DNA of 64,000 nucleotides from Bacillota bacterium (GTDB lineage: Bacteria > Bacillota_I > Bacilli_A > RF39 > UBA660), in assembly GCA_003524085.1 (NCBI GenBank), contig DOEC01000035.1, forward strand, positions 7,796-71,795. The letters are read 5' to 3'. The translations under genes and the position numbers were made by a program. The notes under the pieces were generated by a model, which was not told where the DNA came from, did no database searches, and saw nothing but the letters and a program-made list of their open reading frames with translations. Of the stretch, positions 1 through 64,000 are shown in pieces. How positions within the stretch are numbered: position 1 is the first letter of the stretch; the number at the start of each line of letters is the position of its first letter.

Positions 1-1565
1 TCTATACATCATATGATAATATTGCATCATACATAACAAAAAAACATAAAACTATATTTAAAAATATAAAAGAGATTATTAAAGAAAATTCTAGTGTTAA
101 TGAATATGACTTAAAAAGAGTTATGGAAGAAATAAAAAGCGAAGACATTAAATACGAATATTTATGTTCTATATACAGTATTATGAACCATTTCTATTTA
201 GAACAAGCAGCTATTGTTTTCAAAGATAATAAATATATTATTAAATTTTACCTAAACAAAATTAGATACTCTAAGTATAGTGTAGACTATGTAAAAAGAG
301 TATTATCTGACACTGGTAAATCTTACTTTCTTAAAGACTTTAATGATGAAGACAAAGCTAGTATCATACTATATACACAAGACAAAAACATTCTAAAAAA
401 GTATGTAGATGCTCCTTATTTATCTAAATATCGCTCTACTATCGTTGCAAGAACAGAAGATACTAATTTAATATTAGATAAATTCATACAAATAGATAGT
501 CTTACATTTAAATTAAACTTGATAAACAAAGTTAAAGATAATGATTTAAAAAAGATGTTAATCTGTATGTTAGATGATAAAAACTTAATGGAATTTTTAA
601 TATCTAATGAAACAAACTTATCAAATAGTGACTTAGTTAAAAAACAATGTGAAACTACTTTAATAGACCAAAATATTACTATAGGTGTAGAATTAGAAGC
701 TTGTAATGAAGATATTAAAAACTTTAATAAAACAAAAACTGTATTTAATGATTTCAATATAAAACAAGATTTATCAGTTAAAAGTGGTTTTGAAATAGTA
801 AGCCCAATATTACATTACAACTTAACAGATATGAATAAACTATATCAAGTTTGTGAACTATTAAAAAGATGTAACTTTTATACTGATCAAAGTTGTGGTG
901 GTCATATTCATATAGGTGCATCTTACTTTACCAGTAAAGAAGATTATTATATGTTAGTTTATCTTTATAGTAATGTTGAAAACATACTTTATTATATAAC
1001 AGACAAAGAAGGAACTATTAAAAGGAGTAGTGTAGAAAGATTTGCAATAAAAAGCAAAGAACAATACCTAAAAGCAATAGATGAAGGATTATTTGACAAA
1101 GAACACTTAGATGATGGAATAAAAGATACATTTGATGAAATAAATAAAGACAGGTATAAAGGTTTAAACTTCAAAAATGTAGGTAGTGAATACAAAAATA
1201 CAATTGAATTTAGAATGCCTAACGGAGAAATAGAGTTCACTGAACTTTTATCAAACATCAAATTATTTGCTAGACTTATAGAAATGAGCCATAAATTAGT
1301 ACAAATGGATAAAACAGATATAATAAAACAAAAAGCATTAAAATTAAGCTCTACTAAAGATGAACTAGAAAAACTAAACCTTCTTTTAGAAATACTTTTT
1401 CCTAATCCAAGTGATAGAATAATATACTTAAAAAGATACAAAACAAACTACTCTTTAACACAAAAAGAAACTGAACAAATAACTTCTTCTTTAAGAGATA
1501 AACTATTTTATGAAGTAGTAGCTTACGATGAAGAAAATCATTCTTTAGTTAAAAAAATAATATAG
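1..1565 (+). CDS. 5'-partial ORF (reading frame open to window start); amidoligase-like / glutamine-synthetase-fold carboxylate-amine ligase family protein
   Basis: Frame of ORF 123..1565 has no stop back to nt 3. Motifs IGVELEACNED (ExE metal site), CGGHIHIG, TIEFRMPNGE (E-x-R) resemble GCS2/Amidoligase_2 active-site motifs. Confidence 0.5.
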   Translation, partial: YTSYDNIASYITKKHKTIFKNIKEIIKENSSVNEYDLKRVMEEIKSEDIKYEYLCSIYSIMNHFYLEQAAIVFKDNKYIIKFYLNKIRYSKYSVDYVKRVLSDTGKSYFLKDFNDEDKASIILYTQDKNILKKYVDAPYLSKYRSTIVARTEDTNLILDKFIQIDSLTFKLNLINKVKDNDLKKMLICMLDDKNLMEFLISNETNLSNSDLVKKQCETTLIDQNITIGVELEACNEDIKNFNKTKTVFNDFNIKQDLSVKSGFEIVSPILHYNLTDMNKLYQVCELLKRCNFYTDQSCGGHIHIGASYFTSKEDYYMLVYLYSNVENILYYITDKEGTIKRSSVERFAIKSKEQYLKAIDEGLFDKEHLDDGIKDTFDEINKDRYKGLNFKNVGSEYKNTIEFRMPNGEIEFTELLSNIKLFARLIEMSHKLVQMDKTDIIKQKALKLSSTKDELEKLNLLLEILFPNPSDRIIYLKRYKTNYSLTQKETEQITSSLRDKLFYEVVAYDEENHSLVKKII

Positions 1566-1622
1566 AACTAATACTATATTATTTTTTATTGCCGTGATAT
1601 AATATACATGAAAGGTAAACAT

Positions 1623-2699
1623 ATGAAAAAAAGAAGATTAAAGAAAAAATATAGAATACTACTAAATAAACTAGAAATCCTATTGTTTCTACTATTCATA
1701 TTTTTAGTATTTAAGTCACTATTAACAAAAGAAGAACGTGCTAAAAAACAAATATTAAAGATTAATACTGATACTATATACTTAACTATAGATGAAACTT
1801 ACACCCTTACACCAAAAGTTAAAGTAGTTTATAATGTTACTAACCCAGAAATAATTAGCATTAAAAACAATACTGTAACAGCTTTAAAAGACGGAAATAC
1901 TAAAATTGAAGTAACTTACAAAGAAGAAAAAGAAGTGATAGATGTAGTAGTAACTAATTTATACACATTACCAAAAATAAATAATAAAAAACCATATCTT
2001 ACTTGTAATTTGTATACAGCTGAAGAAGAAAGTATCCTTGACTCTTCACTAAAATTCAAAATTAATTCTAGTGGATACAAAACTAGGGCAGGCGTTGTAA
2101 CTTCCGCCAGATTTTTAACCTTACAATTTAAAAATAGAATATCATACTTTTATGAAAATGGAAGACTAGTTAACTATGGGGACCAAGACTATGCTGATGG
2201 AGAAGGCAGGTACTACCACGAAGGATTATATCTAACTGAAAACAAGTTTAAAACTATTAAAGCCAGTGTTAACGGCCCCGCTGCTTGGGGTTGCCCTTTA
2301 TACGTTGATTTATTTGAAAGGGAAGAAAAAAATGGCCTAGACTGCAGTGGATTTGTATCATGGGCTTTACTAAATGGTGGCTTTGATGTAGGGGATGTGG
2401 GCGCTGGAATTGACCCAGAAAGAACTGACGACCTAGACGATTTAGGAGAAAAAATGAAAGTAAATGAAAGTGACTTCGACCCATCAAAAATAAAAGTTGG
2501 AGACCTATTTAGTAGGTATGGCCACATAGGAATACTTATCGGAAAAGATAATGATACATTCTATATAGCTGAAGCATTAGACTACGACTTACACGTATTA
2601 ACTATGACTTCTAAAGAAATACTAGAAAGTGAGTGGCTATATGTAATATTAATGGATGACCTTTACAAAAAAGATGGTAACTTAAAAGAAATGTGGTAA
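1623..2699 (+). CDS. cell-wall hydrolase: N-terminal TM/signal, Big_2 Ig-like domain, C-terminal NlpC/P60 peptidase
   Basis: RBS GAAAGG before ATG at 1623 (M6 of ORF 1608). NlpC/P60 Cys motif DCSGFVSWAL and His motif GHIGILIG; Big_2-like stretch VTALKDGNTKIEVTY. Confidence 0.8.
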   Translation: MKKRRLKKKYRILLNKLEILLFLLFIFLVFKSLLTKEERAKKQILKINTDTIYLTIDETYTLTPKVKVVYNVTNPEIISIKNNTVTALKDGNTKIEVTYKEEKEVIDVVVTNLYTLPKINNKKPYLTCNLYTAEEESILDSSLKFKINSSGYKTRAGVVTSARFLTLQFKNRISYFYENGRLVNYGDQDYADGEGRYYHEGLYLTENKFKTIKASVNGPAAWGCPLYVDLFEREEKNGLDCSGFVSWALLNGGFDVGDVGAGIDPERTDDLDDLGEKMKVNESDFDPSKIKVGDLFSRYGHIGILIGKDNDTFYIAEALDYDLHVLTMTSKEILESEWLYVILMDDLYKKDGNLKEMW

Positions 2700-2700
2700 A

Positions 2701-3222
2701 CTAAATACCATATTTCTTTTTATTTGTATCATAAAATAGAAAATACTTAGGTGGTTTATATGTTAACAAACCAAAAGATACATAAGTAACAATTATAACT
2801 ATAATTAAGAATACCTTATTAATATTGAGTTCTCTTTCGCTCAGAATCTTATAACTAACATATGCCATAAGAATGTAGTCAAGTAGCATTAACCCTATAG
2901 AAATAAACATGGTTTCTCCAAATATTTTATAAAGTGGTAAATATATAATTAAATACAAGGCAATACTTAAAATACTAGTTAGCACAGTACTAAAAAAGTG
3001 ATTATTGTAATAAATGTTAAACTTATCTAATAAAAACTTATCAACTAATCCCCAAACTAAAATAGCTGATACAAATATCTTCATATGTTCCCATATACTT
3101 TCATTAACTGGAAAAAATATACTTGTAACTACATTAGGCCACCACTCATACATAAAATGAAATAAAAAACTTAATGCAAAAACACCAATAACATTAATAA
3201 TTTTAATCTTTTTTAAATTCAT
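2701..3222 (-). CDS. integral membrane protein (5-6 TM), unknown function
   Basis: 173-aa ORF, hydrophobic helices throughout, starts MNLKKIKI. Confidence 0.55.
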   Translation of the reverse strand: MNLKKIKIINVIGVFALSFLFHFMYEWWPNVVTSIFFPVNESIWEHMKIFVSAILVWGLVDKFLLDKFNIYYNNHFFSTVLTSILSIALYLIIYLPLYKIFGETMFISIGLMLLDYILMAYVSYKILSERELNINKVFLIIVIIVTYVSFGLLTYKPPKYFLFYDTNKKKYGI

Positions 3223-3304
3223 GAATCCACCTCATACTAATATTATATTCAAATAAGCCTTTAAAATAATAGAAACTTTTGGTATAATTAACTTGTGAAA
3301 AAAT

Positions 3305-3679
3305 ATGTATGTTTTAATGAGTATAAAGCCAAAATATGTAGAAAAAATACTAAGTGGAGAAAAGAAGTATGAATACAGAAAAACACTTTTAAAGAAAGAT
3401 GTAGAAAGTATACTTGTGTATTCAACCTCTCCAGTTAAAAAAGTAGTCTGTGAAATAAAACTACTTGAAGTAGTAAAAGGAACACTTGAGTATGTATACA
3501 GTAAAACCAATATAGAAGGTGGTATTACTTTAGAAGAATTTAATAGCTACTTCAAAAACAAAAATGTCGCCTATGCATACAAACTAGGAAGTATAAAAAA
3601 ATTAGACTTAACACTAAAAGAAATAGGCGTTCCAACTGCGCCTCAGTCATACCAATACATAGAAAGGATAGAATTATGA
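3305..3679 (+). CDS. ASCH (PUA-like) domain protein
   Basis: N-terminus MSIKPKYVEKILSGEKKYEYR matches the canonical ASCH start; TATAAT about 22 nt upstream; 4-nt ATGA overlap with next gene. Confidence 0.75.
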   Translation: MYVLMSIKPKYVEKILSGEKKYEYRKTLLKKDVESILVYSTSPVKKVVCEIKLLEVVKGTLEYVYSKTNIEGGITLEEFNSYFKNKNVAYAYKLGSIKKLDLTLKEIGVPTAPQSYQYIERIEL

Positions 3680-4113
3680 AAGTAATATTTTTAGATGTAG
3701 ATGGAGTACTAAACAATGATGGATATTTTGAAAGAACGAAAAAAGAAAAACAAAATAGAATAGAATTAGACGATGAAAACATAAAATGCTTAAAAGAAAT
3801 AATTGATTTAACAGGTGCAAAAGTAGTAGTCACTTCAACTTGGAAAGAACTTCGTATATATAGCAAGTTAATTAGTTATCTAAAAAACTTTGGAATAGAA
3901 GTATATGATAAAACTGTTCACATGTCTTATAACAGGGGAGACGAAATACGTGAGTATCTATCTACTCATGAAATAGATAACTTTATTATATTAGATGACG
4001 AAATATTTAAAGACTTTAACGAACTAATTTTACATCTAGTAAAAACAGATTTTTATAACGGTGGACTAACAGAACAACATAAAACATTAGCCCTCAAGTT
4101 AATGAATAATTAA
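3676..4113 (+). CDS. HAD-superfamily phosphatase-like protein (HAD_SAK-type)
   Basis: MKVIFLDVDGVLNN has the HAD motif I DxDGxL; small 145-aa stand-alone HAD; translationally coupled to ASCH gene. Confidence 0.65.
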   Translation: MKVIFLDVDGVLNNDGYFERTKKEKQNRIELDDENIKCLKEIIDLTGAKVVVTSTWKELRIYSKLISYLKNFGIEVYDKTVHMSYNRGDEIREYLSTHEIDNFIILDDEIFKDFNELILHLVKTDFYNGGLTEQHKTLALKLMNN

Positions 4114-4123
4114 TCTATTCATC

Positions 4124-4151
4124 TTGAATGAGTTAAAAAATGTAATACAAT
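4124..4151 (+). promoter_or_regulatory. candidate sigma-A promoter (TTGAAT-16nt-TACAAT) driving a short plus-strand RNA
   Basis: -35/-10 match by eye; no CDS follows; transcript would end at hairpin 4210-4247. Confidence 0.3.
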
Positions 4152-4157
4152 ATAAAT

Positions 4158-4247
4158 GCATGGTACATAAAGTACAATTGGTAACTGAATGTCTACCTAT
4201 GTTTTTGTGGACATTGCCCTAAAAGGCGATGTCATTTCTTTATTTCT
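4158..4247 (+). ncRNA. candidate ~90-nt antisense sRNA (type I antitoxin candidate) overlapping 3' end of minus-strand small-peptide mRNA
   Basis: promoter at 4124-4151, intrinsic terminator 4210-4247, no ORF. Confidence 0.3.
4210..4247 (+). terminator. rho-independent terminator (GACATTGCC-loop-GGCGATGTC + ATTTCTTTATTTCT)
   Basis: 9-bp stem with one mismatch followed by T-rich run. Confidence 0.5.
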
Positions 4248-4324
4248 ATCACTAATAATAGCAATAAAAACAAAGCAATATTCACTAGAATCAACACGCA
4301 TATTCTATACGGTCTCTTCTTCAT
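4232..4324 (-). CDS. 30-aa hydrophobic peptide MKKRPYRICVLILVNIALFLLLLLVIEIKK; candidate type I toxin
   Basis: strong SD AAAGGAAAGGAGG 7 nt upstream of ATG; single TM helix with charged ends; GC-rich structured 5' leader; strong promoter upstream. Confidence 0.35.
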   Translation of the reverse strand: MKKRPYRICVLILVNIALFLLLLLVIEIKK

Positions 4325-4412
4325 GGATATTGAACCTCCTTTCCTTTTCAACCAAGTTCCCCTGATTTACTTAAGGTCGGTACGCGCGCTGCACTTCCTG
4401 CTCCATATTAAC

Positions 4413-4441
4413 ATTATAACGTAATTAGTAAGGTAAGTCAA
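4413..4441 (-). promoter_or_regulatory. near-consensus sigma-A promoter on minus strand (TTGACT-17nt-TATAAT) for the small-peptide mRNA
   Basis: read directly from the sequence. Confidence 0.5.
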
Positions 4442-4581
4442 TACTAAAAACAAATAAATTTTCGCTACAATTTTTAAAATCTGCAATAATTGTGGATAAC
4501 TTAAAACTTATTAACAAAAATTCCTAAAACCAGTAGAAAAAAATAAGTTTTTGATGTAAAATCATATTAGGAGGTTTGATT

Positions 4582-5256
4582 ATGGGAAAGATAATTGTTA
4601 TTGAAGGAACAGACTGTTCTGGAAAAGAAACTCAGTCAAAATTATTAAAAGGTTACTTAGAACAAAATGGCATTAAGGTGGCAACATTCAGTTATCCACA
4701 ATATAACACACCAACTGGCAAAATAATAGGTGGTCCACTTTTGGGAAAACCAAGCATATGCCCATCATGGTTTAATAACTATGTAGAAGTTGATAGCAAA
4801 GTTGCAAGTCTTTACTTTGCAGCCGATAGACGCGCATCACTTCCAGTACTAAAAGAATTAATAAACAATAACGAAATTGTAATAATTGATAGATACATCT
4901 ACTCAAACATGGGACACCAAGGTTCTAAAATAGAAGACAAAGAAGAAAGACTAAAAATGTATAAATTCTTAGAAACTCTAGAATTTGACTTACTAGAACT
5001 TCCTCGTCCAGACTTAGTAATCTTCCTTTATTTACCATACTCTTATGGAGAAGAATTAAAGAAAAATCGTGTTGAAACACTAGACGAAGCAGAAAAAAGT
5101 CAAACACACTAAATAAAAAGTGAAAGAACATATCTAGAACTAACCGAGCTTTATGGCTTTGAAAAAATTGACTGCTTTACAAACGGCACAGTAAAAACAA
5201 GAGAAGAAATAAATAAAGAAGTAATCTCGCATGTTAAAAAACTAACTTTAAAATAA
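4582..5256 (+). pseudogene. tmk: thymidylate kinase (tmk) interrupted by an in-frame TAA at 5110-5112
   Basis: P-loop IVIEGTDCSGKETQ; RBS AGGAGG before ATG 4582; ORF stops at 5112 but the same frame continues IKSERTYLELTELYGF...KKLTLK* to 5256, giving a ~225-aa Tmk-length product. Confidence 0.6.
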
Positions 5257-5314
5257 CAAAAATTGGTAGATTAATAATTAACATTTAATAAATACTATAA
5301 CTAGGTGAATACAA

Positions 5315-5713
5315 ATGAAAAAAATATTATTAACTCTATCAATTTTTTTAATGATTTTTATATCTCCAAACACCAGCGCAATAGAAGATTATAGTCTATA
5401 TAAAGAAAGTGTATATGTTTTAAAATATAACACTCTAAACTCTAAAGACTTGCCTTCTTTATTAAAAGACACTAATAGCCTAGTCTTAGAAATAGACGCA
5501 AACATCAAAGGAAAAACCTACACTTATAGAATACTTTCAAGTGACATAAGTGTAACTACTGAAAAACTAATAAAGAAAATAACTAAAGACATAACAGATA
5601 AAGAAACCATAACCGATATAGAAATCAACGGAGTAAAAATAACAAAACTCACTCTAAAAATCACTAATGAAGACTATAACACACTAAAAGAAAGAAGTAA
5701 AATCTATGAGTGA
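5315..5713 (+). CDS. secreted protein with signal peptide, unknown function
   Basis: MKKILLTLSIFLMIFISPNTSA signal-like N-terminus. Confidence 0.6.
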   Translation: MKKILLTLSIFLMIFISPNTSAIEDYSLYKESVYVLKYNTLNSKDLPSLLKDTNSLVLEIDANIKGKTYTYRILSSDISVTTEKLIKKITKDITDKETITDIEINGVKITKLTLKITNEDYNTLKERSKIYE

Positions 5714-6830
5714 TTTAAAAAAGTACAATATATTTATATTCATAACAAGCTTTGCTAAATTACTAGTTGAAATCTTTATTCCACTTATACTTTATAATAT
5801 GTCCTTCACTATAAAAGAAATAATTCTATTTTTAATACTTAAATATTCTTTTTGTCTACTCTTCATCCCAGTAGGTTACTTTATAGGAAAAAAATATTCA
5901 GTCTCAACACTAATGATACTAAGTTCCATAATTTTTAGTATAACCTATATATACTTATCACAAATAAACAAAAACTTAACATCCCTTATAATACTAAGCA
6001 TCCTTTACTCAAGTTACTTAATGTTCTATTGGCTTGGAAGACACACGTATGGCCTAAGTATAATTGAAGACAAAAAAACAACAGATAACGTTAGCTTATA
6101 CAATATATTCACTATTCTAGGTGGATTATTTTCTCCGTTCATCGGTTCATACATTATTGAAAAAACAAGCACACTTACTCTTTCAACAATCGTACTAGTA
6201 CTTATGATAATCAGCATAATTCCCCTTACCAAAATTAAAAAAATCAAACTTAACCCTAACACTCAAATAAAACATATTATAAAGTCTTTCCCAAAAACAA
6301 ACTACATATTTAATACTCTTGACCAATTAAGATACATCTTATACACAGTACTACCTTTATGGATATACATTAACATAAAAAGCAAATATTCATATATAGG
6401 AATTCTAAACATCATAACTGGTCTAGGTAGCATTATCTACATATACTTACTATCTAAAAAGATGGACAAAAACAAAAAAGACTACCTAAGTTTATCACTA
6501 CTTATAATGGGTATAATCTACTTATTAAAAATAACCATCACATCTAATCTAGCATACCTAATAATAACATTATTTGAAGGAATTACAAAGTCTAGTTTAG
6601 ACACTATTACACTGAGAAACACATACGTATACCAAAAAAACTATTGTATTACTTCATACATAATATTTACAGAAATAATAAACAACATTGCAAGAACACT
6701 ATTTCTAATAATTTTCTATATATTTAACGTACCACTAACAACAATGTTACTAATATGTATTCTAGGAATATTCTTAAACGTATTTGTAAAATATGATGAT
6801 GGAAAATATGGTTACTCTCTTGTTAAATAA
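5706..6830 (+). CDS. polytopic membrane protein (10-12 TM), possibly MFS-type transporter
   Basis: 374 aa, almost entirely hydrophobic helices; start overlaps previous stop. Confidence 0.55.
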   Translation: MSDLKKYNIFIFITSFAKLLVEIFIPLILYNMSFTIKEIILFLILKYSFCLLFIPVGYFIGKKYSVSTLMILSSIIFSITYIYLSQINKNLTSLIILSILYSSYLMFYWLGRHTYGLSIIEDKKTTDNVSLYNIFTILGGLFSPFIGSYIIEKTSTLTLSTIVLVLMIISIIPLTKIKKIKLNPNTQIKHIIKSFPKTNYIFNTLDQLRYILYTVLPLWIYINIKSKYSYIGILNIITGLGSIIYIYLLSKKMDKNKKDYLSLSLLIMGIIYLLKITITSNLAYLIITLFEGITKSSLDTITLRNTYVYQKNYCITSYIIFTEIINNIARTLFLIIFYIFNVPLTTMLLICILGIFLNVFVKYDDGKYGYSLVK

Positions 6831-6873
6831 TGAAATTTATGATATTATATTAATATAATAAAGAGGGATAAAG

Positions 6874-9270
6874 ATGGGTAGTTTAAAAGATTATTTTAAA
6901 ATTGATACAACACTAGGTTTTGCAAGACCTGACTGCATATTTAAAGGAGAGAAATACAGAATTACTATACTTTCTGATGTTTTATTGCGCCTAGAATATA
7001 ACGAAAACGGAATATTTAACGATTATCCTACACTATTTGCTATAAATAGAAAATTCACTAAAATGCCAACTTTCACTAAAAAAGAAGACGAAAAATTCCT
7101 AAATATTACAAACGACTACTTTATCTTAGAATACAATAAAGAAAAACCTTTTGCTGCATCCAAACTAATTCCAGACTCAAACCTTAGAATAAGTATTCAA
7201 GGTACAGATAAAATTTGGTATGTAAACCATCCTGAAGTAAAAAATTTAAAAGGCGCAACTTATAGCTTTGACACAAAAAACTTCACTTTAGAAAGAGGAC
7301 TATATAGTCTAGACGGAGTAGCAAGTTTTAACGACTCATGTCGTCCTGTATTTGTAAGTGACGGTACAGTTAAAAAGAATCCAAGTGATGGAATGGATAT
7401 ATACTTATTTGTATACAAAAGTAACTTTGATGAAGCACTAAATAGCTATTACGAACTAACTGGAAAACCAAGCTTAATACCAAGATATGCTTTAGGTGTA
7501 TGGTGGAACAAAAACGAAGATTATACATCTGACGACATCACTTCCTTAATAAACAATTTTAAAAAATCAGACATTCCAATAAGCACCCTTTTACTAGGTA
7601 ACAAATGGAATAAAACAGAAGGAAAATTGTCCCCTACATTTAACTATAACGATAAGAAATTCCCTAACTTTATAGAAACCGCAAATAATATACACAGAAA
7701 TGGCATATATTTTGGTTTAACAGTAAATCCACAAAACGGAATAACACCACTAGATCCAGGATACCAAAATTTAAAAACAAAGCTAAACGAAACAAAAGAA
7801 ATAATACCAATAAATGTTTATAACAACACTATATTAGAGTTTTTGTATACTTATTTAATAGAATATTTAAATCAAAGAGGAGTAGACTTTATAAACTTTG
7901 ACATAAAAGCAGAAGATAAAATAGCACAGTTTATGCTAATGCATTACACTTACATGAACTTCAAAAAAGACGCATCACGTCGTGGACTAATTATGAGTAG
8001 AAACCCAGGCATAGCATCACATAGATACCCAATTATGTATTCAGGAGTTACTGAAGTTTCATGGAAAACTTTAAAATACTTACCATTTTATAACATTAGT
8101 TCTTCGAATATAGGCCTTACTTGGTGGTCACATGATATAGGTGGATACGAAAATGGAACAGAAGATGCTGAGTTATATACTAGATACGTTCAACTAGGTG
8201 TATATAGTCCAATATTTAGGTTTTCTTCAAAAGAAGGAAGATACTATAAACGTGAACCATGGAAATGGGATGTAAAAACACAAGGTATCGTAAAAGACTA
8301 CACTAGAGTAAGACATAGACTAATTCCTTATATATATAGCGAGGCATATAAATATTCAAAACATGGAATAAACTTAATCAAACCATTATACTATGACTAC
8401 AAAGAAACAATAGATGAGCCACTATACAAAAATGAATACCATTTTGGTAGTGAACTATTTGTCTGCCCAATAACTGAACCAAAAGACAAAGTCATGAATA
8501 GGGTACTTCATAGAATATACCTTCCTGAAGGAACATGGTATGACTTTAAAACTGGTAAAAAATTCCCAGGCGGAAAAAGATACGTTACATTCTATAAAGA
8601 CGAAGACTACCCAGTATACGCTAAAAGCGGCTCTATCATACCTTTAGCAATCATTGACGAAAACAACATAAATAGTGTTTTACCACCTAAAAAAATGGAA
8701 ATTCAAGTCTTCCCTGGTGTAAGCAATAACATTAATTTATACGAAGACGATGGAATTAGTAGTTTATACAAAGAAGGATACTATATTCTTACAAATATAG
8801 ACTATAACTATAGAAAAAATAACTACACATTGATTTTAAGGCCAATTGAAGGTAAAACAGGTATAGTTCCAGACAAACGTGACTACAAAATAAAATTTAG
8901 AAACACAAAAAGACCAGAATACGTAAAAGTAAACGTTGGAAGATTTGAAGTAGAGTTTACTACTAGATGTGACGAAAGTGACTTCATTATAGAAATACCT
9001 AACGTACCAACAAACCAACAACTAACAGTAAACTGTGGTGGAGAAGCAATAGAAATAGATGCAGTTAGACTTATAAACGAAGACATAGACGAAATAATAA
9101 GTGATTTACAAATAGAAACAAACTTAAAAGAACAAGTAGCAAGCATTTTATTTAGTGATTTATCTATAAGAAAGAAAAGAATAGAGATAAGAAAAATGAA
9201 AAGAAAAGGCTTAAATAAACTTTTTATAAAAATGTTTATAAAACTACTTGAATATATTAGTGAGATATGA
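6874..9270 (+). CDS. glycoside hydrolase family 31 (alpha-glucosidase / alpha-xylosidase-like)
   Basis: GLTWWSHDIGGY motif as in YicI-type GH31; 798 aa; RBS AGAGGGA. Confidence 0.8.
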   Translation: MGSLKDYFKIDTTLGFARPDCIFKGEKYRITILSDVLLRLEYNENGIFNDYPTLFAINRKFTKMPTFTKKEDEKFLNITNDYFILEYNKEKPFAASKLIPDSNLRISIQGTDKIWYVNHPEVKNLKGATYSFDTKNFTLERGLYSLDGVASFNDSCRPVFVSDGTVKKNPSDGMDIYLFVYKSNFDEALNSYYELTGKPSLIPRYALGVWWNKNEDYTSDDITSLINNFKKSDIPISTLLLGNKWNKTEGKLSPTFNYNDKKFPNFIETANNIHRNGIYFGLTVNPQNGITPLDPGYQNLKTKLNETKEIIPINVYNNTILEFLYTYLIEYLNQRGVDFINFDIKAEDKIAQFMLMHYTYMNFKKDASRRGLIMSRNPGIASHRYPIMYSGVTEVSWKTLKYLPFYNISSSNIGLTWWSHDIGGYENGTEDAELYTRYVQLGVYSPIFRFSSKEGRYYKREPWKWDVKTQGIVKDYTRVRHRLIPYIYSEAYKYSKHGINLIKPLYYDYKETIDEPLYKNEYHFGSELFVCPITEPKDKVMNRVLHRIYLPEGTWYDFKTGKKFPGGKRYVTFYKDEDYPVYAKSGSIIPLAIIDENNINSVLPPKKMEIQVFPGVSNNINLYEDDGISSLYKEGYYILTNIDYNYRKNNYTLILRPIEGKTGIVPDKRDYKIKFRNTKRPEYVKVNVGRFEVEFTTRCDESDFIIEIPNVPTNQQLTVNCGGEAIEIDAVRLINEDIDEIISDLQIETNLKEQVASILFSDLSIRKKRIEIRKMKRKGLNKLFIKMFIKLLEYISEI

Positions 9271-9334
9271 TATACTTATAGTGGGTTATCGATTAATTTA
9301 TATTTTTTGATACCCACCTAATATATTTTTATAC

Positions 9335-9368
9335 GACATCCTTAACCCAGGATGTCACTTTTTTTATA
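9335..9368 (+). terminator. rho-independent terminator after GH31 gene
   Basis: GACATCC-TTAACCCA-GGATGTC + ACTTTTTTT. Confidence 0.6.
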
Positions 9369-9377
9369 ATGAACTAC

Positions 9378-9406
9378 TTGAAATTAAATAAATATACTGC
9401 TATAAT
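9378..9406 (+). promoter_or_regulatory. sigma-A promoter TTGAAA-17nt-TATAAT for leuS leader
   Basis: read directly from the sequence. Confidence 0.5.
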
Positions 9407-9414
9407 ACTAATAT

Positions 9415-9620
9415 AAGTTTTGTTGACAAAAGAGTAGTAATTAACATTTCTTTTATAGAGAGTTAGTGTTAGGTGCAAACTAACAAAGAAAGTTAATGAA
9501 CTTGCTTTTAGAAAAACTTCGCTAGTAAGCGTTATAACTATAAAGATGCATAATACTTTATGAATTAAGGTGGTACCGCTGTAGTTTGCAGTCCTTAAGT
9601 CATAAAGTTTATTTTTTTGA
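9415..9620 (+). promoter_or_regulatory. T-box riboswitch leader (Leu-tRNA sensing) upstream of leuS operon
   Basis: Stem I AGAGA element near 9466; conserved T-box sequence AATTAAGGTGGTACCGC at ~9563-9580; T-run terminator 9607-9617; CUU/CUC codons in the specifier region. Confidence 0.6.
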
Positions 9621-9630
9621 AAGGAGTACT

Positions 9631-9999
9631 ATGAAAGAAAAAATAATAATTAACACGATATACTTTTTAGCCTCATACCTGATTATATTCTTAGTCTATG
9701 TTTTCATTGTCAATAGAAAAAAGAAAACATACGCTGATGCTAAAAAAATGACAGACGTAACATACCTGACTACAAAGTTTAAAATAGATAAAAGAAAAAC
9801 AGACTATAATACCCTGAAGTGGTACATAAACTTTATAAACCCACTCATAATATCAACAACATTTGTAGTAATATCAAATATAAAATCATTCACTATGAGC
9901 TTACTTGTAGGTTTCATAGTAATGTTAGTATTAATTTATTCATTATATGAAATAATAGGAAGAATATTAAAAAAGAAGGAGTTTGATAAAAATGTATAA
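9631..9999 (+). CDS. small membrane protein (3 TM) between T-box leader and leuS
   Basis: RBS GAAAGGAG before ATG 9631 (M16 of ORF 9586); overlaps leuS start. Confidence 0.5.
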   Translation: MKEKIIINTIYFLASYLIIFLVYVFIVNRKKKTYADAKKMTDVTYLTTKFKIDKRKTDYNTLKWYINFINPLIISTTFVVISNIKSFTMSLLVGFIVMLVLIYSLYEIIGRILKKKEFDKNV

Positions 10000-12403
10000 T
10001 TTTGAAGAAATAGAAAAGAAATGGCAAAGTTTTTGGGAAAAAAACCATACTTTTGAAGTGAAAAATGAAGGGGCTAATCCATACTACATACTAGTAGAGT
10101 TCCCATACCCTAGTGGAGAAGGACTTCACGTTGGACACGTAAGAAGCTATACTGCACATGATATAATGGCAAGAATGAAAAGAATGCAAGGATATAACGT
10201 ATTATTTCCAATGGGTTTTGACGCTTTCGGTGCCCCAGCTGAACAATACGCAATTAAAACACACACACATCCAAAAGATGTAACAAACAAAGCTATCTCT
10301 CATTTTAGAAGTCAAATGAAAAGAATAGGTTTTAGTTTTGACTGGAGTAGAGAATTCTCGACAACTGACCCAGAATACTATAAATGGACACAATGGCAAT
10401 TCATACAATTTTTTAAACACAACATGGCCTATAAAGACACAATACCTGTTAACTGGTGTCCAAACTGTAAAATGGTACTTTCAAATGAAGACGCAGCAGG
10501 TGGAGTTTGCGAAAGATGTGGAAGTGCTGTAGAACAAAAAGAAAAAAGTCAGTGGATGCTAAAAATGAGCGAGTACGCAGAAGACTTACTTACTGGACTA
10601 AACGATACTCACTTTGCTGAAAAAGTAAAACTAGGTCAAATAAACTGGATAGGTAAATCTACTGGTGTAGAAGTAGACATAAATATTGTAGGCGGAGGAA
10701 AATTTAGCATATTCACAACTTGTATAGAAACAATATATGGAATAACTTTCTTTGTAATCGCACCAGATGGTAAACTTATTAAAGAACTTATGCCTAGAAT
10801 AGAAAACAAAAATGAAGTAAATGAATACATCAAAGAAACACTAAAAAAATCAAATATGGATAGAACAGAACTAAATAAAGGAAAATCAGGTGTAGAACTA
10901 AAAGGCTTAAAAGCTATAAATCCAGTTAATGGAAAAGAAGTTCCAATATTTATTGGAGACTTTGTATTAGGTTCATATGGTACAGGTGCTGTAATGGCTG
11001 TTCCTAGTCACGATCAAAGAGACTTCGAGTATTCTAAAGTTCACAATATTCCAATGATCCAAGTAATAGACGGTAGAGAAACCACTTCTTCTGCATTTGA
11101 AAAACTTGACTACTTAGGTAAGGGCTGTAAACTTATAAACTCAGAAGAATTTACTGGCTTAACTGTAGAAGAAGCAAAAGAAAAAATCACTAAAAAACTA
11201 GAAAACATGGGTATCGCAAGACGTGTAAACAACTACAAAATGAGAGACTGGATTTTCAGTAGACAAAGATTCTGGGGTGAACCAATTCCAATGATAAACT
11301 GTCCTAAATGCGGATGGGTTCCAATGAAAGAAGAAGATTTACCACTTTTACTTCCAGATGTAGCAGAATATGAGCCTACTGATACAGGAGAAAGTCCACT
11401 TGCAAAAATAACTGACTGGGTTAACACTACATGTCCAGTGTGTGGCACTCCTGCAAAAAGAGAAACAGACACAATGCCACAATGGGCTGGATCTTCTTGG
11501 TATTTCCTAAGATTCATGGATGCACATAACAATAAAGAATTTGCAAGCATGGAAGCAATGAAATACTGGGGAAAAGTAAATTGGTACAACGGTGGAATGG
11601 AACACACAGCAAGACACTTACTTTATGCAAGATTCTGGGTACAAATGCTATACAATTTTGGTCTTGTTCCAAATAAAGAAATGATAGATGTAAGAGTTTC
11701 CCATGGTATGATACTAGGTTCAAACCATGAAAAAATGTCCAAGAGTAAAGGTAACGTAATAAACCCTGATACAGTAGTAAATGAAGTAGGCGCAGACGCT
11801 TTAAGAGTTTATGAAATGTTTATAGGTGACTATCAACAAGATGTATCTTGGTCAACAGACTCGCTAAGAGGTTGCAAACGTTTCTTAGATAGAATATACA
11901 AGTTAGGAGAAAAACTAAGTGATAAAGAAGGTTACACTAACGAAACACTAGTACATCAAACAATTAAAAAAGTAACAGATGACTTAAGTAATCTTAAATT
12001 TAACACAGCAGTATCTCAACTTATGATACTAACAAACGACTTAGATAAAAATGAAACAATAACAAAGAATGACTACAAAATACTTTTAACTTTACTAAAC
12101 CCAATTGCACCACACATTACTGAAGAACTAAACGAAAAATATGCTTTAGGAAAACCAATCTGTGAAAGCTCTTGGCCTACATTCGATGAAGAAAAAACAA
12201 AAGAAAGCACAGTAAATATTGCAGTACAAGTAAATGGTAAATTAAGAGGTACTATGAACGTACCTTCAAAAACAGACAAAGAAGAAACTTTAAGACTTGC
12301 AAAAGAATTAGACAATGTTAAAAAACACTTAGAAAATATTACTATCCTAAAAGAAATAGTAGTACCTAATAAAATAGTAAATATAGTAACAAAACAGAGC
12401 TAA
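9992..12403 (+). CDS. leuS: leucyl-tRNA synthetase
   Basis: HIGH-type motif PYPSGEGLHVGHVRSY; KMSKS; ~800 aa class I LeuRS; start at M4 of ORF 9983 with AAGGAG RBS. Confidence 0.95.
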   Translation: MYNFEEIEKKWQSFWEKNHTFEVKNEGANPYYILVEFPYPSGEGLHVGHVRSYTAHDIMARMKRMQGYNVLFPMGFDAFGAPAEQYAIKTHTHPKDVTNKAISHFRSQMKRIGFSFDWSREFSTTDPEYYKWTQWQFIQFFKHNMAYKDTIPVNWCPNCKMVLSNEDAAGGVCERCGSAVEQKEKSQWMLKMSEYAEDLLTGLNDTHFAEKVKLGQINWIGKSTGVEVDINIVGGGKFSIFTTCIETIYGITFFVIAPDGKLIKELMPRIENKNEVNEYIKETLKKSNMDRTELNKGKSGVELKGLKAINPVNGKEVPIFIGDFVLGSYGTGAVMAVPSHDQRDFEYSKVHNIPMIQVIDGRETTSSAFEKLDYLGKGCKLINSEEFTGLTVEEAKEKITKKLENMGIARRVNNYKMRDWIFSRQRFWGEPIPMINCPKCGWVPMKEEDLPLLLPDVAEYEPTDTGESPLAKITDWVNTTCPVCGTPAKRETDTMPQWAGSSWYFLRFMDAHNNKEFASMEAMKYWGKVNWYNGGMEHTARHLLYARFWVQMLYNFGLVPNKEMIDVRVSHGMILGSNHEKMSKSKGNVINPDTVVNEVGADALRVYEMFIGDYQQDVSWSTDSLRGCKRFLDRIYKLGEKLSDKEGYTNETLVHQTIKKVTDDLSNLKFNTAVSQLMILTNDLDKNETITKNDYKILLTLLNPIAPHITEELNEKYALGKPICESSWPTFDEEKTKESTVNIAVQVNGKLRGTMNVPSKTDKEETLRLAKELDNVKKHLENITILKEIVVPNKIVNIVTKQS

Positions 12404-12426
12404 ATAATTAACTCTGTTTTACTTTT
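12392..12426. terminator. bidirectional hairpin between leuS and convergent RHH gene
   Basis: AAACAGAG-loop-CTCTGTTT, T-rich flank. Confidence 0.45.
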
Positions 12427-12599
12427 GCATTTTCTTCCATATTAGAAAGTGCGTAACTAATACACTGCGATATAAACTCATTACGACTAATCTTAGCTTT
12501 ATAAGACTCTCTATCTATAGTTTCTAATAATTTAGTATCAATTCTCATGCTTATAACAACTTTATCATTACTTCCCTTAGAAGGCACAAATTTTTTCAT
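12408..12599 (-). CDS. ribbon-helix-helix (CopG/Arc-like) DNA-binding protein
   Basis: MKKFVPSKG...VVISMRIDTKLLETIDRES...SRNEFI has an RHH beta-strand/helix pattern; RBS GAGGTG 6 nt before ATG at 12599. Confidence 0.5.
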   Translation of the reverse strand: MKKFVPSKGSNDKVVISMRIDTKLLETIDRESYKAKISRNEFISQCISYALSNMEENAKVKQS

Positions 12600-12673
12600 T
12601 CTATACACCTCTATAACAATTATATTAATAAACCATAATTAAATATATATTCACTTTTGAATACAAAATGTAT

Positions 12674-12702
12674 TTACTTTTTGAATGTATTAAGTTATAA
12701 TT
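12674..12702 (+). promoter_or_regulatory. promoter TTTACT-17nt-TATAAT
   Basis: read directly from the sequence. Confidence 0.4.
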
Positions 12703-12734
12703 TATGTAGATAATATAAGAGAGAGGTAAGATGT

Positions 12735-14222
12735 ATGAAAAACAAACAATTAACATTAGTTGTAGTAAGCCTTTTAGTAGTAGTACTAAGTGTATCACTA
12801 GCATGGTTTACAACTCAAATAATAGGAAAGGGAAAAGATGTAAGTGTAACAAGTGCTAACTTACAAATAGTATTTACAGATAGTGATGGAGCTTTAACAG
12901 AAACTGATATAGAACCAGGCTGGCAAAAAACTAAAACATTTACTATTAAAAATGATACTAAGACAGAATACAAATATAATATAGTAATAAAAGACTTATT
13001 AAATACTTTTGTAACAGAAGGATACTTACAATACAAGATAACTAGTACAAACGATGGATACAATATGACTGAGTTTAAAGATATACCAAAGTCAAGTACA
13101 CCTAAAGATACAATACTAGCTTATAGTGTAGTAATACCTAATGGAGTAACACAAAGTTACACTATTGAATTTAAGTATGCAAACGATGAAAGTGTAGACC
13201 AAAGTGTAGACATGAATAAAAAACTAAGTGGAACACTATTTATAACTGAGGGAACAGAACAACCTACGCTTTTAATTCAATTGCTTGCTGACAAATCAAC
13301 AGTATTAACAAGAACAGACTTTAGTACAGTTTTAACAGATAATAATACAAACACATTATATACTTCTACTGAAGACAGTAAAACAGTATATTATTTTGCA
13401 GGGAATGCAACAGATAACTGGGTAAAGTTTGGAAAGAATGCAAGTAATCAAGACTTATACTGGAGAATAATAAGAACAAACTCAGATGGAAGTGTAAGAT
13501 TACTATATCACGGTACAAGTACAACAGCAACAGACGCATATATAGGAACATCACAATTTAATAGTAGTTATAATAATATAGCATATGTAAGTTATATGTA
13601 TGGAAATTTAGGAAGTGTTGCAAATGCTAGAACTAACCAAACAAACTCTAGTACAATAAAAACAACAATAGATAACTGGTATACAAGCAACTTAGAAGCA
13701 AAAGGTTATACAAAATACTTAAGTACAACAGCAGTATATTGTAATGATAGAACATATACAGTATCTGGAAATGACACATACTTTGGAGCATACACAAGAC
13801 TAAAAACAAATAAAACACCAACATACGACTGTGCAACAACAGAAGACAAATTCACAGCAGATAGTAGTACTGGAAACGGGAAACTAACATATCCAATAGC
13901 ATTAATGACAGCAGACGAAGTAAGTTTTGCAGGTGGACTATACGGTACAAATGCACCAACATGGTATTATAATAGTGCAAACGGAAGCTCTACAGGTAAA
14001 ACTACTTGGTGGTTGTTGTCTCCTAACTATTGGGGTGGCAGCTACACTTACGTGTTCAGCGTGTACGGTTCCTCCGATCCTGGCAACTTGGGCGGCAACG
14101 ACATCCACGACACTTACGGGGTGCGTCCAGCCCTATCATTAAAATCATGTGTGAAATACTCTAGTGGAGATGGCTCAGCAAGTGACCCATACACAATAAA
14201 AGAAACTACAAGTGGATGCTAA
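12735..14222 (+). CDS. secreted Ser/Thr/Asn-rich protein; N-terminal region weakly TasA/camelysin-like; contains a compositionally foreign GC-rich C-terminal segment
   Basis: signal/anchor MKNKQLTLVVVSLLVVVLSVSLAWF; RBS GAGAGGT; 495 aa. Confidence 0.6.
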   Translation: MKNKQLTLVVVSLLVVVLSVSLAWFTTQIIGKGKDVSVTSANLQIVFTDSDGALTETDIEPGWQKTKTFTIKNDTKTEYKYNIVIKDLLNTFVTEGYLQYKITSTNDGYNMTEFKDIPKSSTPKDTILAYSVVIPNGVTQSYTIEFKYANDESVDQSVDMNKKLSGTLFITEGTEQPTLLIQLLADKSTVLTRTDFSTVLTDNNTNTLYTSTEDSKTVYYFAGNATDNWVKFGKNASNQDLYWRIIRTNSDGSVRLLYHGTSTTATDAYIGTSQFNSSYNNIAYVSYMYGNLGSVANARTNQTNSSTIKTTIDNWYTSNLEAKGYTKYLSTTAVYCNDRTYTVSGNDTYFGAYTRLKTNKTPTYDCATTEDKFTADSSTGNGKLTYPIALMTADEVSFAGGLYGTNAPTWYYNSANGSSTGKTTWWLLSPNYWGGSYTYVFSVYGSSDPGNLGGNDIHDTYGVRPALSLKSCVKYSSGDGSASDPYTIKETTSGC

Positions 14223-14328
14223 GATCCCATTAACTTAACTGTGTCTAATGATTAATTTACTAATATAATTACTATAAAGTAACTTAATATTTAATTGATA
14301 ATGTATATAATAAGAAAAACTAGTAAAA

Positions 14329-14365
14329 TACTTTAGCAAAAAGACTAAAGTATTTTTCATTTTTC
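14329..14365 (+). terminator. rho-independent terminator TACTTTAG-loop-CTAAAGTA + TTTTTCATTTTTC
   Basis: read directly from the sequence. Confidence 0.55.
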
Positions 14366-14435
14366 ATGATTCTTTTCTCTGTATCTATATTTTTTTAGCA
14401 AAATATGGTATACTAACAAAATGAGGTGAAATAGT

Positions 14436-17400
14436 ATGTTCGAAAAAGAAAATGATTATGTAACTAATAGAAAAATGTATCTTGATAATAAAGATTACAT
14501 TCTTAAAAGATTTGCTTACTCTGATATCATACGTGGTGAATTAATAACTAGCTATAGTATAGAAGTTACTGATGAACATGACTATCCTGATAAAGGTTAC
14601 ACGGACTACTGTTTTGAAACTAATTCATACTATTATGATGTTGGTAAATATAGACAAGTAATAAGAAAAAATGATGCTGGAGAAATATTATCCTACTCTT
14701 GTAACTGTAGTAACTTTAGAGATACTAATTCATGTGTTCACTTAGTAGGATGTTTTCATAACTATGCATTTTTAATTTTCTATGCTAAACCAGATCCATT
14801 AAAAATATCAAACAATATTTTAGACATACTTTCAAAATCAAATAAACCTGTAGTTAAAAAAGAAGTATTCTTATCAGTTGACATACTATCCTCTTCAATA
14901 GACTTTTATTATGATGTTAAAATAAAAGTAGGTATTAATAAGATGTACTCATACAATAACAAACAAAACCAATTCTTACAGGCGTCAAATAGAAAAGATG
15001 ACGAGTTCACTTTTGGTAAAGATTTTACTTTTGATTTTAACAGCAATTACTTTAGTGAAAAAGCTACAAAAGTATTAAAATACATAAATAGATTTCATCC
15101 TGACTTAAATAAAAACAATTTTGATGATAAAGAAATAAATAATTTTCTAGATTTATTAAAAGAACAAGATTACCCTTTCACATATAATAATCATAACATA
15201 ACTAAAATACTAGAAGAATTTCCTCTTGAAAGTACAGTAGAAGAAATGGATCAAGATAACTACATAGTTAACTTTGATTTAAAAGACTACAAACTAATTA
15301 GTTATAACTATGCATACAATAATTCTAATATTTACTATTTATCTAACAAAGACATATCACTATTATTTTTATTATATAAACAAAATATGTCTAGTTTAAT
15401 CATACCCAAAAATAGATTAAAAGACTTCTCTAGTGGTGTACTTCCAATAATAAAAAAACATGTAGAAGTAAATGAAAACCTAAAAGATAAAATACAAATA
15501 ATTAATGAACCAGATGTATCTTTATACTTTGACTTAAATAAAGATAATGTTATATGTAATATAAAACTAAAATATAATGAAGAAATAGATTACTTTGATA
15601 ACAAAGCTAATGTACTAAGAGATGTGGAATTTGAAACCAATTTAATTAGTTACTTACAAACTTTTGGTTTTATCATAAATAATAAAAAGATTATAATGAA
15701 TGATTTAGATAAAATAGTATATTTAATAGATGAAGGACTAAACTTAATAAGTAAAAAATATCCTGTATACACTACTGAAAACTTTAAAAAACTAGGTTTA
15801 AAGAAAACTAAAGTATCTAGTACATTCTCGATAGGAAAAGATAACATATTAAGTTATGATTTTAATTTAGATGGAATAAGTAATGATGATATAGTAAATA
15901 TATTTAAAAGCATTAAAGAAAAAAAGAAATACTATAAGTTAAGTAATAATCAAATAGTAGATCTAGAAGACAGTGATTTAAATGAATTAATGAATCTAAC
16001 TGAAGAACTAGATATTACTGACGAAGACATAATAAATGCTAAAGGTTCAGTTATGAAATACAGGGCTATTTATTTAGACAGTATTAAAGATAGCAAGTAT
16101 TCTATTATTAAAACAGACAACTTATTTAAAGAGTTTATTAATAACTTTCATCAATATAAAGATGCTAATTTAACTCTTACAGCTGATGAGTTAAAAACAC
16201 TCAGAGACTACCAAATAACCGGTGTAAAATGGCTTTATAACTTAGATAAATGTTCTTTTGGTGGAATACTAGCTGATGAAATGGGTCTTGGTAAAACAAT
16301 ACAACTAATCTACTACATAAAACAAATGTTAAAAGAAGATAATACTTACAAATTCCTAATAGTAGTACCAACTAGCTTACTTTATAACTGGGATAGAGAG
16401 TTTGAAAAATTTGCACCTGATATTCCAGTAAAAATAGTAAATGGTATAAAAACCAAAAGACAAGACTTAATAGAAAATACAAACAAAAATGTCTACATTA
16501 CAACCTATGGTCTATTAAGAGAAGACTTAGAGTACTATGAAAAAATGCACTATCATGCTGTTATATTAGATGAAGCTCAAAACATAAAAAATCCACTAGC
16601 TGGCACAACAAAAGCATGTAAAAGCATGAAAGCAGATGTTAAGTTTGCATTAACAGGAACTCCTATAGAAAACTCAGCTGTTGAATTATGGAGTATATTT
16701 GACTATATCATGCCAGGATACTTATCTAAATATGATAAATTCACTAGTAAATACAAAGTAAAAGAATTTGATGAAGACACAAACAAACTACTTGATAGTT
16801 TATCTAAACAAATAAGTCCATTTATATTAAGAAGAAAAAAGAAAGACGTTATAAAAGAACTTCCTGAAAAAATAGAAACAAATATATTTATAGAGTTAGG
16901 TGATGAACAAAAGAAAATCTATGTAGCAGAACTAAACAAAGTAAAAGAAGCTATTGAAGAAGCCCTAAATGATGGTGGAATGTCTAAAGTTAGATTTATG
17001 ATACTTCCCCTTCTTACGAAACTAAGGCAAATTTGTATAGATCCTAAAATAGTATATAGTGATTATACTAGTGGGTCTAATAAAATAGATAGATTCTTAA
17101 GTGTAATAGAAGAAGTAACAAATAATGGCCATAAAGTACTAGTGTTCACTTCATTTAGAACAGCACTTAACTTAGTAAAAGATAAGCTTGATAGTATTGG
17201 TATAAAGTCATACCAAATAGATGGGTCAGTATCTAGTAAAGAAAGACAAACTAGAGTAGATAACTTTAATAATAATGATGACGTTAAAGTATTCTTAATA
17301 ATGCTAAAAAGTGGTGGAACTGGACTTAACTTAGCTTCTGCTGATATAGTTATTCACCTAGATTTATGGTGGAATCCACAAGCTGAAAACCAAGCAACAG

Positions 17401-17612
17401 ACCGTGCACATAGAATTGGACAAAAAAACACTGTTGAAGTAATAAAATTAGTTTCAAAAGGGACAATTGAAGAAAAAGTACTTGATTTACAAGAAAAGAA
17501 AAAAGAACTAAGTAATAGACTAATAGACTCAAATAACATGGATCAAAACATCATCAGTGAACTAACAGAAAAAGACATCAAAAACTTACTTGCTTTTGAA
17601 AACAAAGACTAA
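14436..17612 (+). CDS. SNF2/SWI2-family helicase with N-terminal SWIM zinc finger
   Basis: SWIM CNCSNFRDTNSCVHLVGCFH; SNF2 motifs LRDYQITGVKWL, ADEMGLGKT, DEAQNIKN; helicase C motifs GGTGLNLASADIV and TDRAHRIGQ. Confidence 0.9.
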   Translation: MFEKENDYVTNRKMYLDNKDYILKRFAYSDIIRGELITSYSIEVTDEHDYPDKGYTDYCFETNSYYYDVGKYRQVIRKNDAGEILSYSCNCSNFRDTNSCVHLVGCFHNYAFLIFYAKPDPLKISNNILDILSKSNKPVVKKEVFLSVDILSSSIDFYYDVKIKVGINKMYSYNNKQNQFLQASNRKDDEFTFGKDFTFDFNSNYFSEKATKVLKYINRFHPDLNKNNFDDKEINNFLDLLKEQDYPFTYNNHNITKILEEFPLESTVEEMDQDNYIVNFDLKDYKLISYNYAYNNSNIYYLSNKDISLLFLLYKQNMSSLIIPKNRLKDFSSGVLPIIKKHVEVNENLKDKIQIINEPDVSLYFDLNKDNVICNIKLKYNEEIDYFDNKANVLRDVEFETNLISYLQTFGFIINNKKIIMNDLDKIVYLIDEGLNLISKKYPVYTTENFKKLGLKKTKVSSTFSIGKDNILSYDFNLDGISNDDIVNIFKSIKEKKKYYKLSNNQIVDLEDSDLNELMNLTEELDITDEDIINAKGSVMKYRAIYLDSIKDSKYSIIKTDNLFKEFINNFHQYKDANLTLTADELKTLRDYQITGVKWLYNLDKCSFGGILADEMGLGKTIQLIYYIKQMLKEDNTYKFLIVVPTSLLYNWDREFEKFAPDIPVKIVNGIKTKRQDLIENTNKNVYITTYGLLREDLEYYEKMHYHAVILDEAQNIKNPLAGTTKACKSMKADVKFALTGTPIENSAVELWSIFDYIMPGYLSKYDKFTSKYKVKEFDEDTNKLLDSLSKQISPFILRRKKKDVIKELPEKIETNIFIELGDEQKKIYVAELNKVKEAIEEALNDGGMSKVRFMILPLLTKLRQICIDPKIVYSDYTSGSNKIDRFLSVIEEVTNNGHKVLVFTSFRTALNLVKDKLDSIGIKSYQIDGSVSSKERQTRVDNFNNNDDVKVFLIMLKSGGTGLNLASADIVIHLDLWWNPQAENQATDRAHRIGQKNTVEVIKLVSKGTIEEKVLDLQEKKKELSNRLIDSNNMDQNIISELTEKDIKNLLAFENKD

Positions 17613-17640
17613 ACTACGCAGAGATGCGTAGTTTTTATTT
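17613..17640 (+). terminator. rho-independent terminator ACTACGCA-GAGA-TGCGTAGT + TTTTTATTT
   Basis: read directly from the sequence. Confidence 0.7.
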
Positions 17641-17879
17641 AAATTTAACTAAATTAGTAAATATTTCACCATTGAAATAATTTATTATCTATGGTAGAAT
17701 AAGTAAAAAAATGATAATGAAAGGAAAAATAAATGAGTGAAAAAGAAATATTAGAGTAAATTAGTTTTATTGAGAGAAAAGGATAATCAACAATTTTTAG
17801 AAATAACAAAAGAAGAACAACAAGTTTTAAGTAGAGATGAAAAAGTAAAAATATCTCGGTATTAACTGAAAGACTAAAC

Positions 17880-18308
17880 TTGATGGATTATATATATGAT
17901 AAACTAATAACGTATACAACTAATGTGTTTAAATATTATGGTGGTATTGGTAAAAAAATACTTAAAAATTATGAAACTCAAACAAAAGATATAATTGAAA
18001 AAGGCGAAAATAAGATTATAGCAGCAACTGGATCTTACATAGGAGAGGGGTTTGATGACTCAAAACTTGATGTGTTATTTCTAACCATGCCTATATCTGA
18101 TCAAACGAGAGTTACACAGTATGCTGGAAGATTACATAGAAGAGATGATAACAAAAAAGAGATTTTAATTTATGATTATGTAGACGACAACTTTGAAAAA
18201 ACTAGAAATATGTTTTTTAAAAGGAAAAAGACATATGAAAAATTAGGATACGAAATATTGAATGAAGAGGAGCAAGTTAGACATATCATAAACATAAAAG
18301 TAAGATAA
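17880..18308 (+). pseudogene. C-terminal helicase-domain fragment of an SF2 (DEAD/DEAH, res-subunit-like) helicase; upstream part degraded
   Basis: motifs ATGSYIGEGFD, DVLFLTMP, QYAGRLHR (helicase motifs V/VI) in a 142-aa ORF; 240 bp upstream contains only short stop-interrupted fragments. Confidence 0.5.
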
Positions 18309-18398
18309 ATTGTCACAACTAGGAAGTTGTTACTATTCTCTTTCTAAGTGACTATTGATAATTTTTTTGATAAAATATCTTTAGGTGATGTGAAATAT

Positions 18399-19307
18399 AT
18401 GAAATGTTTATTATTAGGTAATGGTCTTAACATAGCTAATCATAATGATTATTTAATGATAGATAATGTTAGAACAAGATTCTTATCTATCTTAAAATCA
18501 AAATATAAGCTATTTGAGAAATGTTTATACATAGATAGTTTAAACTATGAAGATTTAAAAGATAGTATTTTAAAAGATAATAATGGAATTGAACAATTAT
18601 CCGGAAACTTGTTTGATTACTTTTACAACTTATTAAAAATAAATAATAAATTTTGTTGGAATGATTGTTTTCGATTAATTGAACTTATCGCTTCTATTTC
18701 AATCGAATCCTTATTCATTGTTGATGGAAAATATAAAAAACCAATAATTTCGATTGATTACGAGAATAAAATAAAAAAATATGATAAAGTTTTTACGCTT
18801 AATTACGTTGAAGATTGGGATAAAGAAAATAAATGCATTTATTTACATGGTAACATTAATAATTACTTATCTAACTATAGAGGACAAAATATTATTTCAA
18901 ATATTTTAAAATATTCATTACATTTGGAAGCAATCCCTACAAATTATTTAGAATTAGATTTTAGTGACATTATATTTATTCCGGATAATAAAATTGTTGA
19001 TAAACATAGTTATGTGGGTGAAGGATTATTTTGTGGTAAGTGTGGATTACCTGTTTATCCTTCAGATGACCTTTTTCTTGATAGTGGTAAAGGTGATATA
19101 TATGAAAAACTCAACCATGTTGAATATATAGACATTTTCGGAATGTCTCCATATGGTGATAAATCTCTAATAGATAAAATATCGTATATTAAAAACGTTA
19201 CTATTTATGTTCATAATATGAATAGTGACGAAATAAAAGAATGGAAAAAATATTTGTCAAATGCAAAATTTAAAGATTCAAAAGAATTTATAACTGCAAA
19301 TAATTAA
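18399..19307 (+). CDS. hypothetical protein, possibly AbiH-like abortive-infection family
   Basis: N-terminus MKCLLLGNGLNIANHNDY resembles the AbiH signature (hh-GNG-F/L-D/N-hA); RBS AGGTGATG 8 nt before ATG 18399. Confidence 0.4.
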   Translation: MKCLLLGNGLNIANHNDYLMIDNVRTRFLSILKSKYKLFEKCLYIDSLNYEDLKDSILKDNNGIEQLSGNLFDYFYNLLKINNKFCWNDCFRLIELIASISIESLFIVDGKYKKPIISIDYENKIKKYDKVFTLNYVEDWDKENKCIYLHGNINNYLSNYRGQNIISNILKYSLHLEAIPTNYLELDFSDIIFIPDNKIVDKHSYVGEGLFCGKCGLPVYPSDDLFLDSGKGDIYEKLNHVEYIDIFGMSPYGDKSLIDKISYIKNVTIYVHNMNSDEIKEWKKYLSNAKFKDSKEFITANN

Positions 19308-19414
19308 AAACAGTGTTTTGTATTTGTATGAAAAATAATACTATAATACATAAAAAAGAAAATATTTCATTTATTAAAATGAAATGCACTAACTTTTTGA
19401 ACGGAGGAAATAAA

Positions 19415-21388
19415 ATGGATTTAATAAATATAATAGATGATTATTTAAAAAATAAATTAATTAACTATGCAATTTTAATTAAAGGAGAATGGGGAACAGG
19501 CAAAACATTTTTTGTTAAAAAAAATATAATTAAAAGATATAACAACGCATTATATATATCTTTATATGGTATTTCTTCTATAGACAAATTAAGTGAAAAA
19601 ATATATTTAGAAATAATAAAATCTAAGGCAACCACAAATTTTATAAGTAAGTTTTTTCGAAAATTGCATGAAAAAATACTTTTTAAAGTATTGTTCTTTA
19701 TACCTATTCTGATTTTTAAATTACTCAAATTCTTATATGAACTATTATTTAAACTAATTTGGATTGTTACATATAATTTAGTGTATTTAAAGTTTAATAT
19801 TAATATTTCATCACTAAATAAAAAAGATTTTTATGGAATCTTAAAACTATATGAAAAATTAGATAAATTTATTTTGGTAATAGATGATTTAGAAAGATGC
19901 AATATACCAATAGAGGAAATTATGGGATTTATTAATGATTTTGTTGAACACAATAATGTAAAATGTATATTAGTTGCTAATGAAAATGAAATTTATAAAA
20001 CTCAATCTGAAAACCTTGAATTAAAAATATTAACTGTTGCTAATGATAAAATAGAATTCTACGACAATGATAGACGTAGTAATAAAACAAATGAAAAGTT
20101 AAATAGTAATGATTTGAAAAATAGAATAGATTATTTGTACAATGCAAATAACAAATATAAAATAATTAAAGAAAAAGTTATTGGTAAAGAATTTGTATTT
20201 ATTCCAAAATTGGAAAATATATATGATAATCTCGCATTTAAATACAAAGACGAAGAACAATTCTATGATATATTGAATAATACAAAATTATCAGTTATTG
20301 ATACAATGAGTTTAAATAATTTTAATAATATTAGGACATTAGATTTTTATTTTGATAATTTTTATCATATATATAAATATATAAATAATTTTGTAAAAGA
20401 ATGCAGGATATCAGAACAATTCATTTATAGTAATATATGTAAAAGCATTATAAATGGATGCATTTGTATGAAAAAAGGATATGAATTACGATGCCTGCCA
20501 AGTGGTAAGAGATTTGATTATGTATCATATGATGAGAATAAAACTTCAGTATTTCAATCAGATATGTTTTTAAGTTTTGATTTTGTTAATGAATATCTAA
20601 TATATAATTACATAGAAAAAAGTAATATAGAAGAAACCTTAAAGTTATTCGCTAATTCAAATTGTGATAAATTATCAGAAGATGATCCATTTAATCTTTT
20701 AAATGAATATTGGTATTATTCATCTGATGAGATTAATAAAATTTTATGTGATATATATAACAATATTGATTCTAACAAGTATAATCCATCACTATATAGA
20801 CTAATAATAAAAAAAATATCATCTTTAGAGGCTATGGATTATAATGACCCAATTATAAATCGAATAATTGAAATAATAAGATTAAAAGTTTCATTGGAAG
20901 ATAATATTGAAATTGATGATTATGAATTATTTCCAAATGATTTAGCATCACATATTTATTCAAACCATATTCAACAGATTAATAATAATACTAAAAATAA
21001 TTTAAAAATTAAAAACAATAACATTTTTGACAAGATTTTTGAAAAAGACGATTGGGCAGTCGAATTACATAAATATGTTGAAAAATCAAAATCACAAATA
21101 CTAACAGAAAATAATTTTTTTTCGTTAATAGGTTATAAGAAAATAATAGAAAAATTACTTAATTTAAACATTAAAAATGTATATTATTTTAAGTATACAC
21201 TAGACCATATATATGGGGTTGTAAAATTAAAAGATTCTAATACTGCTGAATTAGATTGTTTAAAAAGATTTAAAAAAGAACTGAATAAACAATTAAAGAA
21301 TATGAATATAAAAGATCCTATGGTAAAATGTCCATTTAAAATACTTTTAGAAAAAATTGATAGTATGTTATCAGTATCAAAAGACTAA
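19415..21388 (+). CDS. KAP-family P-loop NTPase with TM helices inserted in the NTPase domain
   Basis: Walker A GEWGTGKTFF; Walker B/KAP signature LVIDDLERC; hydrophobic helices ILFKVLFFIPILIFKLL / LFKLIWIVTYNLVYL between A and B; RBS GGAGGA before ATG 19415. Confidence 0.85.
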   Translation: MDLINIIDDYLKNKLINYAILIKGEWGTGKTFFVKKNIIKRYNNALYISLYGISSIDKLSEKIYLEIIKSKATTNFISKFFRKLHEKILFKVLFFIPILIFKLLKFLYELLFKLIWIVTYNLVYLKFNINISSLNKKDFYGILKLYEKLDKFILVIDDLERCNIPIEEIMGFINDFVEHNNVKCILVANENEIYKTQSENLELKILTVANDKIEFYDNDRRSNKTNEKLNSNDLKNRIDYLYNANNKYKIIKEKVIGKEFVFIPKLENIYDNLAFKYKDEEQFYDILNNTKLSVIDTMSLNNFNNIRTLDFYFDNFYHIYKYINNFVKECRISEQFIYSNICKSIINGCICMKKGYELRCLPSGKRFDYVSYDENKTSVFQSDMFLSFDFVNEYLIYNYIEKSNIEETLKLFANSNCDKLSEDDPFNLLNEYWYYSSDEINKILCDIYNNIDSNKYNPSLYRLIIKKISSLEAMDYNDPIINRIIEIIRLKVSLEDNIEIDDYELFPNDLASHIYSNHIQQINNNTKNNLKIKNNNIFDKIFEKDDWAVELHKYVEKSKSQILTENNFFSLIGYKKIIEKLLNLNIKNVYYFKYTLDHIYGVVKLKDSNTAELDCLKRFKKELNKQLKNMNIKDPMVKCPFKILLEKIDSMLSVSKD

Positions 21389-21826
21389 TCATAGATTTTG
21401 TTAAATATATAAATAATAAAAATAACGGAAACTAATGTGGACAAAATTCTGCTTTTATATAAATGGTTTAACATAATTCTGTGCTTTATAATAAAAATAG
21501 CTATCAAATCAGTATGCTTATTTATAAATCTACTTATAATATTTCTATCTTCAATAGATGTTACATTTTTCACAAACAGTCCAATTTATCACAAATGCCA
21601 TCATATTTATTATATTCGGCTTAATTTGTTGCTTCAGAACAATTACACGTTGATTCTAAAAAAGTATATTTAACCTTATATTGTTTAAAAATAATTTTTT
21701 CAAATCTTAAATGCTTTATACTATTACTCCAACATATATTAAAACAGAATAGAATGACAATTACATAAAAGAGTAGAATGTACCCAAATTTTAAATTAGA
21801 TATTTAGAATAATACAATCTTATATC

Positions 21827-21855
21827 TTGTAAATCTTTAATTTCTAAGGTATAAT
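21827..21855 (+). promoter_or_regulatory. sigma-A promoter TTGTAA-17nt-TATAAT for the 21889-23294 operon
   Basis: read directly from the sequence; preceded by 500 bp of AT-rich non-coding DNA. Confidence 0.5.
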
Positions 21856-21888
21856 ATCGTACAAATAAAATTTAAGGAGTGATTAGTT

Positions 21889-22506
21889 TTGAGAAAAGAA
21901 ACCAAAAATATTGTAGATAATTATTATATGAAAGAAGAAAAAATGTTATTTTTAAAGTTTGCCGAAATAATTGATAATAATATTAAAGATATTGAAAAGC
22001 ATAAAATAATCTGGGAATACGATCAGAAACTTGGAGGATTGGGTGGCTATGCTGCACCACTAAATGTAATAATTAATCCCTTTAAAACTTATGGAGACTA
22101 CAGAAATGTATTTAGAAGCTTACAATATTCCAGAAATGGTATGTTTCTTCATGCTAGACCAAGATTTATCATAATTGATGCAGCACTTAGTTTAGAAACT
22201 TTAGTTAAACTCCTTTTATCAAAAAATATTTTTTTAAAATATTCAGCTAACAAAAAGGAATTAGGAAAAAACGTTGAAGAATTACACAACAGAAAAATTA
22301 TTGACGAAGATTTTTATAAAAGATTAAATATTTGGAAAAAAATATTAAATTATGCTAAGCATGATACAGATCCGGAGTGTGATTATACCTTTGATTACGA
22401 GGATGCAGTTATATTTTATTTTGAAACCAGAGTGCTAGGTAACAAAATATTAAAAATACTAAATCATTATACAAGTGGAAAATTTTATAAGATTAAAATA
22501 GATTAA
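21889..22506 (+). CDS. hypothetical 205-aa protein, first gene of TIR operon
   Basis: TTG start 9 nt after AAGGAG; no recognizable domain; an R-x5-H (RNGMFLH) motif is present, but assigning it to HEPN is speculative. Confidence 0.55.
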   Translation: MRKETKNIVDNYYMKEEKMLFLKFAEIIDNNIKDIEKHKIIWEYDQKLGGLGGYAAPLNVIINPFKTYGDYRNVFRSLQYSRNGMFLHARPRFIIIDAALSLETLVKLLLSKNIFLKYSANKKELGKNVEELHNRKIIDEDFYKRLNIWKKILNYAKHDTDPECDYTFDYEDAVIFYFETRVLGNKILKILNHYTSGKFYKIKID

Positions 22507-22532
22507 ATATTAATATGAAAAGGAGTCTAAAA

Positions 22533-23294
22533 ATGAAAGATAAATATTCTTATATGGGCAATTATGGTATTGTAAAAATAATAGGAGGTAAATTCAAAGG
22601 TAAATTTGGATATTACGACGATGATGACGTTGATTTTGATAATGTTAGTAAATCTGTAGTTTATTTCGGAGAAATGTTTGATAATTCGGTATATCACTAT
22701 ATCAAACATGAATATATTACAAACGATTTCACGATTGAAGATTTGAAAAAGAGACAAATGTTTCTTCAACACAAATTATGTAGTAAGATTTCTATTTCAA
22801 AAAGATTAGAATTATTAGAAGAGAAAAATTTGATTGAATCTGAAATTAACTTAAGAACTTTAAATTATATTAATTCAAACAAGTTAGAAAATAAAAAGGT
22901 ATTTCTATCACATTCTTCAATTGATAAAAATATTGTGACTTCCATTGCTTTGGATTTACAAGAACGTGGAGTTACAACTTGGCTAGATGCGTATGATATT
23001 TTACCAGGAGAATCAATAATGTCAAAAATTAACAAAGGTTTAGAAGAATGTAAATATGTACTATTATTTTTATCAAAAAATTCTGTGAATTCTAATTGGG
23101 TTACAAAGGAATGGGAAACAGTATTATGGGACGAGATTAATTCAGGAAAGGTAAAAGTTATTCCAGTTAAACTCGAAGAATGTGAGATACCCAAAATATT
23201 ACAAACAAAAAAATATATCGATTTTACTGAAGGTTATAATATAGGACTTTATGAAATTACAAAAACTATTAAAGCATATGAAAAAATACAATAA
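22533..23294 (+). CDS. TIR-domain protein (unknown ~125-aa N-terminal domain + C-terminal TIR)
   Basis: C-terminal KVFLSHSSIDKN...WLDAYDILPG...SKNSVNSNWVTKEWE is a canonical bacterial TIR with conserved Glu; RBS AGGAG 7 nt before ATG 22533. Confidence 0.85.
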   Translation: MKDKYSYMGNYGIVKIIGGKFKGKFGYYDDDDVDFDNVSKSVVYFGEMFDNSVYHYIKHEYITNDFTIEDLKKRQMFLQHKLCSKISISKRLELLEEKNLIESEINLRTLNYINSNKLENKKVFLSHSSIDKNIVTSIALDLQERGVTTWLDAYDILPGESIMSKINKGLEECKYVLLFLSKNSVNSNWVTKEWETVLWDEINSGKVKVIPVKLEECEIPKILQTKKYIDFTEGYNIGLYEITKTIKAYEKIQ

Positions 23295-23300
23295 TTAAAT

Positions 23301-23328
23301 AAGGTACCATTAATAAGACTGGTACCTT
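23301..23328. terminator. perfect 9-bp hairpin AAGGTACCA-loop-TGGTACCTT after TIR gene (bidirectional)
   Basis: read directly from the sequence. Confidence 0.55.
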
Positions 23329-23795
23329 AAAATAAAAGATTATTTTAGTATATTTTAAATGGCGATTTTCAATTTATCAATTATCTGGTTTAACTCACCT
23401 AAAGCAATGGCAAGTAGTACAACTCTAATTACCAACGGAATTACAATCGTTAATAAAAATATATAAAAAATTTTTGTTATCTTTCCAATTTCTAACCTTA
23501 TGTAATAAAGATTTTCTTCAATTGTGCTATCTTCAGCCTTCACTTGATTAATTTTGTCTTCTATTCTAGAATATTCCTGGTATCAATGCCACTAACATTA
23601 TAATTGATATTATACCTATTATTTCACCTAATCCTATATTTATACCTACTTTCTATTGTTAGTTTAACATAAAAAAGATTAGTTTTATTAATAAACTGAA
23701 ATCATTAACTCTAACTTTACAGAAAAACACTTTTTATAAAATTGACATCTATGTTTTCACATGCTACAATTAACATAGATAGCAGGTGAAGTAAA

Positions 23796-24497
23796 TTGAA
23801 AAAATTAAAAAGATTATTAATAATTATTATAGTAACTGCATTTTTATATTTCTATTACAATGAAGAGACCACTAATTTATTAAAAAAAATCTTTCCAGAT
23901 AGTTATTCAACTGAAGTAACTGAAGTAGGAGAGGACAAGGGTAGTTACATAATTATAAACAATAACGAGCCAGATTTTAACGATGAAGATAAGACTACAG
24001 ACACATTTGAAAAGTATAGTAAACTTGATTCTCTAGGACGTGCAGGCGTTGCCTATGCAAATATAAGTGTTGACTTAATGCCTACAACTGAAAGAGAAAG
24101 TATAGGTATGATTAAACCAACTGGCTGGCACACTATAAAATATGACATAGTACCAGGAAAATACTTATATAATCGTTGCCACTTAATTGGTTACCAACTA
24201 ACCGGGGAAAATAAAAATGAACTAAACTTAATAACTTGCACTAGACAAATGAATACAGTAGGAATGCTGGACTGGGAGAGTATGGTAGCAAACTATATCA
24301 AGGAAACAAACAACAACGTCCTTTATAGGGTAACTCCAAAATATGAAAGTGATAACTTACTTGCAAGTGGCGTTCAAATAGAAGCGTACTCTATCCAAGA
24401 TAACGGAAAAGGCATAAAGTTCAATATATTTGTTAAAAATATACAAGACGGAATAGAAATAGACTATAAAACTGGTGATAGTAAATTAAAAGAATAA
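23796..24497 (+). CDS. membrane-anchored DNA/RNA non-specific endonuclease (EndA/NucA-like)
   Basis: N-terminal TM; active-site region NRCHLIGYQLTGEN matches the (D/N)RGHLI..QL.G motif; promoter TTGACA-17-TACAAT upstream; TTG start. Confidence 0.75.
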   Translation: MKKLKRLLIIIIVTAFLYFYYNEETTNLLKKIFPDSYSTEVTEVGEDKGSYIIINNNEPDFNDEDKTTDTFEKYSKLDSLGRAGVAYANISVDLMPTTERESIGMIKPTGWHTIKYDIVPGKYLYNRCHLIGYQLTGENKNELNLITCTRQMNTVGMLDWESMVANYIKETNNNVLYRVTPKYESDNLLASGVQIEAYSIQDNGKGIKFNIFVKNIQDGIEIDYKTGDSKLKE

Positions 24498-24548
24498 AAG
24501 AATATTTTTAAATTAAAGTTTTCCTTTAACTAAAAATACTCTTTTTTA

Positions 24549-25184
24549 TTACTTTAATATTGTTTTTAAGTAACTTACAATTTCATGAACATCTAAATTA
24601 ACAAACTCAATATCATAAAATATGTCATTATAAGTAAATCTAACCATCATCGCAGGTACACTATAACTATCACTAAAATATTCTAGAATTTTAACATCAT
24701 GTTCAGCAATAATAGAAGATTTCATTTCTTCCTTTGGGACAGCAATACATCTAGGCCTTCCGTTGCTATTTAAATTACTTGTATAATAAATATCTATTAT
24801 CTTTTCTCCATTTTTAAATATTACTTGATTAGCAAATTTTTCATTATTAACCATGTCAGATAACTCGTAATTGTGTTCTAAAACATAATCGTTAGGCATT
24901 GGGGTTGCCTTAACATTTAGAGTTTCCAAGTTTTCTCTATTATACCCAACGTCATAGGCAGTGTAGTTTAACTTTGCTTTCTCACTTAATTCATTGATAA
25001 CTATAATATCATTTTCATACTTATACACAACATCACTAGTCTTCTTGTTAAGAACTAACATCACTGATAAAATAACAACCAGCGTAGATGGCACCAAAAA
25101 CAAATAACTAACCTTCTTTCTAACAATATTATCGTATATCTTATCTTTGCTTATCTTCCCCGTAAACATACTCTTCAAATTCAT
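24549..25184 (-). CDS. putative anti-sigma factor (single-TM protein co-transcribed with ECF sigma)
   Basis: immediately downstream of sigma gene; N-terminal cytoplasmic segment then TM YLFLVPSTLVVILSVMLVL. Confidence 0.55.
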   Translation of the reverse strand: MNLKSMFTGKISKDKIYDNIVRKKVSYLFLVPSTLVVILSVMLVLNKKTSDVVYKYENDIIVINELSEKAKLNYTAYDVGYNRENLETLNVKATPMPNDYVLEHNYELSDMVNNEKFANQVIFKNGEKIIDIYYTSNLNSNGRPRCIAVPKEEMKSSIIAEHDVKILEYFSDSYSVPAMMVRFTYNDIFYDIEFVNLDVHEIVSYLKTILK

Positions 25185-25187
25185 AAA

Positions 25188-25703
25188 TCATTCCTCCTTT
25201 AAGTATTTATTAAGTTCCTTTAATGTCCTATAAAGATAGTGTTTCACATTGCTTTCCGTGATATTTAAAAACTCACTTATCTCTTTAAGTGTTAACTCTT
25301 CATAATAATATAAATAGAATATCTTTGATATAACACTCTTCTTCTTTTTTAAATAATTCCACACCTTATCAGTATCATATCTATTAGAAACTGTCTCTTC
25401 TAAGTTAAACTCATCACGTATATTCTCTATACCCGAGTCTTCTTCATTCTTAAAATAATCAACTATCTTATCTTTAAACTTAAATCTATAATAGTCATTA
25501 ATCTTATGATTAGCTATTCCAAATATATAAGATTTATCAACACTCACATTCTTTTTTAACTTCTTATACGCATCAGTATATATATTTTGTAAAATATCTT
25601 CCACATCAGCAATATTTCTGCATTTTAATATAACATACCTTTTAATCTCATTAAAAGTCTCATTATAAATACTATCAAATTCTTTTAGTGCTTGACTAGT
25701 CAT
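25188..25703 (-). CDS. ECF-type sigma-70 family sigma factor
   Basis: region 2-like DILQNIYTDAYKK and region 4 HTH LTLKEISEFLNITESNVKHYLYRTLKELN. Confidence 0.8.
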   Translation of the reverse strand: MTSQALKEFDSIYNETFNEIKRYVILKCRNIADVEDILQNIYTDAYKKLKKNVSVDKSYIFGIANHKINDYYRFKFKDKIVDYFKNEEDSGIENIRDEFNLEETVSNRYDTDKVWNYLKKKKSVISKIFYLYYYEELTLKEISEFLNITESNVKHYLYRTLKELNKYLKEE

Positions 25704-25888
25704 TTTATCACACCCACTTATACAGTCGTAAATTATTACTATTTAGTTCCATTTTTATATTTTTTATTATACTAAAGAATAACTTTTAATACAACTTAAC
25801 TATAACTTAAAGTAATAACACCCATAAATAATTACTTCTTTTCTTGTATTCATTTTTATTATATAATGTAACTAGAGGAAGTGATTAT

Positions 25889-26854
25889 ATGTATAAATCT
25901 AATGATAGTGTAGAAATTGCAAAGTTAATGAGTAGATTTAATTATGACGAAAGTAGAACTAGTGAAGTGCTAGAAAAATATGATAAGCTAACTAAATTAG
26001 TAGACTTACATACCCATACATCTTATAGTGATGGAATATTTAGTCCTATTGAAGTATTAGACTTAGCCAAAAAAGAAAATGTTGGCCTTTTATCCATAAC
26101 AGATCATGATACAGTTGAAGGAATTAGAAAGTACAAAAGTGTTTTACATAACGATAAAGACATAAAATTTGTTGACGGAATAGAGCTATCTATAAAAGTG
26201 AACCACGGTAGAATGCATATACTTGGTTACGGAATTGACATAGAAAATAAACTATTAAATGACAAGCTAGCATGGATTAAAGAAAACAAAATCAATTCAT
26301 TTTTAACAATTTATGAAGAAGTCAAAAGAGAGTACAATCTAGTATTCAGTAATAAAAAGTTAGCTGATTTAATAAAAAGCGTTTACACTGAAGGCCACAC
26401 AATTAACAGAGTAGACATTGCAAAAATGTGTGTGGAAGAATCTTATGCCCTTGACATAAAAGATGCGTTTAACAAATACCTAATAAGTGCCTACGAAAAT
26501 ACTAGAAAATATAGAAAAGGCATAAACTATGAAGAAGCGATAAACTTAATTAACAACTCTGGCGGAATAAGCGTACTTGCCCATCCAAAAAGCCTAGAAC
26601 TTAGCCAAAAAGAATTTTTAATTTTATTAAAAGACCTAATTAAATGTGGACTAAACGGCATTGAAGTATATCATTCTAGTCACACAAAAGAAGAAATGAT
26701 GTTTTATAAAGGTATATGCTTAGAAAATGGCTTATTCATGACTGGTGGAAGTGACTTTCACGGAAAAAATAAACCCGATGTGTTACTAGCTCATGGCATT
26801 AACGACAACCTTAACATTAGAAGGCATCAGTTAAAACTACCAGATAAAATGTAA
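25889..26854 (+). CDS. PHP-domain metal-dependent phosphoesterase
   Basis: VDLHTHTSYSDG ... SITDHDT ... AHP motifs; RBS GAGGAAGTGA before ATG 25889. Confidence 0.8.
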   Translation: MYKSNDSVEIAKLMSRFNYDESRTSEVLEKYDKLTKLVDLHTHTSYSDGIFSPIEVLDLAKKENVGLLSITDHDTVEGIRKYKSVLHNDKDIKFVDGIELSIKVNHGRMHILGYGIDIENKLLNDKLAWIKENKINSFLTIYEEVKREYNLVFSNKKLADLIKSVYTEGHTINRVDIAKMCVEESYALDIKDAFNKYLISAYENTRKYRKGINYEEAINLINNSGGISVLAHPKSLELSQKEFLILLKDLIKCGLNGIEVYHSSHTKEEMMFYKGICLENGLFMTGGSDFHGKNKPDVLLAHGINDNLNIRRHQLKLPDKM

Positions 26855-26936
26855 ATGCAAAAGAAATTTTACAAATTTCTACATAAAGTTTATAGTAAAT
26901 AATTAAAAAATGTAGTATATTTATAATGAGGTGTTA

Positions 26937-28100
26937 ATGGTGGAAAAACGAAAACTAAAAATTGGACTTTTTATTGATAATTATTATCCAAATATAGACG
27001 GAGTAACACTTGTGGTTGATAACTTAGCAAGGTGTTTGTCAAAATATAACGATGTAGTAGTAGTCTGTCCATACATTGATGGGTGTAATGATTCTTCACT
27101 TCCCTATAAAGTAATTAGATTAAAAAGCATTAAAGTTCCACTTACTTCTTATAAAGTTGTTAATATGTTTTGTAATAAAATAGAACTTGTTAATGAAAAG
27201 TTTGACATAATACACATTCATTCACCATTTATTTTAGGTAAAATTGGAATGAAACTTGCGAAGAAACTAGATATTCCATGTATTTCAACCGTGCACACCA
27301 GATTCGATTTTGAATTCAAAAGATTTGCCAAAAGTGAAGTTGTATCACAATTCGCGACTAAAGTTTTAATTACTTCTTTAAACAAAAGTACCCTATGTAC
27401 AGTTGTAAATGACCCATTAGTTAGCGAAGTTAAGAGTTATGGATACAAAGGGAAACTAAAAGTAGTTTATAACGGGACAGACTTAAAGCCCGCTATCTTT
27501 AAAGGTAGAAAAAGAAATATGATAAATGAAATGTTTAACTTATCTAATGAAGAGGCTGTTTTCTTGTTTGTTGGTAGAATTATTGATATAAAAAATATTT
27601 TCTTCATACTAGATGCTTTAAAACTTCTAAAAGAAGAAAATTATAAATTCAAAATGATTTACGTAGGAGAAGGTCCAGACTTTGAAAAATTAAAAAACAA
27701 AGTTATTGAGTACCAATTAGAAGACTACATTATACTAACTGGAAAAATTACTGATAGAGAACTTTTATCATTCATATATAGAAGAAGTGATTTACTTTTA
27801 TTCCCATCTTTATTTGATACGTCTAGTTTAGTTAGAATAGAAGCTGCAGTTAACATGACACCAGGACTTTTCATAAAAGGTAGCATGGTTGGCTCTACTA
27901 TAAAGGATAACGTTGATGGTTACCTTAGCAAACTAGATACAGTAAAATATAAAAATAGAATTATAGAAATAATAAATGATAAAAAACTACTTAACAAAGT
28001 ATCAATAAACGCTAAAAAGAACTTAGGCGTTTCTTGGAAAAATGTTGCAAAAATATATTATGATATCTATTTAGAAGAGGTTAACAATAAATTGATTTAA
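26937..28100 (+). CDS. GT4-family glycosyltransferase (diacylglycerol glycosyltransferase-like)
   Basis: GT-B C-terminal motif YVGEGPDFEKLK...LFPS..D.SSLVRIEAAV (E-x7-E-like). Confidence 0.75.
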   Translation: MVEKRKLKIGLFIDNYYPNIDGVTLVVDNLARCLSKYNDVVVVCPYIDGCNDSSLPYKVIRLKSIKVPLTSYKVVNMFCNKIELVNEKFDIIHIHSPFILGKIGMKLAKKLDIPCISTVHTRFDFEFKRFAKSEVVSQFATKVLITSLNKSTLCTVVNDPLVSEVKSYGYKGKLKVVYNGTDLKPAIFKGRKRNMINEMFNLSNEEAVFLFVGRIIDIKNIFFILDALKLLKEENYKFKMIYVGEGPDFEKLKNKVIEYQLEDYIILTGKITDRELLSFIYRRSDLLLFPSLFDTSSLVRIEAAVNMTPGLFIKGSMVGSTIKDNVDGYLSKLDTVKYKNRIIEIINDKKLLNKVSINAKKNLGVSWKNVAKIYYDIYLEEVNNKLI

Positions 28101-28145
28101 CCTCTTTTTAATGATATAATTAGAAAGACGAAAGGTGAAATAAGT

Positions 28146-29180
28146 ATGTATACAATTTTTGATTATTTAGAATATTATAAAGATACAAATTTAAATGAAA
28201 TAAACATTAATGAAATAGATAATCTACTATTTAGTATCTTGGTCTATCTTCCAATATCAAGTTTTGATAAAAAAATGAATTTCTCTGAATTTGCTAACTA
28301 TGCTTTAAAATTCAAAAACGTTAAAACTTCTAGCAGCATGGCACGTGTTGCATTTGAAATAATAAGTATTTTAAAAAGCTCCAAAAGATTTAAGGACTTC
28401 TATGTTAGCAATTTTGTTAACATAAAAAATGAAGAAATGCAGTTTGGTGGAGCTAAATTTAGTAACAAAGACACAACTATTATAAGCTTTAAAGGTACAG
28501 ATGGTTCATGTATTGGCTGGTATGAAAACTTAAGATTATCCTATATGTATCCAACTAAAACTCAAAGTTATGCTTTAGATTACATAAAAAACACTATTGA
28601 TAACAAAGACAAAAATATCTATATATGTGGACACAGTAAAGGGGGAAATTTAGCTTTAGTGTCCTTAATAGAAGCAAGTAAAAGCCTATTTAAAAGAATT
28701 AACAAAGTCTATAATTTTGACGGGCCTGGAGTATTAAACGAAGTATTTTATAGCGACAAATACAAAAATGCAAAGACAAAACTAATTAATATTGTTCCAA
28801 CTGGGTCAGTAGTAGGTATGCTTTTATATAATGACTTATATGATGTGTGTGAAAGCACTGAATACGCTTTTAATGAACACTATCCAAATTCATTCAAAGT
28901 ATTTGGTACAAAATTCGTTAAAGGTAACCTTAGTTTAGTAAGTAAAAAAATACACCAGTCTACAACTGAAGAGTTAAGTAGTTTAGACAAAGAAAGCGTT
29001 AAAGATGCAGTTGAAAGTTTGATAAAAACTTTGGGAAAAGACGGAGTAGAAGACTTTAACTTTAGCTTAACAGACATAACAGAAATAGTTAAAAACATGA
29101 AAAACATTCCAGCTTCTACTAGAAGTTACTTAGTTAAAATGTTAACAACTCTAATAAGTGTAATAGGTAAAAACAAATAA
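28146..29180 (+). CDS. alpha/beta-hydrolase, DUF2974/Mbeg1-like putative lipase
   Basis: nucleophile elbow ICGHSKGGNLALVS. Confidence 0.65.
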   Translation: MYTIFDYLEYYKDTNLNEININEIDNLLFSILVYLPISSFDKKMNFSEFANYALKFKNVKTSSSMARVAFEIISILKSSKRFKDFYVSNFVNIKNEEMQFGGAKFSNKDTTIISFKGTDGSCIGWYENLRLSYMYPTKTQSYALDYIKNTIDNKDKNIYICGHSKGGNLALVSLIEASKSLFKRINKVYNFDGPGVLNEVFYSDKYKNAKTKLINIVPTGSVVGMLLYNDLYDVCESTEYAFNEHYPNSFKVFGTKFVKGNLSLVSKKIHQSTTEELSSLDKESVKDAVESLIKTLGKDGVEDFNFSLTDITEIVKNMKNIPASTRSYLVKMLTTLISVIGKNK

Positions 29181-29207
29181 AAAAGCCACAGTTAATCTGT
29201 GGCTTTA
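29181..29207 (+). terminator. rho-independent terminator AAAGCCACAG-TTAAT-CTGTGGCTTT
   Basis: perfect 10-bp stem. Confidence 0.7.
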
Positions 29208-29214
29208 GTCTATA

Positions 29215-29600
29215 TTAATTAATTCGTACTTATTACTTCCAAGCTCTAAATCCACCCATCATATGACATTTATATGTGCTAGATTTATAATCGAGTCGTA
29301 TTTAGTAAAACAGTTTCCCACTAGGTCATACTCTAAATGCTTTCCTTTATTAACTGGCAGTTTTATTTCATCTTCACTATCCATTATACTAGCATTAGCT
29401 ATCTTAGTAAAACCATGACTTTCTATAACTTTCATATGGTCTAAACTTGCCTGTCTTTATCTTATATAAGCTGTATTACATTTAACAATTGTAGCATTAA
29501 CTTATTGTACAAGCCCCTATATTAATTCAGACTTCAAATATTCTAACTAATAATTTACTGCTTATCTCTTTTGTAAAATATACTTTACTCATAAAATGCT
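29215..29600 (-). pseudogene. frameshift- and stop-riddled gene remnant
   Basis: minus-strand frames give MSKVYFTKEISSKLL.. then MKVIESHGFTKIANASIMDSEDEIKLPVNKG.. in different frames, broken by stops. Confidence 0.3.
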
Positions 29601-29604
29601 CTAT

Positions 29605-29973
29605 TTAATATAATTTACTTCCTGGAATTACTCCATCATCTATAAACGATAGTTTAACTATTTCCTTTCCATCAACCTTGCACTCAAAAGACAAAAGCAT
29701 ACCATTAGATTCCATCCCCATCATATTTCTTGGTGGTAAATTTAAAATAGCAATTACATTCTTACCAATTAACTCTTCTGGTCTATAAAACTCCTTAATT
29801 CCACTTAATATAATTCTTTCGTCATTAGTCCCATCATCAAGTGTAAACTTTAATAACTTGCTACTCTTTGGAACTTCTTCACAATTAACTATCTTTACTG
29901 CTCTTAAGTCACTTTTACTAAAAGTATCAAAATCAACCCTCTCAGTAAAAAGTGGTTCAATTTCTATATTCAT
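29605..29973 (-). CDS. tRNA-binding domain protein (CsaA/Trbp111-like)
   Basis: DLRAVKIVNCEEVPKSSKLLKFTLDDG...SGIKEFY.PEELIGKNVIAILNLPPRNMMGMESNGMLL matches the tRNA_bind fold signature. Confidence 0.75.
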   Translation of the reverse strand: MNIEIEPLFTERVDFDTFSKSDLRAVKIVNCEEVPKSSKLLKFTLDDGTNDERIILSGIKEFYRPEELIGKNVIAILNLPPRNMMGMESNGMLLSFECKVDGKEIVKLSFIDDGVIPGSKLY

Positions 29974-30169
29974 ATTCTACCTTCTTTCTATATTTATTAT
30001 AAACTAAATACGAAAAAAATACAAATGATAATTTTGTGAAAACCGTTGATTAAGTTTATTTAATATGTTACTATTAAATCGTGTTAGATTTCTTGCTGGT
30101 AATTTAACACAATATACAATTTAGTCGATAATTTATATTTTCAGGCAAGAGAAAATATATCTATTCGGG

Positions 30170-30198
30170 GGATACTTCTTAGGGAGTATCCTCTTTTT
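30170..30198 (+). terminator. orphan intrinsic terminator GGATACT-loop-AGTATCC + TCTTTTTCG with no upstream plus-strand gene
   Basis: read directly from the sequence. Confidence 0.45.
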
Positions 30199-30215
30199 CG
30201 AAAGGAGGTGAAAAA

Positions 30216-30263
30216 ATGAATTATGGATATCATAACAAGATTTTAGTTTATAATAATTTTTAA
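30216..30263 (+). CDS. 15-codon ORF MNYGYHNKILVYNNF with consensus SD, immediately after orphan terminator
   Basis: GAAAGGAGGTGA 6 nt before ATG. Confidence 0.25.
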   Translation: MNYGYHNKILVYNNF

Positions 30264-30644
30264 AAGATGTATGACTTTTAAAGTTAATTAAAAAATAGAT
30301 ATCTAGTTACAATCAGATGGAATTCTCTTAGAAAATATATTATTAATTTTAATCAGGACCAAAGTCTAAGGTTAGGATTTAAACAAATAAAAAACATCAA
30401 ATATATGGTGTAAACTTCATATGGAGTGAATTACGTAGATATCAATAACTCTTTACTTATTATCGATTAATATACAAATATCACCAATAGCAATATTTAC
30501 TAAAACTTTAACAGAAATTATAAAAAATAGTTCAAAAAACTAATAAAATAGCTATAATTTCTTTATATTTCAATGAAAGTATGATAAAATTAAAATAGTT
30601 GAGTATTTTAAATGATACTTTTTTCTTTTAGAAAGAAGGTATAT

Positions 30645-32066
30645 ATGAAGAAAAAGAGATTTAGTGAATATAATAACTATAAATATGACTTATCTAAAGA
30701 TACATGGTTTAATCCTGTTGTAGAATGGGATTCAAAACTATTTATCGATCCCTTACTGTTAAAAAGAACCAATATTAAAGAGTTAAAAAATTGCTATCAA
30801 GAATTAATTGAATTCTTTAAAAATGCTTGTGTTACATTAAAAACAAAATCAATACCAAAAACATTAGTAGAAAATATGTTGAATTTTAGAGAAGTAGAAG
30901 AAGCGCAATTAGGATACTCCTATGATAGCAATAAAGGTAGCGGATTTTCTGGGCTAACTGCTTTAAAATTTTTTGAAAACTTTTCTAAATATATAGATTC
31001 AAAAATATTTGATTATGATGAATTGGAAGAGATTACTTTATTTGAAGAAAATGTTGATCTTGATAGAATAACTGATATGATACTATCTATAACTAAACGC
31101 TATTTTATTACTTATAGTTGTAGTATCGCTGAAAAAGAGGGATTTCCTTTAGATAAATTTAATATATTAACTCATTTTAATTTTGATGAAATGAGTTGGA
31201 TAACTGAGATAGTTGAAATGCCTTATATAATTAACAGTGAGAACAAAAAAATTCCTGTATTATTAGTTCCACATTCTATCTTAGTTGGAAAATTACATTA
31301 TAATTCTGAAAACTTTATTACTTGGTTGTGGAATAACGAAACAGACTACGTAAAAGCTACATTTGAATATAATATAAAAAAAGAATTAGAATCCAACAAA
31401 AAGGAAATTATAGAAAAAATTATAGAAAATAATGATACCGACCTTTTTAAAAGATTTGGTAATGAACCAGCTGAGCCATATGATTTACAAAAAGATAAAG
31501 ATATAATTAATAAAGTTTATGATTTTGTTAAAAATATAAAAATAACAAATAAAAATAGTGAAATTCCTGTGCTAGAAATGGCTGATGATTTAATAAGGGA
31601 TATAGAACATGCTGTACAAGATGAAAGGGGATGGACTTTACTATTAAATGATGCAAGTATTAAGTTTAGAGCAGAACCAATTATTTCAAAGTTTTCACAT
31701 TTAATTATGGAAAGACAATCTGAAAGTTTAGGATTCAATCTAGATATTTCTCCTGAGACGAACAAAGGTAGAGGCCCTGTTGATTTTAAATTATCAAGAG
31801 GTAGAGAAAAAGTTTTAATTGAAATTAAAACTTCTACACATCCAGACTTAATGACATGTATAGAAGATCATAAACAATTACATCAATATATGAAACAAGA
31901 AAGTTGCAAAGATGCTATTTTATTAGTTTTTTATAATAAGGAAAGTGATTTAGAAAAAATAAGTGAATTACATACTAAAGTAGCAGAGTCTAATATAAGA
32001 AATAATCACAATATGATGATAAGGACAATAAATTGTATACCAGGACTATCTGCTTCAAATTTATAA
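30645..32066 (+). CDS. large hypothetical protein with C-terminal PD-(D/E)xK nuclease-fold domain
   Basis: C-terminal GRGPVDFKLSRGREKVLIEIKTS fits the D...(E/D)xK motif; RBS AGAAGG before ATG 30645. Confidence 0.6.
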   Translation: MKKKRFSEYNNYKYDLSKDTWFNPVVEWDSKLFIDPLLLKRTNIKELKNCYQELIEFFKNACVTLKTKSIPKTLVENMLNFREVEEAQLGYSYDSNKGSGFSGLTALKFFENFSKYIDSKIFDYDELEEITLFEENVDLDRITDMILSITKRYFITYSCSIAEKEGFPLDKFNILTHFNFDEMSWITEIVEMPYIINSENKKIPVLLVPHSILVGKLHYNSENFITWLWNNETDYVKATFEYNIKKELESNKKEIIEKIIENNDTDLFKRFGNEPAEPYDLQKDKDIINKVYDFVKNIKITNKNSEIPVLEMADDLIRDIEHAVQDERGWTLLLNDASIKFRAEPIISKFSHLIMERQSESLGFNLDISPETNKGRGPVDFKLSRGREKVLIEIKTSTHPDLMTCIEDHKQLHQYMKQESCKDAILLVFYNKESDLEKISELHTKVAESNIRNNHNMMIRTINCIPGLSASNL

Positions 32067-32339
32067 CAATTAAACCTTTTGAAAAAATATAGATTAAATT
32101 TATCAATGTATTTTGTTTAATAATATTAATACATCATTTTTCTAGGATAATTTCTTCGTAAGACAAAAAAATCAAACTCTCGATTGATATCACATATTAA
32201 GTTCAACTAAATAGTTTGAACGGATTCGCCAATGAAACGATAATAAAGATTATCTGAAACTCCTAAAGTAAAACTAGCAAACAACCAATTTCTAATAATA
32301 TTCTAACATTAAAACTATTGTTATGTCTCGAAAAAATTC

Positions 32340-33420
32340 CAGTTTCTTAATAAAAGTATATTGATTAGGAAGTGTTTGTATGTTAAAAATGAAAATTAAA
32401 TTATTTTTATTGGAATATAAGAGAATATTTTATGTAATTCTATTTATATCACCATTGCTAGTTTAGATAAAAATACCAAAATATCAATCCAGATGATCCA
32501 ACAAAAATTGGAGTGCTGGGGGACCTTATTGGGAACGGTTGTTGGTGGAGTTTTCTCTTTAATTGGATCTATATATGTAAAATAATAAACAAATAGTTAG
32601 TGAATCAGAAATAAAGAAAAAATATAATATATAAACCTTTATATGATAAATTATTAGATACGAAAAAAATAATTGAAGAAGAAAATCGTTATCCTACATA
32701 TATTAGTTATAAGAAAGATCAGCAAACAATAAGAAGACATCCACAAATTATTGCATGAGGCAGGGTATGTAATGATAGTAGAATTTTAGATTCTCCTAAA
32801 ATTTTAAAGACACAAAATCAAAAGTATATTAAATCTATTGAAGACTATTTTTTGATAAGAAATAGTGCAAATGATATTATTCAAAATATAATTAATAAAA
32901 CTTTACGAAGCGAACTAGGTAAAGAAAATACAATTGCAAATTTAGAAGTTGTCTATCTGATGAAATATTAGAAGATACACTTAATGGAAGTAGATTGAAG
33001 GAATATTGTGATACGAAAGCCAAGATGAAACTCTAAATGAAAAATATAATATTGCTGCGAGTATAGTATTAGATAAATGCAAAAACATTGAAAAAATAGA
33101 AAACATTAGAAATGCGTATTATAATTGGGCAAAAATGCAAAATGAGACAATAGAATTATTAATTTTAGAAGTCAATTTAAAATATGAGAAACAAAGAAGG
33201 GAAGAAAATTAATACTTATGGAATGGATAAAAATGAAGTAATAAGAGAATTGAAATTGGAAATAGAGAAAGACCCTGATTTAAAATATTACTTAAATAAT
33301 GAATATGTTGAAAAAATGTTTGAACTGTTGATAGAAGTCATTGAAAATGTTATTGAAAAAAATAATAAGAAAGTAGAAGAAGATAAAAAAGGATTATTTT
33401 GCAAGAGGATTTAAATATTA
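32340..33420 (+). pseudogene. region of degenerate gene fragments (multiple short ORFs in alternating frames)
   Basis: examples: MLKMKIKLFLLEYKRIFYVILFISPLLV*, MIQQKLECWGTLLGTVVGGVFSLIGSIYVK*, and a longer stretch broken by stops; ORF 33184-33414 may be an intact 76-aa remnant. Confidence 0.3.
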
Positions 33421-33784
33421 AAAAGTAGCATACTGATCACACTAAGCCGTAATCATAGGTTTTTTTACATAAAACCTCGTGTAACTCAAGTAACACTTAT
33501 TTAAGTTTTCAGTAATAGACTAAATCTATTTCTTCTAATTTAACACGCTTTTACTCACTTGTTTTAAAGACTTTTTAAGCCCATTTGAAGCACTTTTCTT
33601 GTATTCTTTATAAAATATGATTTGCACTGATTTAAATCAACATCCTTATTCATTTTTTTTACAGAAATAGTATTAATTATATTGTTTACTTCTTAATCTT
33701 AAATTAATATATTTATTATTCATATTATAAATGCAAGAATTTAGATAAATATATTTCAGTGTACTTTCCAGAGTATAAAATATA

Positions 33785-33815
33785 AAAAAGCCCTTGTTAC
33801 AAGGACTTATTAACA
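33785..33815 (-). terminator. hairpin + U-run downstream of tRNA-Gly
   Basis: minus strand GTCCTTGTAACAAGGGC followed by TTTTTTATATTTT. Confidence 0.4.
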
Positions 33816-33820
33816 TTATT

Positions 33821-33895
33821 TGGAGCAAGCGATGGGAATCGAACCCACGTCTCAGCCTTGGCAAGGCCGCGTACTAGCCGTTGTACTACGCCTGC
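33821..33895 (-). tRNA. tRNA-Gly (anticodon GCC), CCA encoded
   Basis: minus-strand GCAGGCG-TA-GTAC..GTAC-G-CGGCC-TTGCCAA-GGCTG-AGAC-GTGGG-TTCGATT-CCCAT-CGCTTGC-T-CCA folds as cloverleaf; anticodon loop TTGCCAA. Confidence 0.9.
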
Positions 33896-34031
33896 ACTTG
33901 TTTTTTCAAAATGCATAAATATCATATCATAAATTATTAGAAAAAACAAGTGTAAAATTTGTGTAAAAATCTAATATTTTGTTTGACTATTTTACTTTTT
34001 TATTATACACTTTCTATAGAGGGTAGGAAAT

Positions 34032-34802
34032 ATGAAAGATAAAATAAGTAATGAAGAATTTGCAAGCATAGAAAGCATATTTAAAAATAGAGACATGGCA
34101 CCTTATGAAGATGCAATAATAAATGCTTGTAATGCTTCAGTTGACAGAAAAAGAAGAGAAAGAAATGTAAAAAGCGAAAAAAGACGTAAAGAAGAAATGA
34201 AATCAAAAATAGTTTCTGCTGTTCTTGCAGCTTTAGTACTTGTTGGTGGAGTAACTATCACAAAAGGTGTAGTAGACAAAGCTAATGAAATTGCAAATGA
34301 AATAACTGAAAACAAAGAAAACTATGACAAACAAAAAGTCATGGACGAAATTAGTAAGAAGATTGGCTCTTTAGTCTTTGTAAAAGATGAAGATTTTAAC
34401 GAAAAATATGACACACCAGAAGTTAGCATATTAAGCCAGTGCACCAAAAGAACACAAGATAACACAGGCTACATGTATTTGCACCAAAAAATAGCAGACA
34501 AAATTAATGAGTTACCACCTGAATTACAAGAATACGCTATATGCGCAACTCTAGAAGGCATGGGAAGTAATAGAAGTGTTTTATTTGATGGAGTTACTAC
34601 AAACGCAGACTATCTAATTAAGTGTCTTGGATTAAACGACGCTAAAGATTTAGAAGAATATTTAAGCCATGTTAACAAAGATGGAAGTTCTGATTTTTCT
34701 GAATTTCTAAATAGCCAATATGAACAAAATGACTTTATAATGGCTGTAGTAAATGCAGAATTAAACGAAATAGGTAGAGGTGTTTCTAGTGGAAGAAATT
34801 AA
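34032..34802 (+). CDS. membrane-anchored hypothetical protein
   Basis: charged N-terminal region then TM IVSAVLAALVLVGGVTI. Confidence 0.55.
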   Translation: MKDKISNEEFASIESIFKNRDMAPYEDAIINACNASVDRKRRERNVKSEKRRKEEMKSKIVSAVLAALVLVGGVTITKGVVDKANEIANEITENKENYDKQKVMDEISKKIGSLVFVKDEDFNEKYDTPEVSILSQCTKRTQDNTGYMYLHQKIADKINELPPELQEYAICATLEGMGSNRSVLFDGVTTNADYLIKCLGLNDAKDLEEYLSHVNKDGSSDFSEFLNSQYEQNDFIMAVVNAELNEIGRGVSSGRN

Positions 34803-35037
34803 TGTAAATGTAACAGATATTGATGGTAAAGAATATATAGAACTAGATACAGTAGAAGTTAAGGGTAGTAAATATGTTTATCTAGTTAGTACAAATGACG
34901 ACAAAGACTTTCTAATCAATAAAATAGTTCTTGATAATGGAAAAGAATATTATGAAAGCTTAGAAAGTAACGAAGAATTTCAAATAGTACTTTTAAACTT
35001 TATCAAAAAGAACAAAAGTGTTATAAATGAGTTATAG
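34780..35037 (+). CDS. DUF1292-family small acidic protein
   Basis: EEINVNVTDIDGKEYIELDTVEVKGSKYVYLVSTNDDKDFLI pattern typical of DUF1292; true start may be an internal GTG near 34789. Confidence 0.6.
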   Translation: MFLVEEINVNVTDIDGKEYIELDTVEVKGSKYVYLVSTNDDKDFLINKIVLDNGKEYYESLESNEEFQIVLLNFIKKNKSVINEL

Positions 35038-35124
35038 TAAAGTAGCCTTTTTATAGGTTGCTTTTTTCTTTATCTTTGTATATAATATTTACAGAAGATA
35101 TGAAACGAAAGGAGTATTTTATTC

Positions 35125-35270
35125 ATATTTAGCGCCAGAACCATAAGTGGTTGACGAGGTTAACAGTTATCGATTTTTCGGCGGATGCTGTTACGGATAA
35201 GTAGTTCGTTAGAAGTATTACAAAAAGTAAAATCAATATTACAACAAAATATACTTCATGCTAAATTTTT
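35125..35270 (+). ncRNA. glmS ribozyme (GlcN6P-sensing self-cleaving riboswitch)
   Basis: core AGCGCCAGAAC...GGTTGACGAGG...CGGCGGATG immediately upstream of glmS. Confidence 0.75.
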
Positions 35271-35288
35271 TAGTATGGAGGGATTTTT

Positions 35289-37034
35289 ATGTGTGGTATC
35301 ATTGGATACGTAGGAGAAAAGAGATGTAGTATAGATGTAATTATAGATGGGCTTAAGCACCTAGAATACAGGGGTTATGACAGTGCAGGTATAGCTTATG
35401 TTAAAGATAATAATGTTGTAATAGAAAGGGAAGTAGGTAGAATTAGTAATCTAGAGAGTGTTCTTAAAAAAGACACTTCTCATATAGGAATCGGGCATAC
35501 TAGATGGGCAACTCATGGTAAACCAACAAAAGAAAATGCTCATCCTCATAAGGTAGGCAATATTACTTTAGTACATAATGGAATTATTGATAATTTTATG
35601 GAGTTAAAAAGCACTCTAATGAGTGAAGGCTACACTTTCAAAAGTGACACAGATACTGAAGTAGCTGCTGCTTACATTGATTCTTTATATAAAGAAAATA
35701 ACGATATGATTAAGAGTTTAAGTATATGTGTTAATAAGTTTTTAGGTAGTTATGCTTTTGGCATTATTAATGAGTTAGAAACAGATGTATTATATGCTTT
35801 AAGAAAAGATAGTCCATTAATTATTGGTGTAGGAGAAAATGAAAACTTTATTGCAAGTGATGTGCCATCTATTTTAAAGTATACTAATAAGTATATTGAT
35901 ATAGAGAATGACGAAATAGTTAAAATAACAAAAGATAAAGTTACTGTATATGATAAGAATTGCAATATCATTAATAAAGAAATAAGCGTGTTTGAAGGGG
36001 ATGCTAATTTAGTAGAGAAGAATGGTTATGAGACATACATGCTTAAAGAAATACATGAAGAAGCAGAAGTTATAAAGAAGACTAGTGAAGCAAGTATTGA
36101 CTTTGATATAACAAAGTATGATGAAATAGATATAGTCGCTTGTGGAAGTGCTTATCACGCTGGACTAGTTGGTAAATACATGATAGAAAAACTATGTAAC
36201 ATAAAAGTGAATGTATGTATTGCAAGTGAATACCAATACGATAAACATTTTTATAAAGGTAAAACTTTAGTTATAGCAATAAGTCAAAGTGGGGAAACTG
36301 CAGACACAAAAAAATGTGTTAATATTGCAAATGATATGGGTGTTGATACTTTAGGAATTGTTAACGTTAAAGGAAGCAGTATTGCTAGAATATGTAAACA
36401 TGTTATATATACTTTAGCAGGTCCTGAAATAGCAGTGGCAACAACAAAAGCTTATCTAGCACAAATCACAACACTTATACTACTTGCAGTTAAAAATAGT
36501 AAAGAAAAAATAAATACTGAAGACTTGCAAAAACTACCTTATTATATAGAAACTCTAATTAACAAAGATTATACTTCTCTTGCAAATATGCTTTATACAA
36601 AAGACGACATCTACTTTATTGGTAGAGGAATAGATTATGCTCTTTGTATGGAAGGAAGTTTAAAACTAAAAGAAATTAGTTACATTCATAGTGAAGCTTA
36701 TGCAGCAGGAGAGTTAAAACACGGGACAATTTCATTAATTAGTGAAGGAACACCTGTTATAGTATTTGCAACAAGTGATGAGTTATACTTAAAAACAATA
36801 AGTAATGCTAAAGAAGTTAAAGCAAGAGGTGCTTATGTAATACTAGTAACTGATAAAGAAGTTATTAATGAAGGAGTTTATGACGAGTTAATTAGTATTC
36901 CTAAAGTAACTGAAGAATTAAGACCAATCTTAACAATTATACCTTTACAATTAATAAGTTATGAAGTTGCTAAGTTAAGAGATAATGATATTGATAAACC
37001 TAAGAATTTGGCTAAGAGTGTAACAGTGGAGTAA
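35289..37034 (+). CDS. glmS: glutamine--fructose-6-phosphate aminotransferase
   Basis: N-terminal MCGIIGYVG (Ntn Cys1), two SIS domains. Confidence 0.95.
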   Translation: MCGIIGYVGEKRCSIDVIIDGLKHLEYRGYDSAGIAYVKDNNVVIEREVGRISNLESVLKKDTSHIGIGHTRWATHGKPTKENAHPHKVGNITLVHNGIIDNFMELKSTLMSEGYTFKSDTDTEVAAAYIDSLYKENNDMIKSLSICVNKFLGSYAFGIINELETDVLYALRKDSPLIIGVGENENFIASDVPSILKYTNKYIDIENDEIVKITKDKVTVYDKNCNIINKEISVFEGDANLVEKNGYETYMLKEIHEEAEVIKKTSEASIDFDITKYDEIDIVACGSAYHAGLVGKYMIEKLCNIKVNVCIASEYQYDKHFYKGKTLVIAISQSGETADTKKCVNIANDMGVDTLGIVNVKGSSIARICKHVIYTLAGPEIAVATTKAYLAQITTLILLAVKNSKEKINTEDLQKLPYYIETLINKDYTSLANMLYTKDDIYFIGRGIDYALCMEGSLKLKEISYIHSEAYAAGELKHGTISLISEGTPVIVFATSDELYLKTISNAKEVKARGAYVILVTDKEVINEGVYDELISIPKVTEELRPILTIIPLQLISYEVAKLRDNDIDKPKNLAKSVTVE

Positions 37035-37037
37035 GCA

Positions 37038-37766
37038 ATGCTTAAACTCCTATTTAGTAAAGAATATATATTTTTATGGCTAATAGTTATCTTAATACCA
37101 ATTATCCAAAAGAAAGTAATAGGTTTCTTTGGTGAATTTTGGGTTAAACTAGAACTTAAAAAATTAAAGAAAGACTACAAAGTTTTAAATAACGTAATTA
37201 TAAGAACTATAGACAATTCCACTCATCAAATAGATCATATAGTAGTTTCTAAATATAGCATATTTGTAATAGAAACTAAGCAGATAAATGGGTATATTAA
37301 AGGTAACGATTACGACAAAAACTGGACTGTCAAAAGAGGAAAAAACACTTACTATATCAATAACCCAGTTCATCAAAACTATGGACATATAAAAGCTTTG
37401 TCTGAAGTCTTAGGAATAAACACAGATAAATTCATTTCAATTGTATGCATTTCTAGTCAAGCTAAAGTTAGAGTTAACTCAAAGTTTGTAGTTAGAATTT
37501 ATATGCTCGTTAAATATATTAAAAGTTATACAAACGAATTACTTTCAAATTATATAGAAGTGTATAACACTTTAGTTAGTAGAAATATTAAAGGCTACAC
37601 TAATTCTAGAATGCATGTTAAAAGCGTAAAAGAAATAAAGAAAGTAACAGCTAATGACCTAATTAAAAAATGCCCACTTTGCGGCGGAGAACTTGTTAAC
37701 AGACAAAGCAAGTATGGTAGTTTCATAGGCTGTTCTAATTACCCTAGATGCAAGTTCAAAAAGTAA
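37038..37766 (+). CDS. NERD-domain protein with C-terminal topoisomerase-type zinc ribbon
   Basis: NERD core HQIDHIVVSKYSIFVIETKQINGYIKG; CPLCGGELVNRQSKYGSFIGCSNYPRCKF. Confidence 0.75.
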   Translation: MLKLLFSKEYIFLWLIVILIPIIQKKVIGFFGEFWVKLELKKLKKDYKVLNNVIIRTIDNSTHQIDHIVVSKYSIFVIETKQINGYIKGNDYDKNWTVKRGKNTYYINNPVHQNYGHIKALSEVLGINTDKFISIVCISSQAKVRVNSKFVVRIYMLVKYIKSYTNELLSNYIEVYNTLVSRNIKGYTNSRMHVKSVKEIKKVTANDLIKKCPLCGGELVNRQSKYGSFIGCSNYPRCKFKK

Positions 37767-37770
37767 CCAG

Positions 37771-37796
37771 AAGTCTCTTTTCTTAGAGACTTTTTT
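37771..37796 (+). terminator. rho-independent terminator AAGTCTCT-loop-AGAGACTT + TTTT
   Basis: read directly from the sequence. Confidence 0.6.
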
Positions 37797-37863
37797 GAAT
37801 TAACTATAGGATTTTTAAGAAAAGTATAGTATAATATTAGACAAGAGAAGGTGGTTTATATTT

Positions 37864-38130
37864 ATGACTGCTATTATTTTTATAGGTTTCTTAATATTCT
37901 GTTATATTTTTAGAGACTCATATAAAAACAAGCAAGAACCAAAAGAAGAAAAGCCTAAAAAGAAAAACATATCTCCTTATTCTGAAGAAGAAATGGACAA
38001 GTACAACCTAGAAGAATGGCAAAAAGATTTAGTAAGAGAAGGAAGATTTGCACCTTGGAGTTTTAAAAAAAAATCAACTTATAGTGGAAAGTTAAGTGAC
38101 GGACAATATTATAAAGATGACGATGTTTAA
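37864..38130 (+). CDS. small protein with N-terminal TM and charged C-terminal tail
   Basis: RBS AAGGTGG; MTAIIFIGFLIFCYIF. Confidence 0.5.
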   Translation: MTAIIFIGFLIFCYIFRDSYKNKQEPKEEKPKKKNISPYSEEEMDKYNLEEWQKDLVREGRFAPWSFKKKSTYSGKLSDGQYYKDDDV

Positions 38131-38160
38131 TAGATAATTATATATGTGAGGTAAGTTAAA

Positions 38161-39054
38161 ATGATTATTAAAGATAATAGAAAATTAAGACAAAAAGATT
38201 TTAAAAATGAAAAAGAATTACAAACATACTTTGAAGAAAATCTAAATAAAATTTTAGGATACAAATTTGTAAAAACTGAATTTATAGTTGGAAATTATAG
38301 AATAGATTCTTTGGCATTTGATGAAGAAACTAAGGCATTCAGAATTATTGAGTATAAAAATGTTAAAAATCATAGTTTAGTAGATCAGGGCTATACTTAT
38401 TTAAAATTATTGTTAGAAAGAAAAGCCGATTTTGTGCTTAAATTTAATGAAGTATATAATTTAAATTATAAATTATCTGATATTGACTGGAGTCAGTCTA
38501 GAATAATATTCGTTTCGCCAACTTATACTGACTACCAGTTGAATGCTACTGATTTTAAAAATATACCTGTTGACTTAGTTAAAGTCACTAGATATGAAGA
38601 AAATATAGTTGACATAGAATTTATAAAAAAGACAAGTAATGTTAAGATAGATGAAATTAATGATAAACCCGCTCAAAAAGATGTTAATAAAGAAATTAAA
38701 GTATATACTGAAGAAGATCATTTATGTAACTTATCTGAAGAAATTAAAGCGATTTATGAAAATTTGAAAAATAAAATATTAGAACTTGATGACATTGATG
38801 TAGATGTGAAAAAATATTATATTGCATTCAAGGGAAGAAGAAATATAGTTGATATAGAATTCACTCAAAGCAAAATTAGAGTAGATATTAATATGAAAAA
38901 AGGGACTTTGAACGATCCTTTAAATATAACCAAAGATATTTCTAGTATTGGACATTGGGGTAATGGAGACTATAGAGTGGAGATAACAAAAGAAGAGGAA
39001 ATAGATAATGTTATTCCATTAATTAGACAGTCGCTAAAAGTAAATAAAAAATAA
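38161..39054 (+). CDS. NucS/DUF91-like PD-(D/E)xK nuclease-fold protein with C-terminal extension
   Basis: GNYRIDSLAFDEETKAFRIIEYK (D..E.K) preceded by the ELQTYFEENLNKILG pattern typical of RecB-like NucS C-terminal domain. Confidence 0.6.
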   Translation: MIIKDNRKLRQKDFKNEKELQTYFEENLNKILGYKFVKTEFIVGNYRIDSLAFDEETKAFRIIEYKNVKNHSLVDQGYTYLKLLLERKADFVLKFNEVYNLNYKLSDIDWSQSRIIFVSPTYTDYQLNATDFKNIPVDLVKVTRYEENIVDIEFIKKTSNVKIDEINDKPAQKDVNKEIKVYTEEDHLCNLSEEIKAIYENLKNKILELDDIDVDVKKYYIAFKGRRNIVDIEFTQSKIRVDINMKKGTLNDPLNITKDISSIGHWGNGDYRVEITKEEEIDNVIPLIRQSLKVNKK

Positions 39055-39070
39055 GGAAGGAATGATTAAA

Positions 39071-39220
39071 ATGAATAAGAAAAACGTACTAAATAAAATA
39101 CATGGGGGGGGGGTATTTAAATATATAAATATATCTAGTTTTTGTGTACCCTTTTTTGGAGTTAATAGGCAAAGCTGTGAAAATCTTTGTCTTTTTTGTG
39201 AGTTAAATGGAGAGATATAA
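39071..39220 (+). CDS. 49-codon upstream ORF whose TAA stop abuts the hsdM ATG (TAAATG); contains G10 tract and CxxxCxxC
   Basis: RBS AAGGAAGG; reading through GGGGGGGGGG as GGG run; ends ..SCENLCLFCELNGEI*. Confidence 0.3.
   Translation: MNKKNVLNKIHGGGVFKYINISSFCVPFFGVNRQSCENLCLFCELNGEI
39104..39113 (+). repeat. G10 homopolymeric tract (candidate slipped-strand phase-variation site)
   Basis: only long G/C homopolymer in the window, in a ~28% GC background. Confidence 0.6.
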
Positions 39221-40792
39221 ATGAATAATCAAAAAGAATTGGAAAGAAATGAGTTACATAAAACAATATGGAAGATGGCAGATGACTTACGTGGTTCTGT
39301 AGATGGATGGGATTTTAAACAATATGTTTTAGGTTTATTATTCTATAGATTTATATCCGAAAATTTAACTAGTTATTTAAATGAAGAAGAAAGAAAAGCA
39401 GGTAACCCTGATTTTGACTATACAAAACTAAGTGATGAAGAAGCTGAATATGGTAGAGAAGATACTCTAGCAGATAAAGGTTTTTATATATTACCTAGTG
39501 AATTATTCTGTAACTTAAGGAAAAGAGCAAGTGAAGATAAAGACTTAAATATTACATTAGGTAAAATACTTGATAACATAGAAAACTCGGCAAAAGGTAC
39601 GGCTTCTGAAGATGACATGAAAGGTTTATTTGATGACTTAGATTTTAATAGTAATAAACTTGGTAACATTGTTGATGATAGAAACACTAAAATTATTAAA
39701 ATGTTAAATGCAATAGGAGATTTAAAACTAGGAGACTATAAAGATAACACAATAGATACATTTGGAGATGCTTACGAATTTTTAATGACTATGTATGCTT
39801 CAAATGCTGGTAAATCAGGTGGAGAATTCTTTACTCCTCAAGAAGTAGGAGAATTACTTGCCAAAATAACTGTCATGGGTAAAACTGAAATAAATAAAGT
39901 ATATGATCCAGCATGTGGTTCAGGTTCACTACTACTTAAATTTGCTAAAGTACTTGGTAAAGACAATATAAAACAAGGTTTCTTTGGACAAGAAATAAAT
40001 ATAACAACATATAACCTTTGTAGAATAAATATGTTTTTACATGATATAAACTATAATAAATTTAGTATAGAACTAGGAGATACTTTACTTCATCCAGCAC
40101 ATGAAGAAGAGGAACCGTTTGACGCGATAGTATCAAATCCACCATATTCAATTAAATGGGCTGGTAAATCAAACCCACTTCTTATAAATGACCATAGATT
40201 TGCACCAGCAGGAATACTTGCGCCAGAGTCTAAAGCAGACCTTGCATTTACTATGCATATGCTATCTTATTTAAGTTCTAAAGGAACAGCAGCAATAGTT
40301 GAATTTCCAGGAGTACTTTATAGAGGTGGAGCAGAAGAAAAAATAAGAAAATACTTAGTTGATAACAACTTTATAGATACAGTCATACAACTACCTAGCG
40401 ACTTATTTTTTGGTACTTCAATAGCAACTTGCATAATAGTACTTAAAAAGAATAAACAAGATAATAACATTTTATTTATAGATGCTTCTAATGAATTTGT
40501 AAGAGGAAGTAATAAGAATAAACTATCCGATGAAAACATAGAAAACATACTAACACTTATTAAAAATAGAACTAATGAAGAAAATAAATCAGTACTAGTA
40601 ACATATGAAGAAATAAGTAACAATAGTTATAACTTGTCAGTTAACTCATATTTAAAAGTTACCTCTGATGAAGAAGAAATAGATATAGTAGAGTTAAATA
40701 AAAAGATAAAAGAAATAGTAGAAAAACAAGATAAAGTTAGGAAAGAATTAGACCAAATTATAGAAGAATTGGAGTCTGATAGTAATGAGTAA
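39221..40792 (+). CDS. hsdM: type I restriction-modification system, N6-adenine DNA methyltransferase subunit
   Basis: HsdM N-terminal domain (LRGSVDGWDFKQYVLGLLFYRFISE), SAM motif DPACGSGS, catalytic NPPY (SNPPYS). Confidence 0.9.
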   Translation: MNNQKELERNELHKTIWKMADDLRGSVDGWDFKQYVLGLLFYRFISENLTSYLNEEERKAGNPDFDYTKLSDEEAEYGREDTLADKGFYILPSELFCNLRKRASEDKDLNITLGKILDNIENSAKGTASEDDMKGLFDDLDFNSNKLGNIVDDRNTKIIKMLNAIGDLKLGDYKDNTIDTFGDAYEFLMTMYASNAGKSGGEFFTPQEVGELLAKITVMGKTEINKVYDPACGSGSLLLKFAKVLGKDNIKQGFFGQEINITTYNLCRINMFLHDINYNKFSIELGDTLLHPAHEEEEPFDAIVSNPPYSIKWAGKSNPLLINDHRFAPAGILAPESKADLAFTMHMLSYLSSKGTAAIVEFPGVLYRGGAEEKIRKYLVDNNFIDTVIQLPSDLFFGTSIATCIIVLKKNKQDNNILFIDASNEFVRGSNKNKLSDENIENILTLIKNRTNEENKSVLVTYEEISNNSYNLSVNSYLKVTSDEEEIDIVELNKKIKEIVEKQDKVRKELDQIIEELESDSNE

Positions 40793-42029
40793 GATAGAAG
40801 AGTTGATAAAAAAGTTATGTCCTAATGGAGTAGAGTATAAAGATTTAAATAGTGTTTTTAAACTTTTTTCTGGAATGAGAGACGTTTCAAATAAATGGAA
40901 AGAAACAGGAAATTGTCAATTTATAGATTATATGAATGCCTATAAAAACCAAAAAATTGATGTAACTAAATTACCTTATGCAACTGTAAAATCGTTAAAT
41001 CAAAACATATTAAAAAGAGGAGATTTGTTATTGACAAGTGCTTCTGAAGTAAGGGAAGAATGTGCAATATGTTCTGTAATAGAAAATGATATTGAAGACA
41101 ACATATTTATGGATGATCATTTATTCGGTTTAAGATTAAAAGATATGTATATAGACAAAATCAATACAACTTTTATAAGCTATTACTTGAATTCTGAACC
41201 ATTCAGATGTAATTTAAAGAAAGCAATACGAGGGGTTACTAGATTTTACATATCAAATGATAATTACTTAAAATTAAAAGTTCCAGTACCACCATTAGAA
41301 GTACAAGAAGAAATAGTAAGAATACTAGATAAGTTTGGAGAGTTGGAGACAGAGTTAGAGGCAGAGTTAGAGGCAAGGAAGAGTCAGTATGAGTTTTGGC
41401 GTGGCAAATTATTAAATAACAATGCGAGTAAAATAGTAAAGCTTGGAGAAGTTTGCCTTGTTAGTTCAGGTGGTACACCTTCTAAAAAAAAGACAGAGTA
41501 TTGGGAAAATGGAGATATAAAATGGCTTGGATCTTCAGTATGTTGTAACAAAAAAACAGTAGAAGAGGTAACAGATAAAATTACAGAGGTAGGATTAAAA
41601 AATTCATCAGCAAAAATTTTAACTCCTAAAACTACCCTTATAGCGATGGTTGGCGCAACAATAGGAAAAGTTGCTTTTCTTGAATTTGAAGCATGTACAA
41701 ACCAAAATGTTGCCAGCTTAATTCCAAAAGATACATCATTTCTTAATTCGGACTATTTATTTTATGCATGTAGAAACCTATATTCACAATTTGTTGAATA
41801 TTCAAAAGGAAAATTTTCAATTGCTAGTCTTGGATATATTAAAAATTTAGAAATAAAAGTACCTTCATTACAAGAACAAGAAAGAATAGTTAACATACTT
41901 GATAAATTTGATAAACTAGTTAATGATATTTCAGAAGGTTTACCTGCTGAAATAGAAGCAAGAAGAAAACAATACGAGTATTATAGAAATAAACTTTTAA
42001 GTTTTGAGGAGTTGGTTGTTAATGAGTAA
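40785..42029 (+). CDS. hsdS: type I R-M specificity subunit
   Basis: two TRDs separated by conserved central helix LEVQEEIVRILDKF..ELEAELEARKSQYEFWRGKLL and C-terminal repeat of same. Confidence 0.9.
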   Translation: MSKIEELIKKLCPNGVEYKDLNSVFKLFSGMRDVSNKWKETGNCQFIDYMNAYKNQKIDVTKLPYATVKSLNQNILKRGDLLLTSASEVREECAICSVIENDIEDNIFMDDHLFGLRLKDMYIDKINTTFISYYLNSEPFRCNLKKAIRGVTRFYISNDNYLKLKVPVPPLEVQEEIVRILDKFGELETELEAELEARKSQYEFWRGKLLNNNASKIVKLGEVCLVSSGGTPSKKKTEYWENGDIKWLGSSVCCNKKTVEEVTDKITEVGLKNSSAKILTPKTTLIAMVGATIGKVAFLEFEACTNQNVASLIPKDTSFLNSDYLFYACRNLYSQFVEYSKGKFSIASLGYIKNLEIKVPSLQEQERIVNILDKFDKLVNDISEGLPAEIEARRKQYEYYRNKLLSFEELVVNE

Positions 42030-43164
42030 ATTCAACTCAGTTGAAGAAGTAAAGAATGAATTAATAAGAATACTTAACAAGGTTGTTAAAGATAAGAAAA
42101 GTGGAAAAGAAAAAATTAATGTTGTGTTACTTTATGCCTTTAATGGAACAGGCAAAACTAGAATTTCCGAATTAATAACTGAAGAGGAAGAAAATAAGTG
42201 TTTATTTTATAACGCATATGTTGAAGACTACTTTACTTGGAATAATAGAGAAAAAGAATTTCTAATTGATATGAATGCTGATTTATTTAGAATAATAAGA
42301 ACTCAAGAATTAGAAAATGATATTATAGATAATTTTAAAAGCTTAGTTGAAACTAAACTAGAGCCTGTATTTGATATACCAGACGCAAAAATCACATTTC
42401 AACTAGCAACAGGAGACTCTAATTCTACACAAAATGTAAAGATATCTAAAGGCGAAGAAAGTATGTTTATATGGTCTGTATTTTACTCAATATTAAACTT
42501 ATCTTTAGAAATGTTAGATGAAGAGTTGGAAAATAGAAGTTGCGAAGATTTTAATTTACTAAGATATATAATTGTTGATGACCCAGTATCTTCAATAGAT
42601 GATACTAAAATCATTGCAATTGTTGATCAATTTACAGAATACTTAAATAGATTAAAAAATGTTGATATTAAAAATGATAATAAGTTAAGTATTTTAATTA
42701 CCACACATCATCCATTATTTTTTAATATAATGCAAAATTACTTTAAAAATAAATCAAATGATAAGTTTAATGCAGAATATTATGTACTAATGAGAGGTGA
42801 AAATAATACTTTAGAACTTAATGAACAAAGAGGGGACTCCCCATTCGCTTATCATTTATCACTTATAGAAGAACTTGTTACAGTAGTCAATGAAGATAAT
42901 ATAAAGAAGTATCATTATAATATTTTAAGAAGTTTATTTGAAAAGACTTCAAACTACTTAGGTTATACCAACTGGGCTGACTGTATTAGTGATGAAGAAG
43001 ATAAGAGTTTAATTATTAAAGAGGTTAATCAAAATAGTCATAATAGATTATCTGACATTGAATATTGTGAGTTATCAGAAGAAGATAAAGAGTTATTTAA
43101 GAGAGTGTTTAAAAGATTTTTAGAGGATTTTAACTGGAAGTCAAAAGAAAAAGTTAAGGAGTAA
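42022..43164 (+). CDS. prrC: PrrC-like anticodon nuclease (ABC-type ATPase head + C-terminal ACNase motif) embedded in the type I R-M operon
   Basis: Walker A AFNGTGKT; ABC signature ISKGEESMF; Walker B/D-loop IIVDDPVSSIDD; H-loop ITTHH; C-terminal R-x3-E...(33 aa)...H (LRSLFE ... QNSHN) matching PrrC R320/E324/H356 spacing; position between hsdS and hsdR. Confidence 0.65.
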   Translation: MSKFNSVEEVKNELIRILNKVVKDKKSGKEKINVVLLYAFNGTGKTRISELITEEEENKCLFYNAYVEDYFTWNNREKEFLIDMNADLFRIIRTQELENDIIDNFKSLVETKLEPVFDIPDAKITFQLATGDSNSTQNVKISKGEESMFIWSVFYSILNLSLEMLDEELENRSCEDFNLLRYIIVDDPVSSIDDTKIIAIVDQFTEYLNRLKNVDIKNDNKLSILITTHHPLFFNIMQNYFKNKSNDKFNAEYYVLMRGENNTLELNEQRGDSPFAYHLSLIEELVTVVNEDNIKKYHYNILRSLFEKTSNYLGYTNWADCISDEEDKSLIIKEVNQNSHNRLSDIEYCELSEEDKELFKRVFKRFLEDFNWKSKEKVKE

Positions 43165-43170
43165 TGTGTA

Positions 43171-43803
43171 ATGAAAAAAAGTAAAATAATGATATTTTGT
43201 TTGTTAGTTTTTTCTATAATTTGTTTAATAATCTATGTAATATTAGCGTTATGTGTTTCTTGTCCAATTGTTGAAACTATAGTTCTAGGCCTTTTAACTA
43301 GTGCAGTAGTTACACTTTTTGTATCTGTTTTAGACTATTGTTGTTTCAGAGATGAAGAGATACAAAAGTTTAAATTAGAAATAAGTAAATACTTTTGTTA
43401 TTTGATGGACTTTAAAAAAGACATTAATGATATATTAGTTATGTTTGATAAAAGACAACATATTAAAGTCGAAGATTATGTAAAAAGTAACATTAACACT
43501 TTAAAATATTTGTGTGTAGGTAAACCACAATTCTTATCTTTTGATTTTATACTCAAAGATAAGAACTTTACAAAGACAACTAATTACTTATATGATTTAA
43601 CATTTGGAACTAAACTAATTGAAATTTATAATAAGAAAAAAATTATAACATTAGAAGGGTATAAAAGTTATCTAAACGATTTATTAAAAGAAATTAATAA
43701 AGAAGTAGATACAATTAATAATGAGATGAAGAATATTAAGAAGTTTAAGATCGCTAAGGAATGGGAAAAATTTACTGAAAGAGAAAATGTATTTGGGAGT
43801 TGA
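43171..43803 (+). CDS. 2-TM membrane protein of unknown function between prrC-like gene and hsdR
   Basis: MKKSKIMIFCLLVFSIICLIIYVILAL and second helix; no recognizable domain. Confidence 0.55.
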   Translation: MKKSKIMIFCLLVFSIICLIIYVILALCVSCPIVETIVLGLLTSAVVTLFVSVLDYCCFRDEEIQKFKLEISKYFCYLMDFKKDINDILVMFDKRQHIKVEDYVKSNINTLKYLCVGKPQFLSFDFILKDKNFTKTTNYLYDLTFGTKLIEIYNKKKIITLEGYKSYLNDLLKEINKEVDTINNEMKNIKKFKIAKEWEKFTERENVFGS

Positions 43804-43809
43804 TAATTA

Positions 43810-46800
43810 ATGGTTAATATAATAAGTGAAAGTGATAACTATACAGTAGTTACTGAGTATAAAGGTTTAGAAAAGAAAAGTGGTACTTATCAAAGTGAAG
43901 ATGCTTTAGAAAAAGAATTAATTAAAACATTAATGGAACAAGGTTATGAGTATTTAACTTTTAATAGTGAAAGTGAATTAATTAGTAATTTAAGAGATAA
44001 ACTTGGTAAACTTAATAATCATGTGTTTAGCGATAATGAGTGGAATAATTTATTTAATAATGTAATAGCTAATAAGAATAATCATATACTTGAGAAAACT
44101 AAGATAATTCAAGAAGATTATAAACAGCCTTTAAGACTTGATAATGGAGAGTTAATTAATGTTTATTTAATAGATAAAGATAATATACATAATAATTGTC
44201 TACAAGTAATTAATCAGTATGAAAATAATGATGGTAATCATGAAAATAGGTATGATGTAACTATACTAGTAAATGGTTTACCTTTAGTACATATTGAACT
44301 TAAAAGAAGAGGAATAGACTTAAGAGAAGCATTTAATCAAATAGATAGATATCAAAGAGACTCATTCTGGGCTGGAAGTGGTTTATATGAATATATTCAA
44401 ATATTTATTATAAGTAATGGAACATATACTAAGTATTATTCTAATACTACAAGAGATTTACACTTGAAAACAGGTACTAAGAAAACTTCTAATACATTTG
44501 AATTTACTTCTTATTGGTCAGACCAAAATAATAATTCAATTATTGATTTAATAGATTTTGCTAAAACTTTCTTAGCAAAACATACTATCTTAAATGTACT
44601 TTGTAAGTACTGTGTATTTTCAACTGATGGCACTCTTTTAGTTATGAGACCTTATCAAATAGTTGCTACTGAAAAGATTATTAATAAAATAGAAATATCT
44701 CATAATTATAAATTATATGGAAGTATTAAATCAGGTGGATATATTTGGCATACTACAGGTAGTGGTAAAACACTTACAAGTTTTAAAACAAGTCAACTTG
44801 CTAGTAAGTTAAGTTTTATTGATAAAGTTGTATTTGTTGTTGATAGAAAAGACTTAGACTATCAAACAATGAAAGAGTATGATAAATTTAAAGAAGGATG
44901 CGCTAATAGTAACTCTAATACTAAAATACTAGAGTCTCAACTAGCTGATAATGATTCTAAAATAATAATAACTACTATACAAAAATTAACTAATTATATA
45001 AAGAAATTTCCTAAACATAATGCATTTGATAAACAAGTAGTATTTATATTTGATGAATGTCATAGAAGTCAATTTGGAGATATGCACAAAGCTATTATAT
45101 CTAAGTTTAAGTATTACTATATATTTGGTTTTACTGGTACTCCTATATTTAAAGAAAACGCTATAACTAGAAAAAGTATAGTCTTAACAACTGAGCAAGT
45201 ATTTGGAGAAAAACTACATACTTATACTATTGTAAATGCTATAAATGATAAAAATGTATTACCTTTTAGATATGAGTTTGTAGAAAATATTGGTAGAAAA
45301 AGTGATATAGAAGATGAAATGGGTTTTAAAATTGATAAAAATAGAGTATTTAATAACCCAGTTAGAATAGAACAAATAACTAAGTATATTATCAATAACT
45401 TTGCTAGAAAAACTAAAAATAATGAAACTTATTTATTTAGTACTTTAGATAATGTTAAAGAAGTTGCTAAAGATAATAACGCTGTTGAAGTTAAGAAAAA
45501 GTATTATGTAAATGGATTTAATTCAATATTTGCTACTTCTTCAATTGAAGCTGCTAAAAAGTACTATGAATGTTTTAAAAATATACCTAACAATTTGAAA
45601 GTCGCTTTAATATATAGTTATGGTGTTAATGATGAAGTTATCACTTGCTTTGATGATGAAAACTCTGAGTCTGCGGAAAATCTAAGTAAAAGTGATAGAG
45701 ATTATTTAGACTATGCCATTAAAGACTATAATAAAATGTTTGGAACTACTTATGATACATCTAATGAAAAATTTCAAAACTATTATAAAGATGTTTCTCT
45801 TAGAATGAAGAATAGAGAAATAGACATTTTAATTGTTGCTAATATGTTTTTAACTGGTTTTGACGCTAAGACATTAAATACTTTATGGGTTGATAAAAAT
45901 CTTAATTATCACGGACTTATTCAAGCATTCTCTAGAACTAATAGAATACTTAATTCTGTTAAAACATTTGGTAATATAGTATGTTTTAGAGATTTGGAAA
46001 AGGAACTTAATGATGCATTAGGTTTATTTGGAGATGCTGAAGCGTCTAGCATCGTTTTGTTAAAACCGTATGAAGACTATTTAAATGGCTATGATGATGG
46101 TAAACATAGTTTTGTAGGTTATATAACTTTAGTTAATGAACTTAAAAGTAAGTTTAATCCAGGTGAACTAATAGTTGGAGAGAGTAAACAAATTGAGTTT
46201 ATCAAGTTATTTGGACAAATATTAAAAGCTAGAAATATTCTTTCTACTTTTGATAAGTTTAGTAATGATGATATATTAGACGCTAGAGACGAACAAAATT
46301 ATAGAAGTACATATATTGAACTAAATAGTCAGTATAAACAGAGAATGAAAGCAGATAAACTTGATGTTAGTAATGATATAGTCTTTGAAATGGAATTAGT
46401 TAAACAAATAGAAGTTAATGTTGACTATATTTTAAATTTAATTAAAGAGTATCATGATGGTAATATGGAAAATAAAGAGTTATTGATTACTATTAATAGA
46501 ATGGTTATGTCCAGTCCTGACTTAAGAAATAAGGTTGACTTAATTGATGAGTTTATTAGAAGTTTGAATAAAGATAGTAATGTATATAATGACTTTAATT
46601 CTTTTATGAATAGTAAAAAGAAAGAAGAGTTAGACAAAATAATTTCAGAAGAGAACTTGGATAAAGAGAAAACTTATGTCTTCGTAAAAAGAAGTTTTGA
46701 AAACGGAAGAGTAGAAACTAATGGTACAGAACTATCATCTATATTACCAGCAATGAGTAGGTTTGAAGCAGATAAAAAAAGAACAAAGAAGAAAGAGAGT

Positions 46801-46863
46801 GTTGTTGAGAAGCTAATTGGTTTCTTTGATAAATTCTTTAGTATTAGTAATTCAGAATTTTAG
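43810..46863 (+). CDS. hsdR: type I restriction enzyme R subunit
   Basis: N-terminal nuclease ILVNGLPLVHIELK; SF2 motifs HTTGSGKT, DECHRSQ; 1017 aa. Confidence 0.9.
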   Translation: MVNIISESDNYTVVTEYKGLEKKSGTYQSEDALEKELIKTLMEQGYEYLTFNSESELISNLRDKLGKLNNHVFSDNEWNNLFNNVIANKNNHILEKTKIIQEDYKQPLRLDNGELINVYLIDKDNIHNNCLQVINQYENNDGNHENRYDVTILVNGLPLVHIELKRRGIDLREAFNQIDRYQRDSFWAGSGLYEYIQIFIISNGTYTKYYSNTTRDLHLKTGTKKTSNTFEFTSYWSDQNNNSIIDLIDFAKTFLAKHTILNVLCKYCVFSTDGTLLVMRPYQIVATEKIINKIEISHNYKLYGSIKSGGYIWHTTGSGKTLTSFKTSQLASKLSFIDKVVFVVDRKDLDYQTMKEYDKFKEGCANSNSNTKILESQLADNDSKIIITTIQKLTNYIKKFPKHNAFDKQVVFIFDECHRSQFGDMHKAIISKFKYYYIFGFTGTPIFKENAITRKSIVLTTEQVFGEKLHTYTIVNAINDKNVLPFRYEFVENIGRKSDIEDEMGFKIDKNRVFNNPVRIEQITKYIINNFARKTKNNETYLFSTLDNVKEVAKDNNAVEVKKKYYVNGFNSIFATSSIEAAKKYYECFKNIPNNLKVALIYSYGVNDEVITCFDDENSESAENLSKSDRDYLDYAIKDYNKMFGTTYDTSNEKFQNYYKDVSLRMKNREIDILIVANMFLTGFDAKTLNTLWVDKNLNYHGLIQAFSRTNRILNSVKTFGNIVCFRDLEKELNDALGLFGDAEASSIVLLKPYEDYLNGYDDGKHSFVGYITLVNELKSKFNPGELIVGESKQIEFIKLFGQILKARNILSTFDKFSNDDILDARDEQNYRSTYIELNSQYKQRMKADKLDVSNDIVFEMELVKQIEVNVDYILNLIKEYHDGNMENKELLITINRMVMSSPDLRNKVDLIDEFIRSLNKDSNVYNDFNSFMNSKKKEELDKIISEENLDKEKTYVFVKRSFENGRVETNGTELSSILPAMSRFEADKKRTKKKESVVEKLIGFFDKFFSISNSEF

Positions 46864-47172
46864 TAATGTGAGAAGTCTATTGTTTAATAGATTTCTTTTT
46901 TTATACTTTAACAAAAATTTTATAATCTTCAGTAGATAATTGACACAAGTTTATCATCTTGTTATAATTTAGTTGCTATGGATAGTATACTATGAAGAAA
47001 AACACCGTTGTTGGTAAGGCATTGTGCCAATTGTAAAAGAAGAAAATAGTGAATATTTTACAAAAGGAGAAAAAGAGGGTGTTCTTGAAACATTATCTTT
47101 CTGTCCAGTTTATGATAATGAAATTGATGATGAACGTATGGATAAATTTTTCTATATAAAGGAGTGATTTAA

Positions 47173-47811
47173 ATGTCAAAGTATAAGTTATTATTAGATG
47201 AGTCAGGTTCTTTTGAAAATAAAGACGAAAAATATGTAATAATAGGTGGGGTTCTCTTTAAAGAAGAATATCAACCTGAACTTGAAAAGATTTTTGTTCC
47301 ATTGCATACTCACTTACGTAATGTTTTAAAATGCACTGAGTTACATGCTACTAGAAATAAAGAACTTTTTGATTATTTGGCTCCTATTTTGGGAGCTTGT
47401 GAATACATAACTCCTATCGTTTTTGTTATTGACAAAAAGAGTAGCTTTATTTTTGATAATTATGATCATAAAAGTTTTAAATATAATAAAGCAATTCAAC
47501 ATTTAATTAAAAAAATGATTAAGAATGGATTAGTCAATAATGATGATGAACTATATATAAAAATAGATAACATTAATCTAAATAGAGATGAAACTGATAA
47601 TTTAACAAATTGGTTGCCAAAAAATATGAGTATTGTTAAAGAGGTAAAACAAGGTGACTCTAGAGATTATATTGCTTTGCAGCTTGCTGATATAATTGTT
47701 AATAATTTTAGTAAAAAAACAACTTGTAAACTAAATTCAGTAAGAGTAAAAATGTTATCTCCAAAGATTTATTGTTTTTTAAATAAAACTGTAAAAGAGT
47801 ATTTTATATAA
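47173..47811 (+). CDS. DUF3800-family protein
   Basis: N-terminal LLLDESGSF...GGVLF and C-terminal QLADI motifs. Confidence 0.65.
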   Translation: MSKYKLLLDESGSFENKDEKYVIIGGVLFKEEYQPELEKIFVPLHTHLRNVLKCTELHATRNKELFDYLAPILGACEYITPIVFVIDKKSSFIFDNYDHKSFKYNKAIQHLIKKMIKNGLVNNDDELYIKIDNINLNRDETDNLTNWLPKNMSIVKEVKQGDSRDYIALQLADIIVNNFSKKTTCKLNSVRVKMLSPKIYCFLNKTVKEYFI

Positions 47812-47869
47812 CTATTGCTTTGTTTTTGATGAATTAAGTGTTATAATTATCTTACATTCAGGAGGTTAT

Positions 47870-48592
47870 ATGAGAAATGAAGTGCAAGAAATATATATAA
47901 ATTTAGATGATTCTGGTAAATTAAGTTCTAAAGAAGACATTAGTGTGTATGGCGGTGTCGTATTTTTAAGTAAAAAAGAGAAAGATAAATTTATAACTCA
48001 GTATAAAAAGATTATAAATGAGGTCAAGTGTGAATACTGCAAGATATGTAATCACGCCTGTCCTGAGATTAAAAATACAAATATTAAGCCAGAACATAAG
48101 CGTTGGTTAATGAATTACATTAAAAATTATTTTGTAGTTGGGTTAATAATTGAAAATAAAAAGGTGTATGAAGAAATATTACAAAGTAAGGCATCAAAAG
48201 GAAGATTTACTGATTATGCTATTCGTAGGCTTATTAAAGAAATATTAAAGTCACTAATTAAAGAAGGCAAAATCGATCCATATAAGCCTGTTAAGATTGT
48301 ATTAAATATAGACCAACAAAGTACAAAAAGTAATGGATATTATAATTTACGTGATGGTATATTAGAAGAGCTTAAATATGGAATATCTGCCTACAATTAT
48401 TCTGTTAAGAGAAAGAAAATAGTTTACTCTGATTTAGATATTTTAGTTACTTATCAAGTATCTGCTAAGAGTTATGTTATTCAAGCAGCTGATTTACTAG
48501 CAGGTACAATAAGAAGAACTGTACTTGACAACATTGAAAACTATGGAAGAGCTTTATCAAAATTTGTGGACTTAAAAATAAAACTTCCATAA
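47870..48592 (+). CDS. DUF3800-family protein (paralog of preceding gene)
   Basis: LDDSGKL...GGVVF and IQAADLLAG motifs. Confidence 0.65.
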   Translation: MRNEVQEIYINLDDSGKLSSKEDISVYGGVVFLSKKEKDKFITQYKKIINEVKCEYCKICNHACPEIKNTNIKPEHKRWLMNYIKNYFVVGLIIENKKVYEEILQSKASKGRFTDYAIRRLIKEILKSLIKEGKIDPYKPVKIVLNIDQQSTKSNGYYNLRDGILEELKYGISAYNYSVKRKKIVYSDLDILVTYQVSAKSYVIQAADLLAGTIRRTVLDNIENYGRALSKFVDLKIKLP

Positions 48593-48595
48593 AAG

Positions 48596-48620
48596 AAAAA
48601 AAGCCATTACTGGCTTTTTC
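48596..48620 (+). terminator. rho-independent terminator AAAAAGCCA-TTAC-TGGCTTTTT
   Basis: read directly from the sequence. Confidence 0.6.
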
Positions 48621-48862
48621 CCAATTAGGGCGGCGTACTTAGAATTACGCTTAAATATAAATATTCGCGACCTAACTATCGACCTGACGAGATTTCTCTC
48701 CGGTAATACAATAATACACTATTTTTATTAAAATGTCAAACATAATTTGACATTGTGTCAAGAAAACAGTTACATTTTGTATTATTGTATATAAATATTA
48801 TATGCGTTATATGCCTAATTATACTTTATTAAAAAAGTAAATATATAATGTTTATATCAATA

Positions 48863-48896
48863 AAAAAAAGAAGACCTAACAACAAAATTGTTAGGC
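48863..48896 (-). terminator. cysS terminator (CCTAACAA-loop-TTGTTAGG then U-run on minus strand)
   Basis: read directly from the sequence. Confidence 0.6.
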
Positions 48897-48903
48897 TTTT
48901 TCT

Positions 48904-50307
48904 TTATCTTCTATCATTTAAAGTAATACCAATTTCCTTTAATTCATCTCTAATCTTGTCAGACTCAGCATAATTTTTTTCTTCTCTATACTTATTTCTA
49001 ATACTTTGTATAATGTTAATTAACTCAGCTTCCTTATTAGAACTTGTCTCTGTAAAAGATAGACCCAAAATATCTTCAGCATACTCACTAATGAAGTTAT
49101 TATAACTTATTAGTTTATCAATATTCTTACTTGTTTGAAGTTCAGTATTCGCAAGCTTAATTATCTCATACAAATAAGTAATTGCAAGTCCTGTGTTAAA
49201 GTCGTCATCCATTGCTTCAGTAAACTTCTTTTTTAAGTTACTAACAGTTTCATCATCACTTATATATTCATCCACATCTTTAATAGCATTTCTTAAATTA
49301 TTAACAGTTTCACTAACTTTCTTAAATTGTTTTTCAGTATCAAGTAGTTGTTCATCATTAAAATCTGTTGGCTTTCTATAATGGTTTTGTAGTATATAGA
49401 AACGTACTACCATTGGGTTATACTTTTTAAATAAGTCATCAAGAGTTATAAAGTTTCCTAAACTCTTTCCCATCTTTTGCCCGTTTACTGTTACTAAATT
49501 ATTATGTATAAAGTAGTTAACAAAAGTTTTTCCAGTTAATGCTTCACTCTGCGCGATTTCACACTCGTGATGAGGAAATATGTTGTCCATTCCTCCTCCA
49601 TGAATATCAAAAGTATCGCCTAAATATTTTCTACTCATTACTGAACACTCAATATGCCATCCAGGATAACCTTCTCCCCATGGACTAGGCCACTTCATAA
49701 TGTGCCCGTTTTCAGCCTTTTTCCAAAGTGCAAAATCAGCAGGATTTTCTTTGTCAGTTGCAACTTCAATTCGCTCACCACTCAAAGTATTATCAAGTGT
49801 TCTATTAGATAAACTTCCATACTTAGTAAACTTGTTTATTCTGTAGTACACATTGCCTTCTTTAGTCGCATAAGCATATCCTTTATCAATAAGTGTTTGC
49901 ACGTCTTTTATAATCTCAATAATATGTCCAGTAGCTCTACAACTAATACTTGGCTTTAAAACATTTAACTTTCTCATATCTTCAAAGTAAATATTCTCAA
50001 ACTTGTATGCAATTTCAACTGGGTCAATACTCTCAAGTTTTGCAATTCTCTCAATTTTATCTTCTCCACTTTCAGCATCTCCTACTAAATGTCCTACATC
50101 TGTTATATTTTGTACATACTTAACTTTATATCCTAAATGCATTAAATATCTATAAATAACATCAAAACTAACATAACTTTTAGCATGCCCTAAATGTGGA
50201 TAACCATATACAGTAGGTCCACATACATACATTCCAACTAGCCCTTCATGAATACTTTTAAATTCTTCTTTTCTTCTAGTAATAGTGTTGTAAACTACTA
50301 AACTCAT
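48904..50307 (-). CDS. cysS: cysteinyl-tRNA synthetase
   Basis: HIGH region GYPHLGHAKSYVSFD; KMSKS as KMGKSLGN; start at M20 (MSLVVYNTITRRKEEF) with GAGGTG RBS. Confidence 0.9.
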   Translation of the reverse strand: MSLVVYNTITRRKEEFKSIHEGLVGMYVCGPTVYGYPHLGHAKSYVSFDVIYRYLMHLGYKVKYVQNITDVGHLVGDAESGEDKIERIAKLESIDPVEIAYKFENIYFEDMRKLNVLKPSISCRATGHIIEIIKDVQTLIDKGYAYATKEGNVYYRINKFTKYGSLSNRTLDNTLSGERIEVATDKENPADFALWKKAENGHIMKWPSPWGEGYPGWHIECSVMSRKYLGDTFDIHGGGMDNIFPHHECEIAQSEALTGKTFVNYFIHNNLVTVNGQKMGKSLGNFITLDDLFKKYNPMVVRFYILQNHYRKPTDFNDEQLLDTEKQFKKVSETVNNLRNAIKDVDEYISDDETVSNLKKKFTEAMDDDFNTGLAITYLYEIIKLANTELQTSKNIDKLISYNNFISEYAEDILGLSFTETSSNKEAELINIIQSIRNKYREEKNYAESDKIRDELKEIGITLNDRR

Positions 50308-50434
50308 AAATCCACCTCTTTCGTATGTAAATATTATATCACATAAATCTAAAATGTAGTACATAAATTATAATGGAAGTGGACAATAACACAAAAAAAT
50401 GGTAAAATTTAAATAGTAAACTGAAGGTGAAAAA

Positions 50435-52414
50435 ATGAAAAGGAAGTTACCGTTATTAATTTTTTATAGTTTTTTAATTATATATTTAGAACTAGTTTAC
50501 AAAAGTGCTGTTCTAAACAACGTATTTAGTATAAACACGCTTACTGTTATAGTGTTTAGTATTCCATTTATACTTATAAATACACTTATTAGTAGCTTAT
50601 TTAAAGAAAAAATTAACAGAATTATTTCAGTAGTCTTAAGCATATTTATCACACTTATCTATATTAGCCAGTACATTTACTTTGAATTTTATGACTCAAT
50701 CTTCTCAATTTATAGCATTAAAGAAGGAACAGGCCAAGTATTTGGAGAATTCTTTAGTGCAATACTAAAGATGGTATTAGATAACATTTGGGTAACCTTA
50801 TTATTCTTACTACCATTCTTACTCTTTATCATATTTGGTAAAAAAATCTTTAACTTTGAAAGAAACAAAAAAGCAAGCCTTATAACCAGTGGATTATCCA
50901 TAGTAAGCATTGCCATTTGCATACTATTTGTACAGTTCTATGGTAGTGGAATGTACAGCTTAAAAAGACTTTATAAAGAAACTCATGCTCCAATGATAAC
51001 AATAAATAAAGTAGGACTTTTATCAATGGAAGTCTTAGATTTAGATAGATTTATCTTTGGCTTTGAAGAAAAACTATATAACATTAACAAGCCAATCGAC
51101 AATAAAGAAGAAACAAAAAAGCCAGAAGAAACAGAAGAAATAAAATATAATGTTCTAGATATAGATTTTGATAAACTTATTAATGAAGAAGAAAATTCTA
51201 TGGTTAAATCTATGCATGAATACTTTAAAAACGTAACCCCTACAAAACAAAACGAGTACACTGGCATGTTTAAAGGAAAAAATTTAATATACATCACTGC
51301 TGAGGGGTTTGACAAAATCGCAATAGATGAAAGTCTTACTCCAACTTTATACAAACTAGCTAATAACGGCTTTGTCTTTGAAAACTACTACCAACCTTTA
51401 TTTACAGTTAGCACAAGTGATGGTGAATACATGTTTTTAAATAGTCTTATTCCAAAAGAAGGAGTATGGTCTTTCTATAGAAGTAGTAACATTTATATGC
51501 CTTTTGGAATAGGAAATGTTTTCAAAAGAGAAGGCTATAGCACGGTAAACGCATACCACGACCACACATACACTTATTATAATAGAGATGAGTCACACCC
51601 AAATTTAGGCTTTGACAAATACATTGGATGTGGTAATGGACTTGAAGAGTTAATAAACTGTAAAACATGGCCTGAAAGTGACGTTGAAATGATTAATGCT
51701 ACAGTAGACGACTACATAAATAGCGACAAATTTATGACATACTACATGACAGTAAGTGGACACCTAAACTACACTTTCACAGGTAACTATATATCATATA
51801 AAAATAAAGACTTAGTTAAAGACTTACCTTACACCGATCATGTAAAAGCTTATCTTGCAGCCAACATTGAACTAGACCGTGCAATTGAAAGTTTGATTAA
51901 CAAGCTTAAAGAAAAAGGAAAACTAGACGATACTGTAATTGTAATTAGTCCAGATCATTATCCATATGGACTTAAAACAAGTGAATTAAATGAGATAAGC
52001 AAAACTGATAGAAGTGACAAATTTGAAATGTTTCACACAAGTTTAATACTTTATAATAGTGAAATAAAAGAAAATGTTAAAGTAACTAAATATGTAAGCA
52101 GTATTGATGTTCTACCTACAATTTATAACTTATTTGGAATAAAATATGACTCTAGATTACTAATGGGAAGAGACGCATTAAGTGATGCTGAAGGACTAGT
52201 TATTCTAAGCGATAGAAGCTTTATTAACGAATTTGGTAGTTACAACTCAATTACAGGAAAATACACTAAATTTAAAGAAGATGTAAGTAATGACTACATA
52301 GAAAAACTAAACCACGAAGTATATCAAAGATTCACAATGAGTAGCTTACTTTTATATGAAAAAAATGGTGTATATTTAGATTACTATAGGAAGTTGGGAT
52401 TATATGAAGATTAA
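50435..52414 (+). CDS. LtaS-family lipoteichoic acid synthase / sulfatase-domain membrane protein
   Basis: 5 N-terminal TM helices + extracellular alkaline-phosphatase-superfamily domain (ITAEGFD...WSFYRSSNIYMP...DHY). Confidence 0.75.
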   Translation: MKRKLPLLIFYSFLIIYLELVYKSAVLNNVFSINTLTVIVFSIPFILINTLISSLFKEKINRIISVVLSIFITLIYISQYIYFEFYDSIFSIYSIKEGTGQVFGEFFSAILKMVLDNIWVTLLFLLPFLLFIIFGKKIFNFERNKKASLITSGLSIVSIAICILFVQFYGSGMYSLKRLYKETHAPMITINKVGLLSMEVLDLDRFIFGFEEKLYNINKPIDNKEETKKPEETEEIKYNVLDIDFDKLINEEENSMVKSMHEYFKNVTPTKQNEYTGMFKGKNLIYITAEGFDKIAIDESLTPTLYKLANNGFVFENYYQPLFTVSTSDGEYMFLNSLIPKEGVWSFYRSSNIYMPFGIGNVFKREGYSTVNAYHDHTYTYYNRDESHPNLGFDKYIGCGNGLEELINCKTWPESDVEMINATVDDYINSDKFMTYYMTVSGHLNYTFTGNYISYKNKDLVKDLPYTDHVKAYLAANIELDRAIESLINKLKEKGKLDDTVIVISPDHYPYGLKTSELNEISKTDRSDKFEMFHTSLILYNSEIKENVKVTKYVSSIDVLPTIYNLFGIKYDSRLLMGRDALSDAEGLVILSDRSFINEFGSYNSITGKYTKFKEDVSNDYIEKLNHEVYQRFTMSSLLLYEKNGVYLDYYRKLGLYED

Positions 52415-53231
52415 GAAAAATGATATAGATTTAAATTCTACACTAATGAGTGGACAAGCTTTTAGAATAACTAAAGAACTAGATAACTCATATACTTGCA
52501 TCTTAACCGATAGGGTAGTTAACATCAAAGAAGATAATGACTTCTTAATAGTTAACTCTAATAAAGAAGAAAATCTAGAAATGGTAGTCAAACACTATTT
52601 AGACTACGGAAGAGACTATTCTTTAATTAATGAAAAATTATCTACTAGTGATGTATTCTATGGTGGAGTACCATCTGGTTATAAAGTGCTTAAACAAGAC
52701 AAATTTGAAATGTATATAAGTTATATTATAAGTCAAAACAATAACGTAAAAAGAATAAGCAGTACAATTAATAAAATAAGTGAAAAGTATGGCGAAAAAG
52801 TAGAGTTTAACAATAAAACGTATTACTTATTTCCAAAAATGAGTGACATGATTAACTTAACTAAAGACAACTTAAAAGAATTCAACCTAGGCTTTAGAGA
52901 TGAATATATATATAACGCTCTTAATGTATTAAAAGAAAATCCATTTTACCTAGAAGAGTTAGATATGTTAAATACTGACGTTGCGTTAAAAAGTCTTATG
53001 AAAATAAAAGGAATAGGCCTAAAAGTAGCAAGCTGTATATTGATGTTTGGATACTCTAGATTTGATACATTCCCAATTGATACATGGGTTAAAAAATACG
53101 TCAGTGAAAAACTTGGAATAAAAGATGATATCAAAGTAATAAGTAAGTATATGAAAGAAATTTTTAATGAATATTCAGGTCTTGCTATACAGTATATGTA
53201 CCATATAAATAGAAACAGGAAACTAGATTAA
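52404..53231 (+). CDS. 8-oxoguanine DNA glycosylase (HhH-GPD superfamily, Ogg-type)
   Basis: helix-hairpin-helix IKGIGLKVASCILMFG followed by catalytic Asp in FPIDTWV. Confidence 0.7.
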   Translation: MKIKKNDIDLNSTLMSGQAFRITKELDNSYTCILTDRVVNIKEDNDFLIVNSNKEENLEMVVKHYLDYGRDYSLINEKLSTSDVFYGGVPSGYKVLKQDKFEMYISYIISQNNNVKRISSTINKISEKYGEKVEFNNKTYYLFPKMSDMINLTKDNLKEFNLGFRDEYIYNALNVLKENPFYLEELDMLNTDVALKSLMKIKGIGLKVASCILMFGYSRFDTFPIDTWVKKYVSEKLGIKDDIKVISKYMKEIFNEYSGLAIQYMYHINRNRKLD

Positions 53232-53414
53232 ACTATTTCCCGTTCTTTTTTTGTATATTAAATTTGTTGCTTGATAAGCCCTCTTTGCAAAATCATCAGT
53301 TAAATAAGGTAAAATACTTTCATTATCACTTGAGTGGTAGATTTTTTCCTGGTTCAAATTTTTTAAGTTTTTCAAAAGCTGATTTCGATAGAGTAGCTGT
53401 ATACATAACATCAT
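53223..53414 (-). CDS. small hypothetical protein (62-63 aa)
   Basis: ORF with GGGGGA SD but very short spacing; divergent from plus-strand promoter. Confidence 0.25.
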   Translation of the reverse strand: MMLCIQLLYRNQLLKNLKNLNQEKIYHSSDNESILPYLTDDFAKRAYQATNLIYKKRTGNSLI

Positions 53415-53487
53415 CCCCCTTAATTACTATAATTATACCATATTTGGTACACAAAGTTAATTTCCACATAAATAAGCAAACATTTTG

Positions 53488-53516
53488 TTGACAAACAAAT
53501 ATACATATTTTATAAT
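53488..53516 (+). promoter_or_regulatory. consensus sigma-A promoter TTGACA-17nt-TATAAT
   Basis: followed by AGGAGG and ATG 53536. Confidence 0.65.
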
Positions 53517-53535
53517 AGTATCAGGAGGCATAAAG

Positions 53536-54111
53536 ATGATAGAAAATTTTATAATTACATATATTACTGATTATAATCCATATTTAATGGAAGAAGCAAC
53601 TGCTGTTTTTAATCAAGATGGCACGTTTAACAGGCTTAGAATAGAAGAGGAGGAATATAGAAGTTTAGAAGTAAAAGAGGCACAGAAAAGAGCAAAAGCG
53701 CATATAAAAGAACAAAAAGGGATATCGTATAAAAATATATTAACTTCTAATACAATATTAATAGACGACAAAACTGCAAATGAGTATATATATTCATGTT
53801 ATACAAGATGGTCAAAAACAGACATGAAATATGTCAAATGTATTCTTGCCAATTATATTAAGGAACTATTTATGAATGCTAATAGCAAAAGTTATGAAGC
53901 AAATAGAAAAAATAAACATAATTTAGACGCAATGTATGGTTTCTATAAATATGGAGCTAAGTTTTCTATTGTTGATAATGGTAAAGAAACAATTTATACT
54001 TGTTCACTTTTAGTAAGAAACGATGCGAATGGTAAAAAATATTTATATGATATTTTAGATATTAAAAAAATTAACCAAGTAAGCTTAGAAAAGTATTTTC
54101 AAACTACTTAG
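53536..54111 (+). CDS. hypothetical protein (192 aa)
   Basis: start MIENFIITYITDY at M18 of ORF 53485, perfect RBS. Confidence 0.6.
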   Translation: MIENFIITYITDYNPYLMEEATAVFNQDGTFNRLRIEEEEYRSLEVKEAQKRAKAHIKEQKGISYKNILTSNTILIDDKTANEYIYSCYTRWSKTDMKYVKCILANYIKELFMNANSKSYEANRKNKHNLDAMYGFYKYGAKFSIVDNGKETIYTCSLLVRNDANGKKYLYDILDIKKINQVSLEKYFQTT

Positions 54112-54140
54112 TTAATTAGAGACTATTATTATGAACAAGA

Positions 54141-54716
54141 ACCTCCATACGAGCCTTCCGTTTAAAATAAACCAGGCATATCTATGCTCCAGCACCTTGC
54201 TCATGAATAAATTATAGCATATCATTTACTAAAAGTAAACACTATATAAAAATTGTTAACATAAACATAATTAAATATGCAATAAAAAAGACGAGTTACC
54301 TCCATACGAGCCTTCTGTTTAAAATAAACTAGGCAAAGCTATGCTCCAGCAACCTGTCATGTATAAATTGTAGCATATCATTTACTAAAAGTAAACAACT
54401 AAAAAGTATCTTTTTAAGCATATAATTGTGAAAGTAAAATAAAAAAAGGAACGAGCTACCTCCATGCGAGCCTTCCGTTTAAAATAAACCAGGCAAATCC
54501 ATGCTCCAGCAACCTGTCCATGTACAAATTATAACATATCATTTACAAAAAGTAAACAAATAAAAAGTATCTTTTAAGTGCTAAAATAGTAGAATAAAAT
54601 AAAAAAGAACGAGTTACCTCCATACGAGCCTTCCGTTTATGATAAACCAGGCATAGCTATGCTCCAGAAACTTGTTCATGAATAAATTATAACATATCAT
54701 TTACTAAAAGTAAACA
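54141..54716 (-). repeat. array of four tandem ~160-bp repeats (conserved ~100-bp cores at 54141-54241, 54298-54397, 54458-54558, 54616-54716), each with a minus-strand TTTACT-17nt-TATAAT promoter and short leaderless ORF
   Basis: direct visual alignment of four copies; periods 157/160/158 bp. Confidence 0.8.
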
Positions 54717-54738
54717 AATAAATTTTTGAAAAATATAC

Positions 54739-54767
54739 TTGACAAGTGTAATAAATACGCATATAAT
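54739..54767 (+). promoter_or_regulatory. sigma-A promoter TTGACA-17nt-TATAAT for Nudix-regulator gene
   Basis: read directly from the sequence. Confidence 0.55.
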
Positions 54768-54790
54768 TATAATGTAGTGAGGTGATGCGT

Positions 54791-55462
54791 ATGCAGTTAA
54801 CAAACCCTTTATATAAAAATATTGGAGTACATGTTATTACTAGTATTTTTACAGTTGACAAAGGTGTAGTTAAAGTACTACTTGTTAAAAGAACTAATGA
54901 ACCATTTAAAGAAAAGTGGAGTTTAGTAGGAGGTGCACTTTACAACAACGAAAGACTAGAAGACGGAGTTAAAAGAGAAATATTTGAAAAAAGTGGCTTA
55001 ACTGATGTAAATGTTTATTTTTCAGGAGTGTTTGATGAAATTGATAGAAGTCCTGTTAGAAGAATGATAGCTTTAACTTATGTTGGACTAATAGACGCAA
55101 ATAAAGTTCAAGTACTAAAGAAAACTCTTAAAACTGATAATTCTGACTGGGTCCCAATTGATAAAGTTCAAAATTTGGCAGGTGACCATAACAAGATTTT
55201 ATTAAAAGGCCTAGATACTTTAAAAGAGCTAATTGTAACAACTGACATATTAAAAAGCTTATTTCCGAGTGGTGTAACCATTCCTGAAATACAAAAGACT
55301 TATGAAAGTATACTAAATAAGTCATTTGATAGACGTAACTTCAGAAAGAAACTTCTTAGTCTAGGTATAATAGAAGACACTAATAAATATATGGTATTTG
55401 AAGGGAAAAAACCTGCTAAGTTATATAGATTTAATAAAAAGAAAAATAAGAATGTATTATAA
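54791..55462 (+). CDS. Nudix hydrolase-domain + C-terminal winged-helix protein (NrtR-like regulator)
   Basis: Nudix box GGALYNNERLEDGVKREIFEKSGL; ~100-aa C-terminal extension typical of NrtR. Confidence 0.65.
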   Translation: MQLTNPLYKNIGVHVITSIFTVDKGVVKVLLVKRTNEPFKEKWSLVGGALYNNERLEDGVKREIFEKSGLTDVNVYFSGVFDEIDRSPVRRMIALTYVGLIDANKVQVLKKTLKTDNSDWVPIDKVQNLAGDHNKILLKGLDTLKELIVTTDILKSLFPSGVTIPEIQKTYESILNKSFDRRNFRKKLLSLGIIEDTNKYMVFEGKKPAKLYRFNKKKNKNVL

Positions 55463-55515
55463 ATACATTTTTATAAAGAAAATATAAGTGTACAAAATAC
55501 ACATAAGGAGGAAAA

Positions 55516-56034
55516 ATGAAAGATTTGTATATTGATTTTGATGGAGTAATTAAAGATACTATAAAAGTATCTTACAAAATGATGGAAGATGAAAAAATTG
55601 ATTTAAGAGATCGACCTAAAGTAATTGAATTCTATAAGCAACTTGACTGGGAATACTTACTTAAAATAAGTGCTGAAATAAAAAATGCTTATCACTTTAT
55701 AAATAAAATCTCAGAAGAAGGAACATTTAATCCTAAAATACTTACAACAGTTAATTCTCTTAATGAGATAAAAGCAAAACTAAGTGACATAAAAAAGAAT
55801 TGTAAAAACATCACTCTGGTGTCAGTGCCATCTGGAATTGAAAAGTCAGTCTTAGTAAATCCAAAGAATTCTATTTTAGTAGATGACTACCGTGGCAACT
55901 TAATCTCGTGGCAAAATTCTGGTGGAATTCCAGTGAAATTTGCAAACGAAATAAGTAGTGAATTTATAACAATCAATACATTAGAAGTATTTACAGAAAA
56001 AGAAATATGCAAAAATTTGTGTTTAAGGAGGTAA
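55516..56034 (+). CDS. HAD-superfamily 5'(3')-deoxyribonucleotidase-like protein
   Basis: DLYIDFDGVIKDT (DxDGV motif I) in a 172-aa protein. Confidence 0.6.
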   Translation: MKDLYIDFDGVIKDTIKVSYKMMEDEKIDLRDRPKVIEFYKQLDWEYLLKISAEIKNAYHFINKISEEGTFNPKILTTVNSLNEIKAKLSDIKKNCKNITLVSVPSGIEKSVLVNPKNSILVDDYRGNLISWQNSGGIPVKFANEISSEFITINTLEVFTEKEICKNLCLRR

Positions 56035-56039
56035 TTAAA

Positions 56040-56567
56040 ATGAAAGAAGATACAAGAAACATAGCGTTACAAAAATTAAAAACTCTTAAAAGCGAAAGAG
56101 AAGAACTATTGTCTTTACAAAAAGAACTAAATGATTTAAAAGAAAATGACTTAGTCAAAAGGTACTTGTTTTTAGATAGTTTTCTAAGTAAAACAAACAT
56201 AGAAAGTGATAAAAAGTTAATATTAGATTCCTTTAGTTCTCTAATTAGAAACAACGAATGCACACACGACATATGGGTATATCTAGGTAGCTTTTATTAC
56301 GTAGACGATATGTTTAGGTCATATAGTATAAAAGTCCCAAACGAAAGAGATAAAAAGTTTGAGTATAATCTGTATGGATGTTTGGAATGTGACGAAACAG
56401 TAGAAACTAGTGACTATATAAAATTTGAAAGCGAGCACATATGTTTAAAAACAAGAAAATATGTTAACATCTATGAGCTAAGAAAACAATATTTTGAATA
56501 TTTAACTGAAATGAATGTAGACGAAACAGTCAAGAAATTAACGAGTATGTTTGGAGGTGAATTATGA
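56040..56567 (+). CDS. hypothetical protein (175 aa), operon member
   Basis: AGGAGG RBS; Cys/His cluster CLECDETVETSDYIKFESEHIC. Confidence 0.55.
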   Translation: MKEDTRNIALQKLKTLKSEREELLSLQKELNDLKENDLVKRYLFLDSFLSKTNIESDKKLILDSFSSLIRNNECTHDIWVYLGSFYYVDDMFRSYSIKVPNERDKKFEYNLYGCLECDETVETSDYIKFESEHICLKTRKYVNIYELRKQYFEYLTEMNVDETVKKLTSMFGGEL

Positions 56568-57223
56568 GCTGTTTATATTATTATTCACTTAATGATGGAA
56601 ATGTAGAAAAATACAAAATTAGTATTGACGAAGAAAAACTAAGCAAGATAAAAGAAAAAAGCATTTATAAATGTGGAAAAAAGAAGAAAGTGAGCTATGA
56701 AGGCGTAAGATTTTTTAAAAATAATATGTACTATACTGATTTTAAAGAAGTTGACCTAGGATGGAGAGAATACAAAGATGGTCCAGACGAAAAACTGTAT
56801 AGATATAGTTTCACTGAATACGTTCCAACCTATTTATCACAATTAATAGATATTATCATAAGTTCAAGTAGCGAAAAAGCAATAAGAGAATTATTTCAAA
56901 TGGACCTATCTAAAGAATTTTGTGGCTTTCAAAAAGAAATAAACGATATACTTAATAAAGCTAGCAAGATAAGTGACAGCGACTACAAAAATAAGATAAA
57001 CGCTTTAAACGAATTAAAAAACATTTACGAAGAAAAAGAATTTAATAGTGACAGAGAGGACATAAGCATATACTATAAAGAAGCTTTCACTTGCTTCCAT
57101 GTTGAACTAATAGATAAGATTACATTAGAAGAATATAACAAAGTTATCAATTTTATTAACGGTATACCATTTACAAACGATAAAGTTTGTGATTTAATAT
57201 TAAGAATGAAGGAGATGTTTTAA
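56564..57223 (+). CDS. hypothetical protein (219 aa), operon member
   Basis: ATGA overlap with upstream gene. Confidence 0.55.
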   Translation: MSCLYYYSLNDGNVEKYKISIDEEKLSKIKEKSIYKCGKKKKVSYEGVRFFKNNMYYTDFKEVDLGWREYKDGPDEKLYRYSFTEYVPTYLSQLIDIIISSSSEKAIRELFQMDLSKEFCGFQKEINDILNKASKISDSDYKNKINALNELKNIYEEKEFNSDREDISIYYKEAFTCFHVELIDKITLEEYNKVINFINGIPFTNDKVCDLILRMKEMF

Positions 57224-57823
57224 ATGGATAGTTATATTAGCTTTAGATATTTAAACAAAAAATTATTAGACCAATATAAAGGTTTGGTGCCAGTTGAAAT
57301 TGAATGTTCTAGAAGACACTATAATGGAGTAGACTATGATACTTACTCATATTCAACAATTGTATATTATAAGAAAGAAAATTTTAATCCTAAAAACTAT
57401 AAAAATGTTAAAACTTTTGGTAATGAGTTAACAGTTATAGACTTTGAATACGATTTTGAAGATTATATGAACTTTATTAAAGACTGTGAATTCAAATTAA
57501 GAGACGAAATAGTAGATAAACCATTGGGTATTTACTTATTTCAAGTAAACCATCACGTAGTAAAAGACGGAAAATGCTTACTTGTTAATACCAAAGATAA
57601 CAAATATGATTTAGATAATTTTGTTATGAGTGTAGTAGAAGAACTAAACTTATTAAGTGAGTCTTCTAGAAAAAAGATTATATCACAGTATGAACTAATA
57701 AGGTATAAACTATTTAAGAGTGAAGAATTAAGTAGAAAAGAATATGATTTATTAAGTAGTTTATTAGATAAAGACATAGACGAAAAATTAGAAGAACTAA
57801 CTGTATTAAAGCTTAGCTTATAA
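57224..57823 (+). CDS. hypothetical protein (199 aa), operon member
   Basis: TAAATG junction with upstream gene. Confidence 0.55.
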   Translation: MDSYISFRYLNKKLLDQYKGLVPVEIECSRRHYNGVDYDTYSYSTIVYYKKENFNPKNYKNVKTFGNELTVIDFEYDFEDYMNFIKDCEFKLRDEIVDKPLGIYLFQVNHHVVKDGKCLLVNTKDNKYDLDNFVMSVVEELNLLSESSRKKIISQYELIRYKLFKSEELSRKEYDLLSSLLDKDIDEKLEELTVLKLSL

Positions 57824-57841
57824 TAAAGGAGGAATAAAAAA

Positions 57842-58399
57842 ATGATATATTTAATGAGACATGGGCATGAAGATGAAGGATTTATCGGTGGTTGGAGTGA
57901 TACACATTTAACTCAGAAAGGTGTAAACGAAAGTGTAAACGCTGGGAACTTTATTGTTAATAAAGGGTTAGTTATTAACAAAATATTGTCAAGCAATATA
58001 ACAAGAGCAAAAGAAACAGCAAGGATTATTAATTCAAAATTAAATGTGCCTTTGGAAATAACAAAACTTTTAAATGAACAAGATAAAGGCATTATTAATG
58101 GTATTCCTTTACAAATGGCTGAAGAGTACTATAGTGAATTTATTAATACAGAAGATATTTACAAAAGGTTTCCAGAAGGAGAAAGTTTAAGCGATTTTTA
58201 TAATAGAATACTTTACTATTATCATGATATTTTAAAAGAAGACAATACATTATTAGTAACTCATAGTGGTGTCATTAATATGATTTACTATATTCTTACT
58301 AATACAAAGTTAGGCTATAATAAGAAAGGATTTAATGTAACTCACTCTAGTATTCATGAATATGATCCAACATTAAAGAAAATAAAAAGAATATATTAG
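57842..58399 (+). CDS. histidine phosphatase (phosphoglycerate mutase family)
   Basis: LMRHGHEDEG (RHG motif); AAAGGAGG RBS. Confidence 0.75.
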   Translation: MIYLMRHGHEDEGFIGGWSDTHLTQKGVNESVNAGNFIVNKGLVINKILSSNITRAKETARIINSKLNVPLEITKLLNEQDKGIINGIPLQMAEEYYSEFINTEDIYKRFPEGESLSDFYNRILYYYHDILKEDNTLLVTHSGVINMIYYILTNTKLGYNKKGFNVTHSSIHEYDPTLKKIKRIY

Positions 58400-58443
58400 A
58401 AAAAAGTAAAAAATAAGGCGTGTGTTAAAATAAACGCCTTATT

Positions 58444-59082
58444 TTAGTTTATATAATAAAGTAGCTTTATCCTTTTACCCTTTGTTTCTATAAGCATGTC
58501 GTCTTTTAAATTTTTAATTTCTCTAGACAAGGCACTTCTATTAACTGCTAGATAGTCAGCTAGTTCAGTATAACTCATTGGCAAATAAATAACTTTTGAA
58601 CCTGTTTTTTTACTTAATATTCTAAAATAATCTAAAAGCTTATCTCTTATACTTTTATTTGATAACACTTCTATTCTCTCATTCGCTTTTGCAATTATAG
58701 TTGTTAAAATATTTATTAAGTTTTTTAAAAATTGATTATAAAAAGTAAAACGATTTTCTTTCATATTTAAAATTGAATTAAAGTCTATTATTACTATTTT
58801 TGTTTCTTCTTTAGTAATTACTTGATATTCTTCGTTTTTAAGTGGATAACTAAGACTACCAAATAACGAATTTTCTAAAAAATCTTCAAGAATAGTCCTG
58901 TTACCCTCGATATCATTTCTTACTATTTGCAAGTGCCCAGTTAAAATAATACATATAAAGTTATCATTTATCATGTTACTCAATATTTCCTTATTTTTCG
59001 GGTATTTATAACTAATCACCTCCAAATAAGCCAGCAGTTTTTCCCTGTTTTTTTGGCTAATATTATAAAATAATTCGTTCAC
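58444..59082 (-). CDS. Crp/Fnr-family transcriptional regulator
   Basis: N-terminal cNMP-binding-like beta-barrel region, C-terminal HTH YTELADYLAVNRSALSREIKNLKDD. Confidence 0.75.
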   Translation of the reverse strand: MNELFYNISQKNREKLLAYLEVISYKYPKNKEILSNMINDNFICIILTGHLQIVRNDIEGNRTILEDFLENSLFGSLSYPLKNEEYQVITKEETKIVIIDFNSILNMKENRFTFYNQFLKNLINILTTIIAKANERIEVLSNKSIRDKLLDYFRILSKKTGSKVIYLPMSYTELADYLAVNRSALSREIKNLKDDMLIETKGKRIKLLYYIN

Positions 59083-59200
59083 TTTACATCACCTAAAACT
59101 ATTTTATCAAATTTTTGTAATTGTTGCAATTGCAACATTAACTTTTATATACGATGTTGTATAATTGACTTATAAAAATGATAAGAGAGAGGTAAATGAA

Positions 59201-61384
59201 ATGAAGGTAATTAAAAGAGATGGACATATGGTAGACTACTGTCCAGAAAAAATTGAACAAGCTATAATGAAAGCTAATAAGGAAGTAGAAGAAGAAGATC
59301 AAGCAAGCAGTACTCAAATTAAAAATATTATTAAATATATAGAGAAACTTGGTAAGAAGAGAATACTAGTTGAAGATATTCAAGACATTATAGAAATGAA
59401 ACTTATGAGTCAAGGAAAGTATGAACTTGCAAAACATTATATCACTTACAGATATACTAGAGAATTAGTAAGAAAAAGTAATACAACTGACCAATCTATT
59501 AAGGAATTAATTGATGGAGAAAGTGAGTACTGGAATACAGAAAATTCAAATAAAAATGCTAAAGTAGTAACAACACAAAGAGACTACTTAGCAGGCATAA
59601 CTAGTACTGATATAACTAGAAGATTTTTACTACCTGAAGATATAGTTGAAGCTCATGATGCAGGTATAATACACTTTCATGATGCTGACTATTTTGCACA
59701 AAATGCATTACATAATTGTGACTTAGTAAACCTAGAAGACATGCTACAAAATGGAACTAGCATTAATGGAGTAATGATAGAAAAACCACATAGATTTTTA
59801 ACAGCTATGACTATTGCAACTCAAATAATTACTGCAGTTAGTAGTAGCCAATATGGAGGTGTTACAATAACTTTAACACATCTAGCACCTTTTGTTAGAG
59901 AAAGTTATAATAGATATTTAGATAAATATAAAAAGAGAAAATTAAGTAAAGAACAATGTGAAAAATTTGCAATGGAAGATACTAAAAAAGAAATAGTAGA
60001 TGGAGTACAAACTTTCCAATATCAAGTTAATTCAATGACTACAACTAATGGTCAAGCACCATTTTTAAGTGTATGTATGTATTTAGGAGAAACCAATGAA
60101 TACAAAGAAGAATTATCTTGGATTATAGAAGAGTTCTTGCACCAACGTATATTAGGTATGAAAAATGAACAAGGTGTATATATTACTCCAGCTTTTCCAA
60201 AACTTCTTTATGTGTTAGAAGAAGATAACATTAATAAAAATGGTAAATATTACTACTTAACTAAACTAGCAGCAGAATGTACTGCAAAGAGAATGGTACC
60301 AGATTATATCAGTGAAAAAATAATGAAAGAATTAAAAATTGATAAAAATGGTAATGGTAACTGCTATCCTTGTATGGGATGTAGAAGTTTCTTAACTCCA
60401 TATGTTGATGAAAATGGTAAACCTAAATACTATGGCAGATTTAATCAAGGTGTTGTTACAATTAACTTAGTTGATGCTGCTTTATCAAGTGACAAAGATA
60501 TGGATACATTCTGGCAAATATTTGAAGAAAGACTTGAGTTATGTCATAAAGCTTTACAAATTAGACATAAACGTTTAAGCAAGGCAACAAGCGACGTTGC
60601 GCCTATACTTTGGCAACATGGTGCATTAGCAAGACTTAAAAAAGGAGAAAGCATTCATGATTTATTACATAATGGTTACTCAACAATAAGTTTGGGTTAT
60701 GCTGGACTTTATGAATGTGTTAAATACATGACAGGACACTCTCACACAGACAATGGAAAGGGTAAAGAATTTGCTCTTGAAGTTATGGAAAAAATGAATG
60801 CTAAATGTAAAGAATGGAAAGAACTTGAAAACATTGACTACAGTGTTTATGGTACACCAATAGAATCAACTACTTACAAATTTGCAAAATGTTTAAAAGA
60901 CAGGTTTGGTGTTGTTAAAGGAATTACAGATAGAGACTATATCACTAATTCATATCATGTTCCTGTGTTTGAAGAAATAGATGCATTTACTAAATTAAAA
61001 CTAGAAAGTGAATTCCAAAAACTTAGTCCAGGTGGAGCAATTAGTTATATAGAAACACCTAACCTTACTAATAACTTAGATGCAGTATTAGAAGTAATAA
61101 CATTTATTTATAACAATATTATGTATGCAGAGTTAAATACAAAGAGTGACTATTGTCAAGAATGTGGATATACTGGAGAAATATTAATAGATGATAATAT
61201 GGAATGGTACTGTCCAAACTGTGGAAATAGAGATCACAACAAACTTAATGTAGCAAGACGTACTTGTGGTTATATTGGAACTAATTTCTGGAATAAAGGA
61301 AGAACTCAAGAAATTAAAGAAAGAGTTTTACATATAGACAATAAAGAAGAAAAGGATAATAAGTTAGACAAGGAAGAAAAATAA
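59201..61384 (+). CDS. nrdD: anaerobic ribonucleoside-triphosphate reductase
   Basis: ATP-cone MKVIKRDGHMVDY; C-terminal Zn ribbon CQECGYTG..CPNCGN and glycyl-radical region RRTCGYIG. Confidence 0.9.
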   Translation: MKVIKRDGHMVDYCPEKIEQAIMKANKEVEEEDQASSTQIKNIIKYIEKLGKKRILVEDIQDIIEMKLMSQGKYELAKHYITYRYTRELVRKSNTTDQSIKELIDGESEYWNTENSNKNAKVVTTQRDYLAGITSTDITRRFLLPEDIVEAHDAGIIHFHDADYFAQNALHNCDLVNLEDMLQNGTSINGVMIEKPHRFLTAMTIATQIITAVSSSQYGGVTITLTHLAPFVRESYNRYLDKYKKRKLSKEQCEKFAMEDTKKEIVDGVQTFQYQVNSMTTTNGQAPFLSVCMYLGETNEYKEELSWIIEEFLHQRILGMKNEQGVYITPAFPKLLYVLEEDNINKNGKYYYLTKLAAECTAKRMVPDYISEKIMKELKIDKNGNGNCYPCMGCRSFLTPYVDENGKPKYYGRFNQGVVTINLVDAALSSDKDMDTFWQIFEERLELCHKALQIRHKRLSKATSDVAPILWQHGALARLKKGESIHDLLHNGYSTISLGYAGLYECVKYMTGHSHTDNGKGKEFALEVMEKMNAKCKEWKELENIDYSVYGTPIESTTYKFAKCLKDRFGVVKGITDRDYITNSYHVPVFEEIDAFTKLKLESEFQKLSPGGAISYIETPNLTNNLDAVLEVITFIYNNIMYAELNTKSDYCQECGYTGEILIDDNMEWYCPNCGNRDHNKLNVARRTCGYIGTNFWNKGRTQEIKERVLHIDNKEEKDNKLDKEEK

Positions 61385-61890
61385 TGGCAAGGTATAATTT
61401 AATTAGAAAAATGGATATTTCTGATGGACCAGGTATTAGAGTTTCTATATTTATGCAGGGATGTGCTTTCCATTGTAAGAATTGTTTTAATAAAGAAACT
61501 TGGGACTTTAAGTTAGGTCATGAATTTACTGATGAAACCATTAATAAAGTTCTAGATTTGTGCGATAACGAAGTGGTAAAAGGCTTATCTATTTTAGGAG
61601 GTGAGCCACTTCATCCACTTAATATAGAAGCATCTACAAAACTTGCAAGTGCATTTAAATGGAGATTTCCTAATAAAGATTTGTGGGTTTGGACAGGATT
61701 CTTGTATGATAGAGATTTAACTGGAAAAGAAATACTAAACTATATAGATGTTTTAGTTGATGGACAATATGTAGACGAGTTACATGACTTTAATTTAAAG
61801 TGGAGAGGTTCATCTAATCAAAGAGTTATAGACGTGAAAAAAAGTTTAAAGAAAGGAAGTATTGTATTACTAGAAAGTGCTTATGAATAA
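61384..61890 (+). CDS. nrdG: anaerobic ribonucleotide reductase activating protein (radical SAM)
   Basis: CxxxCxxC GCAFHCKNCFN; overlaps nrdD stop. Confidence 0.85.
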   Translation: MARYNLIRKMDISDGPGIRVSIFMQGCAFHCKNCFNKETWDFKLGHEFTDETINKVLDLCDNEVVKGLSILGGEPLHPLNIEASTKLASAFKWRFPNKDLWVWTGFLYDRDLTGKEILNYIDVLVDGQYVDELHDFNLKWRGSSNQRVIDVKKSLKKGSIVLLESAYE

Positions 61891-62347
61891 TAGAGGGTTT
61901 GAAGTAGCTAAAGGTTACGAAAATATGGGAGTTGTTATGCCCGTTAGAAAAACCAAATATAGTGCAGGCTATGATGTTGAAGCAATAGAAGACACAGTTA
62001 TTCCACCATTTAAGCCAGGTATGAAACCAACTTTGGTTAAAACGGGACTTAAAGCATATTGTCAGAATGATGAATTCTTTATGTTAGTCAATAGGTCAAG
62101 TAATCCTGGGAAAAAAGGACTAGTTTTAGCAAATAGTGTTGGAATAATTGATGCTGACTATTATAATAATCCAGATAACGATGGACACTTTATGTATGCA
62201 TATTATAACTATTTTAACGAAGACGTAGTTATACATAAAGGTGACGTTATTGGTCAAGCAATATTTATGAAATATTTAATAACTGATACAGATAATGCAA
62301 CCGGCGAAAGACTTGGAGGTTTCGGTTCAACAAGCAAACAAAAATAG
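61883..62347 (+). CDS. dut: dUTP diphosphatase
   Basis: motif III RSSNPGKKGLVLANSVGIIDADY and motif V ERLGGFGSTSKQ. Confidence 0.8.
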   Translation: MNNRGFEVAKGYENMGVVMPVRKTKYSAGYDVEAIEDTVIPPFKPGMKPTLVKTGLKAYCQNDEFFMLVNRSSNPGKKGLVLANSVGIIDADYYNNPDNDGHFMYAYYNYFNEDVVIHKGDVIGQAIFMKYLITDTDNATGERLGGFGSTSKQK

Positions 62348-62364
62348 TGAAAAACTCACTATTT

Positions 62365-63135
62365 TTATTTATGCACTAATACTTTAGTTCCAGCACTTAC
62401 ATTATTATATATTGTTTCAGCTGCTTCATAAGGCATATTTATACATCCATGACTTCCATTTGTTAAATAAATATCACCACCATATTCACTTCTCCACCCA
62501 TCAGCATCATGTAAGCCTATTGCTTGGTCAAATGGCATCCAATAATATACGTGACTTTTATATCCAGGACCTTTTAAATAAGTATCATATGCTTTATAAG
62601 CTATTTCAAAATATCCCATTCTAGTATGAATTCCACCGTTACCTGTAACACATGGAGTAGTCATATATAATTCATTATCCATATAAAAATTCACTGTTTG
62701 ACTACTAATATCAACTTCCACAAACATATCAGGAAGAATACCTGCATCTTCATTATTGATAAAACCAACTATTCCGTTTTCGTCTTCAATAAAATAGTAA
62801 TAATCAGTTTCTTTAGTTATAACTACTTTTTGAAATTTTCCAATTTCACTGATAACATTAGTTTCTAAAGTATCATCATATACTTTTGTATCATTCTTAA
62901 TATAACCCAAGTACATTACTTCCTTTTCTTTAATTTCATTTTCCACTTCACTTATCAATTCAGTATTATCTATAACTTCAACAACATTTTCTTCTTCTAC
63001 GTAATCCTTGTTTGTATCAATAACTTCAGTATCATTTGATATATTTTGAACAAAATCATCAAGTTCTTCCTTACTACATCCAGTTAAAGTAATTAAAGCT
63101 GCTAAAACTCCTGCTAAAGTTTTCTTATAATTCAT
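62365..63135 (-). CDS. L,D-transpeptidase lipoprotein (YkuD domain)
   Basis: lipobox LTGC; catalytic HGLHDADG...SHGCINM; RBS AAAGGTGAGG before ATG 63135. Confidence 0.8.
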   Translation of the reverse strand: MNYKKTLAGVLAALITLTGCSKEELDDFVQNISNDTEVIDTNKDYVEEENVVEVIDNTELISEVENEIKEKEVMYLGYIKNDTKVYDDTLETNVISEIGKFQKVVITKETDYYYFIEDENGIVGFINNEDAGILPDMFVEVDISSQTVNFYMDNELYMTTPCVTGNGGIHTRMGYFEIAYKAYDTYLKGPGYKSHVYYWMPFDQAIGLHDADGWRSEYGGDIYLTNGSHGCINMPYEAAETIYNNVSAGTKVLVHK

Positions 63136-63286
63136 AAATATCCTCACCTTTGACTAAATATTCTACACTCTTTTAGTAAAAATGTAAAGAGATTTAAATC
63201 AATATTATGTAATTAAAACACTTAATATGTATAAAGTATTTTATGATAAAATAAAGTGGACTTTTTTCAAGAAAAAAACCGACTTA

Positions 63287-64000
63287 TTATCGGTTTAACA
63301 TCCAATTATTATATATATCAGCGTTAGAACTACTTGGCGCAGGATTTGCTTTTTCCATTTTAATTATCATAGGTATCTTTAAAATTCTACCGAAAGCAAC
63401 ACAAGTACCTGGCTGCAAACTCTTTTGTTTGTTGATAATTTCTTCGCTCATATTAGGTATCATTTTTTCAATATACTCTAAATCAAGTGGGTGAGTAATT
63501 TTAAAAATTATAAAGTTATCTAACTGACTTATTACATTACCATTTAAATCTGTTGGTCTCTGAGTAATAAGGTCTAGTATAACACCGTGTTTTCTTCCTT
63601 CTTTAGCAATTCTTTCAAATATATTATAACCAATTAATTCTTGATCTGTATCTTCTCTAACATATCTATGAGCTTCTTCAAGCATTATATGAATAGGTAT
63701 ACTTGCACGTGGTTCATTAGTTTTACCAAAAAGTAAGAACATTCTACTAAATATCTTTGTAACAGTTCTAGCAAATCTATCATCAACATCTTCTAAGTTA
63801 ATATTAATTATTTGTGCTTTTTTATTATCCTTAGTAGTAACTAAAGCCGCGATATAATCTTTAACACTATTATACTTTTTATCAGTAAAGAATACACTAT
63901 TACTTGAATTAATCAAATTATGTAGTTTTACTTTTAAACTAATTGCTTCATTATACATCTTCTCATTAAGTAAATATCTCTCACTAAATAAAGTAAAATT
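63287..64000 (-). CDS. 3'-terminal part of a HerA/FtsK-like (DUF87) ATPase gene; 5' end beyond window
   Basis: minus-strand frame open to nt 64000; motifs IMLEEAHRY (Walker B-like) and HGVILDLITQRPTDL. Confidence 0.5.
   Translation of the reverse strand, partial: NFTLFSERYLLNEKMYNEAISLKVKLHNLINSSNSVFFTDKKYNSVKDYIAALVTTKDNKKAQIININLEDVDDRFARTVTKIFSRMFLLFGKTNEPRASIPIHIMLEEAHRYVREDTDQELIGYNIFERIAKEGRKHGVILDLITQRPTDLNGNVISQLDNFIIFKITHPLDLEYIEKMIPNMSEEIINKQKSLQPGTCVAFGRILKIPMIIKMEKANPAPSSSNADIYNNWMLNR

What the first reader, a model, noticed from the sequence alone, without database searches (positions are those of the whole stretch)
39071..39223. G10 homopolymer inside a short upstream ORF translationally coupled to hsdM: candidate phase-variation switch for the type I R-M system
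A 49-codon ORF with its own SD reads through GGGGGGGGGG (39104-39113) as Gly codons and terminates with TAA directly abutting the hsdM ATG (..ATATAAATG). A run of ten G in a ~28% GC genome is highly non-random and is the classic substrate for slipped-strand mispairing. A +/-1 change would truncate the upstream ORF early and is expected to change coupled initiation at hsdM, toggling R-M (and possibly PrrC) activity. The uORF also ends with a CxxxCxxC motif (SCENLCLFC), so it may alternatively be the relic of a radical-SAM gene displaced by R-M insertion.
Basis: partly seen in the sequence, partly recalled or inferred. Interest (0 to 1): 0.6.

Follow-up and report, generated by a model that had tools for sequence, protein, structure and literature searches.

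The report
Phase-variable leader ORF gating defence genes
A run of ten G's inside a tiny leader gene just upstream of a restriction-modification operon changes length between otherwise identical gut-bacterial genomes, and most likely acts as a random on/off switch for the defence genes by deciding whether ribosomes read through a terminator-like hairpin.

Summary
G10 (39104-39113) is the only G or C run of 6 or more in the 64 kb window (about 3e-4 expected). It lies in a 49-codon ORF with its own SD, and the ORF's TAA abuts the hsdM ATG.

Near-identical loci from other human-gut metagenomes (2 substitutions in 7.5 kb) differ only at this tract, carrying G9, G10 or G12. Across four strain lineages of a "Clostridium sp. 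CAG:628"-like species, 35 neutrally sampled intact tracts read G8 x1, G9 x11, G10 x21, G11 x1 and G12 x1.

In every lineage one frame keeps the leader ORF open to the next gene's start. In the window, the other two frames stop 2-5 codons after the tract. The leader's 3' half holds a hairpin followed by a U-run. The hairpin's structure is conserved through compensatory changes, and in a relative it scores as an intrinsic terminator.

This matches the leader-peptide/repeat/terminator switch shown experimentally for Streptococcus gallolyticus pil1. Here it uses a homopolymer and gates defence genes: type I R-M plus PrrC in the window, BREX or an SNF2/methylase system in relatives.

The radical-SAM-relic idea is rejected. 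Effects on expression are inferred, not measured.

The parts
39055..39061 (+). Shine-Dalgarno-like GGAAGGA of the leader ORF, 9 nt upstream of ATG 39071
   Evidence: Read directly from the sequence. Sister lineages carry GAGGAGG or GGAG at the equivalent place.
39071..39220 (+). Leader ORF: 49 codons plus TAA. An alternative in-frame ATG lies at 39062.
   Evidence: Called as a gene in independent assemblies. It stays open to the next start codon in five sequence variants, where shuffles give P(any frame open) of 0.09-0.19 each.
39104..39113 (+). G10 hypermutable tract, read as Gly codons
   Evidence: Only G or C run of 6 or more in the window. Its length varies from 7 to 12 in near-identical loci, and it is the only internal indel site in 7.5 kb.
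39118..39128 (+). Out-of-frame stops just after the tract: TAA 39118-39120 (used with G11 or G8) and TAA 39126-39128 (used with G9 or G12)
   Evidence: Equivalent stops are conserved in lineages B, C and D.
39167..39198 (+). Terminator-like element: hairpin 39167-39176 / 39183-39192 (AGGCAAAGCU...AUCUUUGUCU, -7.0 kcal/mol) followed by T6 at 39193-39198
   Evidence: It is positionally equivalent to a hairpin that scores as an intrinsic terminator in L008. In the structure count 93% of cells are paired and 5 of 10 pairs change on both sides.
39209..39214 (+). hsdM Shine-Dalgarno GGAGAG, inside the 3' end of the leader ORF
   Evidence: Other strains carry GGGGAG or GGGGGA.
39218..39223 (+). Leader stop TAA directly abutting the hsdM ATG
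   Evidence: The variants have a 0-1 nt gap, or a 4 or 8 nt overlap.
39221..46863 (+). Gated operon: hsdM 39221-40792, hsdS 40785-42029, prrC 42022-43164, 210-aa ORF 43171-43803, hsdR 43810-46863
   Evidence: Pfam. PADLOC gives PrrC at E 2e-93. The genes overlap or lie 6 nt apart. No site matching 11 or more of 12 promoter positions on the + strand lies inside the operon, and the next strong promoter is at 46940.
37864..39054 (+). Upstream context: conserved 88-aa ORF (37864-38130) and PDC-S18/DUF5655 gene (38161-39054), which ends 16 nt before the leader ATG
   Evidence: No terminator lies between them and the leader.

Best explanation
The G10 tract is a slipped-strand contingency locus inside a short leader ORF that gates the downstream defence operon (hsdM-hsdS-prrC-210aa-hsdR).

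- ON state (G10, also G7 or G13): ribosomes starting at ATG 39071 translate all 49 codons. They pass over the hairpin and U-run at 39167-39198 and stop at TAA 39218-39220, right at the hsdM ATG. Passing ribosomes keep the terminator-like hairpin from forming, so transcription continues. They also deliver ribosomes to the hsdM start, giving termination-reinitiation coupling.
- OFF state (G9, G11 or G12): the leader stops at 39118-39128, which is 38-46 nt upstream of the hairpin. The hairpin then forms, most transcripts end at the U-run, and coupling is lost, so the operon is off or low.

What is shown: the tract length polymorphism, the frame consequences, conservation of the open frame, the stop/start junction, and the hairpin plus U-run.

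What is inferred: that the hairpin terminates transcription, that the leader is translated, and which state is ON.
For: 1. Hypermutability. The tract is the only internal indel site among 7.5-kb loci that differ by 2 substitutions. A9, A8 and A7 runs in the same stretch never vary.
2. Length spectrum. The 35 neutrally sampled intact tracts in four lineages read G8 x1, G9 x11, G10 x21, G11 x1 and G12 x1.
3. Persistence. The tract persists while its flanks diverge. In lineage D the in-frame length is G9, because the upstream coding sequence is one base longer.
4. Open frame. In variants A, A', A'', B, C, D and E, one frame keeps the leader open to within -8 to +1 nt of the next start codon.
5. 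Terminator. L008 has one terminator-like site in 1.2 kb. It lies inside the leader, 22 nt before the next ATG, at -11.1 kcal/mol with z -2.7.
6. Conserved structure. The window's hairpin sits at the same place before the same U-run. Its sequence differs but its pairing is kept: 93% paired against 42-53% when the partners are slid, 5 of 10 pairs changed on both sides, and 0 of 500 shuffles reached the covariation score.
7. No room for another promoter. No space exists between the hairpin and the downstream SD, and no site matching 11 or more of 12 promoter positions lies in the operon.
8. Experimental precedent with the same geometry. In S. gallolyticus pil1 the short leader ends 39 bp before the terminator and gives low expression. 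The long leader ends in or after the terminator and gives high expression (PMC3894217).
Against: - The window's hairpin is weak (-7.0 kcal/mol) and no better than shuffles (z -0.7). The terminator scan did not flag it.
- The compensatory changes amount to essentially one split, lineage A against B/C/E, among only six sequences.
- hsdM has its own good SD, so translation could proceed without coupling.
- No convincing promoter was found just upstream of the window's leader.
- The leader peptide shows mostly non-synonymous change, so translation is inferred from ORF maintenance only.
- In lineage E the commonest length (G10) is the early-stop frame for the start codon that has an SD.
- Length differences come from assembly consensus sequences, not reads. 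G homopolymers are error-prone on Illumina instruments.
Confidence: 0.55

Rival explanations
1. Pure translational coupling. Tract length only changes whether ribosomes terminate at the hsdM ATG and reinitiate. The hairpin plays no part in transcription.
For: The stop/start junction is conserved in all variants, with a 0-1 nt gap or a 4 or 8 nt overlap. The window's hairpin is weak.
Against: - hsdM and the 193-aa ORF of relatives carry good SDs of their own (GGAGAG, GGAGG), so they should initiate independently.
- This reading does not explain why a hairpin plus U-run is kept by compensatory change at the same place.
Confidence: 0.2
2. The tract is hypermutable but has no regulatory effect, or much of the apparent polymorphism is assembly or sequencing error at a G homopolymer.
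For: - All length data come from short-read assembly consensus sequences.
- One assembly (L119, 3x coverage) has an obvious A30-G16 artefact at this site.
- No expression data exist.
Against: - A long G tract is kept in a 27% GC genome across lineages whose flanks have diverged and recombined. That argues for selection, because neutral tracts decay, as seen only rarely here (L118, L125, L127).
- About half of the independent assemblies, made by different assemblers, differ at this site.
- A8 and A9 runs nearby never differ.
- The frame architecture around the tract is non-random.
Confidence: 0.1
3. The tract acts at the level of transcription initiation. It would either set promoter spacing or lie at the transcription start of a promoter inside the leader, where RNA polymerase can slip and add extra bases at a homopolymer.
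For: Hexamers resembling a -10 box (TAAAAT, AATAAT, ATAAAT) lie 4-8 nt upstream of the tract in lineages A/B, D and E. This mechanism is known for other poly-G and poly-C loci (own knowledge).
Against: - The promoter scan finds no two-hexamer site on the + strand that spans or adjoins the tract.
- Hexamers like these are common by chance in 27% GC DNA.
- This reading does not explain the maintained ORF, the out-of-frame stops or the stop/start junction.
Confidence: 0.07
4. The 49-aa peptide is itself the functional product, for example a small regulator or membrane peptide, and it is this peptide that is switched on and off.
For: The N-terminal 14 codons and a GGG[VI][FY]xYLxI ... FC pattern recur among the variants.
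Against: - The C-terminal two thirds change mostly by non-synonymous substitutions and indels. Roughly 8 non-synonymous against 1 synonymous change separate A from A' by hand count on the sequences.
- There is no family hit in Pfam, PADLOC or NCBIfam.
- Only 7 clusters exist among 5.8 billion proteins, all from this species.
Confidence: 0.05
5. The ORF is the relic of a radical-SAM gene (CxxxCxxC) displaced when the R-M system inserted.
For: CENLCLFC is present in the window.
Against: - There is no Pfam hit.
- The first Cys is Tyr in L103 and L117, and the motif is absent in leader types B, C, D and E.
- The genes after hsdR are DUF3800, not the rest of a radical-SAM enzyme.
- The ORF's history is that of a leader shared with strains lacking the motif.
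Confidence: 0.01

Closest known systems
Streptococcus gallolyticus pil1 (and pil3) leader-peptide switch: GCAGA repeats plus a premature terminator (Danne et al. 2014, PMC3894217)
   Same: - A simple repeat lies inside a short leader ORF that has its own RBS.
- Repeat slippage changes where the leader stops.
- A stem-loop with a U-run lies between the repeat and the regulated gene.
- Short leaders stop about 39 bp before the hairpin, against 38-46 nt here. Long leaders stop after it.
- The outcome is stochastic on/off heterogeneity.
   Different: - The repeat is a G homopolymer, not a pentanucleotide.
- The regulated genes are defence systems, not pili.
- The long leader ends exactly at the next start codon, which adds coupling.
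- In the window only one of three frames gives the long leader.
- The window's hairpin is much weaker (-7 against -18.7 kcal/mol).
- Nothing has been tested experimentally here.
SSR phase-variable type I R-M systems (repeats inside hsdM, hsdS or hsdR; Atack et al. 2019, PMC7383803)
   Same: A type I hsd operon sits next to a mononucleotide tract of 9 or more bases whose length varies between strains. The expected result is on/off methylation and restriction.
   Different: The tract is not inside any hsd ORF. The cited survey, which scored only repeats within hsd ORFs, would miss it. The whole operon including PrrC would switch, rather than one subunit.
Leader-ORF attenuators in which translation blocks a terminator, such as E. 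coli pyrBI (own knowledge)
   Same: The terminator hairpin lies inside the leader ORF. A ribosome following RNA polymerase prevents termination.
   Different: The input is a heritable frameshift, not nucleotide supply or ribosome stalling.
E. coli prr locus: EcoprrI type I R-M with the PrrC anticodon nuclease (own knowledge)
   Same: prrC sits between hsdS and hsdR. PADLOC matches PrrC at E 2e-93.
   Different: An extra 210-aa ORF follows prrC. The upstream phase-variable leader is not known for prr.
Phase-variable Pgl/BREX, with a G tract in pglX of Streptomyces coelicolor (own knowledge)
   Same: A G tract switches a BREX-type defence system. The sister strain L121 has this leader ahead of brxA-brxB-brxC.
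   Different: In Pgl the tract lies inside the methylase gene. Here it lies in an upstream leader.

Membership tests
Leader-peptide SSR attenuator (S. gallolyticus pil1 type) | Short leader ORF with its own RBS and ATG upstream of the regulated operon | tested here: met
   GGAAGGA lies 9 nt before ATG 39071. Relatives have GAGGAGG or GGAG. The ORF is maintained in 5 or more variants.
Leader-peptide SSR attenuator (S. gallolyticus pil1 type) | Simple repeat inside the leader ORF, with a unit length not divisible by 3 and variable copy number | tested here: met
   G10 lies at codons 12-15. Lengths 7-12 are seen in near-identical loci.
Leader-peptide SSR attenuator (S. gallolyticus pil1 type) | Stem-loop terminator between the repeat and the regulated gene | tested here: inconclusive
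   - The hairpin at 39167-39192 is followed by T6.
- It is structurally conserved with compensatory changes, and its homologue in L008 is flagged as a terminator.
- In the window it is only -7.0 kcal/mol, z -0.7, and not flagged.
- Termination has not been measured.
Leader-peptide SSR attenuator (S. gallolyticus pil1 type) | Frames differ in whether the leader stops well upstream of the hairpin, or within or after it | tested here: met
   G9, G11 and G12 stop at 39118-39128, which is 38-46 nt before the hairpin. G10 stops at 39218-39220, which is 26 nt after it.
Leader-peptide SSR attenuator (S. gallolyticus pil1 type) | Promoter upstream of the leader | tested here: inconclusive
   The window has only a weak 9-of-12 site at 39024-39052, which would cut into the SD. 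Lineage E has a 10-of-12 site with a TG extension just upstream of its leader. The window's leader may be read from upstream genes.
Leader-peptide SSR attenuator (S. gallolyticus pil1 type) | Expression of the downstream operon depends on leader translation and repeat number | not testable with these tools
   Needs reporters, RT-qPCR or methylome data.
SSR phase-variable type I R-M (criteria of PMC7383803) | Mononucleotide tract of at least 9 bases | tested here: met
   G10. Criterion quoted.
SSR phase-variable type I R-M (criteria of PMC7383803) | Repeat located within the hsdM, hsdS or hsdR ORF, so that slippage frameshifts that gene | tested here: not met
   The tract lies 108 nt upstream of the hsdM ATG in a separate ORF. 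No G or C run of 6 or more lies in any hsd gene.
Type I R-M with PrrC (prr-type locus) | hsdM, hsdS and hsdR present, with prrC between hsdS and hsdR | tested here: met
   Pfam finds N6_Mtase with HsdM_N, Methylase_S, and HSDR_N with SWI2_SNF2 and EcoR124_C. PADLOC finds PrrC at 2e-93.
Radical-SAM enzyme (relic) | Radical_SAM domain match and a conserved CxxxCxxC motif | tested here: not met
   No Pfam hit. The motif is not conserved among the leader variants.

The most novel reading that the evidence does not exclude
A portable hypermutable gate sits at the entrance of a defence-island hotspot next to glmS. A single G tract in a leader ORF, acting through a translation-sensitive terminator, stochastically switches whichever immune cassette lies downstream. 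That cassette is type I R-M with PrrC in the window, and BREX or an SNF2/DUF4391/methylase system in sister strains. This would give an uncultured human-gut species population-level bet-hedging of whole defence systems. It would be the first leader-peptide SSR attenuator outside streptococcal pili and the first controlling anti-phage defence.
Probability: 0.45. Interest if true: 0.75.

Novelty: new variant of a known kind. Interest (0 to 1): 0.6.

Why it matters
- Known phase-variable R-M systems, and surveys built on REBASE, look for repeats inside the hsd or mod genes. This locus shows that a whole defence operon can be placed under a mutational switch located outside those genes, so such switches are probably under-counted.
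- If the mechanism holds, it extends a leader-peptide/terminator switch known from one streptococcal pilus system to anti-phage immunity in an abundant but uncultured gut commensal.
- It would link defence-island cassette exchange to a fixed, reusable regulatory gate.
- It gives a testable explanation for strain-level and within-host heterogeneity in methylomes and phage susceptibility in gut metagenomes.

Tried and rejected
- Radical-SAM relic: no Pfam hit, the motif is not conserved, and the downstream genes are DUF3800.
- Sigma-70-type promoter spanning the tract: none on the + strand in the window, L008 or L123.
- Strong RNA structure of the whole leader, or sequestration of the hsdM SD: the fold is no better than shuffles (z +1.35). 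Only a weak U-rich/GGAGA pairing appears.
- G tract pairing with CCCUUUUUU (39149-39157): seen in the lowest-energy fold, but specific to lineage A and not significant.
- Known RNA family over the leader: none.
- Plasmid collection: no relevant match.
- Leader peptide family: only 7 clusters, all from this species, with no domain.
- Upstream regions of 80 more distant hsdM loci: no homologous leader. Other G and C tracts there are unrelated, for example the L037 C10A8.
- Function of the 193-aa ORF that follows the leader in most strains: a confident all-helical model (pLDDT 80), but no significant PDB fold match and no family hit.
- Fusion of the leader to the downstream gene in another frame: excluded by early stops in both other frames.
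- NCBI taxonomy look-up of the closest genome name failed.
Full report
**1. The observation**

The sequence is as described.
- G10 occupies 39104-39113.
- It lies in an ORF that starts at ATG 39071 (an in-frame ATG also sits at 39062). GGAAGGA lies 9 nt upstream.
- The ORF reads the tract as Gly codons and ends with TAA 39218-39220.
- The hsdM ATG (39221) follows directly, in the same frame.

The tract is the only G or C run of 6 or more in the 64-kb window, which is 27% GC. About 3-4e-4 such runs are expected. No ORF of 30 aa or more covers it on the other strand.

Pfam and PADLOC confirm the gene order:
- glmS 35289-37034
- a NERD protein 37038-37766
- an 88-aa ORF 37864-38130
- PDC-S18/DUF5655 38161-39054
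- the leader
- hsdM 39221-40792
- hsdS 40785-42029
- PrrC 42022-43164 (E 2e-93)
- a 210-aa ORF 43171-43803
- hsdR 43810-46863

**2. The tract is hypermutable**

Looking up the exact HsdM protein returned near-identical loci from human-gut metagenomes. Their tracts are G9 (L001, L007), G10 (L002, L004, L005, L006) and G12 (L003).

Over 7.5 kb the window differs from L001, L003 and L004 by only 2 substitutions. The only internal indels are in the G tract. An A9 run, an A8 run and four A7 runs in the same stretch never vary.

A metagenome scan for AATAAAATACATG(7 or more) added 11 homologous loci, six with G10 and five with G9.

Searches seeded with the leader peptide also found three unusual cases:
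- a G7 allele, which is in frame (L117);
- one decayed tract of the same length (L118, AGGGGTGAGA);
- one low-coverage A30-G16 artefact (L119).

**3. Organism and sister lineages**

The closest genome is 'Clostridium sp. CAG:628'. Its HsdM is 97% identical, and the core flanks are about 95-97% identical at the DNA level. The loci below are therefore strains of one species complex of uncultured gut bacteria. Five arrangements share the leader.

| Lineage | Loci | Arrangement |
|---|---|---|
| A | window | PDC-S18 - leader - hsdM |
| B | L008, L094, L097, L100, L105, L120-122 | about 100-aa ORF (75% identical to the window's 88-aa ORF; overlaps the leader ATG by 8 nt) - leader - TAAgATG - 193-aa ORF - payload |
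| C | L106 | glmS - 88-aa ORF - leader - 193-aa ORF |
| D | L133-L140 | different leader N-terminus (MNNNIVQNNVQW...); 193-aa ORF only 62% identical; the 105 nt after the tract are identical to B |
| E | L123-L132 | leader placed ahead of the 88-aa homologue |

The payload behind the leader differs between strains:
- type I R-M with PrrC;
- BrxA-BrxB-BrxC (L121; PADLOC E 8e-46 and 5e-58);
- an SNF2/HKD helicase, DUF4391 and an N6_N4 methylase (L133-L140).

The tract is polymorphic in every lineage.
- D: G9 x3, G10 x4, G8 x1.
- E: G10 x6, G11 x1, G9 x1, and two interrupted tracts.

Counting only loci found without reference to the leader frame, and excluding the window itself, the 35 intact tracts are G8 x1, G9 x11, G10 x21, G11 x1 and G12 x1.

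A long G tract that persists while both flanks diverge and recombine points to selection for mutability.

**4. Frame logic**

In the window, G10 (also G7 or G13) gives the full 49-aa leader, which ends at the hsdM ATG. G11 stops at TAA 39118-39120. G9 and G12 stop at TAA 39126-39128.

The same holds in the other variants. One frame stays open to the next start codon, with these junctions:
- TAA|ATG in A;
- an 8-nt overlap in A' and A'';
- TAAnATG in B, C and D;
- ATGA in E.

In lineage D the in-frame length is G9, because the upstream coding sequence is one base longer.

Composition shuffles give an open frame reaching the next start in only 9-19% of trials per variant.

The peptide itself is poorly conserved. 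Roughly 8 non-synonymous against 1 synonymous change separate A from A' (hand count on the sequences), and there are also indels. Only 7 protein clusters exist, and none has a family match. The act of translating the leader, rather than its product, therefore seems to matter.

**5. A hairpin plus U-run inside the leader**

In L008 the only terminator-like site in 1.2 kb is AGATGGGATAAGTTTATTCCATCT followed by TTTTGTGTGG. It lies inside the leader ORF, 22 nt before the next ATG. Its energy is -11.1 kcal/mol, and 1 of 200 shuffles folds as well. Lineages C and E carry variants of it.

Aligning the leaders shows that lineage A is collinear with lineage C. At the same place the window has AGGCAAAGCU-GUGAAA-AUCUUUGUCU (39167-39192) followed by U6 (39193-39198). 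The sequence differs but the shape is the same.

On a structure-consistent alignment of the six distinct versions:
- 93% of cells pair, against 42-53% when the partners are slid;
- 5 of 10 pairs change on both sides;
- 0 of 500 shuffles reach the covariation score.

Three caveats apply. There are only six sequences. The double changes mostly reflect a single split, lineage A against the rest. Taken alone, the window's hairpin is weak (-7.0 kcal/mol, z -0.7).

There is no room for a promoter between the hairpin and the downstream SD. No site matching 11 or more of 12 promoter positions on the + strand lies in the hsd operon. A perfect 12-of-12 promoter appears only after hsdR, at 46940. Downstream genes must therefore be transcribed through this element.

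**6. Mechanism**

The best-supported reading is a phase-variable leader-ORF attenuator combined with coupling.
- In the in-frame state, ribosomes cross the hairpin and stop at the next start codon. The hairpin cannot form, transcription continues and ribosomes reinitiate.
- In the out-of-frame states, ribosomes stop 38-46 nt upstream of the hairpin. The hairpin forms and most transcripts end.

This geometry matches the switch demonstrated experimentally for S. gallolyticus pil1. There, GCAGA repeats in a leader peptide decide whether the leader stops 39 bp before a premature terminator (low expression) or within or after it (high expression) (PMC3894217).

What is shown here: the polymorphism, the frame consequences, ORF maintenance, the junction, and the conserved hairpin plus U-run. 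What is inferred: that termination occurs at the hairpin, that the leader is translated, and that G10 is the ON state.

Lineage E adds two details.
- A 10-of-12 promoter with a TG extension lies just upstream of its leader.
- One of its out-of-frame states stops inside the hairpin loop, which should also be permissive. Its commonest length, G10, is the early-stop frame.

**7. Rivals**

- Pure translational coupling is possible. It does not explain the conserved hairpin, and the downstream genes have their own SDs.
- A promoter or initiation role has no positive support.
- Assembly error cannot be excluded for any single locus. It does not explain conservation of the tract, the frame architecture, or the invariance of nearby A runs.
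- A functional peptide is unlikely.
- The radical-SAM relic is rejected.

**8. Comparison with what is known**

Phase-variable type I R-M systems are well known. However, the systematic survey defines them by repeats inside hsd ORFs, with 9 or more bases for mononucleotide tracts (PMC7383803). This locus fails that defining feature while probably having the same outcome.

It meets the sequence-level features of the pil1-type switch, except that terminator function and the promoter are unproven.

Literature searches found no report of a repeat-in-leader attenuator controlling R-M, BREX or other defence systems. The held library is incomplete.

I rate it a new variant of a known kind, with interest 0.6.

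Noticed in passing
window 37038-48711; L121, L133-L140, L123-L132, L106: The stretch downstream of glmS is a defence-island hotspot with a mosaic history. NERD, PDC-S18, the 193-aa ORF and the payload (type I R-M with PrrC, BREX, or SNF2/DUF4391/methylase) come and go between strains that are about 95-97% identical in the flanks.
   Followed up: partly
L133 3887-4000 versus L008 5297-5401: The 105 nt after the tract are identical between lineages B and D, although the adjacent 193-aa genes are only 62% identical and the leader N-termini differ. This suggests recombination breakpoints at or near the tract.
   Followed up: no
L123 3536-3700: In lineage E two ATGs lie in different frames ahead of the tract, at 3536 (with an SD) and 3574 (without). 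Different tract lengths therefore open the long frame from different starts. One out-of-frame state stops inside the hairpin loop.
   Followed up: partly
L123 3696-3990: The homologue of the 88-aa ORF in lineage E is split into 56-aa and 46-aa pieces around an A-rich run (GAGAAAAAAAAGAAAAAG). This may be a second slippery site or a pseudogene.
   Followed up: no
L007 2930-4072 (window about 42022-43164): In one gut sample prrC is called as two ORFs (157 and 217 aa), although the locus differs from the window by a single substitution. This looks like a nonsense-inactivated PrrC, and the locus also carries G9.
   Followed up: partly
L118 1014-1172; L125 and L127 about 3584: Some tracts are decayed or interrupted (AGGGGTGAGA, GAGGGGGG, GGAGGGGGGG). 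In L118 the tract keeps the 10-nt, in-frame length, so these look like locked alleles.
   Followed up: partly
L119 936-1100: The leader reads ATG-A30-G16 in a 3x-coverage SPAdes contig. This is almost certainly a low-complexity assembly artefact, and a caution about homopolymers in assemblies.
   Followed up: no
L008 5402-5983 (absent from the window): A conserved 193-aa ORF follows the leader in most strains and is present in hundreds of contigs. Its model is a confident all-helical bundle (pLDDT 80), with no family hit and no significant PDB fold match.
   Followed up: yes
window 35120-35267; 9414-9599: A glmS ribozyme lies upstream of glmS and a T-box leader lies at 9414-9599. Both are typical of Bacillota.
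   Followed up: no
window 46940-46968 and 47173-48711: A perfect TTGACA-17-TATAAT promoter with a TG extension follows hsdR. After it come two DUF3800 genes, then a DUF3800-I RNA motif on the minus strand (48587-48711) with its own promoter-like and terminator-like sites.
   Followed up: no
window 43171-43803: A 210-aa ORF of unknown function is wedged between prrC and hsdR. It is conserved in all the type I loci seen here and is not part of the classical prr locus.
   Followed up: no
L093, L099, L102 (G10); L037 1883-1899 (C10A8): G or C homopolymers occur in unrelated contexts in other metagenomic organisms. They are not homologous to this leader.
   Followed up: partly

What the first reader, a model, noticed from the sequence alone, without database searches (positions are those of the whole stretch)
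42022..43803. PrrC-like anticodon nuclease plus an extra 2-TM protein embedded between hsdS and hsdR
The ORF has ABC-ATPase motifs (AFNGTGKT; ISKGEESMF; IIVDDPVSSIDD; ITTHH) and a C-terminal R-x3-E...33aa...H triad spaced as in E. coli PrrC. It also sits in the classical hsdM-hsdS-prrC-hsdR position, which indicates a latent tRNA-cleaving suicide module masked by the R-M complex. Unlike the described prr locus, a second inserted gene encoding a 210-aa 2-TM protein of unknown function follows it before hsdR. Neither this extra partner nor a PrrC in an AT-rich Gram-positive anaerobe has been described.
Basis: partly seen in the sequence, partly recalled or inferred. Interest (0 to 1): 0.6.

Follow-up and report, generated by a model that had tools for sequence, protein, structure and literature searches.

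The report
PrrC guard nuclease plus orphan membrane gene
A restriction-modification operon of an uncultured gut Firmicutes bacterium carries a textbook PrrC "backup" tRNA-cutting suicide enzyme (ordinary), followed by a small, genuinely conserved two-helix membrane protein from a tiny undescribed family that also turns up in a sister operon next to a different, non-PrrC partner.

Summary
Genes 39221-46863 form one tightly packed operon: hsdM-hsdS-prrC-2TM-hsdR.

**PrrC call: right.**
- The 380-aa ORF (42022-43164) matches the PADLOC PrrC model at E = 3e-93.
- It aligns end to end with E. coli PrrC (32% identity, E = 7e-59).
- It keeps every NTPase motif and the Arg303-Glu307-His340 triad, all invariant in a 30-sequence PrrC alignment.
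- Its flanking HsdR and HsdM are EcoprrI-like type IC subunits.

**Novelty claims: weaker than stated.**
- PrrC homologues in Gram-positives (Streptococcus mutans, S. equi) were described in 2006-2010.
- Extra genes embedded in prr loci (RhuM, Fic/Doc) are also known. I found extra embedded ORFs in 27 of 72 prr loci.

**What is undescribed: the 210-aa 2-TM protein (43171-43803).**
- It has its own Shine-Dalgarno sequence, is intact in every strain read, and has dN/dS 0.35-0.43.
- It matches nothing significant in Pfam, NCBIfam, PADLOC or PHROGs and has no informative fold match.
- Only four remote relatives exist among 1.8 billion representatives.
- It is absent from 80 other prr loci.
- A 35%-identical homologue sits in a 98%-identical hsdM/hsdR backbone beside an unrelated 373-aa protein instead of PrrC. 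It is therefore not PrrC-specific.

Its function is unknown. The PrrC is ordinary; the membrane add-on is modestly interesting.

The parts
39221..40792 (+). hsdM, type I (IC-like) methyltransferase subunit
   Evidence: TIGR00497 hsdM E = 4.8e-226; Pfam N6_Mtase + HsdM_N; 55% identical to the HsdM of the E. coli prr locus.
40785..42029 (+). hsdS, specificity subunit with two target-recognition domains; highly allelic between strains
   Evidence: Pfam Methylase_S, two stretches. Only 45-47% identical between strains whose hsdM and hsdR are 98% identical.
42022..43164 (+). prrC, 380-aa anticodon-nuclease-family protein (ABC-type NTPase N-domain plus HEPN-type RNase C-domain)
   Evidence: PADLOC PrrC E = 3.4e-93, model positions 18-352 of 372. 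32% identity, E = 7e-59 to E. coli PrrC over the full length. dN/dS 0.08-0.10. GenBank HBP13531.1 is annotated 'hypothetical protein'.
42136..42159 (+). Walker A motif AFNGTGKT (followed by Arg47, equivalent to Eco R48)
   Evidence: G44, K45, T46 and R47 are invariant in 30 PrrCs. Eco K46, T47 and R48 are essential (PMC3025547).
42208..42249 (+). PrrC-specific aromatic motif YNAYVEDYFTWNNR (Eco W93-D94-N95 region)
   Evidence: D69, F71, W73 and N75 are invariant. Position 74 is D or N among homologues.
42439..42459 (+). ABC signature (C-loop) KISKGEE
   Evidence: K140, S142, E145 and E146 are invariant. Equivalent to Eco K168-LSKGE173 (PMC3025547).
42568..42603 (+). Walker B DD plus D-loop SSID(D)
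   Evidence: D186, D187, S190, S191, D193 and D194 are invariant.
42697..42711 (+). H-loop ITTHH
   Evidence: T227, T228 and H229 are invariant. Equivalent to Eco T250 and H251.
42829..42855 (+). RGDSPFAYH: counterpart of the E. coli Lys-anticodon-recognising peptide KYGDSNKSFSY plus His295, two residues shorter
   Evidence: F275, Y277 and H278 are invariant. The substrate cannot be inferred.
42928..43041 (+). Nuclease active-site region: R303, E307 and H340 (equivalent to Eco R320, E324, H356), preceded by H298 at 42913-42915 (Eco H315)
   Evidence: All are invariant in 30 PrrCs. Eco R349 corresponds to Lys and Eco N321 to Ser here; both positions vary among homologues.
43171..43803 (+). Embedded 210-aa membrane protein: N-terminal two-helix hairpin plus a ~150-aa cytoplasmic all-helical domain; member of a tiny undescribed family
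   Evidence: No significant Pfam, PADLOC, NCBIfam or PHROGs match. Only relatives at 85% identity or more among 5.8 billion clusters. Four remote relatives among 1.8 billion representatives. dN/dS 0.35-0.43. AF2 pLDDT 83, all helices. Intact in all ~35 loci read. GenBank HBP13532.1 'hypothetical protein'.
43189..43335 (+). TM1 (res. 7-28) - VSCP loop - TM2 (res. 33-55); the N-terminus MKKSK is positively charged, so N-in/C-in topology is inferred
   Evidence: Hydropathy and charge count; translation; AF2 helices 2-28 and 32-90.
43591..43608 (+). YDLTFG, the best-conserved motif of the 2-TM family
   Evidence: Y141, T144, F145 and G146 are invariant across 8 family members down to 26% identity.
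43810..46863 (+). hsdR, type IC restriction/translocase subunit
   Evidence: Pfam HSDR_N, SWI2_SNF2/ResIII, T1R_D3-like and EcoR124_C. TIGR00348 E = 1e-163. 42% identical over the full length to the HsdR of the E. coli prr locus.

Best explanation
Bases 39221-46863 are a prr-type locus: a type IC restriction-modification operon with an embedded PrrC anticodon nuclease.

Inferred by homology with E. coli PrrC/EcoprrI: PrrC is made constitutively and held latent by the HsdMSR complex. When a phage anti-restriction factor disables the R-M enzyme, PrrC switches on through its GTP/dTTP-sensing ABC-type NTPase domain. The HEPN-type site (R303/E307/H340) then cuts a host tRNA anticodon loop and aborts the infection.

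The extra 210-aa gene is a real, co-transcribed, translationally coupled membrane protein: an N-in/C-in two-helix hairpin with a cytoplasmic helical domain. It belongs to a tiny, lineage-restricted family that travels inside the hsdS-hsdR slot of this R-M backbone next to whichever embedded 'guard' protein is present (PrrC here, an unrelated 373-aa protein in a sister locus).

My best guess is that it is an accessory of the embedded abortive-infection cassette acting at the membrane, either as a second membrane-damaging effector or as a membrane tether or modulator. I do not think it is a PrrC-specific partner.

Sub-confidences: PrrC family membership and guard logic about 0.9; the 2-TM ORF being a genuine selected gene about 0.95; the accessory-of-the-cassette role about 0.35.
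For: PrrC:
- PADLOC PrrC E = 3.4e-93 and no other PADLOC hit.
- Full-length alignment to E. coli PrrC, E = 7e-59. The E. coli sequence carries the diagnostic KYGDSNKSFSY peptide and lies in an hsdM-hsdS-prrC-hsdR locus.
- All NTPase motifs, H278, H298, R303, E307 and H340 are invariant in 30 PrrCs.
- Type IC flanks.
- Purifying selection, omega 0.08-0.10.
- 72 of 80 related loci from other species hold hsdM, prrC and hsdR together, nearly all in the order hsdM-hsdS-prrC-hsdR.

2-TM gene:
- Shine-Dalgarno sequence and 6-nt spacers on both sides.
- Intact at 210-212 aa in every locus read.
- Omega 0.35-0.43, and 0.33 to a 35%-identical homologue.
- Confident helical model, pLDDT 83.
- The homologue P0141 is embedded between hsdS and hsdR of a backbone whose hsdM and hsdR are 98.4% identical to the window's. 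There it lies next to a 373-aa protein that is not PrrC.
- That 373-aa family itself occupies the PrrC slot (hsdS-X-hsdR) in gut Clostridia.
- A third homologue, P0144, lies between a type I hsdM and a GmrSD enzyme.
- An unrelated but architecturally similar protein (N-terminal TM plus a ~180-aa helical domain) is embedded in three other prr loci.
Against: - No biochemical data exist for this PrrC. Relative to E. coli PrrC it carries D94N, N224T, H225K, E262Y, N321S and R349K at positions reported essential in E. coli (PMC3025547). The three positions I checked in the alignment (D94, N321, R349) vary among homologues; I did not check the other three.
- Nothing for the 2-TM protein goes beyond guilt by embedding.
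- 76 of the 80 other prr loci have no ORF between prrC and hsdR, and none of the 80 holds a member of the 2-TM family. The six loci read for the 373-aa family also lack it, so neither guard needs it.
- Two remote relatives (P0143, P0145) sit on short contigs with uninformative neighbours.
- SLATT similarity is far below threshold.
- The family has only about 5 distinct branches, so context statistics are weak.
Confidence: 0.6

Rival explanations
1. The 2-TM gene is an autonomous hitch-hiking defence or exclusion gene, for example a membrane-level superinfection-exclusion or abortive-infection protein. It uses the R-M operon only as a safe, co-transferred expression site and has no functional link to PrrC or HsdMSR.
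For: - Autonomous systems embedded in type I R-M operons are documented: TgvAB in V. cholerae VPI-2 (PMC11411939) and 'guilt by embedding' with 3,231 embedded families (bioRxiv 10.1101/2024.01.29.577857).
- 27 of 72 prr loci carry unrelated extra genes such as RhuM, Fic, Bro-N and Shedu.
- The 2-TM family is found with different neighbours.
- The glmS-cysS interval is a cassette-swapping defence hotspot.
Against: In both context-rich cases the gene is immediately adjacent to the protein in the PrrC slot, inside the hsdS-hsdR junction, with tight translational coupling. It was never seen alone away from type I genes where context was readable.
Confidence: 0.3
2. The 2-TM protein is a dedicated PrrC regulator, either an extra silencer (antitoxin) or an activator.
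For: It lies immediately downstream of prrC and is co-inherited with it in all ~35 loci of this lineage.
Against: - Its 35%-identical homologue is paired with a protein that has no detectable similarity to PrrC: BLASTP E > 1, hhalign probability 0.4%.
- 0 of 80 other prr loci contain a family member.
- PrrC silencing is classically provided by the R-M complex itself (PMC1484252).
Confidence: 0.07
3. The 380-aa ORF is a generic AAA_13/AAA_21-type ABC ATPase, or an RloC, without PrrC-type nuclease function.
For: Pfam reports only AAA_13, at a modest E = 6e-11. GenBank calls it a hypothetical protein.
Against: - The PADLOC PrrC model covers both domains.
- The C-domain aligns to E. coli PrrC with R, E, H, H295, H315 and N352 conserved.
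- At 380 aa it has no room for RloC's long coiled-coil/zinc-hook insert.
- It is R-M embedded, as PrrC is and RloC rarely is (PMC3458546 abstract).
Confidence: 0.02
4. The 210-aa ORF is a spurious or decaying open frame in an AT-rich spacer.
For: No database annotation. AT-rich genomes have few GC-rich stop-free artefacts, but they do produce long hydrophobic frames.
Against: - dN/dS is well below 1 in four comparisons.
- It has its own Shine-Dalgarno sequence.
- Length and motif are conserved in relatives down to 26% identity.
- It is intact in every strain.
- The structure model is confident.
Confidence: 0.01

Closest known systems
E. coli prr locus (EcoprrI hsdM-hsdS-prrC-hsdR) and PrrC anticodon nuclease
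   Same: Same gene order, with prrC between hsdS and hsdR. Type IC HsdR and HsdM (42% and 55% identity). PrrC is 32% identical over its full length, with all NTPase motifs and the R-E-H triad.
   Different: One extra gene (the 2-TM protein) lies between prrC and hsdR. The LARP tRNA-Lys recognition peptide is two residues shorter and diverged. Six residues essential in E. coli PrrC are substituted. The host is an uncultured gut Bacillota, and the activating phage factor is unknown.
Streptococcus mutans PrrC (Gram-positive homologue, toxic in yeast; PMC3025547)
   Same: A Gram-positive PrrC linked to a type I R-M system. It shows that PrrC function is not confined to Proteobacteria.
   Different: I did not retrieve its sequence for a direct comparison. 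Other Streptococcus prr loci in my scan (L063, L065, L075) have no gene between prrC and hsdR.
RloC (PrrC-related wobble-nucleotide-excising ACNase)
   Same: ABC-ATPase plus HEPN nuclease with the same R-E-H triad (PMC2610378, PMC3025547).
   Different: RloC is much larger, has a Rad50-like coiled-coil/zinc hook and is rarely R-M linked (PMC3458546). The window protein is 380 aa, R-M embedded, and hits only the PrrC model.
Other genes embedded in type I R-M or prr loci: rlo genes of Campylobacter, RhuM and Fic/Doc next to PrrC (PMC3710099), TgvAB (PMC11411939), 'guilt-by-embedding' candidates (10.1101/2024.01.29.577857)
   Same: An additional gene embedded inside an hsd operon, co-transferred with it, and presumably defence-related.
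   Different: The 2-TM family matches none of the PADLOC v2 embedded candidates or any other library. Most extra genes in prr loci sit between hsdM and hsdS; insertion between prrC and hsdR is rare, seen in 4 of ~78 loci and none of them membrane proteins.
Small membrane accessory or effector proteins of abortive-infection systems (SLATT/2TM effectors of CBASS and retron Ec48; Csx27/Csx28 with the HEPN RNase Cas13b) - from my own knowledge, a lead only
   Same: A short N-terminal TM hairpin plus a helical cytoplasmic domain, encoded next to a HEPN RNase guard.

Membership tests
PrrC anticodon nuclease | Significant full-length match to a PrrC profile | tested here: met
   PADLOC PDLC02360 PrrC E = 3.4e-93, residues 15-378 against model positions 18-352 of 372; no competing PADLOC family. 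The same model scores E. coli PrrC at 1.5e-147.
PrrC anticodon nuclease | ABC-type NTPase N-domain: Walker A AxxGxGKT(R), W-[DN]-N box, K-x-SKGE signature, Walker B DD, D-loop SSxD, H-loop TTH | tested here: met
   All are present and invariant in a 30-sequence alignment that includes E. coli PrrC. Residue roles are from PMC3025547.
PrrC anticodon nuclease | C-domain Arg-Glu-His catalytic triad (Eco R320/E324/H356) | tested here: met
   R303, E307 and H340 align to the E. coli triad and are invariant.
PrrC anticodon nuclease | Other nuclease-domain residues essential in E. coli PrrC (H295, H315, N321, R349, N352) | tested here: inconclusive
   H278 (=H295), H298 (=H315) and N336 (=N352) are conserved. 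N321 is Ser and R349 is Lys here. Both positions vary (N/S/A/G/T and R/K) among the 30 homologues, although R349K and the tested N321 substitutions (Ala, Gln, Asp) were inactive in E. coli PrrC (PMC3025547).
PrrC anticodon nuclease | Gene embedded in an EcoprrI-like type IC hsdMSR locus | tested here: met
   The gene lies between hsdS and hsdR. HsdR has the EcoR124_C domain and is 42% identical to the HsdR of the E. coli prr locus; HsdM is 55% identical.
PrrC anticodon nuclease | Compact size (~360-400 aa) without a Rad50-like coiled-coil/zinc hook (distinguishes it from RloC) | tested here: met
   380 aa, collinear with the 396-aa E. coli PrrC and with no large insert.
PrrC anticodon nuclease | tRNA-Lys recognition peptide (LARP, KYGDSNKSFSY) | tested here: inconclusive
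   The window has RGDS--PFAY: D, S, F and Y are retained, with a two-residue deletion. The literature says only a subset of PrrCs keep this motif and the others probably have different substrates (PMC1484252).
PrrC anticodon nuclease | Latent ACNase activity masked by the R-M complex and unleashed by an anti-restriction factor | not testable with these tools
   Requires expression, tRNA cleavage and phage assays.
SLATT / 2TM abortive-infection effectors (candidate family for the 210-aa protein) | Significant match to a SLATT profile | tested here: not met
   NCBIfam SLATT_1 best E = 0.01 at 15.8 bits (cut-off 41), in 3 of 8 family members. No Pfam SLATT hit.
SLATT / 2TM abortive-infection effectors (candidate family for the 210-aa protein) | Two N-terminal TM helices followed by a helical region | tested here: met
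   Hydropathy and the AF2 model. This architecture is not specific to SLATT.
SLATT / 2TM abortive-infection effectors (candidate family for the 210-aa protein) | Linkage to a nucleotide-signal or reverse-transcriptase sensor module | tested here: not met
   No such gene lies in the operon or in the flanking cassettes.
Type I R-M-embedded accessory ('rlo'/guilt-by-embedding) genes | Located inside an hsd operon, same strand, co-transcribed | tested here: met
   6-nt intergenic spacers on both sides and no terminator-like site within the operon before 46033. A homologue is embedded in a second hsd operon.

The most novel reading that the evidence does not exclude
The 2-TM protein defines a new family of membrane-anchored accessory proteins that plug into the 'guard slot' of type IC R-M operons and work with interchangeable soluble guards (PrrC here, an uncharacterised 373-aa family elsewhere). 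It would add either a membrane-level killing arm or a membrane-localisation or sensing step to the classical PrrC backup system. On this reading the 373-aa family would be a new PrrC-analogous guard of type I R-M.
Probability: 0.25. Interest if true: 0.55.

Novelty: new variant of a known kind. Interest (0 to 1): 0.3.

Why it matters
PrrC is the founding example of a 'guard' immune protein that watches a restriction enzyme. Finding one more homologue adds little.

The useful point is that, within one gut Bacillota lineage, the hsdS-hsdR junction behaves as a swappable slot. It holds PrrC + 2-TM in one allele and 2-TM' + an unknown 373-aa protein in another, on a 98%-identical R-M backbone.

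That gives a clean natural experiment for two questions:
- Do guards of type I R-M recruit a membrane component?
- Is the 373-aa family, which is widespread in gut Clostridia in exactly the PrrC position, a new guard?

If the membrane protein proves to be a passive passenger, the locus is simply an ordinary prr system.

Tried and rejected
- **PDB sequence search with the PrrC:** no hit at E <= 0.01.
- **Foldseek afdb50:** not available.
- **hhalign, 373-aa family against PrrC:** probability 0.4%. Not related.
- **hhalign, 2-TM family against the TM-anchored proteins of L024-L026:** probability 0.25%. Analogous architecture only.
- **Pfam, NCBIfam and PHROGs on all 8 family members at permissive E-values:** only compositional hits (CT214 inclusion-membrane protein, MNHE, SLATT_1 at E = 0.01, a holin PHROG at E = 0.02). 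Rejected as evidence.
- **Metagenome scans for more 2-TM relatives:**
  - the full family alignment was too divergent to make patterns;
  - the distant trio found nothing;
  - the close trio found only the same locus.
- **Neighbours of the remote relatives P0143 and P0145:** no similarity to anything in hand.
- **Genome scan:** it did not return the window's own species (best hit 46%). The organism is known only as 'Firmicutes bacterium' MAG, protein HBP13531.1.
- **JGI's name 'glutaredoxin' for the 2-TM protein**: has no support and was disregarded.


Full report
**1. What is there**

The window carries five same-strand genes with almost no spacing:

| Gene | Coordinates |
|---|---|
| hsdM | 39221-40792 |
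| hsdS | 40785-42029 |
| 380-aa ORF (PrrC-like) | 42022-43164 |
| 210-aa ORF (2-TM) | 43171-43803 |
| hsdR | 43810-46863 |

- hsdS and the 380-aa ORF overlap by 8 nt (ATGAGTAA), with GAGGAG upstream.
- The next two junctions are 6-nt spacers preceded by AAGGAG and GGGAG.
- The only terminator-like site on the + strand of the operon lies at 46033, inside hsdR.
- This is one operon with translational coupling.

**2. The 380-aa ORF is a PrrC**

- Pfam sees only AAA_13 (E = 6e-11).
- The PADLOC PrrC model matches at E = 3.4e-93 across both domains, and no other PADLOC family matches.
- To obtain the E. coli prototype I searched plasmids by tblastn. I took the 'anticodon nuclease' of an E. coli P1-like IncY plasmid, which lies in an hsdM-hsdS-prrC-hsdR locus.
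- That protein is 396 aa and contains the diagnostic LARP peptide KYGDSNKSFSY (motif from PMC3025547).
- BLASTP of the window protein against it gives 32% identity over the full length, E = 7e-59.

In an alignment of 30 PrrCs that are 32-50% identical to the window protein, the invariant columns include (window numbering, with the E. coli equivalent):

| Window residues | E. coli equivalent / motif |
|---|---|
| G44, K45, T46, R47 | Walker A plus R48 |
| W73, N75 | W93, N95 |
| K140, S142, E145 | K168 and the signature motif |
| D186, D187 | Walker B |
| S190, S191, D193 | D-loop |
| T227, T228, H229 | H-loop |
| N235 | N257 |
| F275, Y277, H278 | F292, Y294, H295 |
| H298 | H315 |
| R303, E307, H340 | R320, E324, H356 (triad) |

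- The published mutagenesis (PMC1484252, PMC3025547) identifies these as the essential residues.
- Six positions essential in E. coli PrrC differ here: D94N, N224T, H225K, E262Y, N321S and R349K.
- The three I checked in the alignment (D94, N321, R349) vary among the 30 homologues too. I did not check the other three.
- The gene is under strong purifying selection (omega 0.08-0.10). I therefore do not read the substitutions as decay.
- At 380 aa with no insert, it is not RloC.
- HsdR (EcoR124_C domain; 42% identical to the E. coli prr-locus HsdR) and HsdM (55% identical) are type IC, as PrrC requires.
The triad is conserved.

**3. How typical is the locus?**

A pattern scan of one genome per GTDB species returned 572 PrrC relatives, of which I kept 80 loci.
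- They come from Clostridia, Lachnospiraceae, Bacilli, Lactobacillus, Streptococcus, Veillonella, Bacteroidota, Proteobacteria, CPR and even archaeal MAGs.
- By tblastn mapping, 72 of the 80 hold hsdM, prrC and hsdR together, nearly all in the order hsdM-hsdS-prrC-hsdR.
- A PrrC in a low-GC Gram-positive anaerobe is therefore not new. S. mutans and S. equi PrrCs were in the 2006 alignment, and S. mutans PrrC kills yeast.

Extra embedded genes are also common: 27 of 72 complete loci have at least one.
- Most sit between hsdM and hsdS.
- They are mainly RhuM-family, with Bro-N/Fic and Shedu-like proteins. Anantharaman et al. noted RhuM and Fic/Doc in prr loci in 2013.
- The general 'guilt-by-embedding' picture is in Payne et al. 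2024, with TgvAB as a worked example.

Insertion specifically between prrC and hsdR is rare. Four loci have one (Fic-like 291 aa, 148 aa, 118 aa, 79 aa), and none is a membrane protein.

**4. The 210-aa protein**

*It is a real gene.*
- It has its own Shine-Dalgarno sequence.
- It is intact at 210-212 aa in all ~35 strain loci read.
- dN/dS is 0.35-0.43 against alleles at 84-91% identity, and 0.33 against a 35%-identical homologue.
- That is clearly selected, but it evolves 4-8 times faster at the protein level than hsdR, hsdM or prrC in the same comparisons.

*Its architecture is simple.*
- It has two hydrophobic helices (res. 7-28 and 33-55), a basic N-terminus (MKKSK) and a 4-residue loop. 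N-in/C-in topology with a ~150-aa cytoplasmic domain is inferred.
- AlphaFold gives a confident all-helical model (pLDDT 83, pTM 0.74). TM2 continues as a long helix to residue 90.

*It matches nothing known.*
- No library recognises it.
- The weak SLATT_1 hits (E = 0.01) are far below threshold.

*The family is tiny.*
- A word-indexed search of 5.8 billion clusters finds only relatives at 85% identity or more.
- Full HMMER over 1.8 billion representatives finds four remote relatives at 30-36% identity.
- These share a Y-[DEY]-[LV]-T-F-G motif.
- A family HMM finds no member in the other 80 prr loci.

**5. The informative context**

The 36%-identical relative P0141 is also embedded between hsdS and hsdR.
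- The hsdM and hsdR around it are 98.4% identical to the window's (dS 0.12), and the locus likewise lies next to cysS.
- The inner cassette differs: a half-size hsdS, then the 2-TM homologue, then a 373-aa protein.
- That 373-aa protein has no similarity to PrrC by BLASTP, PADLOC or hhalign.

The 373-aa family has about 144 relatives and no Pfam, NCBIfam or PADLOC match.
- In gut Clostridia it sits exactly in the PrrC slot (hsdM-hsdS-X-hsdR, with overlapping stops and starts) and without any 2-TM gene.

A third relative, P0144, lies between a divergent type I hsdM and a GmrSD enzyme.
- The other two relatives are on contigs too short to interpret.

Three prr loci of gut Alphaproteobacteria MAGs carry a non-homologous but similarly built protein between hsdM and hsdS: an N-terminal TM plus a ~180-aa helical domain, 202-226 aa in all.

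So the 2-TM protein is associated with the guard slot of this type IC backbone rather than with PrrC itself. Both guards usually function without it.

**6. Mechanism**

*PrrC.* I adopt the established model by homology (inferred, not shown here).
- PrrC is held latent by HsdMSR.
- It is activated when an anti-restriction factor disables the enzyme.
- Activation depends on NTP and dTTP acting through the ABC domain.
- The HEPN site then makes an anticodon-loop cut.
- The substrate is open, because the LARP counterpart is RGDS--PFAY.

*2-TM protein.* The evidence supports only that it is a co-expressed, membrane-anchored, fast-evolving accessory of the embedded cassette.
- Whether it is a second, membrane-damaging effector, a tether or modulator, or an autonomous passenger cannot be decided computationally.
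- I rank accessory (0.35) slightly above autonomous (0.30), and a PrrC-specific regulator as unlikely (0.07).

**7. Origin and population context**

- The PrrC and the 2-TM protein are identical to HBP13531.1 and HBP13532.1 of a 'Firmicutes bacterium' MAG. Both are annotated as hypothetical.
- They occur on hundreds of human-gut metagenome contigs.
- The operon lies in a glmS-cysS defence hotspot whose flanking cassettes and hsdS alleles swap between strains.
- In L101 glmS is only 78% identical (dS 1.4) while the R-M cassette is 95-98% identical. This indicates horizontal exchange of the cassette between related species.

**8. Verdict**

- The PrrC interpretation is correct but ordinary.
- The Gram-positive claim is wrong.
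- The 'extra partner' is real and undescribed, but it is not PrrC-specific and its function is unknown.
- I rate the locus a new variant of a known kind, with modest interest.

Noticed in passing
[not shown]
   Followed up: partly
window 37038-39054 and 47173-48592: The glmS-cysS interval is a defence-island hotspot. The window holds a NERD + Zn-ribbon protein (37038-37766), a PDC-S18/DUF5655 protein (38161-39054) and two DUF3800 paralogues (47173-47811, 47870-48592). Other strains have alternative cassettes instead (HI_0787_N-like, SocA_Panacea, HipA_2, DUF3037, DUF4268, AbiD).
   Followed up: partly
window 40785-42029 vs L101:5621-6859 and L104:5729-6859: hsdS alleles are only 45-47% identical between strains whose hsdM and hsdR are 98% identical, which indicates target-recognition-domain swapping. 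L012 has a half-size hsdS (212 aa). L104 has an additional 218-aa gene between hsdM and hsdS.
   Followed up: no
L101:872-2617 vs window 35289-37034: glmS is 78% identical (dS 1.4) while the adjacent hsdM-prrC-2TM-hsdR cassette is 95-98% identical (dS about 0.2). The R-M/PrrC cassette has evidently been exchanged between related species at the same chromosomal site.
   Followed up: partly
L024:6216-6896, L025:6148-6798, L026:5627-6235: Three prr loci of gut Alphaproteobacteria MAGs carry a 202-226-aa protein between hsdM and hsdS, beside RhuM in L024. It has one N-terminal TM helix and a K/E-rich helical domain. It is not detectably homologous to the window's 2-TM family (hhalign probability 0.25%) but has similar size and architecture.
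   Followed up: partly
L039:9135-10010; L029:2043-3173: Other embedded passengers in prr loci: a Bro-N + Fic protein between prrC and hsdR (L039) and a Shedu SduA_C-like protein between hsdM and hsdS (L029). RhuM-family genes of about 330-347 aa are the commonest insert between hsdM and hsdS.
   Followed up: partly
L011 (E. coli plasmid CP057875.1, 64961-71975 of the record): A canonical prr locus, whose PrrC carries the LARP peptide, is carried on a P1-like IncY plasmid-prophage. It lies next to phd/doc and a gene annotated as 3'-phosphatase.
   Followed up: no
window 46940-46968: A perfect sigma-70 consensus (TTGACA-17-TATAAT with an extended TG) lies just downstream of hsdR. It probably drives the DUF3800 pair as a separate unit.
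   Followed up: no
L044 and L058, L090: Rare alternative gene orders in prr loci: hsdM...prrC-hsdS-hsdR (L044), hsdS-prrC-hsdR-hsdM (L058) and hsdR-prrC (L090).
   Followed up: no

Follow-up and report, generated by a model that had tools for sequence, protein, structure and literature searches.

In the type III toxin–antitoxin (TA) systems ToxIN, CptIN, and TenpIN, repeated structured RNA units lie beside the gene for a mobile-element protein of ~170–190 aa. The repeats, each of ~34–45 nt, share one promoter, are located upstream of and on the same strand as the toxin gene, and are cut by the toxin. Small-RNA genes can likewise be repeated, as exemplified by lhrC1-4 of Listeria, which are arranged in tandem. 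In the Escherichia coli Sib/Ibs “QUAD” and Ldr/Rdl “LDR” repeats, each repeat comprises a toxin ORF and an antisense RNA. Antisense RNAs of the txpA/RatA type are ~100 nt in length, structured, equipped with a strong promoter of their own, and overlap the 3' end of the partner mRNA (PMC8464778, PMC5848175). A protein domain relevant to the present work, LPD3, is one of ~40 “large polyvalent protein-associated domains,” the functions of which were left open by a 2017 survey (Iyer et al. 2017, PMC5512222).

Here, we analyze a 64,000-nt stretch of a Bacillota bacterium contig (DOEC01000035.1), called the window below. An array of four ~158-bp tandem units (54112–54740) lies convergent to a gene encoding a solo LPD3-domain protein. 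Judged from its sequence, each unit is probably a separate gene for a structured small RNA of ~75–80 nt and not for a peptide. The RNA family is undescribed and has no Rfam match. The convergent antisense layout resembles that of the type I TA systems txpA/RatA, bsrG/SR4, and yonT/SR6 of Firmicute prophages (PMC8464778, PMC5848175), and linkage to mobile elements and two parts that move together are common to both. Overlap with the 3' end of the partner occurs in several forms: in RNA subfamilies 2, 3, and 4, the RNA gene spans the stop codon of the LPD3-like gene; in phages, the RNA is antisense within the ORF; and in the window, the unit 1 RNA would overlap the LPD3 transcript. However, a type I toxin is a hydrophobic peptide of <60 aa, whereas the partner here is a soluble LPD3 protein of ~190 aa with putative toxicity, and in phages LPD3 is one domain in a protein of >1390 aa. 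Also unlike type I loci, the RNA gene is tandem-amplified, and the coding sequence in the window is not overlapped.

Other systems are approached from different directions. Like type III loci, the array places tandem structured RNAs beside a protein gene, and the idea that several RNA copies neutralize one protein is shared. Unlike type III repeats, the units measure 114–160 bp, carry individual promoters and U-runs, and face the gene convergently; moreover, a model of the LPD3 protein does not match ToxN or AbiQ. As with Listeria LhrC1-5 (PMC5880928), homologous small-RNA genes sit side by side with their own promoters and Rho-independent terminators, and copy number varies among relatives. 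This likeness is seen at the sequence level, with unit 1 lacking the U-run. LhrC RNAs use a conserved single-stranded seed on distant mRNAs in trans; by contrast, no seed persists across all of the subfamilies here, and the RNA is tied to one neighboring gene family. The array is like QUAD and LDR in that tandem duplication on the chromosome has affected whole antisense-RNA units, but the RNA gene alone is repeated, with a single protein gene at the array end. Finally, the RNA recalls DUF3800-I (RF02969), a structured orphan RNA recurring beside one conflict-system gene family; the two nonetheless have no sequence or structural similarity, and DUF3800-I does not occur in tandem arrays. DUF3800-I is also encoded in the window, tail-to-tail with its DUF3800 gene.

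The features of the locus are as follows.

53488..53516, plus strand: promoter of the LPD3-like gene, TTGACA-17-TATAAT, 12/12 (promoter scan); also present in the related L029 and L066
53536..54111, plus strand: solo LPD3-domain gene, 191 aa from an ATG preceded by GGAGG (Pfam LPD3, E = 6.9e-7)
54131..54204, minus strand: predicted small-RNA gene, unit 1 (type D, beside the LPD3-like gene); same hairpin, no U-run
54211..54239, minus strand: unit 1 promoter, TTTACT-17-TGcTATAAT (promoter scan)
54284..54360, minus strand: predicted small-RNA gene, unit 2 (type C), from its fold; U-run end; a 1-nt deletion near the 5' end disrupts the putative ORF and leaves the hairpin intact
54367..54395, minus strand: unit 2 promoter, TTTACT-17-TGcTACAAT (promoter scan, 9/12 plus TG extension)
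54441..54521, minus strand: predicted small-RNA gene, unit 3 (type B), from fold and covariation; U-run end; P2 is CAUG/CAUG, compensatory relative to CAUA/UAUG
54528..54556, minus strand: unit 3 promoter, TTTACT-17-TGtTATAAT (promoter scan)
54601..54679, minus strand: predicted small-RNA gene, unit 4 (type A, nearest nrtR), from fold, covariance model (97–98 bits), and covariation; predicted start at the A of “AUG”; rod of P1, GGAG/GA internal loop, P2 CAUA/UAUG, P3 GCCU/AGGC, and P4 GUUUA/UAAAC, then the U-run
54686..54714, minus strand: unit 4 promoter, TTTACT-17-TGtTATAAT (promoter scan, 10/12 plus TG extension)
54782-55462, plus strand: gene for a Nudix + NrtR_WHD protein (domain search)

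The four tandem copies reported in a preliminary description of this DNA, with spacings of 157, 160, and 158 bp, were recovered by repeat search. Specifically, Tandem Repeats Finder delimits 54141–54722 (period 158, 3.7 copies, 84% matches, score 782), and the window contains four occurrences of the 18-nt core GAAGGCTCGTATGGAGGT, each on the minus strand, compared with 0.00 expected from shuffles. The single minus-strand promoter per unit proposed earlier was also found, as TTTACT-17-TATAAT (10/12) in units 1, 3, and 4 and TTTACT-17-TACAAT (9/12) in unit 2, with an ATG 6 nt past the -10 box. All four promoters possess a TG extended -10 (TTTACT-17-TGnTATAAT type). In each unit, a rod-like hairpin of ~75 nt begins at the predicted transcription start, and in units 2–4 a U-run directly follows the long closing stem, a detail absent from the preliminary description. 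Unit 1 has no U-run, and thus its transcription would continue into the LPD3-like gene in antisense orientation. The stop codon of this gene is located 17 nt past the hairpin on the downstream side, with 19 nt separating the hairpin end (54131) from the stop end (54111). Of the identities suggested earlier, multicopy small RNAs is the one that gained support.

Within the window, the core is confined to this locus, and each of the three species genomes containing it has it at a single locus. The single locus rules out a MITE, REP, or IS-derived dispersed repeat, and the IS/MITE identity raised earlier was not borne out. The judgment that the array is not CRISPR-like holds: it has no spacers, the large ORFs of the window include no cas gene, and no Rfam tracrRNA or CRISPR-DR model matches. 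The strings GCAUAGC and AAGGCU had prompted consideration of a tracrRNA, a CRISPR repeat, or an RNA anti-CRISPR, and this idea was dropped because of the lack of cas genes in the window and of model matches. At gathering thresholds, Rfam returns nothing in the array. An Rfam 15 cmscan of 53400–55400 with E up to 10 yields a sole match, a chance rteR outside the array, and eight related loci, phage loci among them, give no match with E up to 1.

Conservation of the RNA is evident in its helices. Across 44 distinct sequences, 90% of cells are paired, versus 35–50% when the partners are slid, double changes occur in nine pairs, and 0/500 shuffles reach the observed covariation score. P4, for instance, changes from GUUUA/UAAAC to AUCC/GGAU to GUCCC/GGGAC across copies and subfamilies, and P2 changes from CAUA/UAUG to CAUG/CAUG to CGC/GCG. 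Copies from the window through to those of phages share one minimum-free-energy topology: P2, a 5-nt/2–3-nt loop, P3, a 1-nt/3-nt loop, and P4. The strand can be read from G·U pairs. Specifically, U16·G65 is present in 44/44 sequences and G14·U67 in 39/44; on the plus strand these would be A·C mismatches, which supports a structured RNA on the minus strand. Folding of the window copies is thermodynamically weak (z = -0.75 and -1.2).

Relatives carry one to five copies of the unit and fall into subfamilies. The layout of promoter and terminator recurs in subfamily 2 (period 114), subfamily 3 (period ~122), and subfamily 4. Within subfamily 1, conservation of the hairpin core far exceeds that of P1: the internal loops and the apical domain hardly vary, and the P1 stem covaries. 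GGAG/GGAGG, in CUGGAG and GGAGG loops, is kept in subfamilies 1–3; subfamily 4 and the phage RNAs lack it, and the GGA bulge is missing in subfamilies 2 and 3. An apical motif, P3-N-P4-(G/A)GA-P3', is common to subfamily 1, subfamily 4, and the phage rods. No loop motif is common to all subfamilies, and structure, promoter, and terminator persist. Two covariance models derived from subfamilies 1 and 2 (R1 and R2) detect subfamily 3 and miss both subfamily 4 and the phage RNAs; among the distant rods, P1 and P2 align too poorly in MAFFT to permit a family-wide model. Homology of subfamilies 1–3 with subfamily 4 and the phage RNAs is put forward tentatively, from position, topology, and short motifs. 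One candidate function, a CsrA-type GGA sponge, was rejected, as the GGA motifs are not kept in subfamily 4 or the phage RNAs.

The constant companion of the RNA is the LPD3-like gene. It is convergent to the array in 29/29 arrays with enough flank, and it ends 10–33 nt from the RNA core in these 29 arrays or has its stop codon overlapped. The pair occupies three neighborhoods, ogg...nrtR, ATPase...tsaD, and SDR...tuf, and the RNA subfamilies diverge in step with the LPD3 protein (87–100%, 63–66%, ~51%, and 38–43% identity). The solo LPD3-domain proteins of array loci are ~190 aa, and the one encoded in the window has an alpha/beta AlphaFold2 model (pLDDT 86.6); a fold search with this model recovered no known fold and no significant matches. 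No obvious plus-strand terminator follows the LPD3-like gene, and none of canonical form precedes nrtR. Thus, the LPD3 mRNA should read into the array.

A second setting for the RNA is provided by viruses. In virus-classified contigs of IMG/VR, the LPD3 domain resides inside giant polyvalent ORFs, which run on for at least 1390–2164 aa past the motif KYLYDILDIKK. An antisense promoter (at least 10/12, 17-nt spacing) is located within 170 nt after the LPD3 motif in 21/24 loci; the same criterion identifies a promoter on the sense strand in 0/24 and in other windows of those loci in 6/361. In all 17 loci that were folded, a structured RNA of 61–89 nt with a terminal U-run follows the antisense promoter. 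Thus placed, the whole RNA is antisense to the ORF and falls in the linker that follows LPD3. For the four phage rods examined, z-scores are -3.6 to -6.8. A further group of phage RNAs is Y-shaped, an architecture different from that of the rods, and 13 of its 23 pairs are compensatory even though the other strand is coding. Many phage loci are close relatives of one another and so are not independent. A search for tandem repeats downstream of viral LPD3 domains found none, and the RNA is single-copy there. Among named phages and plasmids, this LPD3 clade was found in one unannotated fecal phage record and in no plasmid. Wherever it was found, the RNA is encoded opposite an LPD3 coding sequence, at the 3' edge of the domain; beside solo chromosomal LPD3 genes, the two are tail-to-tail, and the 3' arm of the RNA often contains the stop codon. 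We infer that the chromosomal version in the window is domesticated, with its RNA gene duplicated in tandem to four copies.

Our proposal, to which we assign roughly an even chance, is that the units are small-RNA genes whose RNA exerts antisense control over the LPD3 mRNA in a type I TA-like, tandem-amplified arrangement. The extended -10 promoter would start transcription at the first base of the long imperfect hairpin, and the closing stem and U-run would end the transcript in units 2–4. The RNA would pair with the 3' part or 3' UTR of the LPD3 mRNA, and pairing would lower LPD3 expression through duplex-dependent decay together with interference from convergent transcription. Tandem amplification would raise the RNA dose. 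Transcription of the RNA, its pairing with the LPD3 mRNA, the direction of regulation, and LPD3 toxicity are all presumptive steps. Retention of structure without a shared loop motif is the pattern expected of a cis-antisense RNA whose target changes with it. Set against antisense control, the nearest copy in the window does not overlap the coding sequence, and overlap needs read-through by either transcript. Moreover, a purely cis mechanism has no need of extra copies, and the conservation of the subfamily 1 core above that of P1 would also fit a protein-binding surface.

That last point leads to the main rival of antisense control, which we consider unlikely: the hairpin would bind the LPD3 protein, either as an RNA antitoxin or inhibitor, following type III logic, or as a ribonucleoprotein cofactor. 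The tandem copies would then supply a stoichiometric excess, and extra copies necessarily act in trans. Strict co-occurrence and codivergence of the RNA and the LPD3 gene suit such a partnership, as do the near-invariant loops and apical domain of subfamily 1 beside a covarying P1 and the apical motif extending to subfamily 4 and the phage rods. However, no loop motif extends to all subfamilies, neither GGAG/GGAGG nor the GGA bulge having that distribution; the Y-shaped phage RNAs, the lack of significant fold matches for LPD3, and a convergent geometry with one promoter per unit, unlike known type III systems, also speak against it. It is distinctly unlikely that the units are trans-acting sibling small RNAs akin to LhrC1-5, directed through the CUGGAG/GGAGG loops at host mRNAs or a global RNA-binding protein, with LPD3 a mere landmark. 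Several homologous genes, each with promoter and terminator, and GGA-containing loops kept in subfamilies 1–3 are what such siblings would display, but linkage to LPD3 over three genomic contexts and inside phage ORFs is not expected of a host-regulon RNA, and the candidate seed is not kept in subfamily 4 or the phage RNAs. In addition, duplexfold comparison with shuffles detected no specific pairing of the RNAs with cognate LPD3 translation-initiation regions. Very unlikely, in turn, is the notion that no functional RNA exists and that the units are stacked convergent promoters and hairpin terminators that block read-through from LPD3 and keep the nrtR operon insulated, either through transcriptional interference or by acting as a bidirectional terminator. 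The 12/12 LPD3 promoter, the lack of a canonical plus-strand terminator before the same-strand nrtR, and hairpins placed exactly at the gene end are compatible with insulation. Yet the cassette is also found midway through giant ORFs, at which point a terminator would do harm, the internal helices P2–P4 covary, which is not required of a roadblock, and at subfamily 3 and 4 loci no same-strand operon lies downstream that would need protection.

Two further readings concern features named in the preliminary description. One, proposed there, made the units leaderless mRNAs for 21–30-aa peptides of a small-protein or type I toxin family. An AUG does stand at the predicted transcription start in 4/4 window units, and three copies would yield similar peptides, the in-frame ORFs reading, as noted earlier, MNKFLEHSYAWFIINGRLVWR, MDRLLEHGFAWFILNGRLAWR, and MSKVLEHRYAWFILNGRLVWRFLFIIIVSN, each followed by a stop; copy 2 is, as described, frameshifted and reads MTGCWSIALPSLF before its stop. 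The peptide similarity follows from the invariance of the RNA core. The preliminary description held that failure to preserve the ORFs in other copies would count against them, and they are not preserved. Specifically, L048 and at least seven metagenome contigs retain the type C 1-nt deletion, and hence the frameshift, the start ATG is AAG in the related contig L120, and subfamilies 2, 3, and 4 have no ORF, a two-codon ORF (AUG AAU UAG), or unrelated ORFs. Nor did the substitution comparison proposed among copies reveal purifying selection: synonymous and nonsynonymous codon differences between in-frame copies number 1:7, 1:4, and 0:6, that is, nearly all are nonsynonymous (4–7 versus 0–1). 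Leaderless peptides are scarcely credible, and for annotation the short ORFs of the units are spurious. The other reading draws on the adjacent Nudix/NrtR gene, correctly recognized at the outset. In this case, the RNAs would belong to an NrtR (NAD/ADP-ribose) regulon, repressed via a TTTAC-N5-GTAAA palindrome over each -35 box. The RNAs are indeed divergent neighbors of an NrtR-family gene, and the palindrome is present in 4/4 units. Published NrtR boxes are ~21-bp palindromes with a GT-N7-AC core (PMC2330246); the palindrome here lacks that core and is missing from subfamily 2 promoters beside the same nrtR. The implied link to the regulator proved positional only: NrtR homologs at 64–71% identity have no array, the RNA was sought in seven NrtR-homolog neighborhoods and was present in none, and subfamily 3 and 4 arrays have no nrtR nearby. 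We regard NrtR control as highly improbable.

The locus adds an RNA family missing from Rfam, and the conserved RNA gene at the 3' edge of LPD3, in giant ORFs and solo copies alike, offers a concrete experimental lead to LPD3 function. The cassette in phage genes would clearly exemplify how a functional unit of antisense promoter, hairpin, and terminator can be kept inside a protein linker, and selection at the RNA level would shape the linker peptide, for example, LPxVASNS, IKK, and SIR. The one to five copies among close relatives would constitute a natural dosage series. We speculate, as a possibility that we hold with considerable doubt, that the hairpin RNA is a dedicated antidote or obligate partner of LPD3 wherever the domain is present, forming a new RNA–protein conflict module that operates inside injected polyvalent proteins as well. 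If so, the module would be a TA-like pair in which a large, non-peptide protein is matched with an RNA that acts by antisense or by protein binding, the giant polyvalent proteins concerned would be those injected by phages and conjugative elements, and the chromosomal arrays would represent domesticated, dose-amplified immunity against LPD3-bearing invaders.

The tandem array comprises four head-to-tail units, recovered by repeat searches, between two protein-coding genes:

54112-54740, minus strand (promoters and RNAs): four head-to-tail repeat units
53536-54111, plus strand: LPD3-like gene, 191 aa, convergent to the array
54782-55462, divergent from the array: nrtR, encoding a Nudix + NrtR_WHD protein

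The preliminary description of this array is accurate. Specifically, four ~160-bp repeats are present with unit spacings of 157/160/158, and every unit carries a minus-strand promoter (TTTACT-17-TA(T/C)AAT in 4/4, with TG ahead forming an extended -10) followed 6 nt downstream by an ATG. The short ORFs listed there exist, the frameshift in copy 2 included, and the divergent neighbor is indeed a Nudix/NrtR-like gene. TRF delimits the array to 54141-54722 (period 158, 3.7 copies, 84% matches). An 18-nt core has four occurrences in the whole 64-kb window, all within the array and in minus-strand orientation (0.00 expected).

The minus-strand transcript is predicted to fold, from its predicted start site, into one long imperfect hairpin. 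From the outside inward, its elements are stem P1; a purine-rich internal loop, GGAG opposite GA; P2, CAUA/UAUG; a 5-nt/3-nt loop; P3, GCCU/AGGC; a 1-nt/3-nt loop, G opposite GGA; and the apical P4, GUUUA/UAAAC. P1 is immediately followed by a U-run in units 2-4. Thus, each unit reads as a promoter followed by a ~75-nt hairpin with its terminator, except that unit 1, which adjoins the upstream gene, keeps the hairpin and lacks the U-run. Among the window copies, P2 undergoes a compensatory change to CAUG/CAUG in unit 3, and P1 varies in sequence with its pairing kept; the copies are only weakly more stable than shuffles (z = -0.75 and -1.2). Rfam yields no family match to the array, even at E = 10. 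Unit 1 belongs to type D (54131-54204; also in L090, L112, L115, L120, and L123), for which a U-run is never seen in subfamily 1, the form of the RNA present in the window. Type D copies gather changes that other copies do not have: the ATG becomes AAG, the first P3 pair has A for G, and GAG in the conserved loop becomes GAA or GAU. This gene-adjacent copy may be decaying, or it may have a different, read-through antisense role.

An exact-pattern scan of species genomes finds the same array in only three others, each with a single locus (2, 2, and 5 copies) and all syntenic low-GC gut Bacilli/"Clostridium sp. CAG:628"-like MAGs. The copies are old, unhomogenized paralogues, as types A-D are orthologous from genome to genome. 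A metagenome scan adds ~25 human-gut contigs with 1-4 copies each. Subfamily 2, reached via NrtR homologues, has 3-4 copies of period 114, promoter TTTACA-17-TGaTATGAT, a 12-bp P1, and a U-run, and is flanked by the same two gene families as the window array. Subfamily 3, reached via homologues of the LPD3-like protein, has four copies of period ~122, scores 38-56 bits with a covariance model built from subfamilies 1 and 2, and lies in an ATPase...tsaD neighborhood; the LPD3-homologue neighborhoods also contain a single-copy locus. Subfamily 4 occupies a third neighborhood (SDR...tuf) as a single copy or a pair; it is missed by the model and has the same anatomy by eye.

The evidence favors a structured RNA over a peptide. 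Among 44 distinct subfamily 1-2 sequences, standard pairs fill 90% of pair cells versus 35-50% when partners are slid. Nine pairs show changes on both sides, and none of 500 shuffles reaches the observed covariation score. Across subfamilies, P4 appears as GUUUA/UAAAC, AUCC/GGAU, GUCCC/GGGAC, or GUC/GAC, and P2 as CAUA/UAUG, CAUG/CAUG, CAC/GUG, CGC/GCG, or CACC/GGUG. Invariant G·U pairs fix the strand. The sequences show the gene anatomy of the RNA, its conserved structure, and its strand. The leaderless peptides that had been proposed pass none of the tests: related contigs retain the type C frameshift, the start is AAG in one of them, and synonymous:nonsynonymous codon differences among copies are 1:7, 1:4, and 0:6. 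Subfamily 3 opens AUG AAU UAG; in subfamilies 2 and 4, a start codon is lacking or the short ORFs are unrelated. The encoded peptides look alike because the RNA core beneath them is invariant.

The RNA's linkage to the 3' edge of the LPD3 coding sequence is strict and ancient. The array neighbor opposite nrtR encodes a protein of ~190 aa that matches Pfam LPD3 weakly; the gene is convergent, and it ends 10-33 nt from the RNA core in 29/29 arrays with enough flank. The 3' arm of the RNA takes in the gene's stop codon in subfamilies 2-4; the variable C-terminal tails of the proteins (e.g., ...IKKQELASA) are consequently antisense translations of the RNA terminator. In one relative (L048, 1791-2576), an extra 261-aa gene sits between ogg and the LPD3-like gene, which marks the module flank as an insertion hot spot. 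In the window, a segment of the LPD3-like gene at 53982-54016 is 80-94% complementary to the -35/spacer of the RNA promoters (54382-54416, 54701-54720, and 54226-54241; inverted repeats I1-I3), a match that could arise by chance given the AT-rich DNA or could be a remnant of how the array originated.

IMG/VR relatives of the LPD3-like protein are domains within giant polyvalent ORFs, open over at least 1390-2164 aa, and not solo genes; these "viral" contigs may include other mobile elements. Three elements lie on the antisense strand immediately beyond the conserved end of LPD3 (GKKYLYDIxxIKK): a promoter close to consensus (typically TTGACA-17-TATACT), a predicted structured RNA of 61-89 nt with paired 5' and 3' ends, and a U-run complementary to Lys or Lys-Glu-Asn codons. 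A promoter matching at least 10/12 with exact 17-nt spacing follows LPD3 on the antisense strand at 21/24 loci, versus 0/24 on the sense strand and 6/361 in other windows of the same loci, although many metagenomic and viral loci are closely related and locus counts overstate independence. AT-rich phage RNAs are rods (z-scores -3.6 to -6.8) with the window RNA's topology: P2, a 5-nt/2-3-nt loop, P3, a 1-nt/3-nt loop, and P4. A GC-richer group is Y-shaped, with compensatory changes in 13/23 pairs despite coding on the opposite strand. The RNA and its -10 box, translated in antisense, yield the semi-conserved "linker" peptides (LPxVASNS..., ...SIR...). No Rfam family matches the phage/polyvalent loci examined. 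Homology of subfamilies 1-3 to subfamily 4 and the phage RNAs is suggested by where the RNAs lie, how their promoters are arranged, their topology, and shared short motifs (GNCUG-hairpin-GGAAGNC...GG(A/U)GG), in place of a significant model score.

From these arrangements, we infer that the RNA would affect LPD3 expression by antisense action: in mobile elements, its location inside the ORF makes it complementary to the polyvalent mRNA over its whole length, RNA and protein genes overlap at their 3' ends in solo loci, and structure, promoter, and terminator are kept while no loop sequence is common to all subfamilies. The window LPD3-like gene is preceded by a 12/12 promoter and a ribosome-binding site, GGAGG, and between it and the array no terminator is seen on the plus strand; its mRNA would therefore be expected to read on into the array, carrying complements of the units. 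The terminator-less unit 1 transcript would read back into the LPD3-like gene, and copy number, 1 to 5, could tune dose. Firmicute prophages offer a parallel in their 3'-overlapping type I toxin-antitoxin loci (PMC8464778, PMC5848175), which follow the same logic with a small hydrophobic peptide as the protein; here the protein is large and soluble.

Other readings appear less likely than antisense action on LPD3. Leaderless peptides would account for the ATG after each promoter; non-conservation of the ORFs and their codon pattern argue against them. RNAs controlled by NrtR would fit the divergent gene, yet the subfamily 3 array has no nrtR nearby, and NrtR homologues of 64-71% identity occur in other lineages without any array, so nrtR is not the array's partner. 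We likewise rate host-regulon sRNAs and a pure transcriptional insulator below the antisense reading. Tests for the defining features of type I and type III toxin-antitoxin systems place the module in neither.

The nrtR promoter (54739-54767; TTGACA-17-TATAAT, 12/12), near-identical in the related locus L070, holds GT-N7-AC in its spacer (GTAATAAATAC, core 54748-54758), a weak candidate autoregulatory NrtR box short enough for chance. Four genes without a Pfam family (55516-57823), of which only the first is matched (PHROG 5'-3' deoxyribonucleotidase family), separate nrtR from a His_Phos_1 gene (57842-58399); in more distant relatives, His_Phos_1 and/or AAA_28 (NadR-kinase-like) genes directly follow nrtR. 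The window also contains:

9414-9599, plus strand: T-box leader upstream of leuS (9983-12403), ordinary
33821-33895, minus strand: tRNA-Gly(GCC), ordinary
35120-35267, plus strand: glmS ribozyme upstream of a 581-aa ORF at 35289, ordinary
39221-46863: type I restriction-modification system (hsdM, hsdS, AAA_13 insert, 210-aa protein, hsdR)
47173-47811 and 47870-48592, plus strand: two DUF3800 genes
48587-48711, minus strand: DUF3800-I RNA (RF02969), 66.6 bits

In the restriction-modification locus, the inserted AAA_13 protein lies at 42004-43164, and the 210-aa protein before hsdR has no family match. The DUF3800-I RNA is tail-to-tail with the second DUF3800 gene, their ends overlapping by a few bases, and so shares the geometry of a gene facing a small RNA with the LPD3/sRNA module 5 kb away.

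LPD3 is listed among domains of unknown function (Iyer et al. 2017, PMC5512222), and our literature search found no paper tying polyvalent proteins or LPD3 to antisense RNA. Antisense small RNAs tied to mobile-element genes, and tandem sibling sRNA genes, are known already. New are the predicted RNA family itself, which Rfam lacks; its constant placement at the edge of LPD3, giant ORFs included; a large LPD3 protein as partner; and the tandem amplification of the RNA gene alone.
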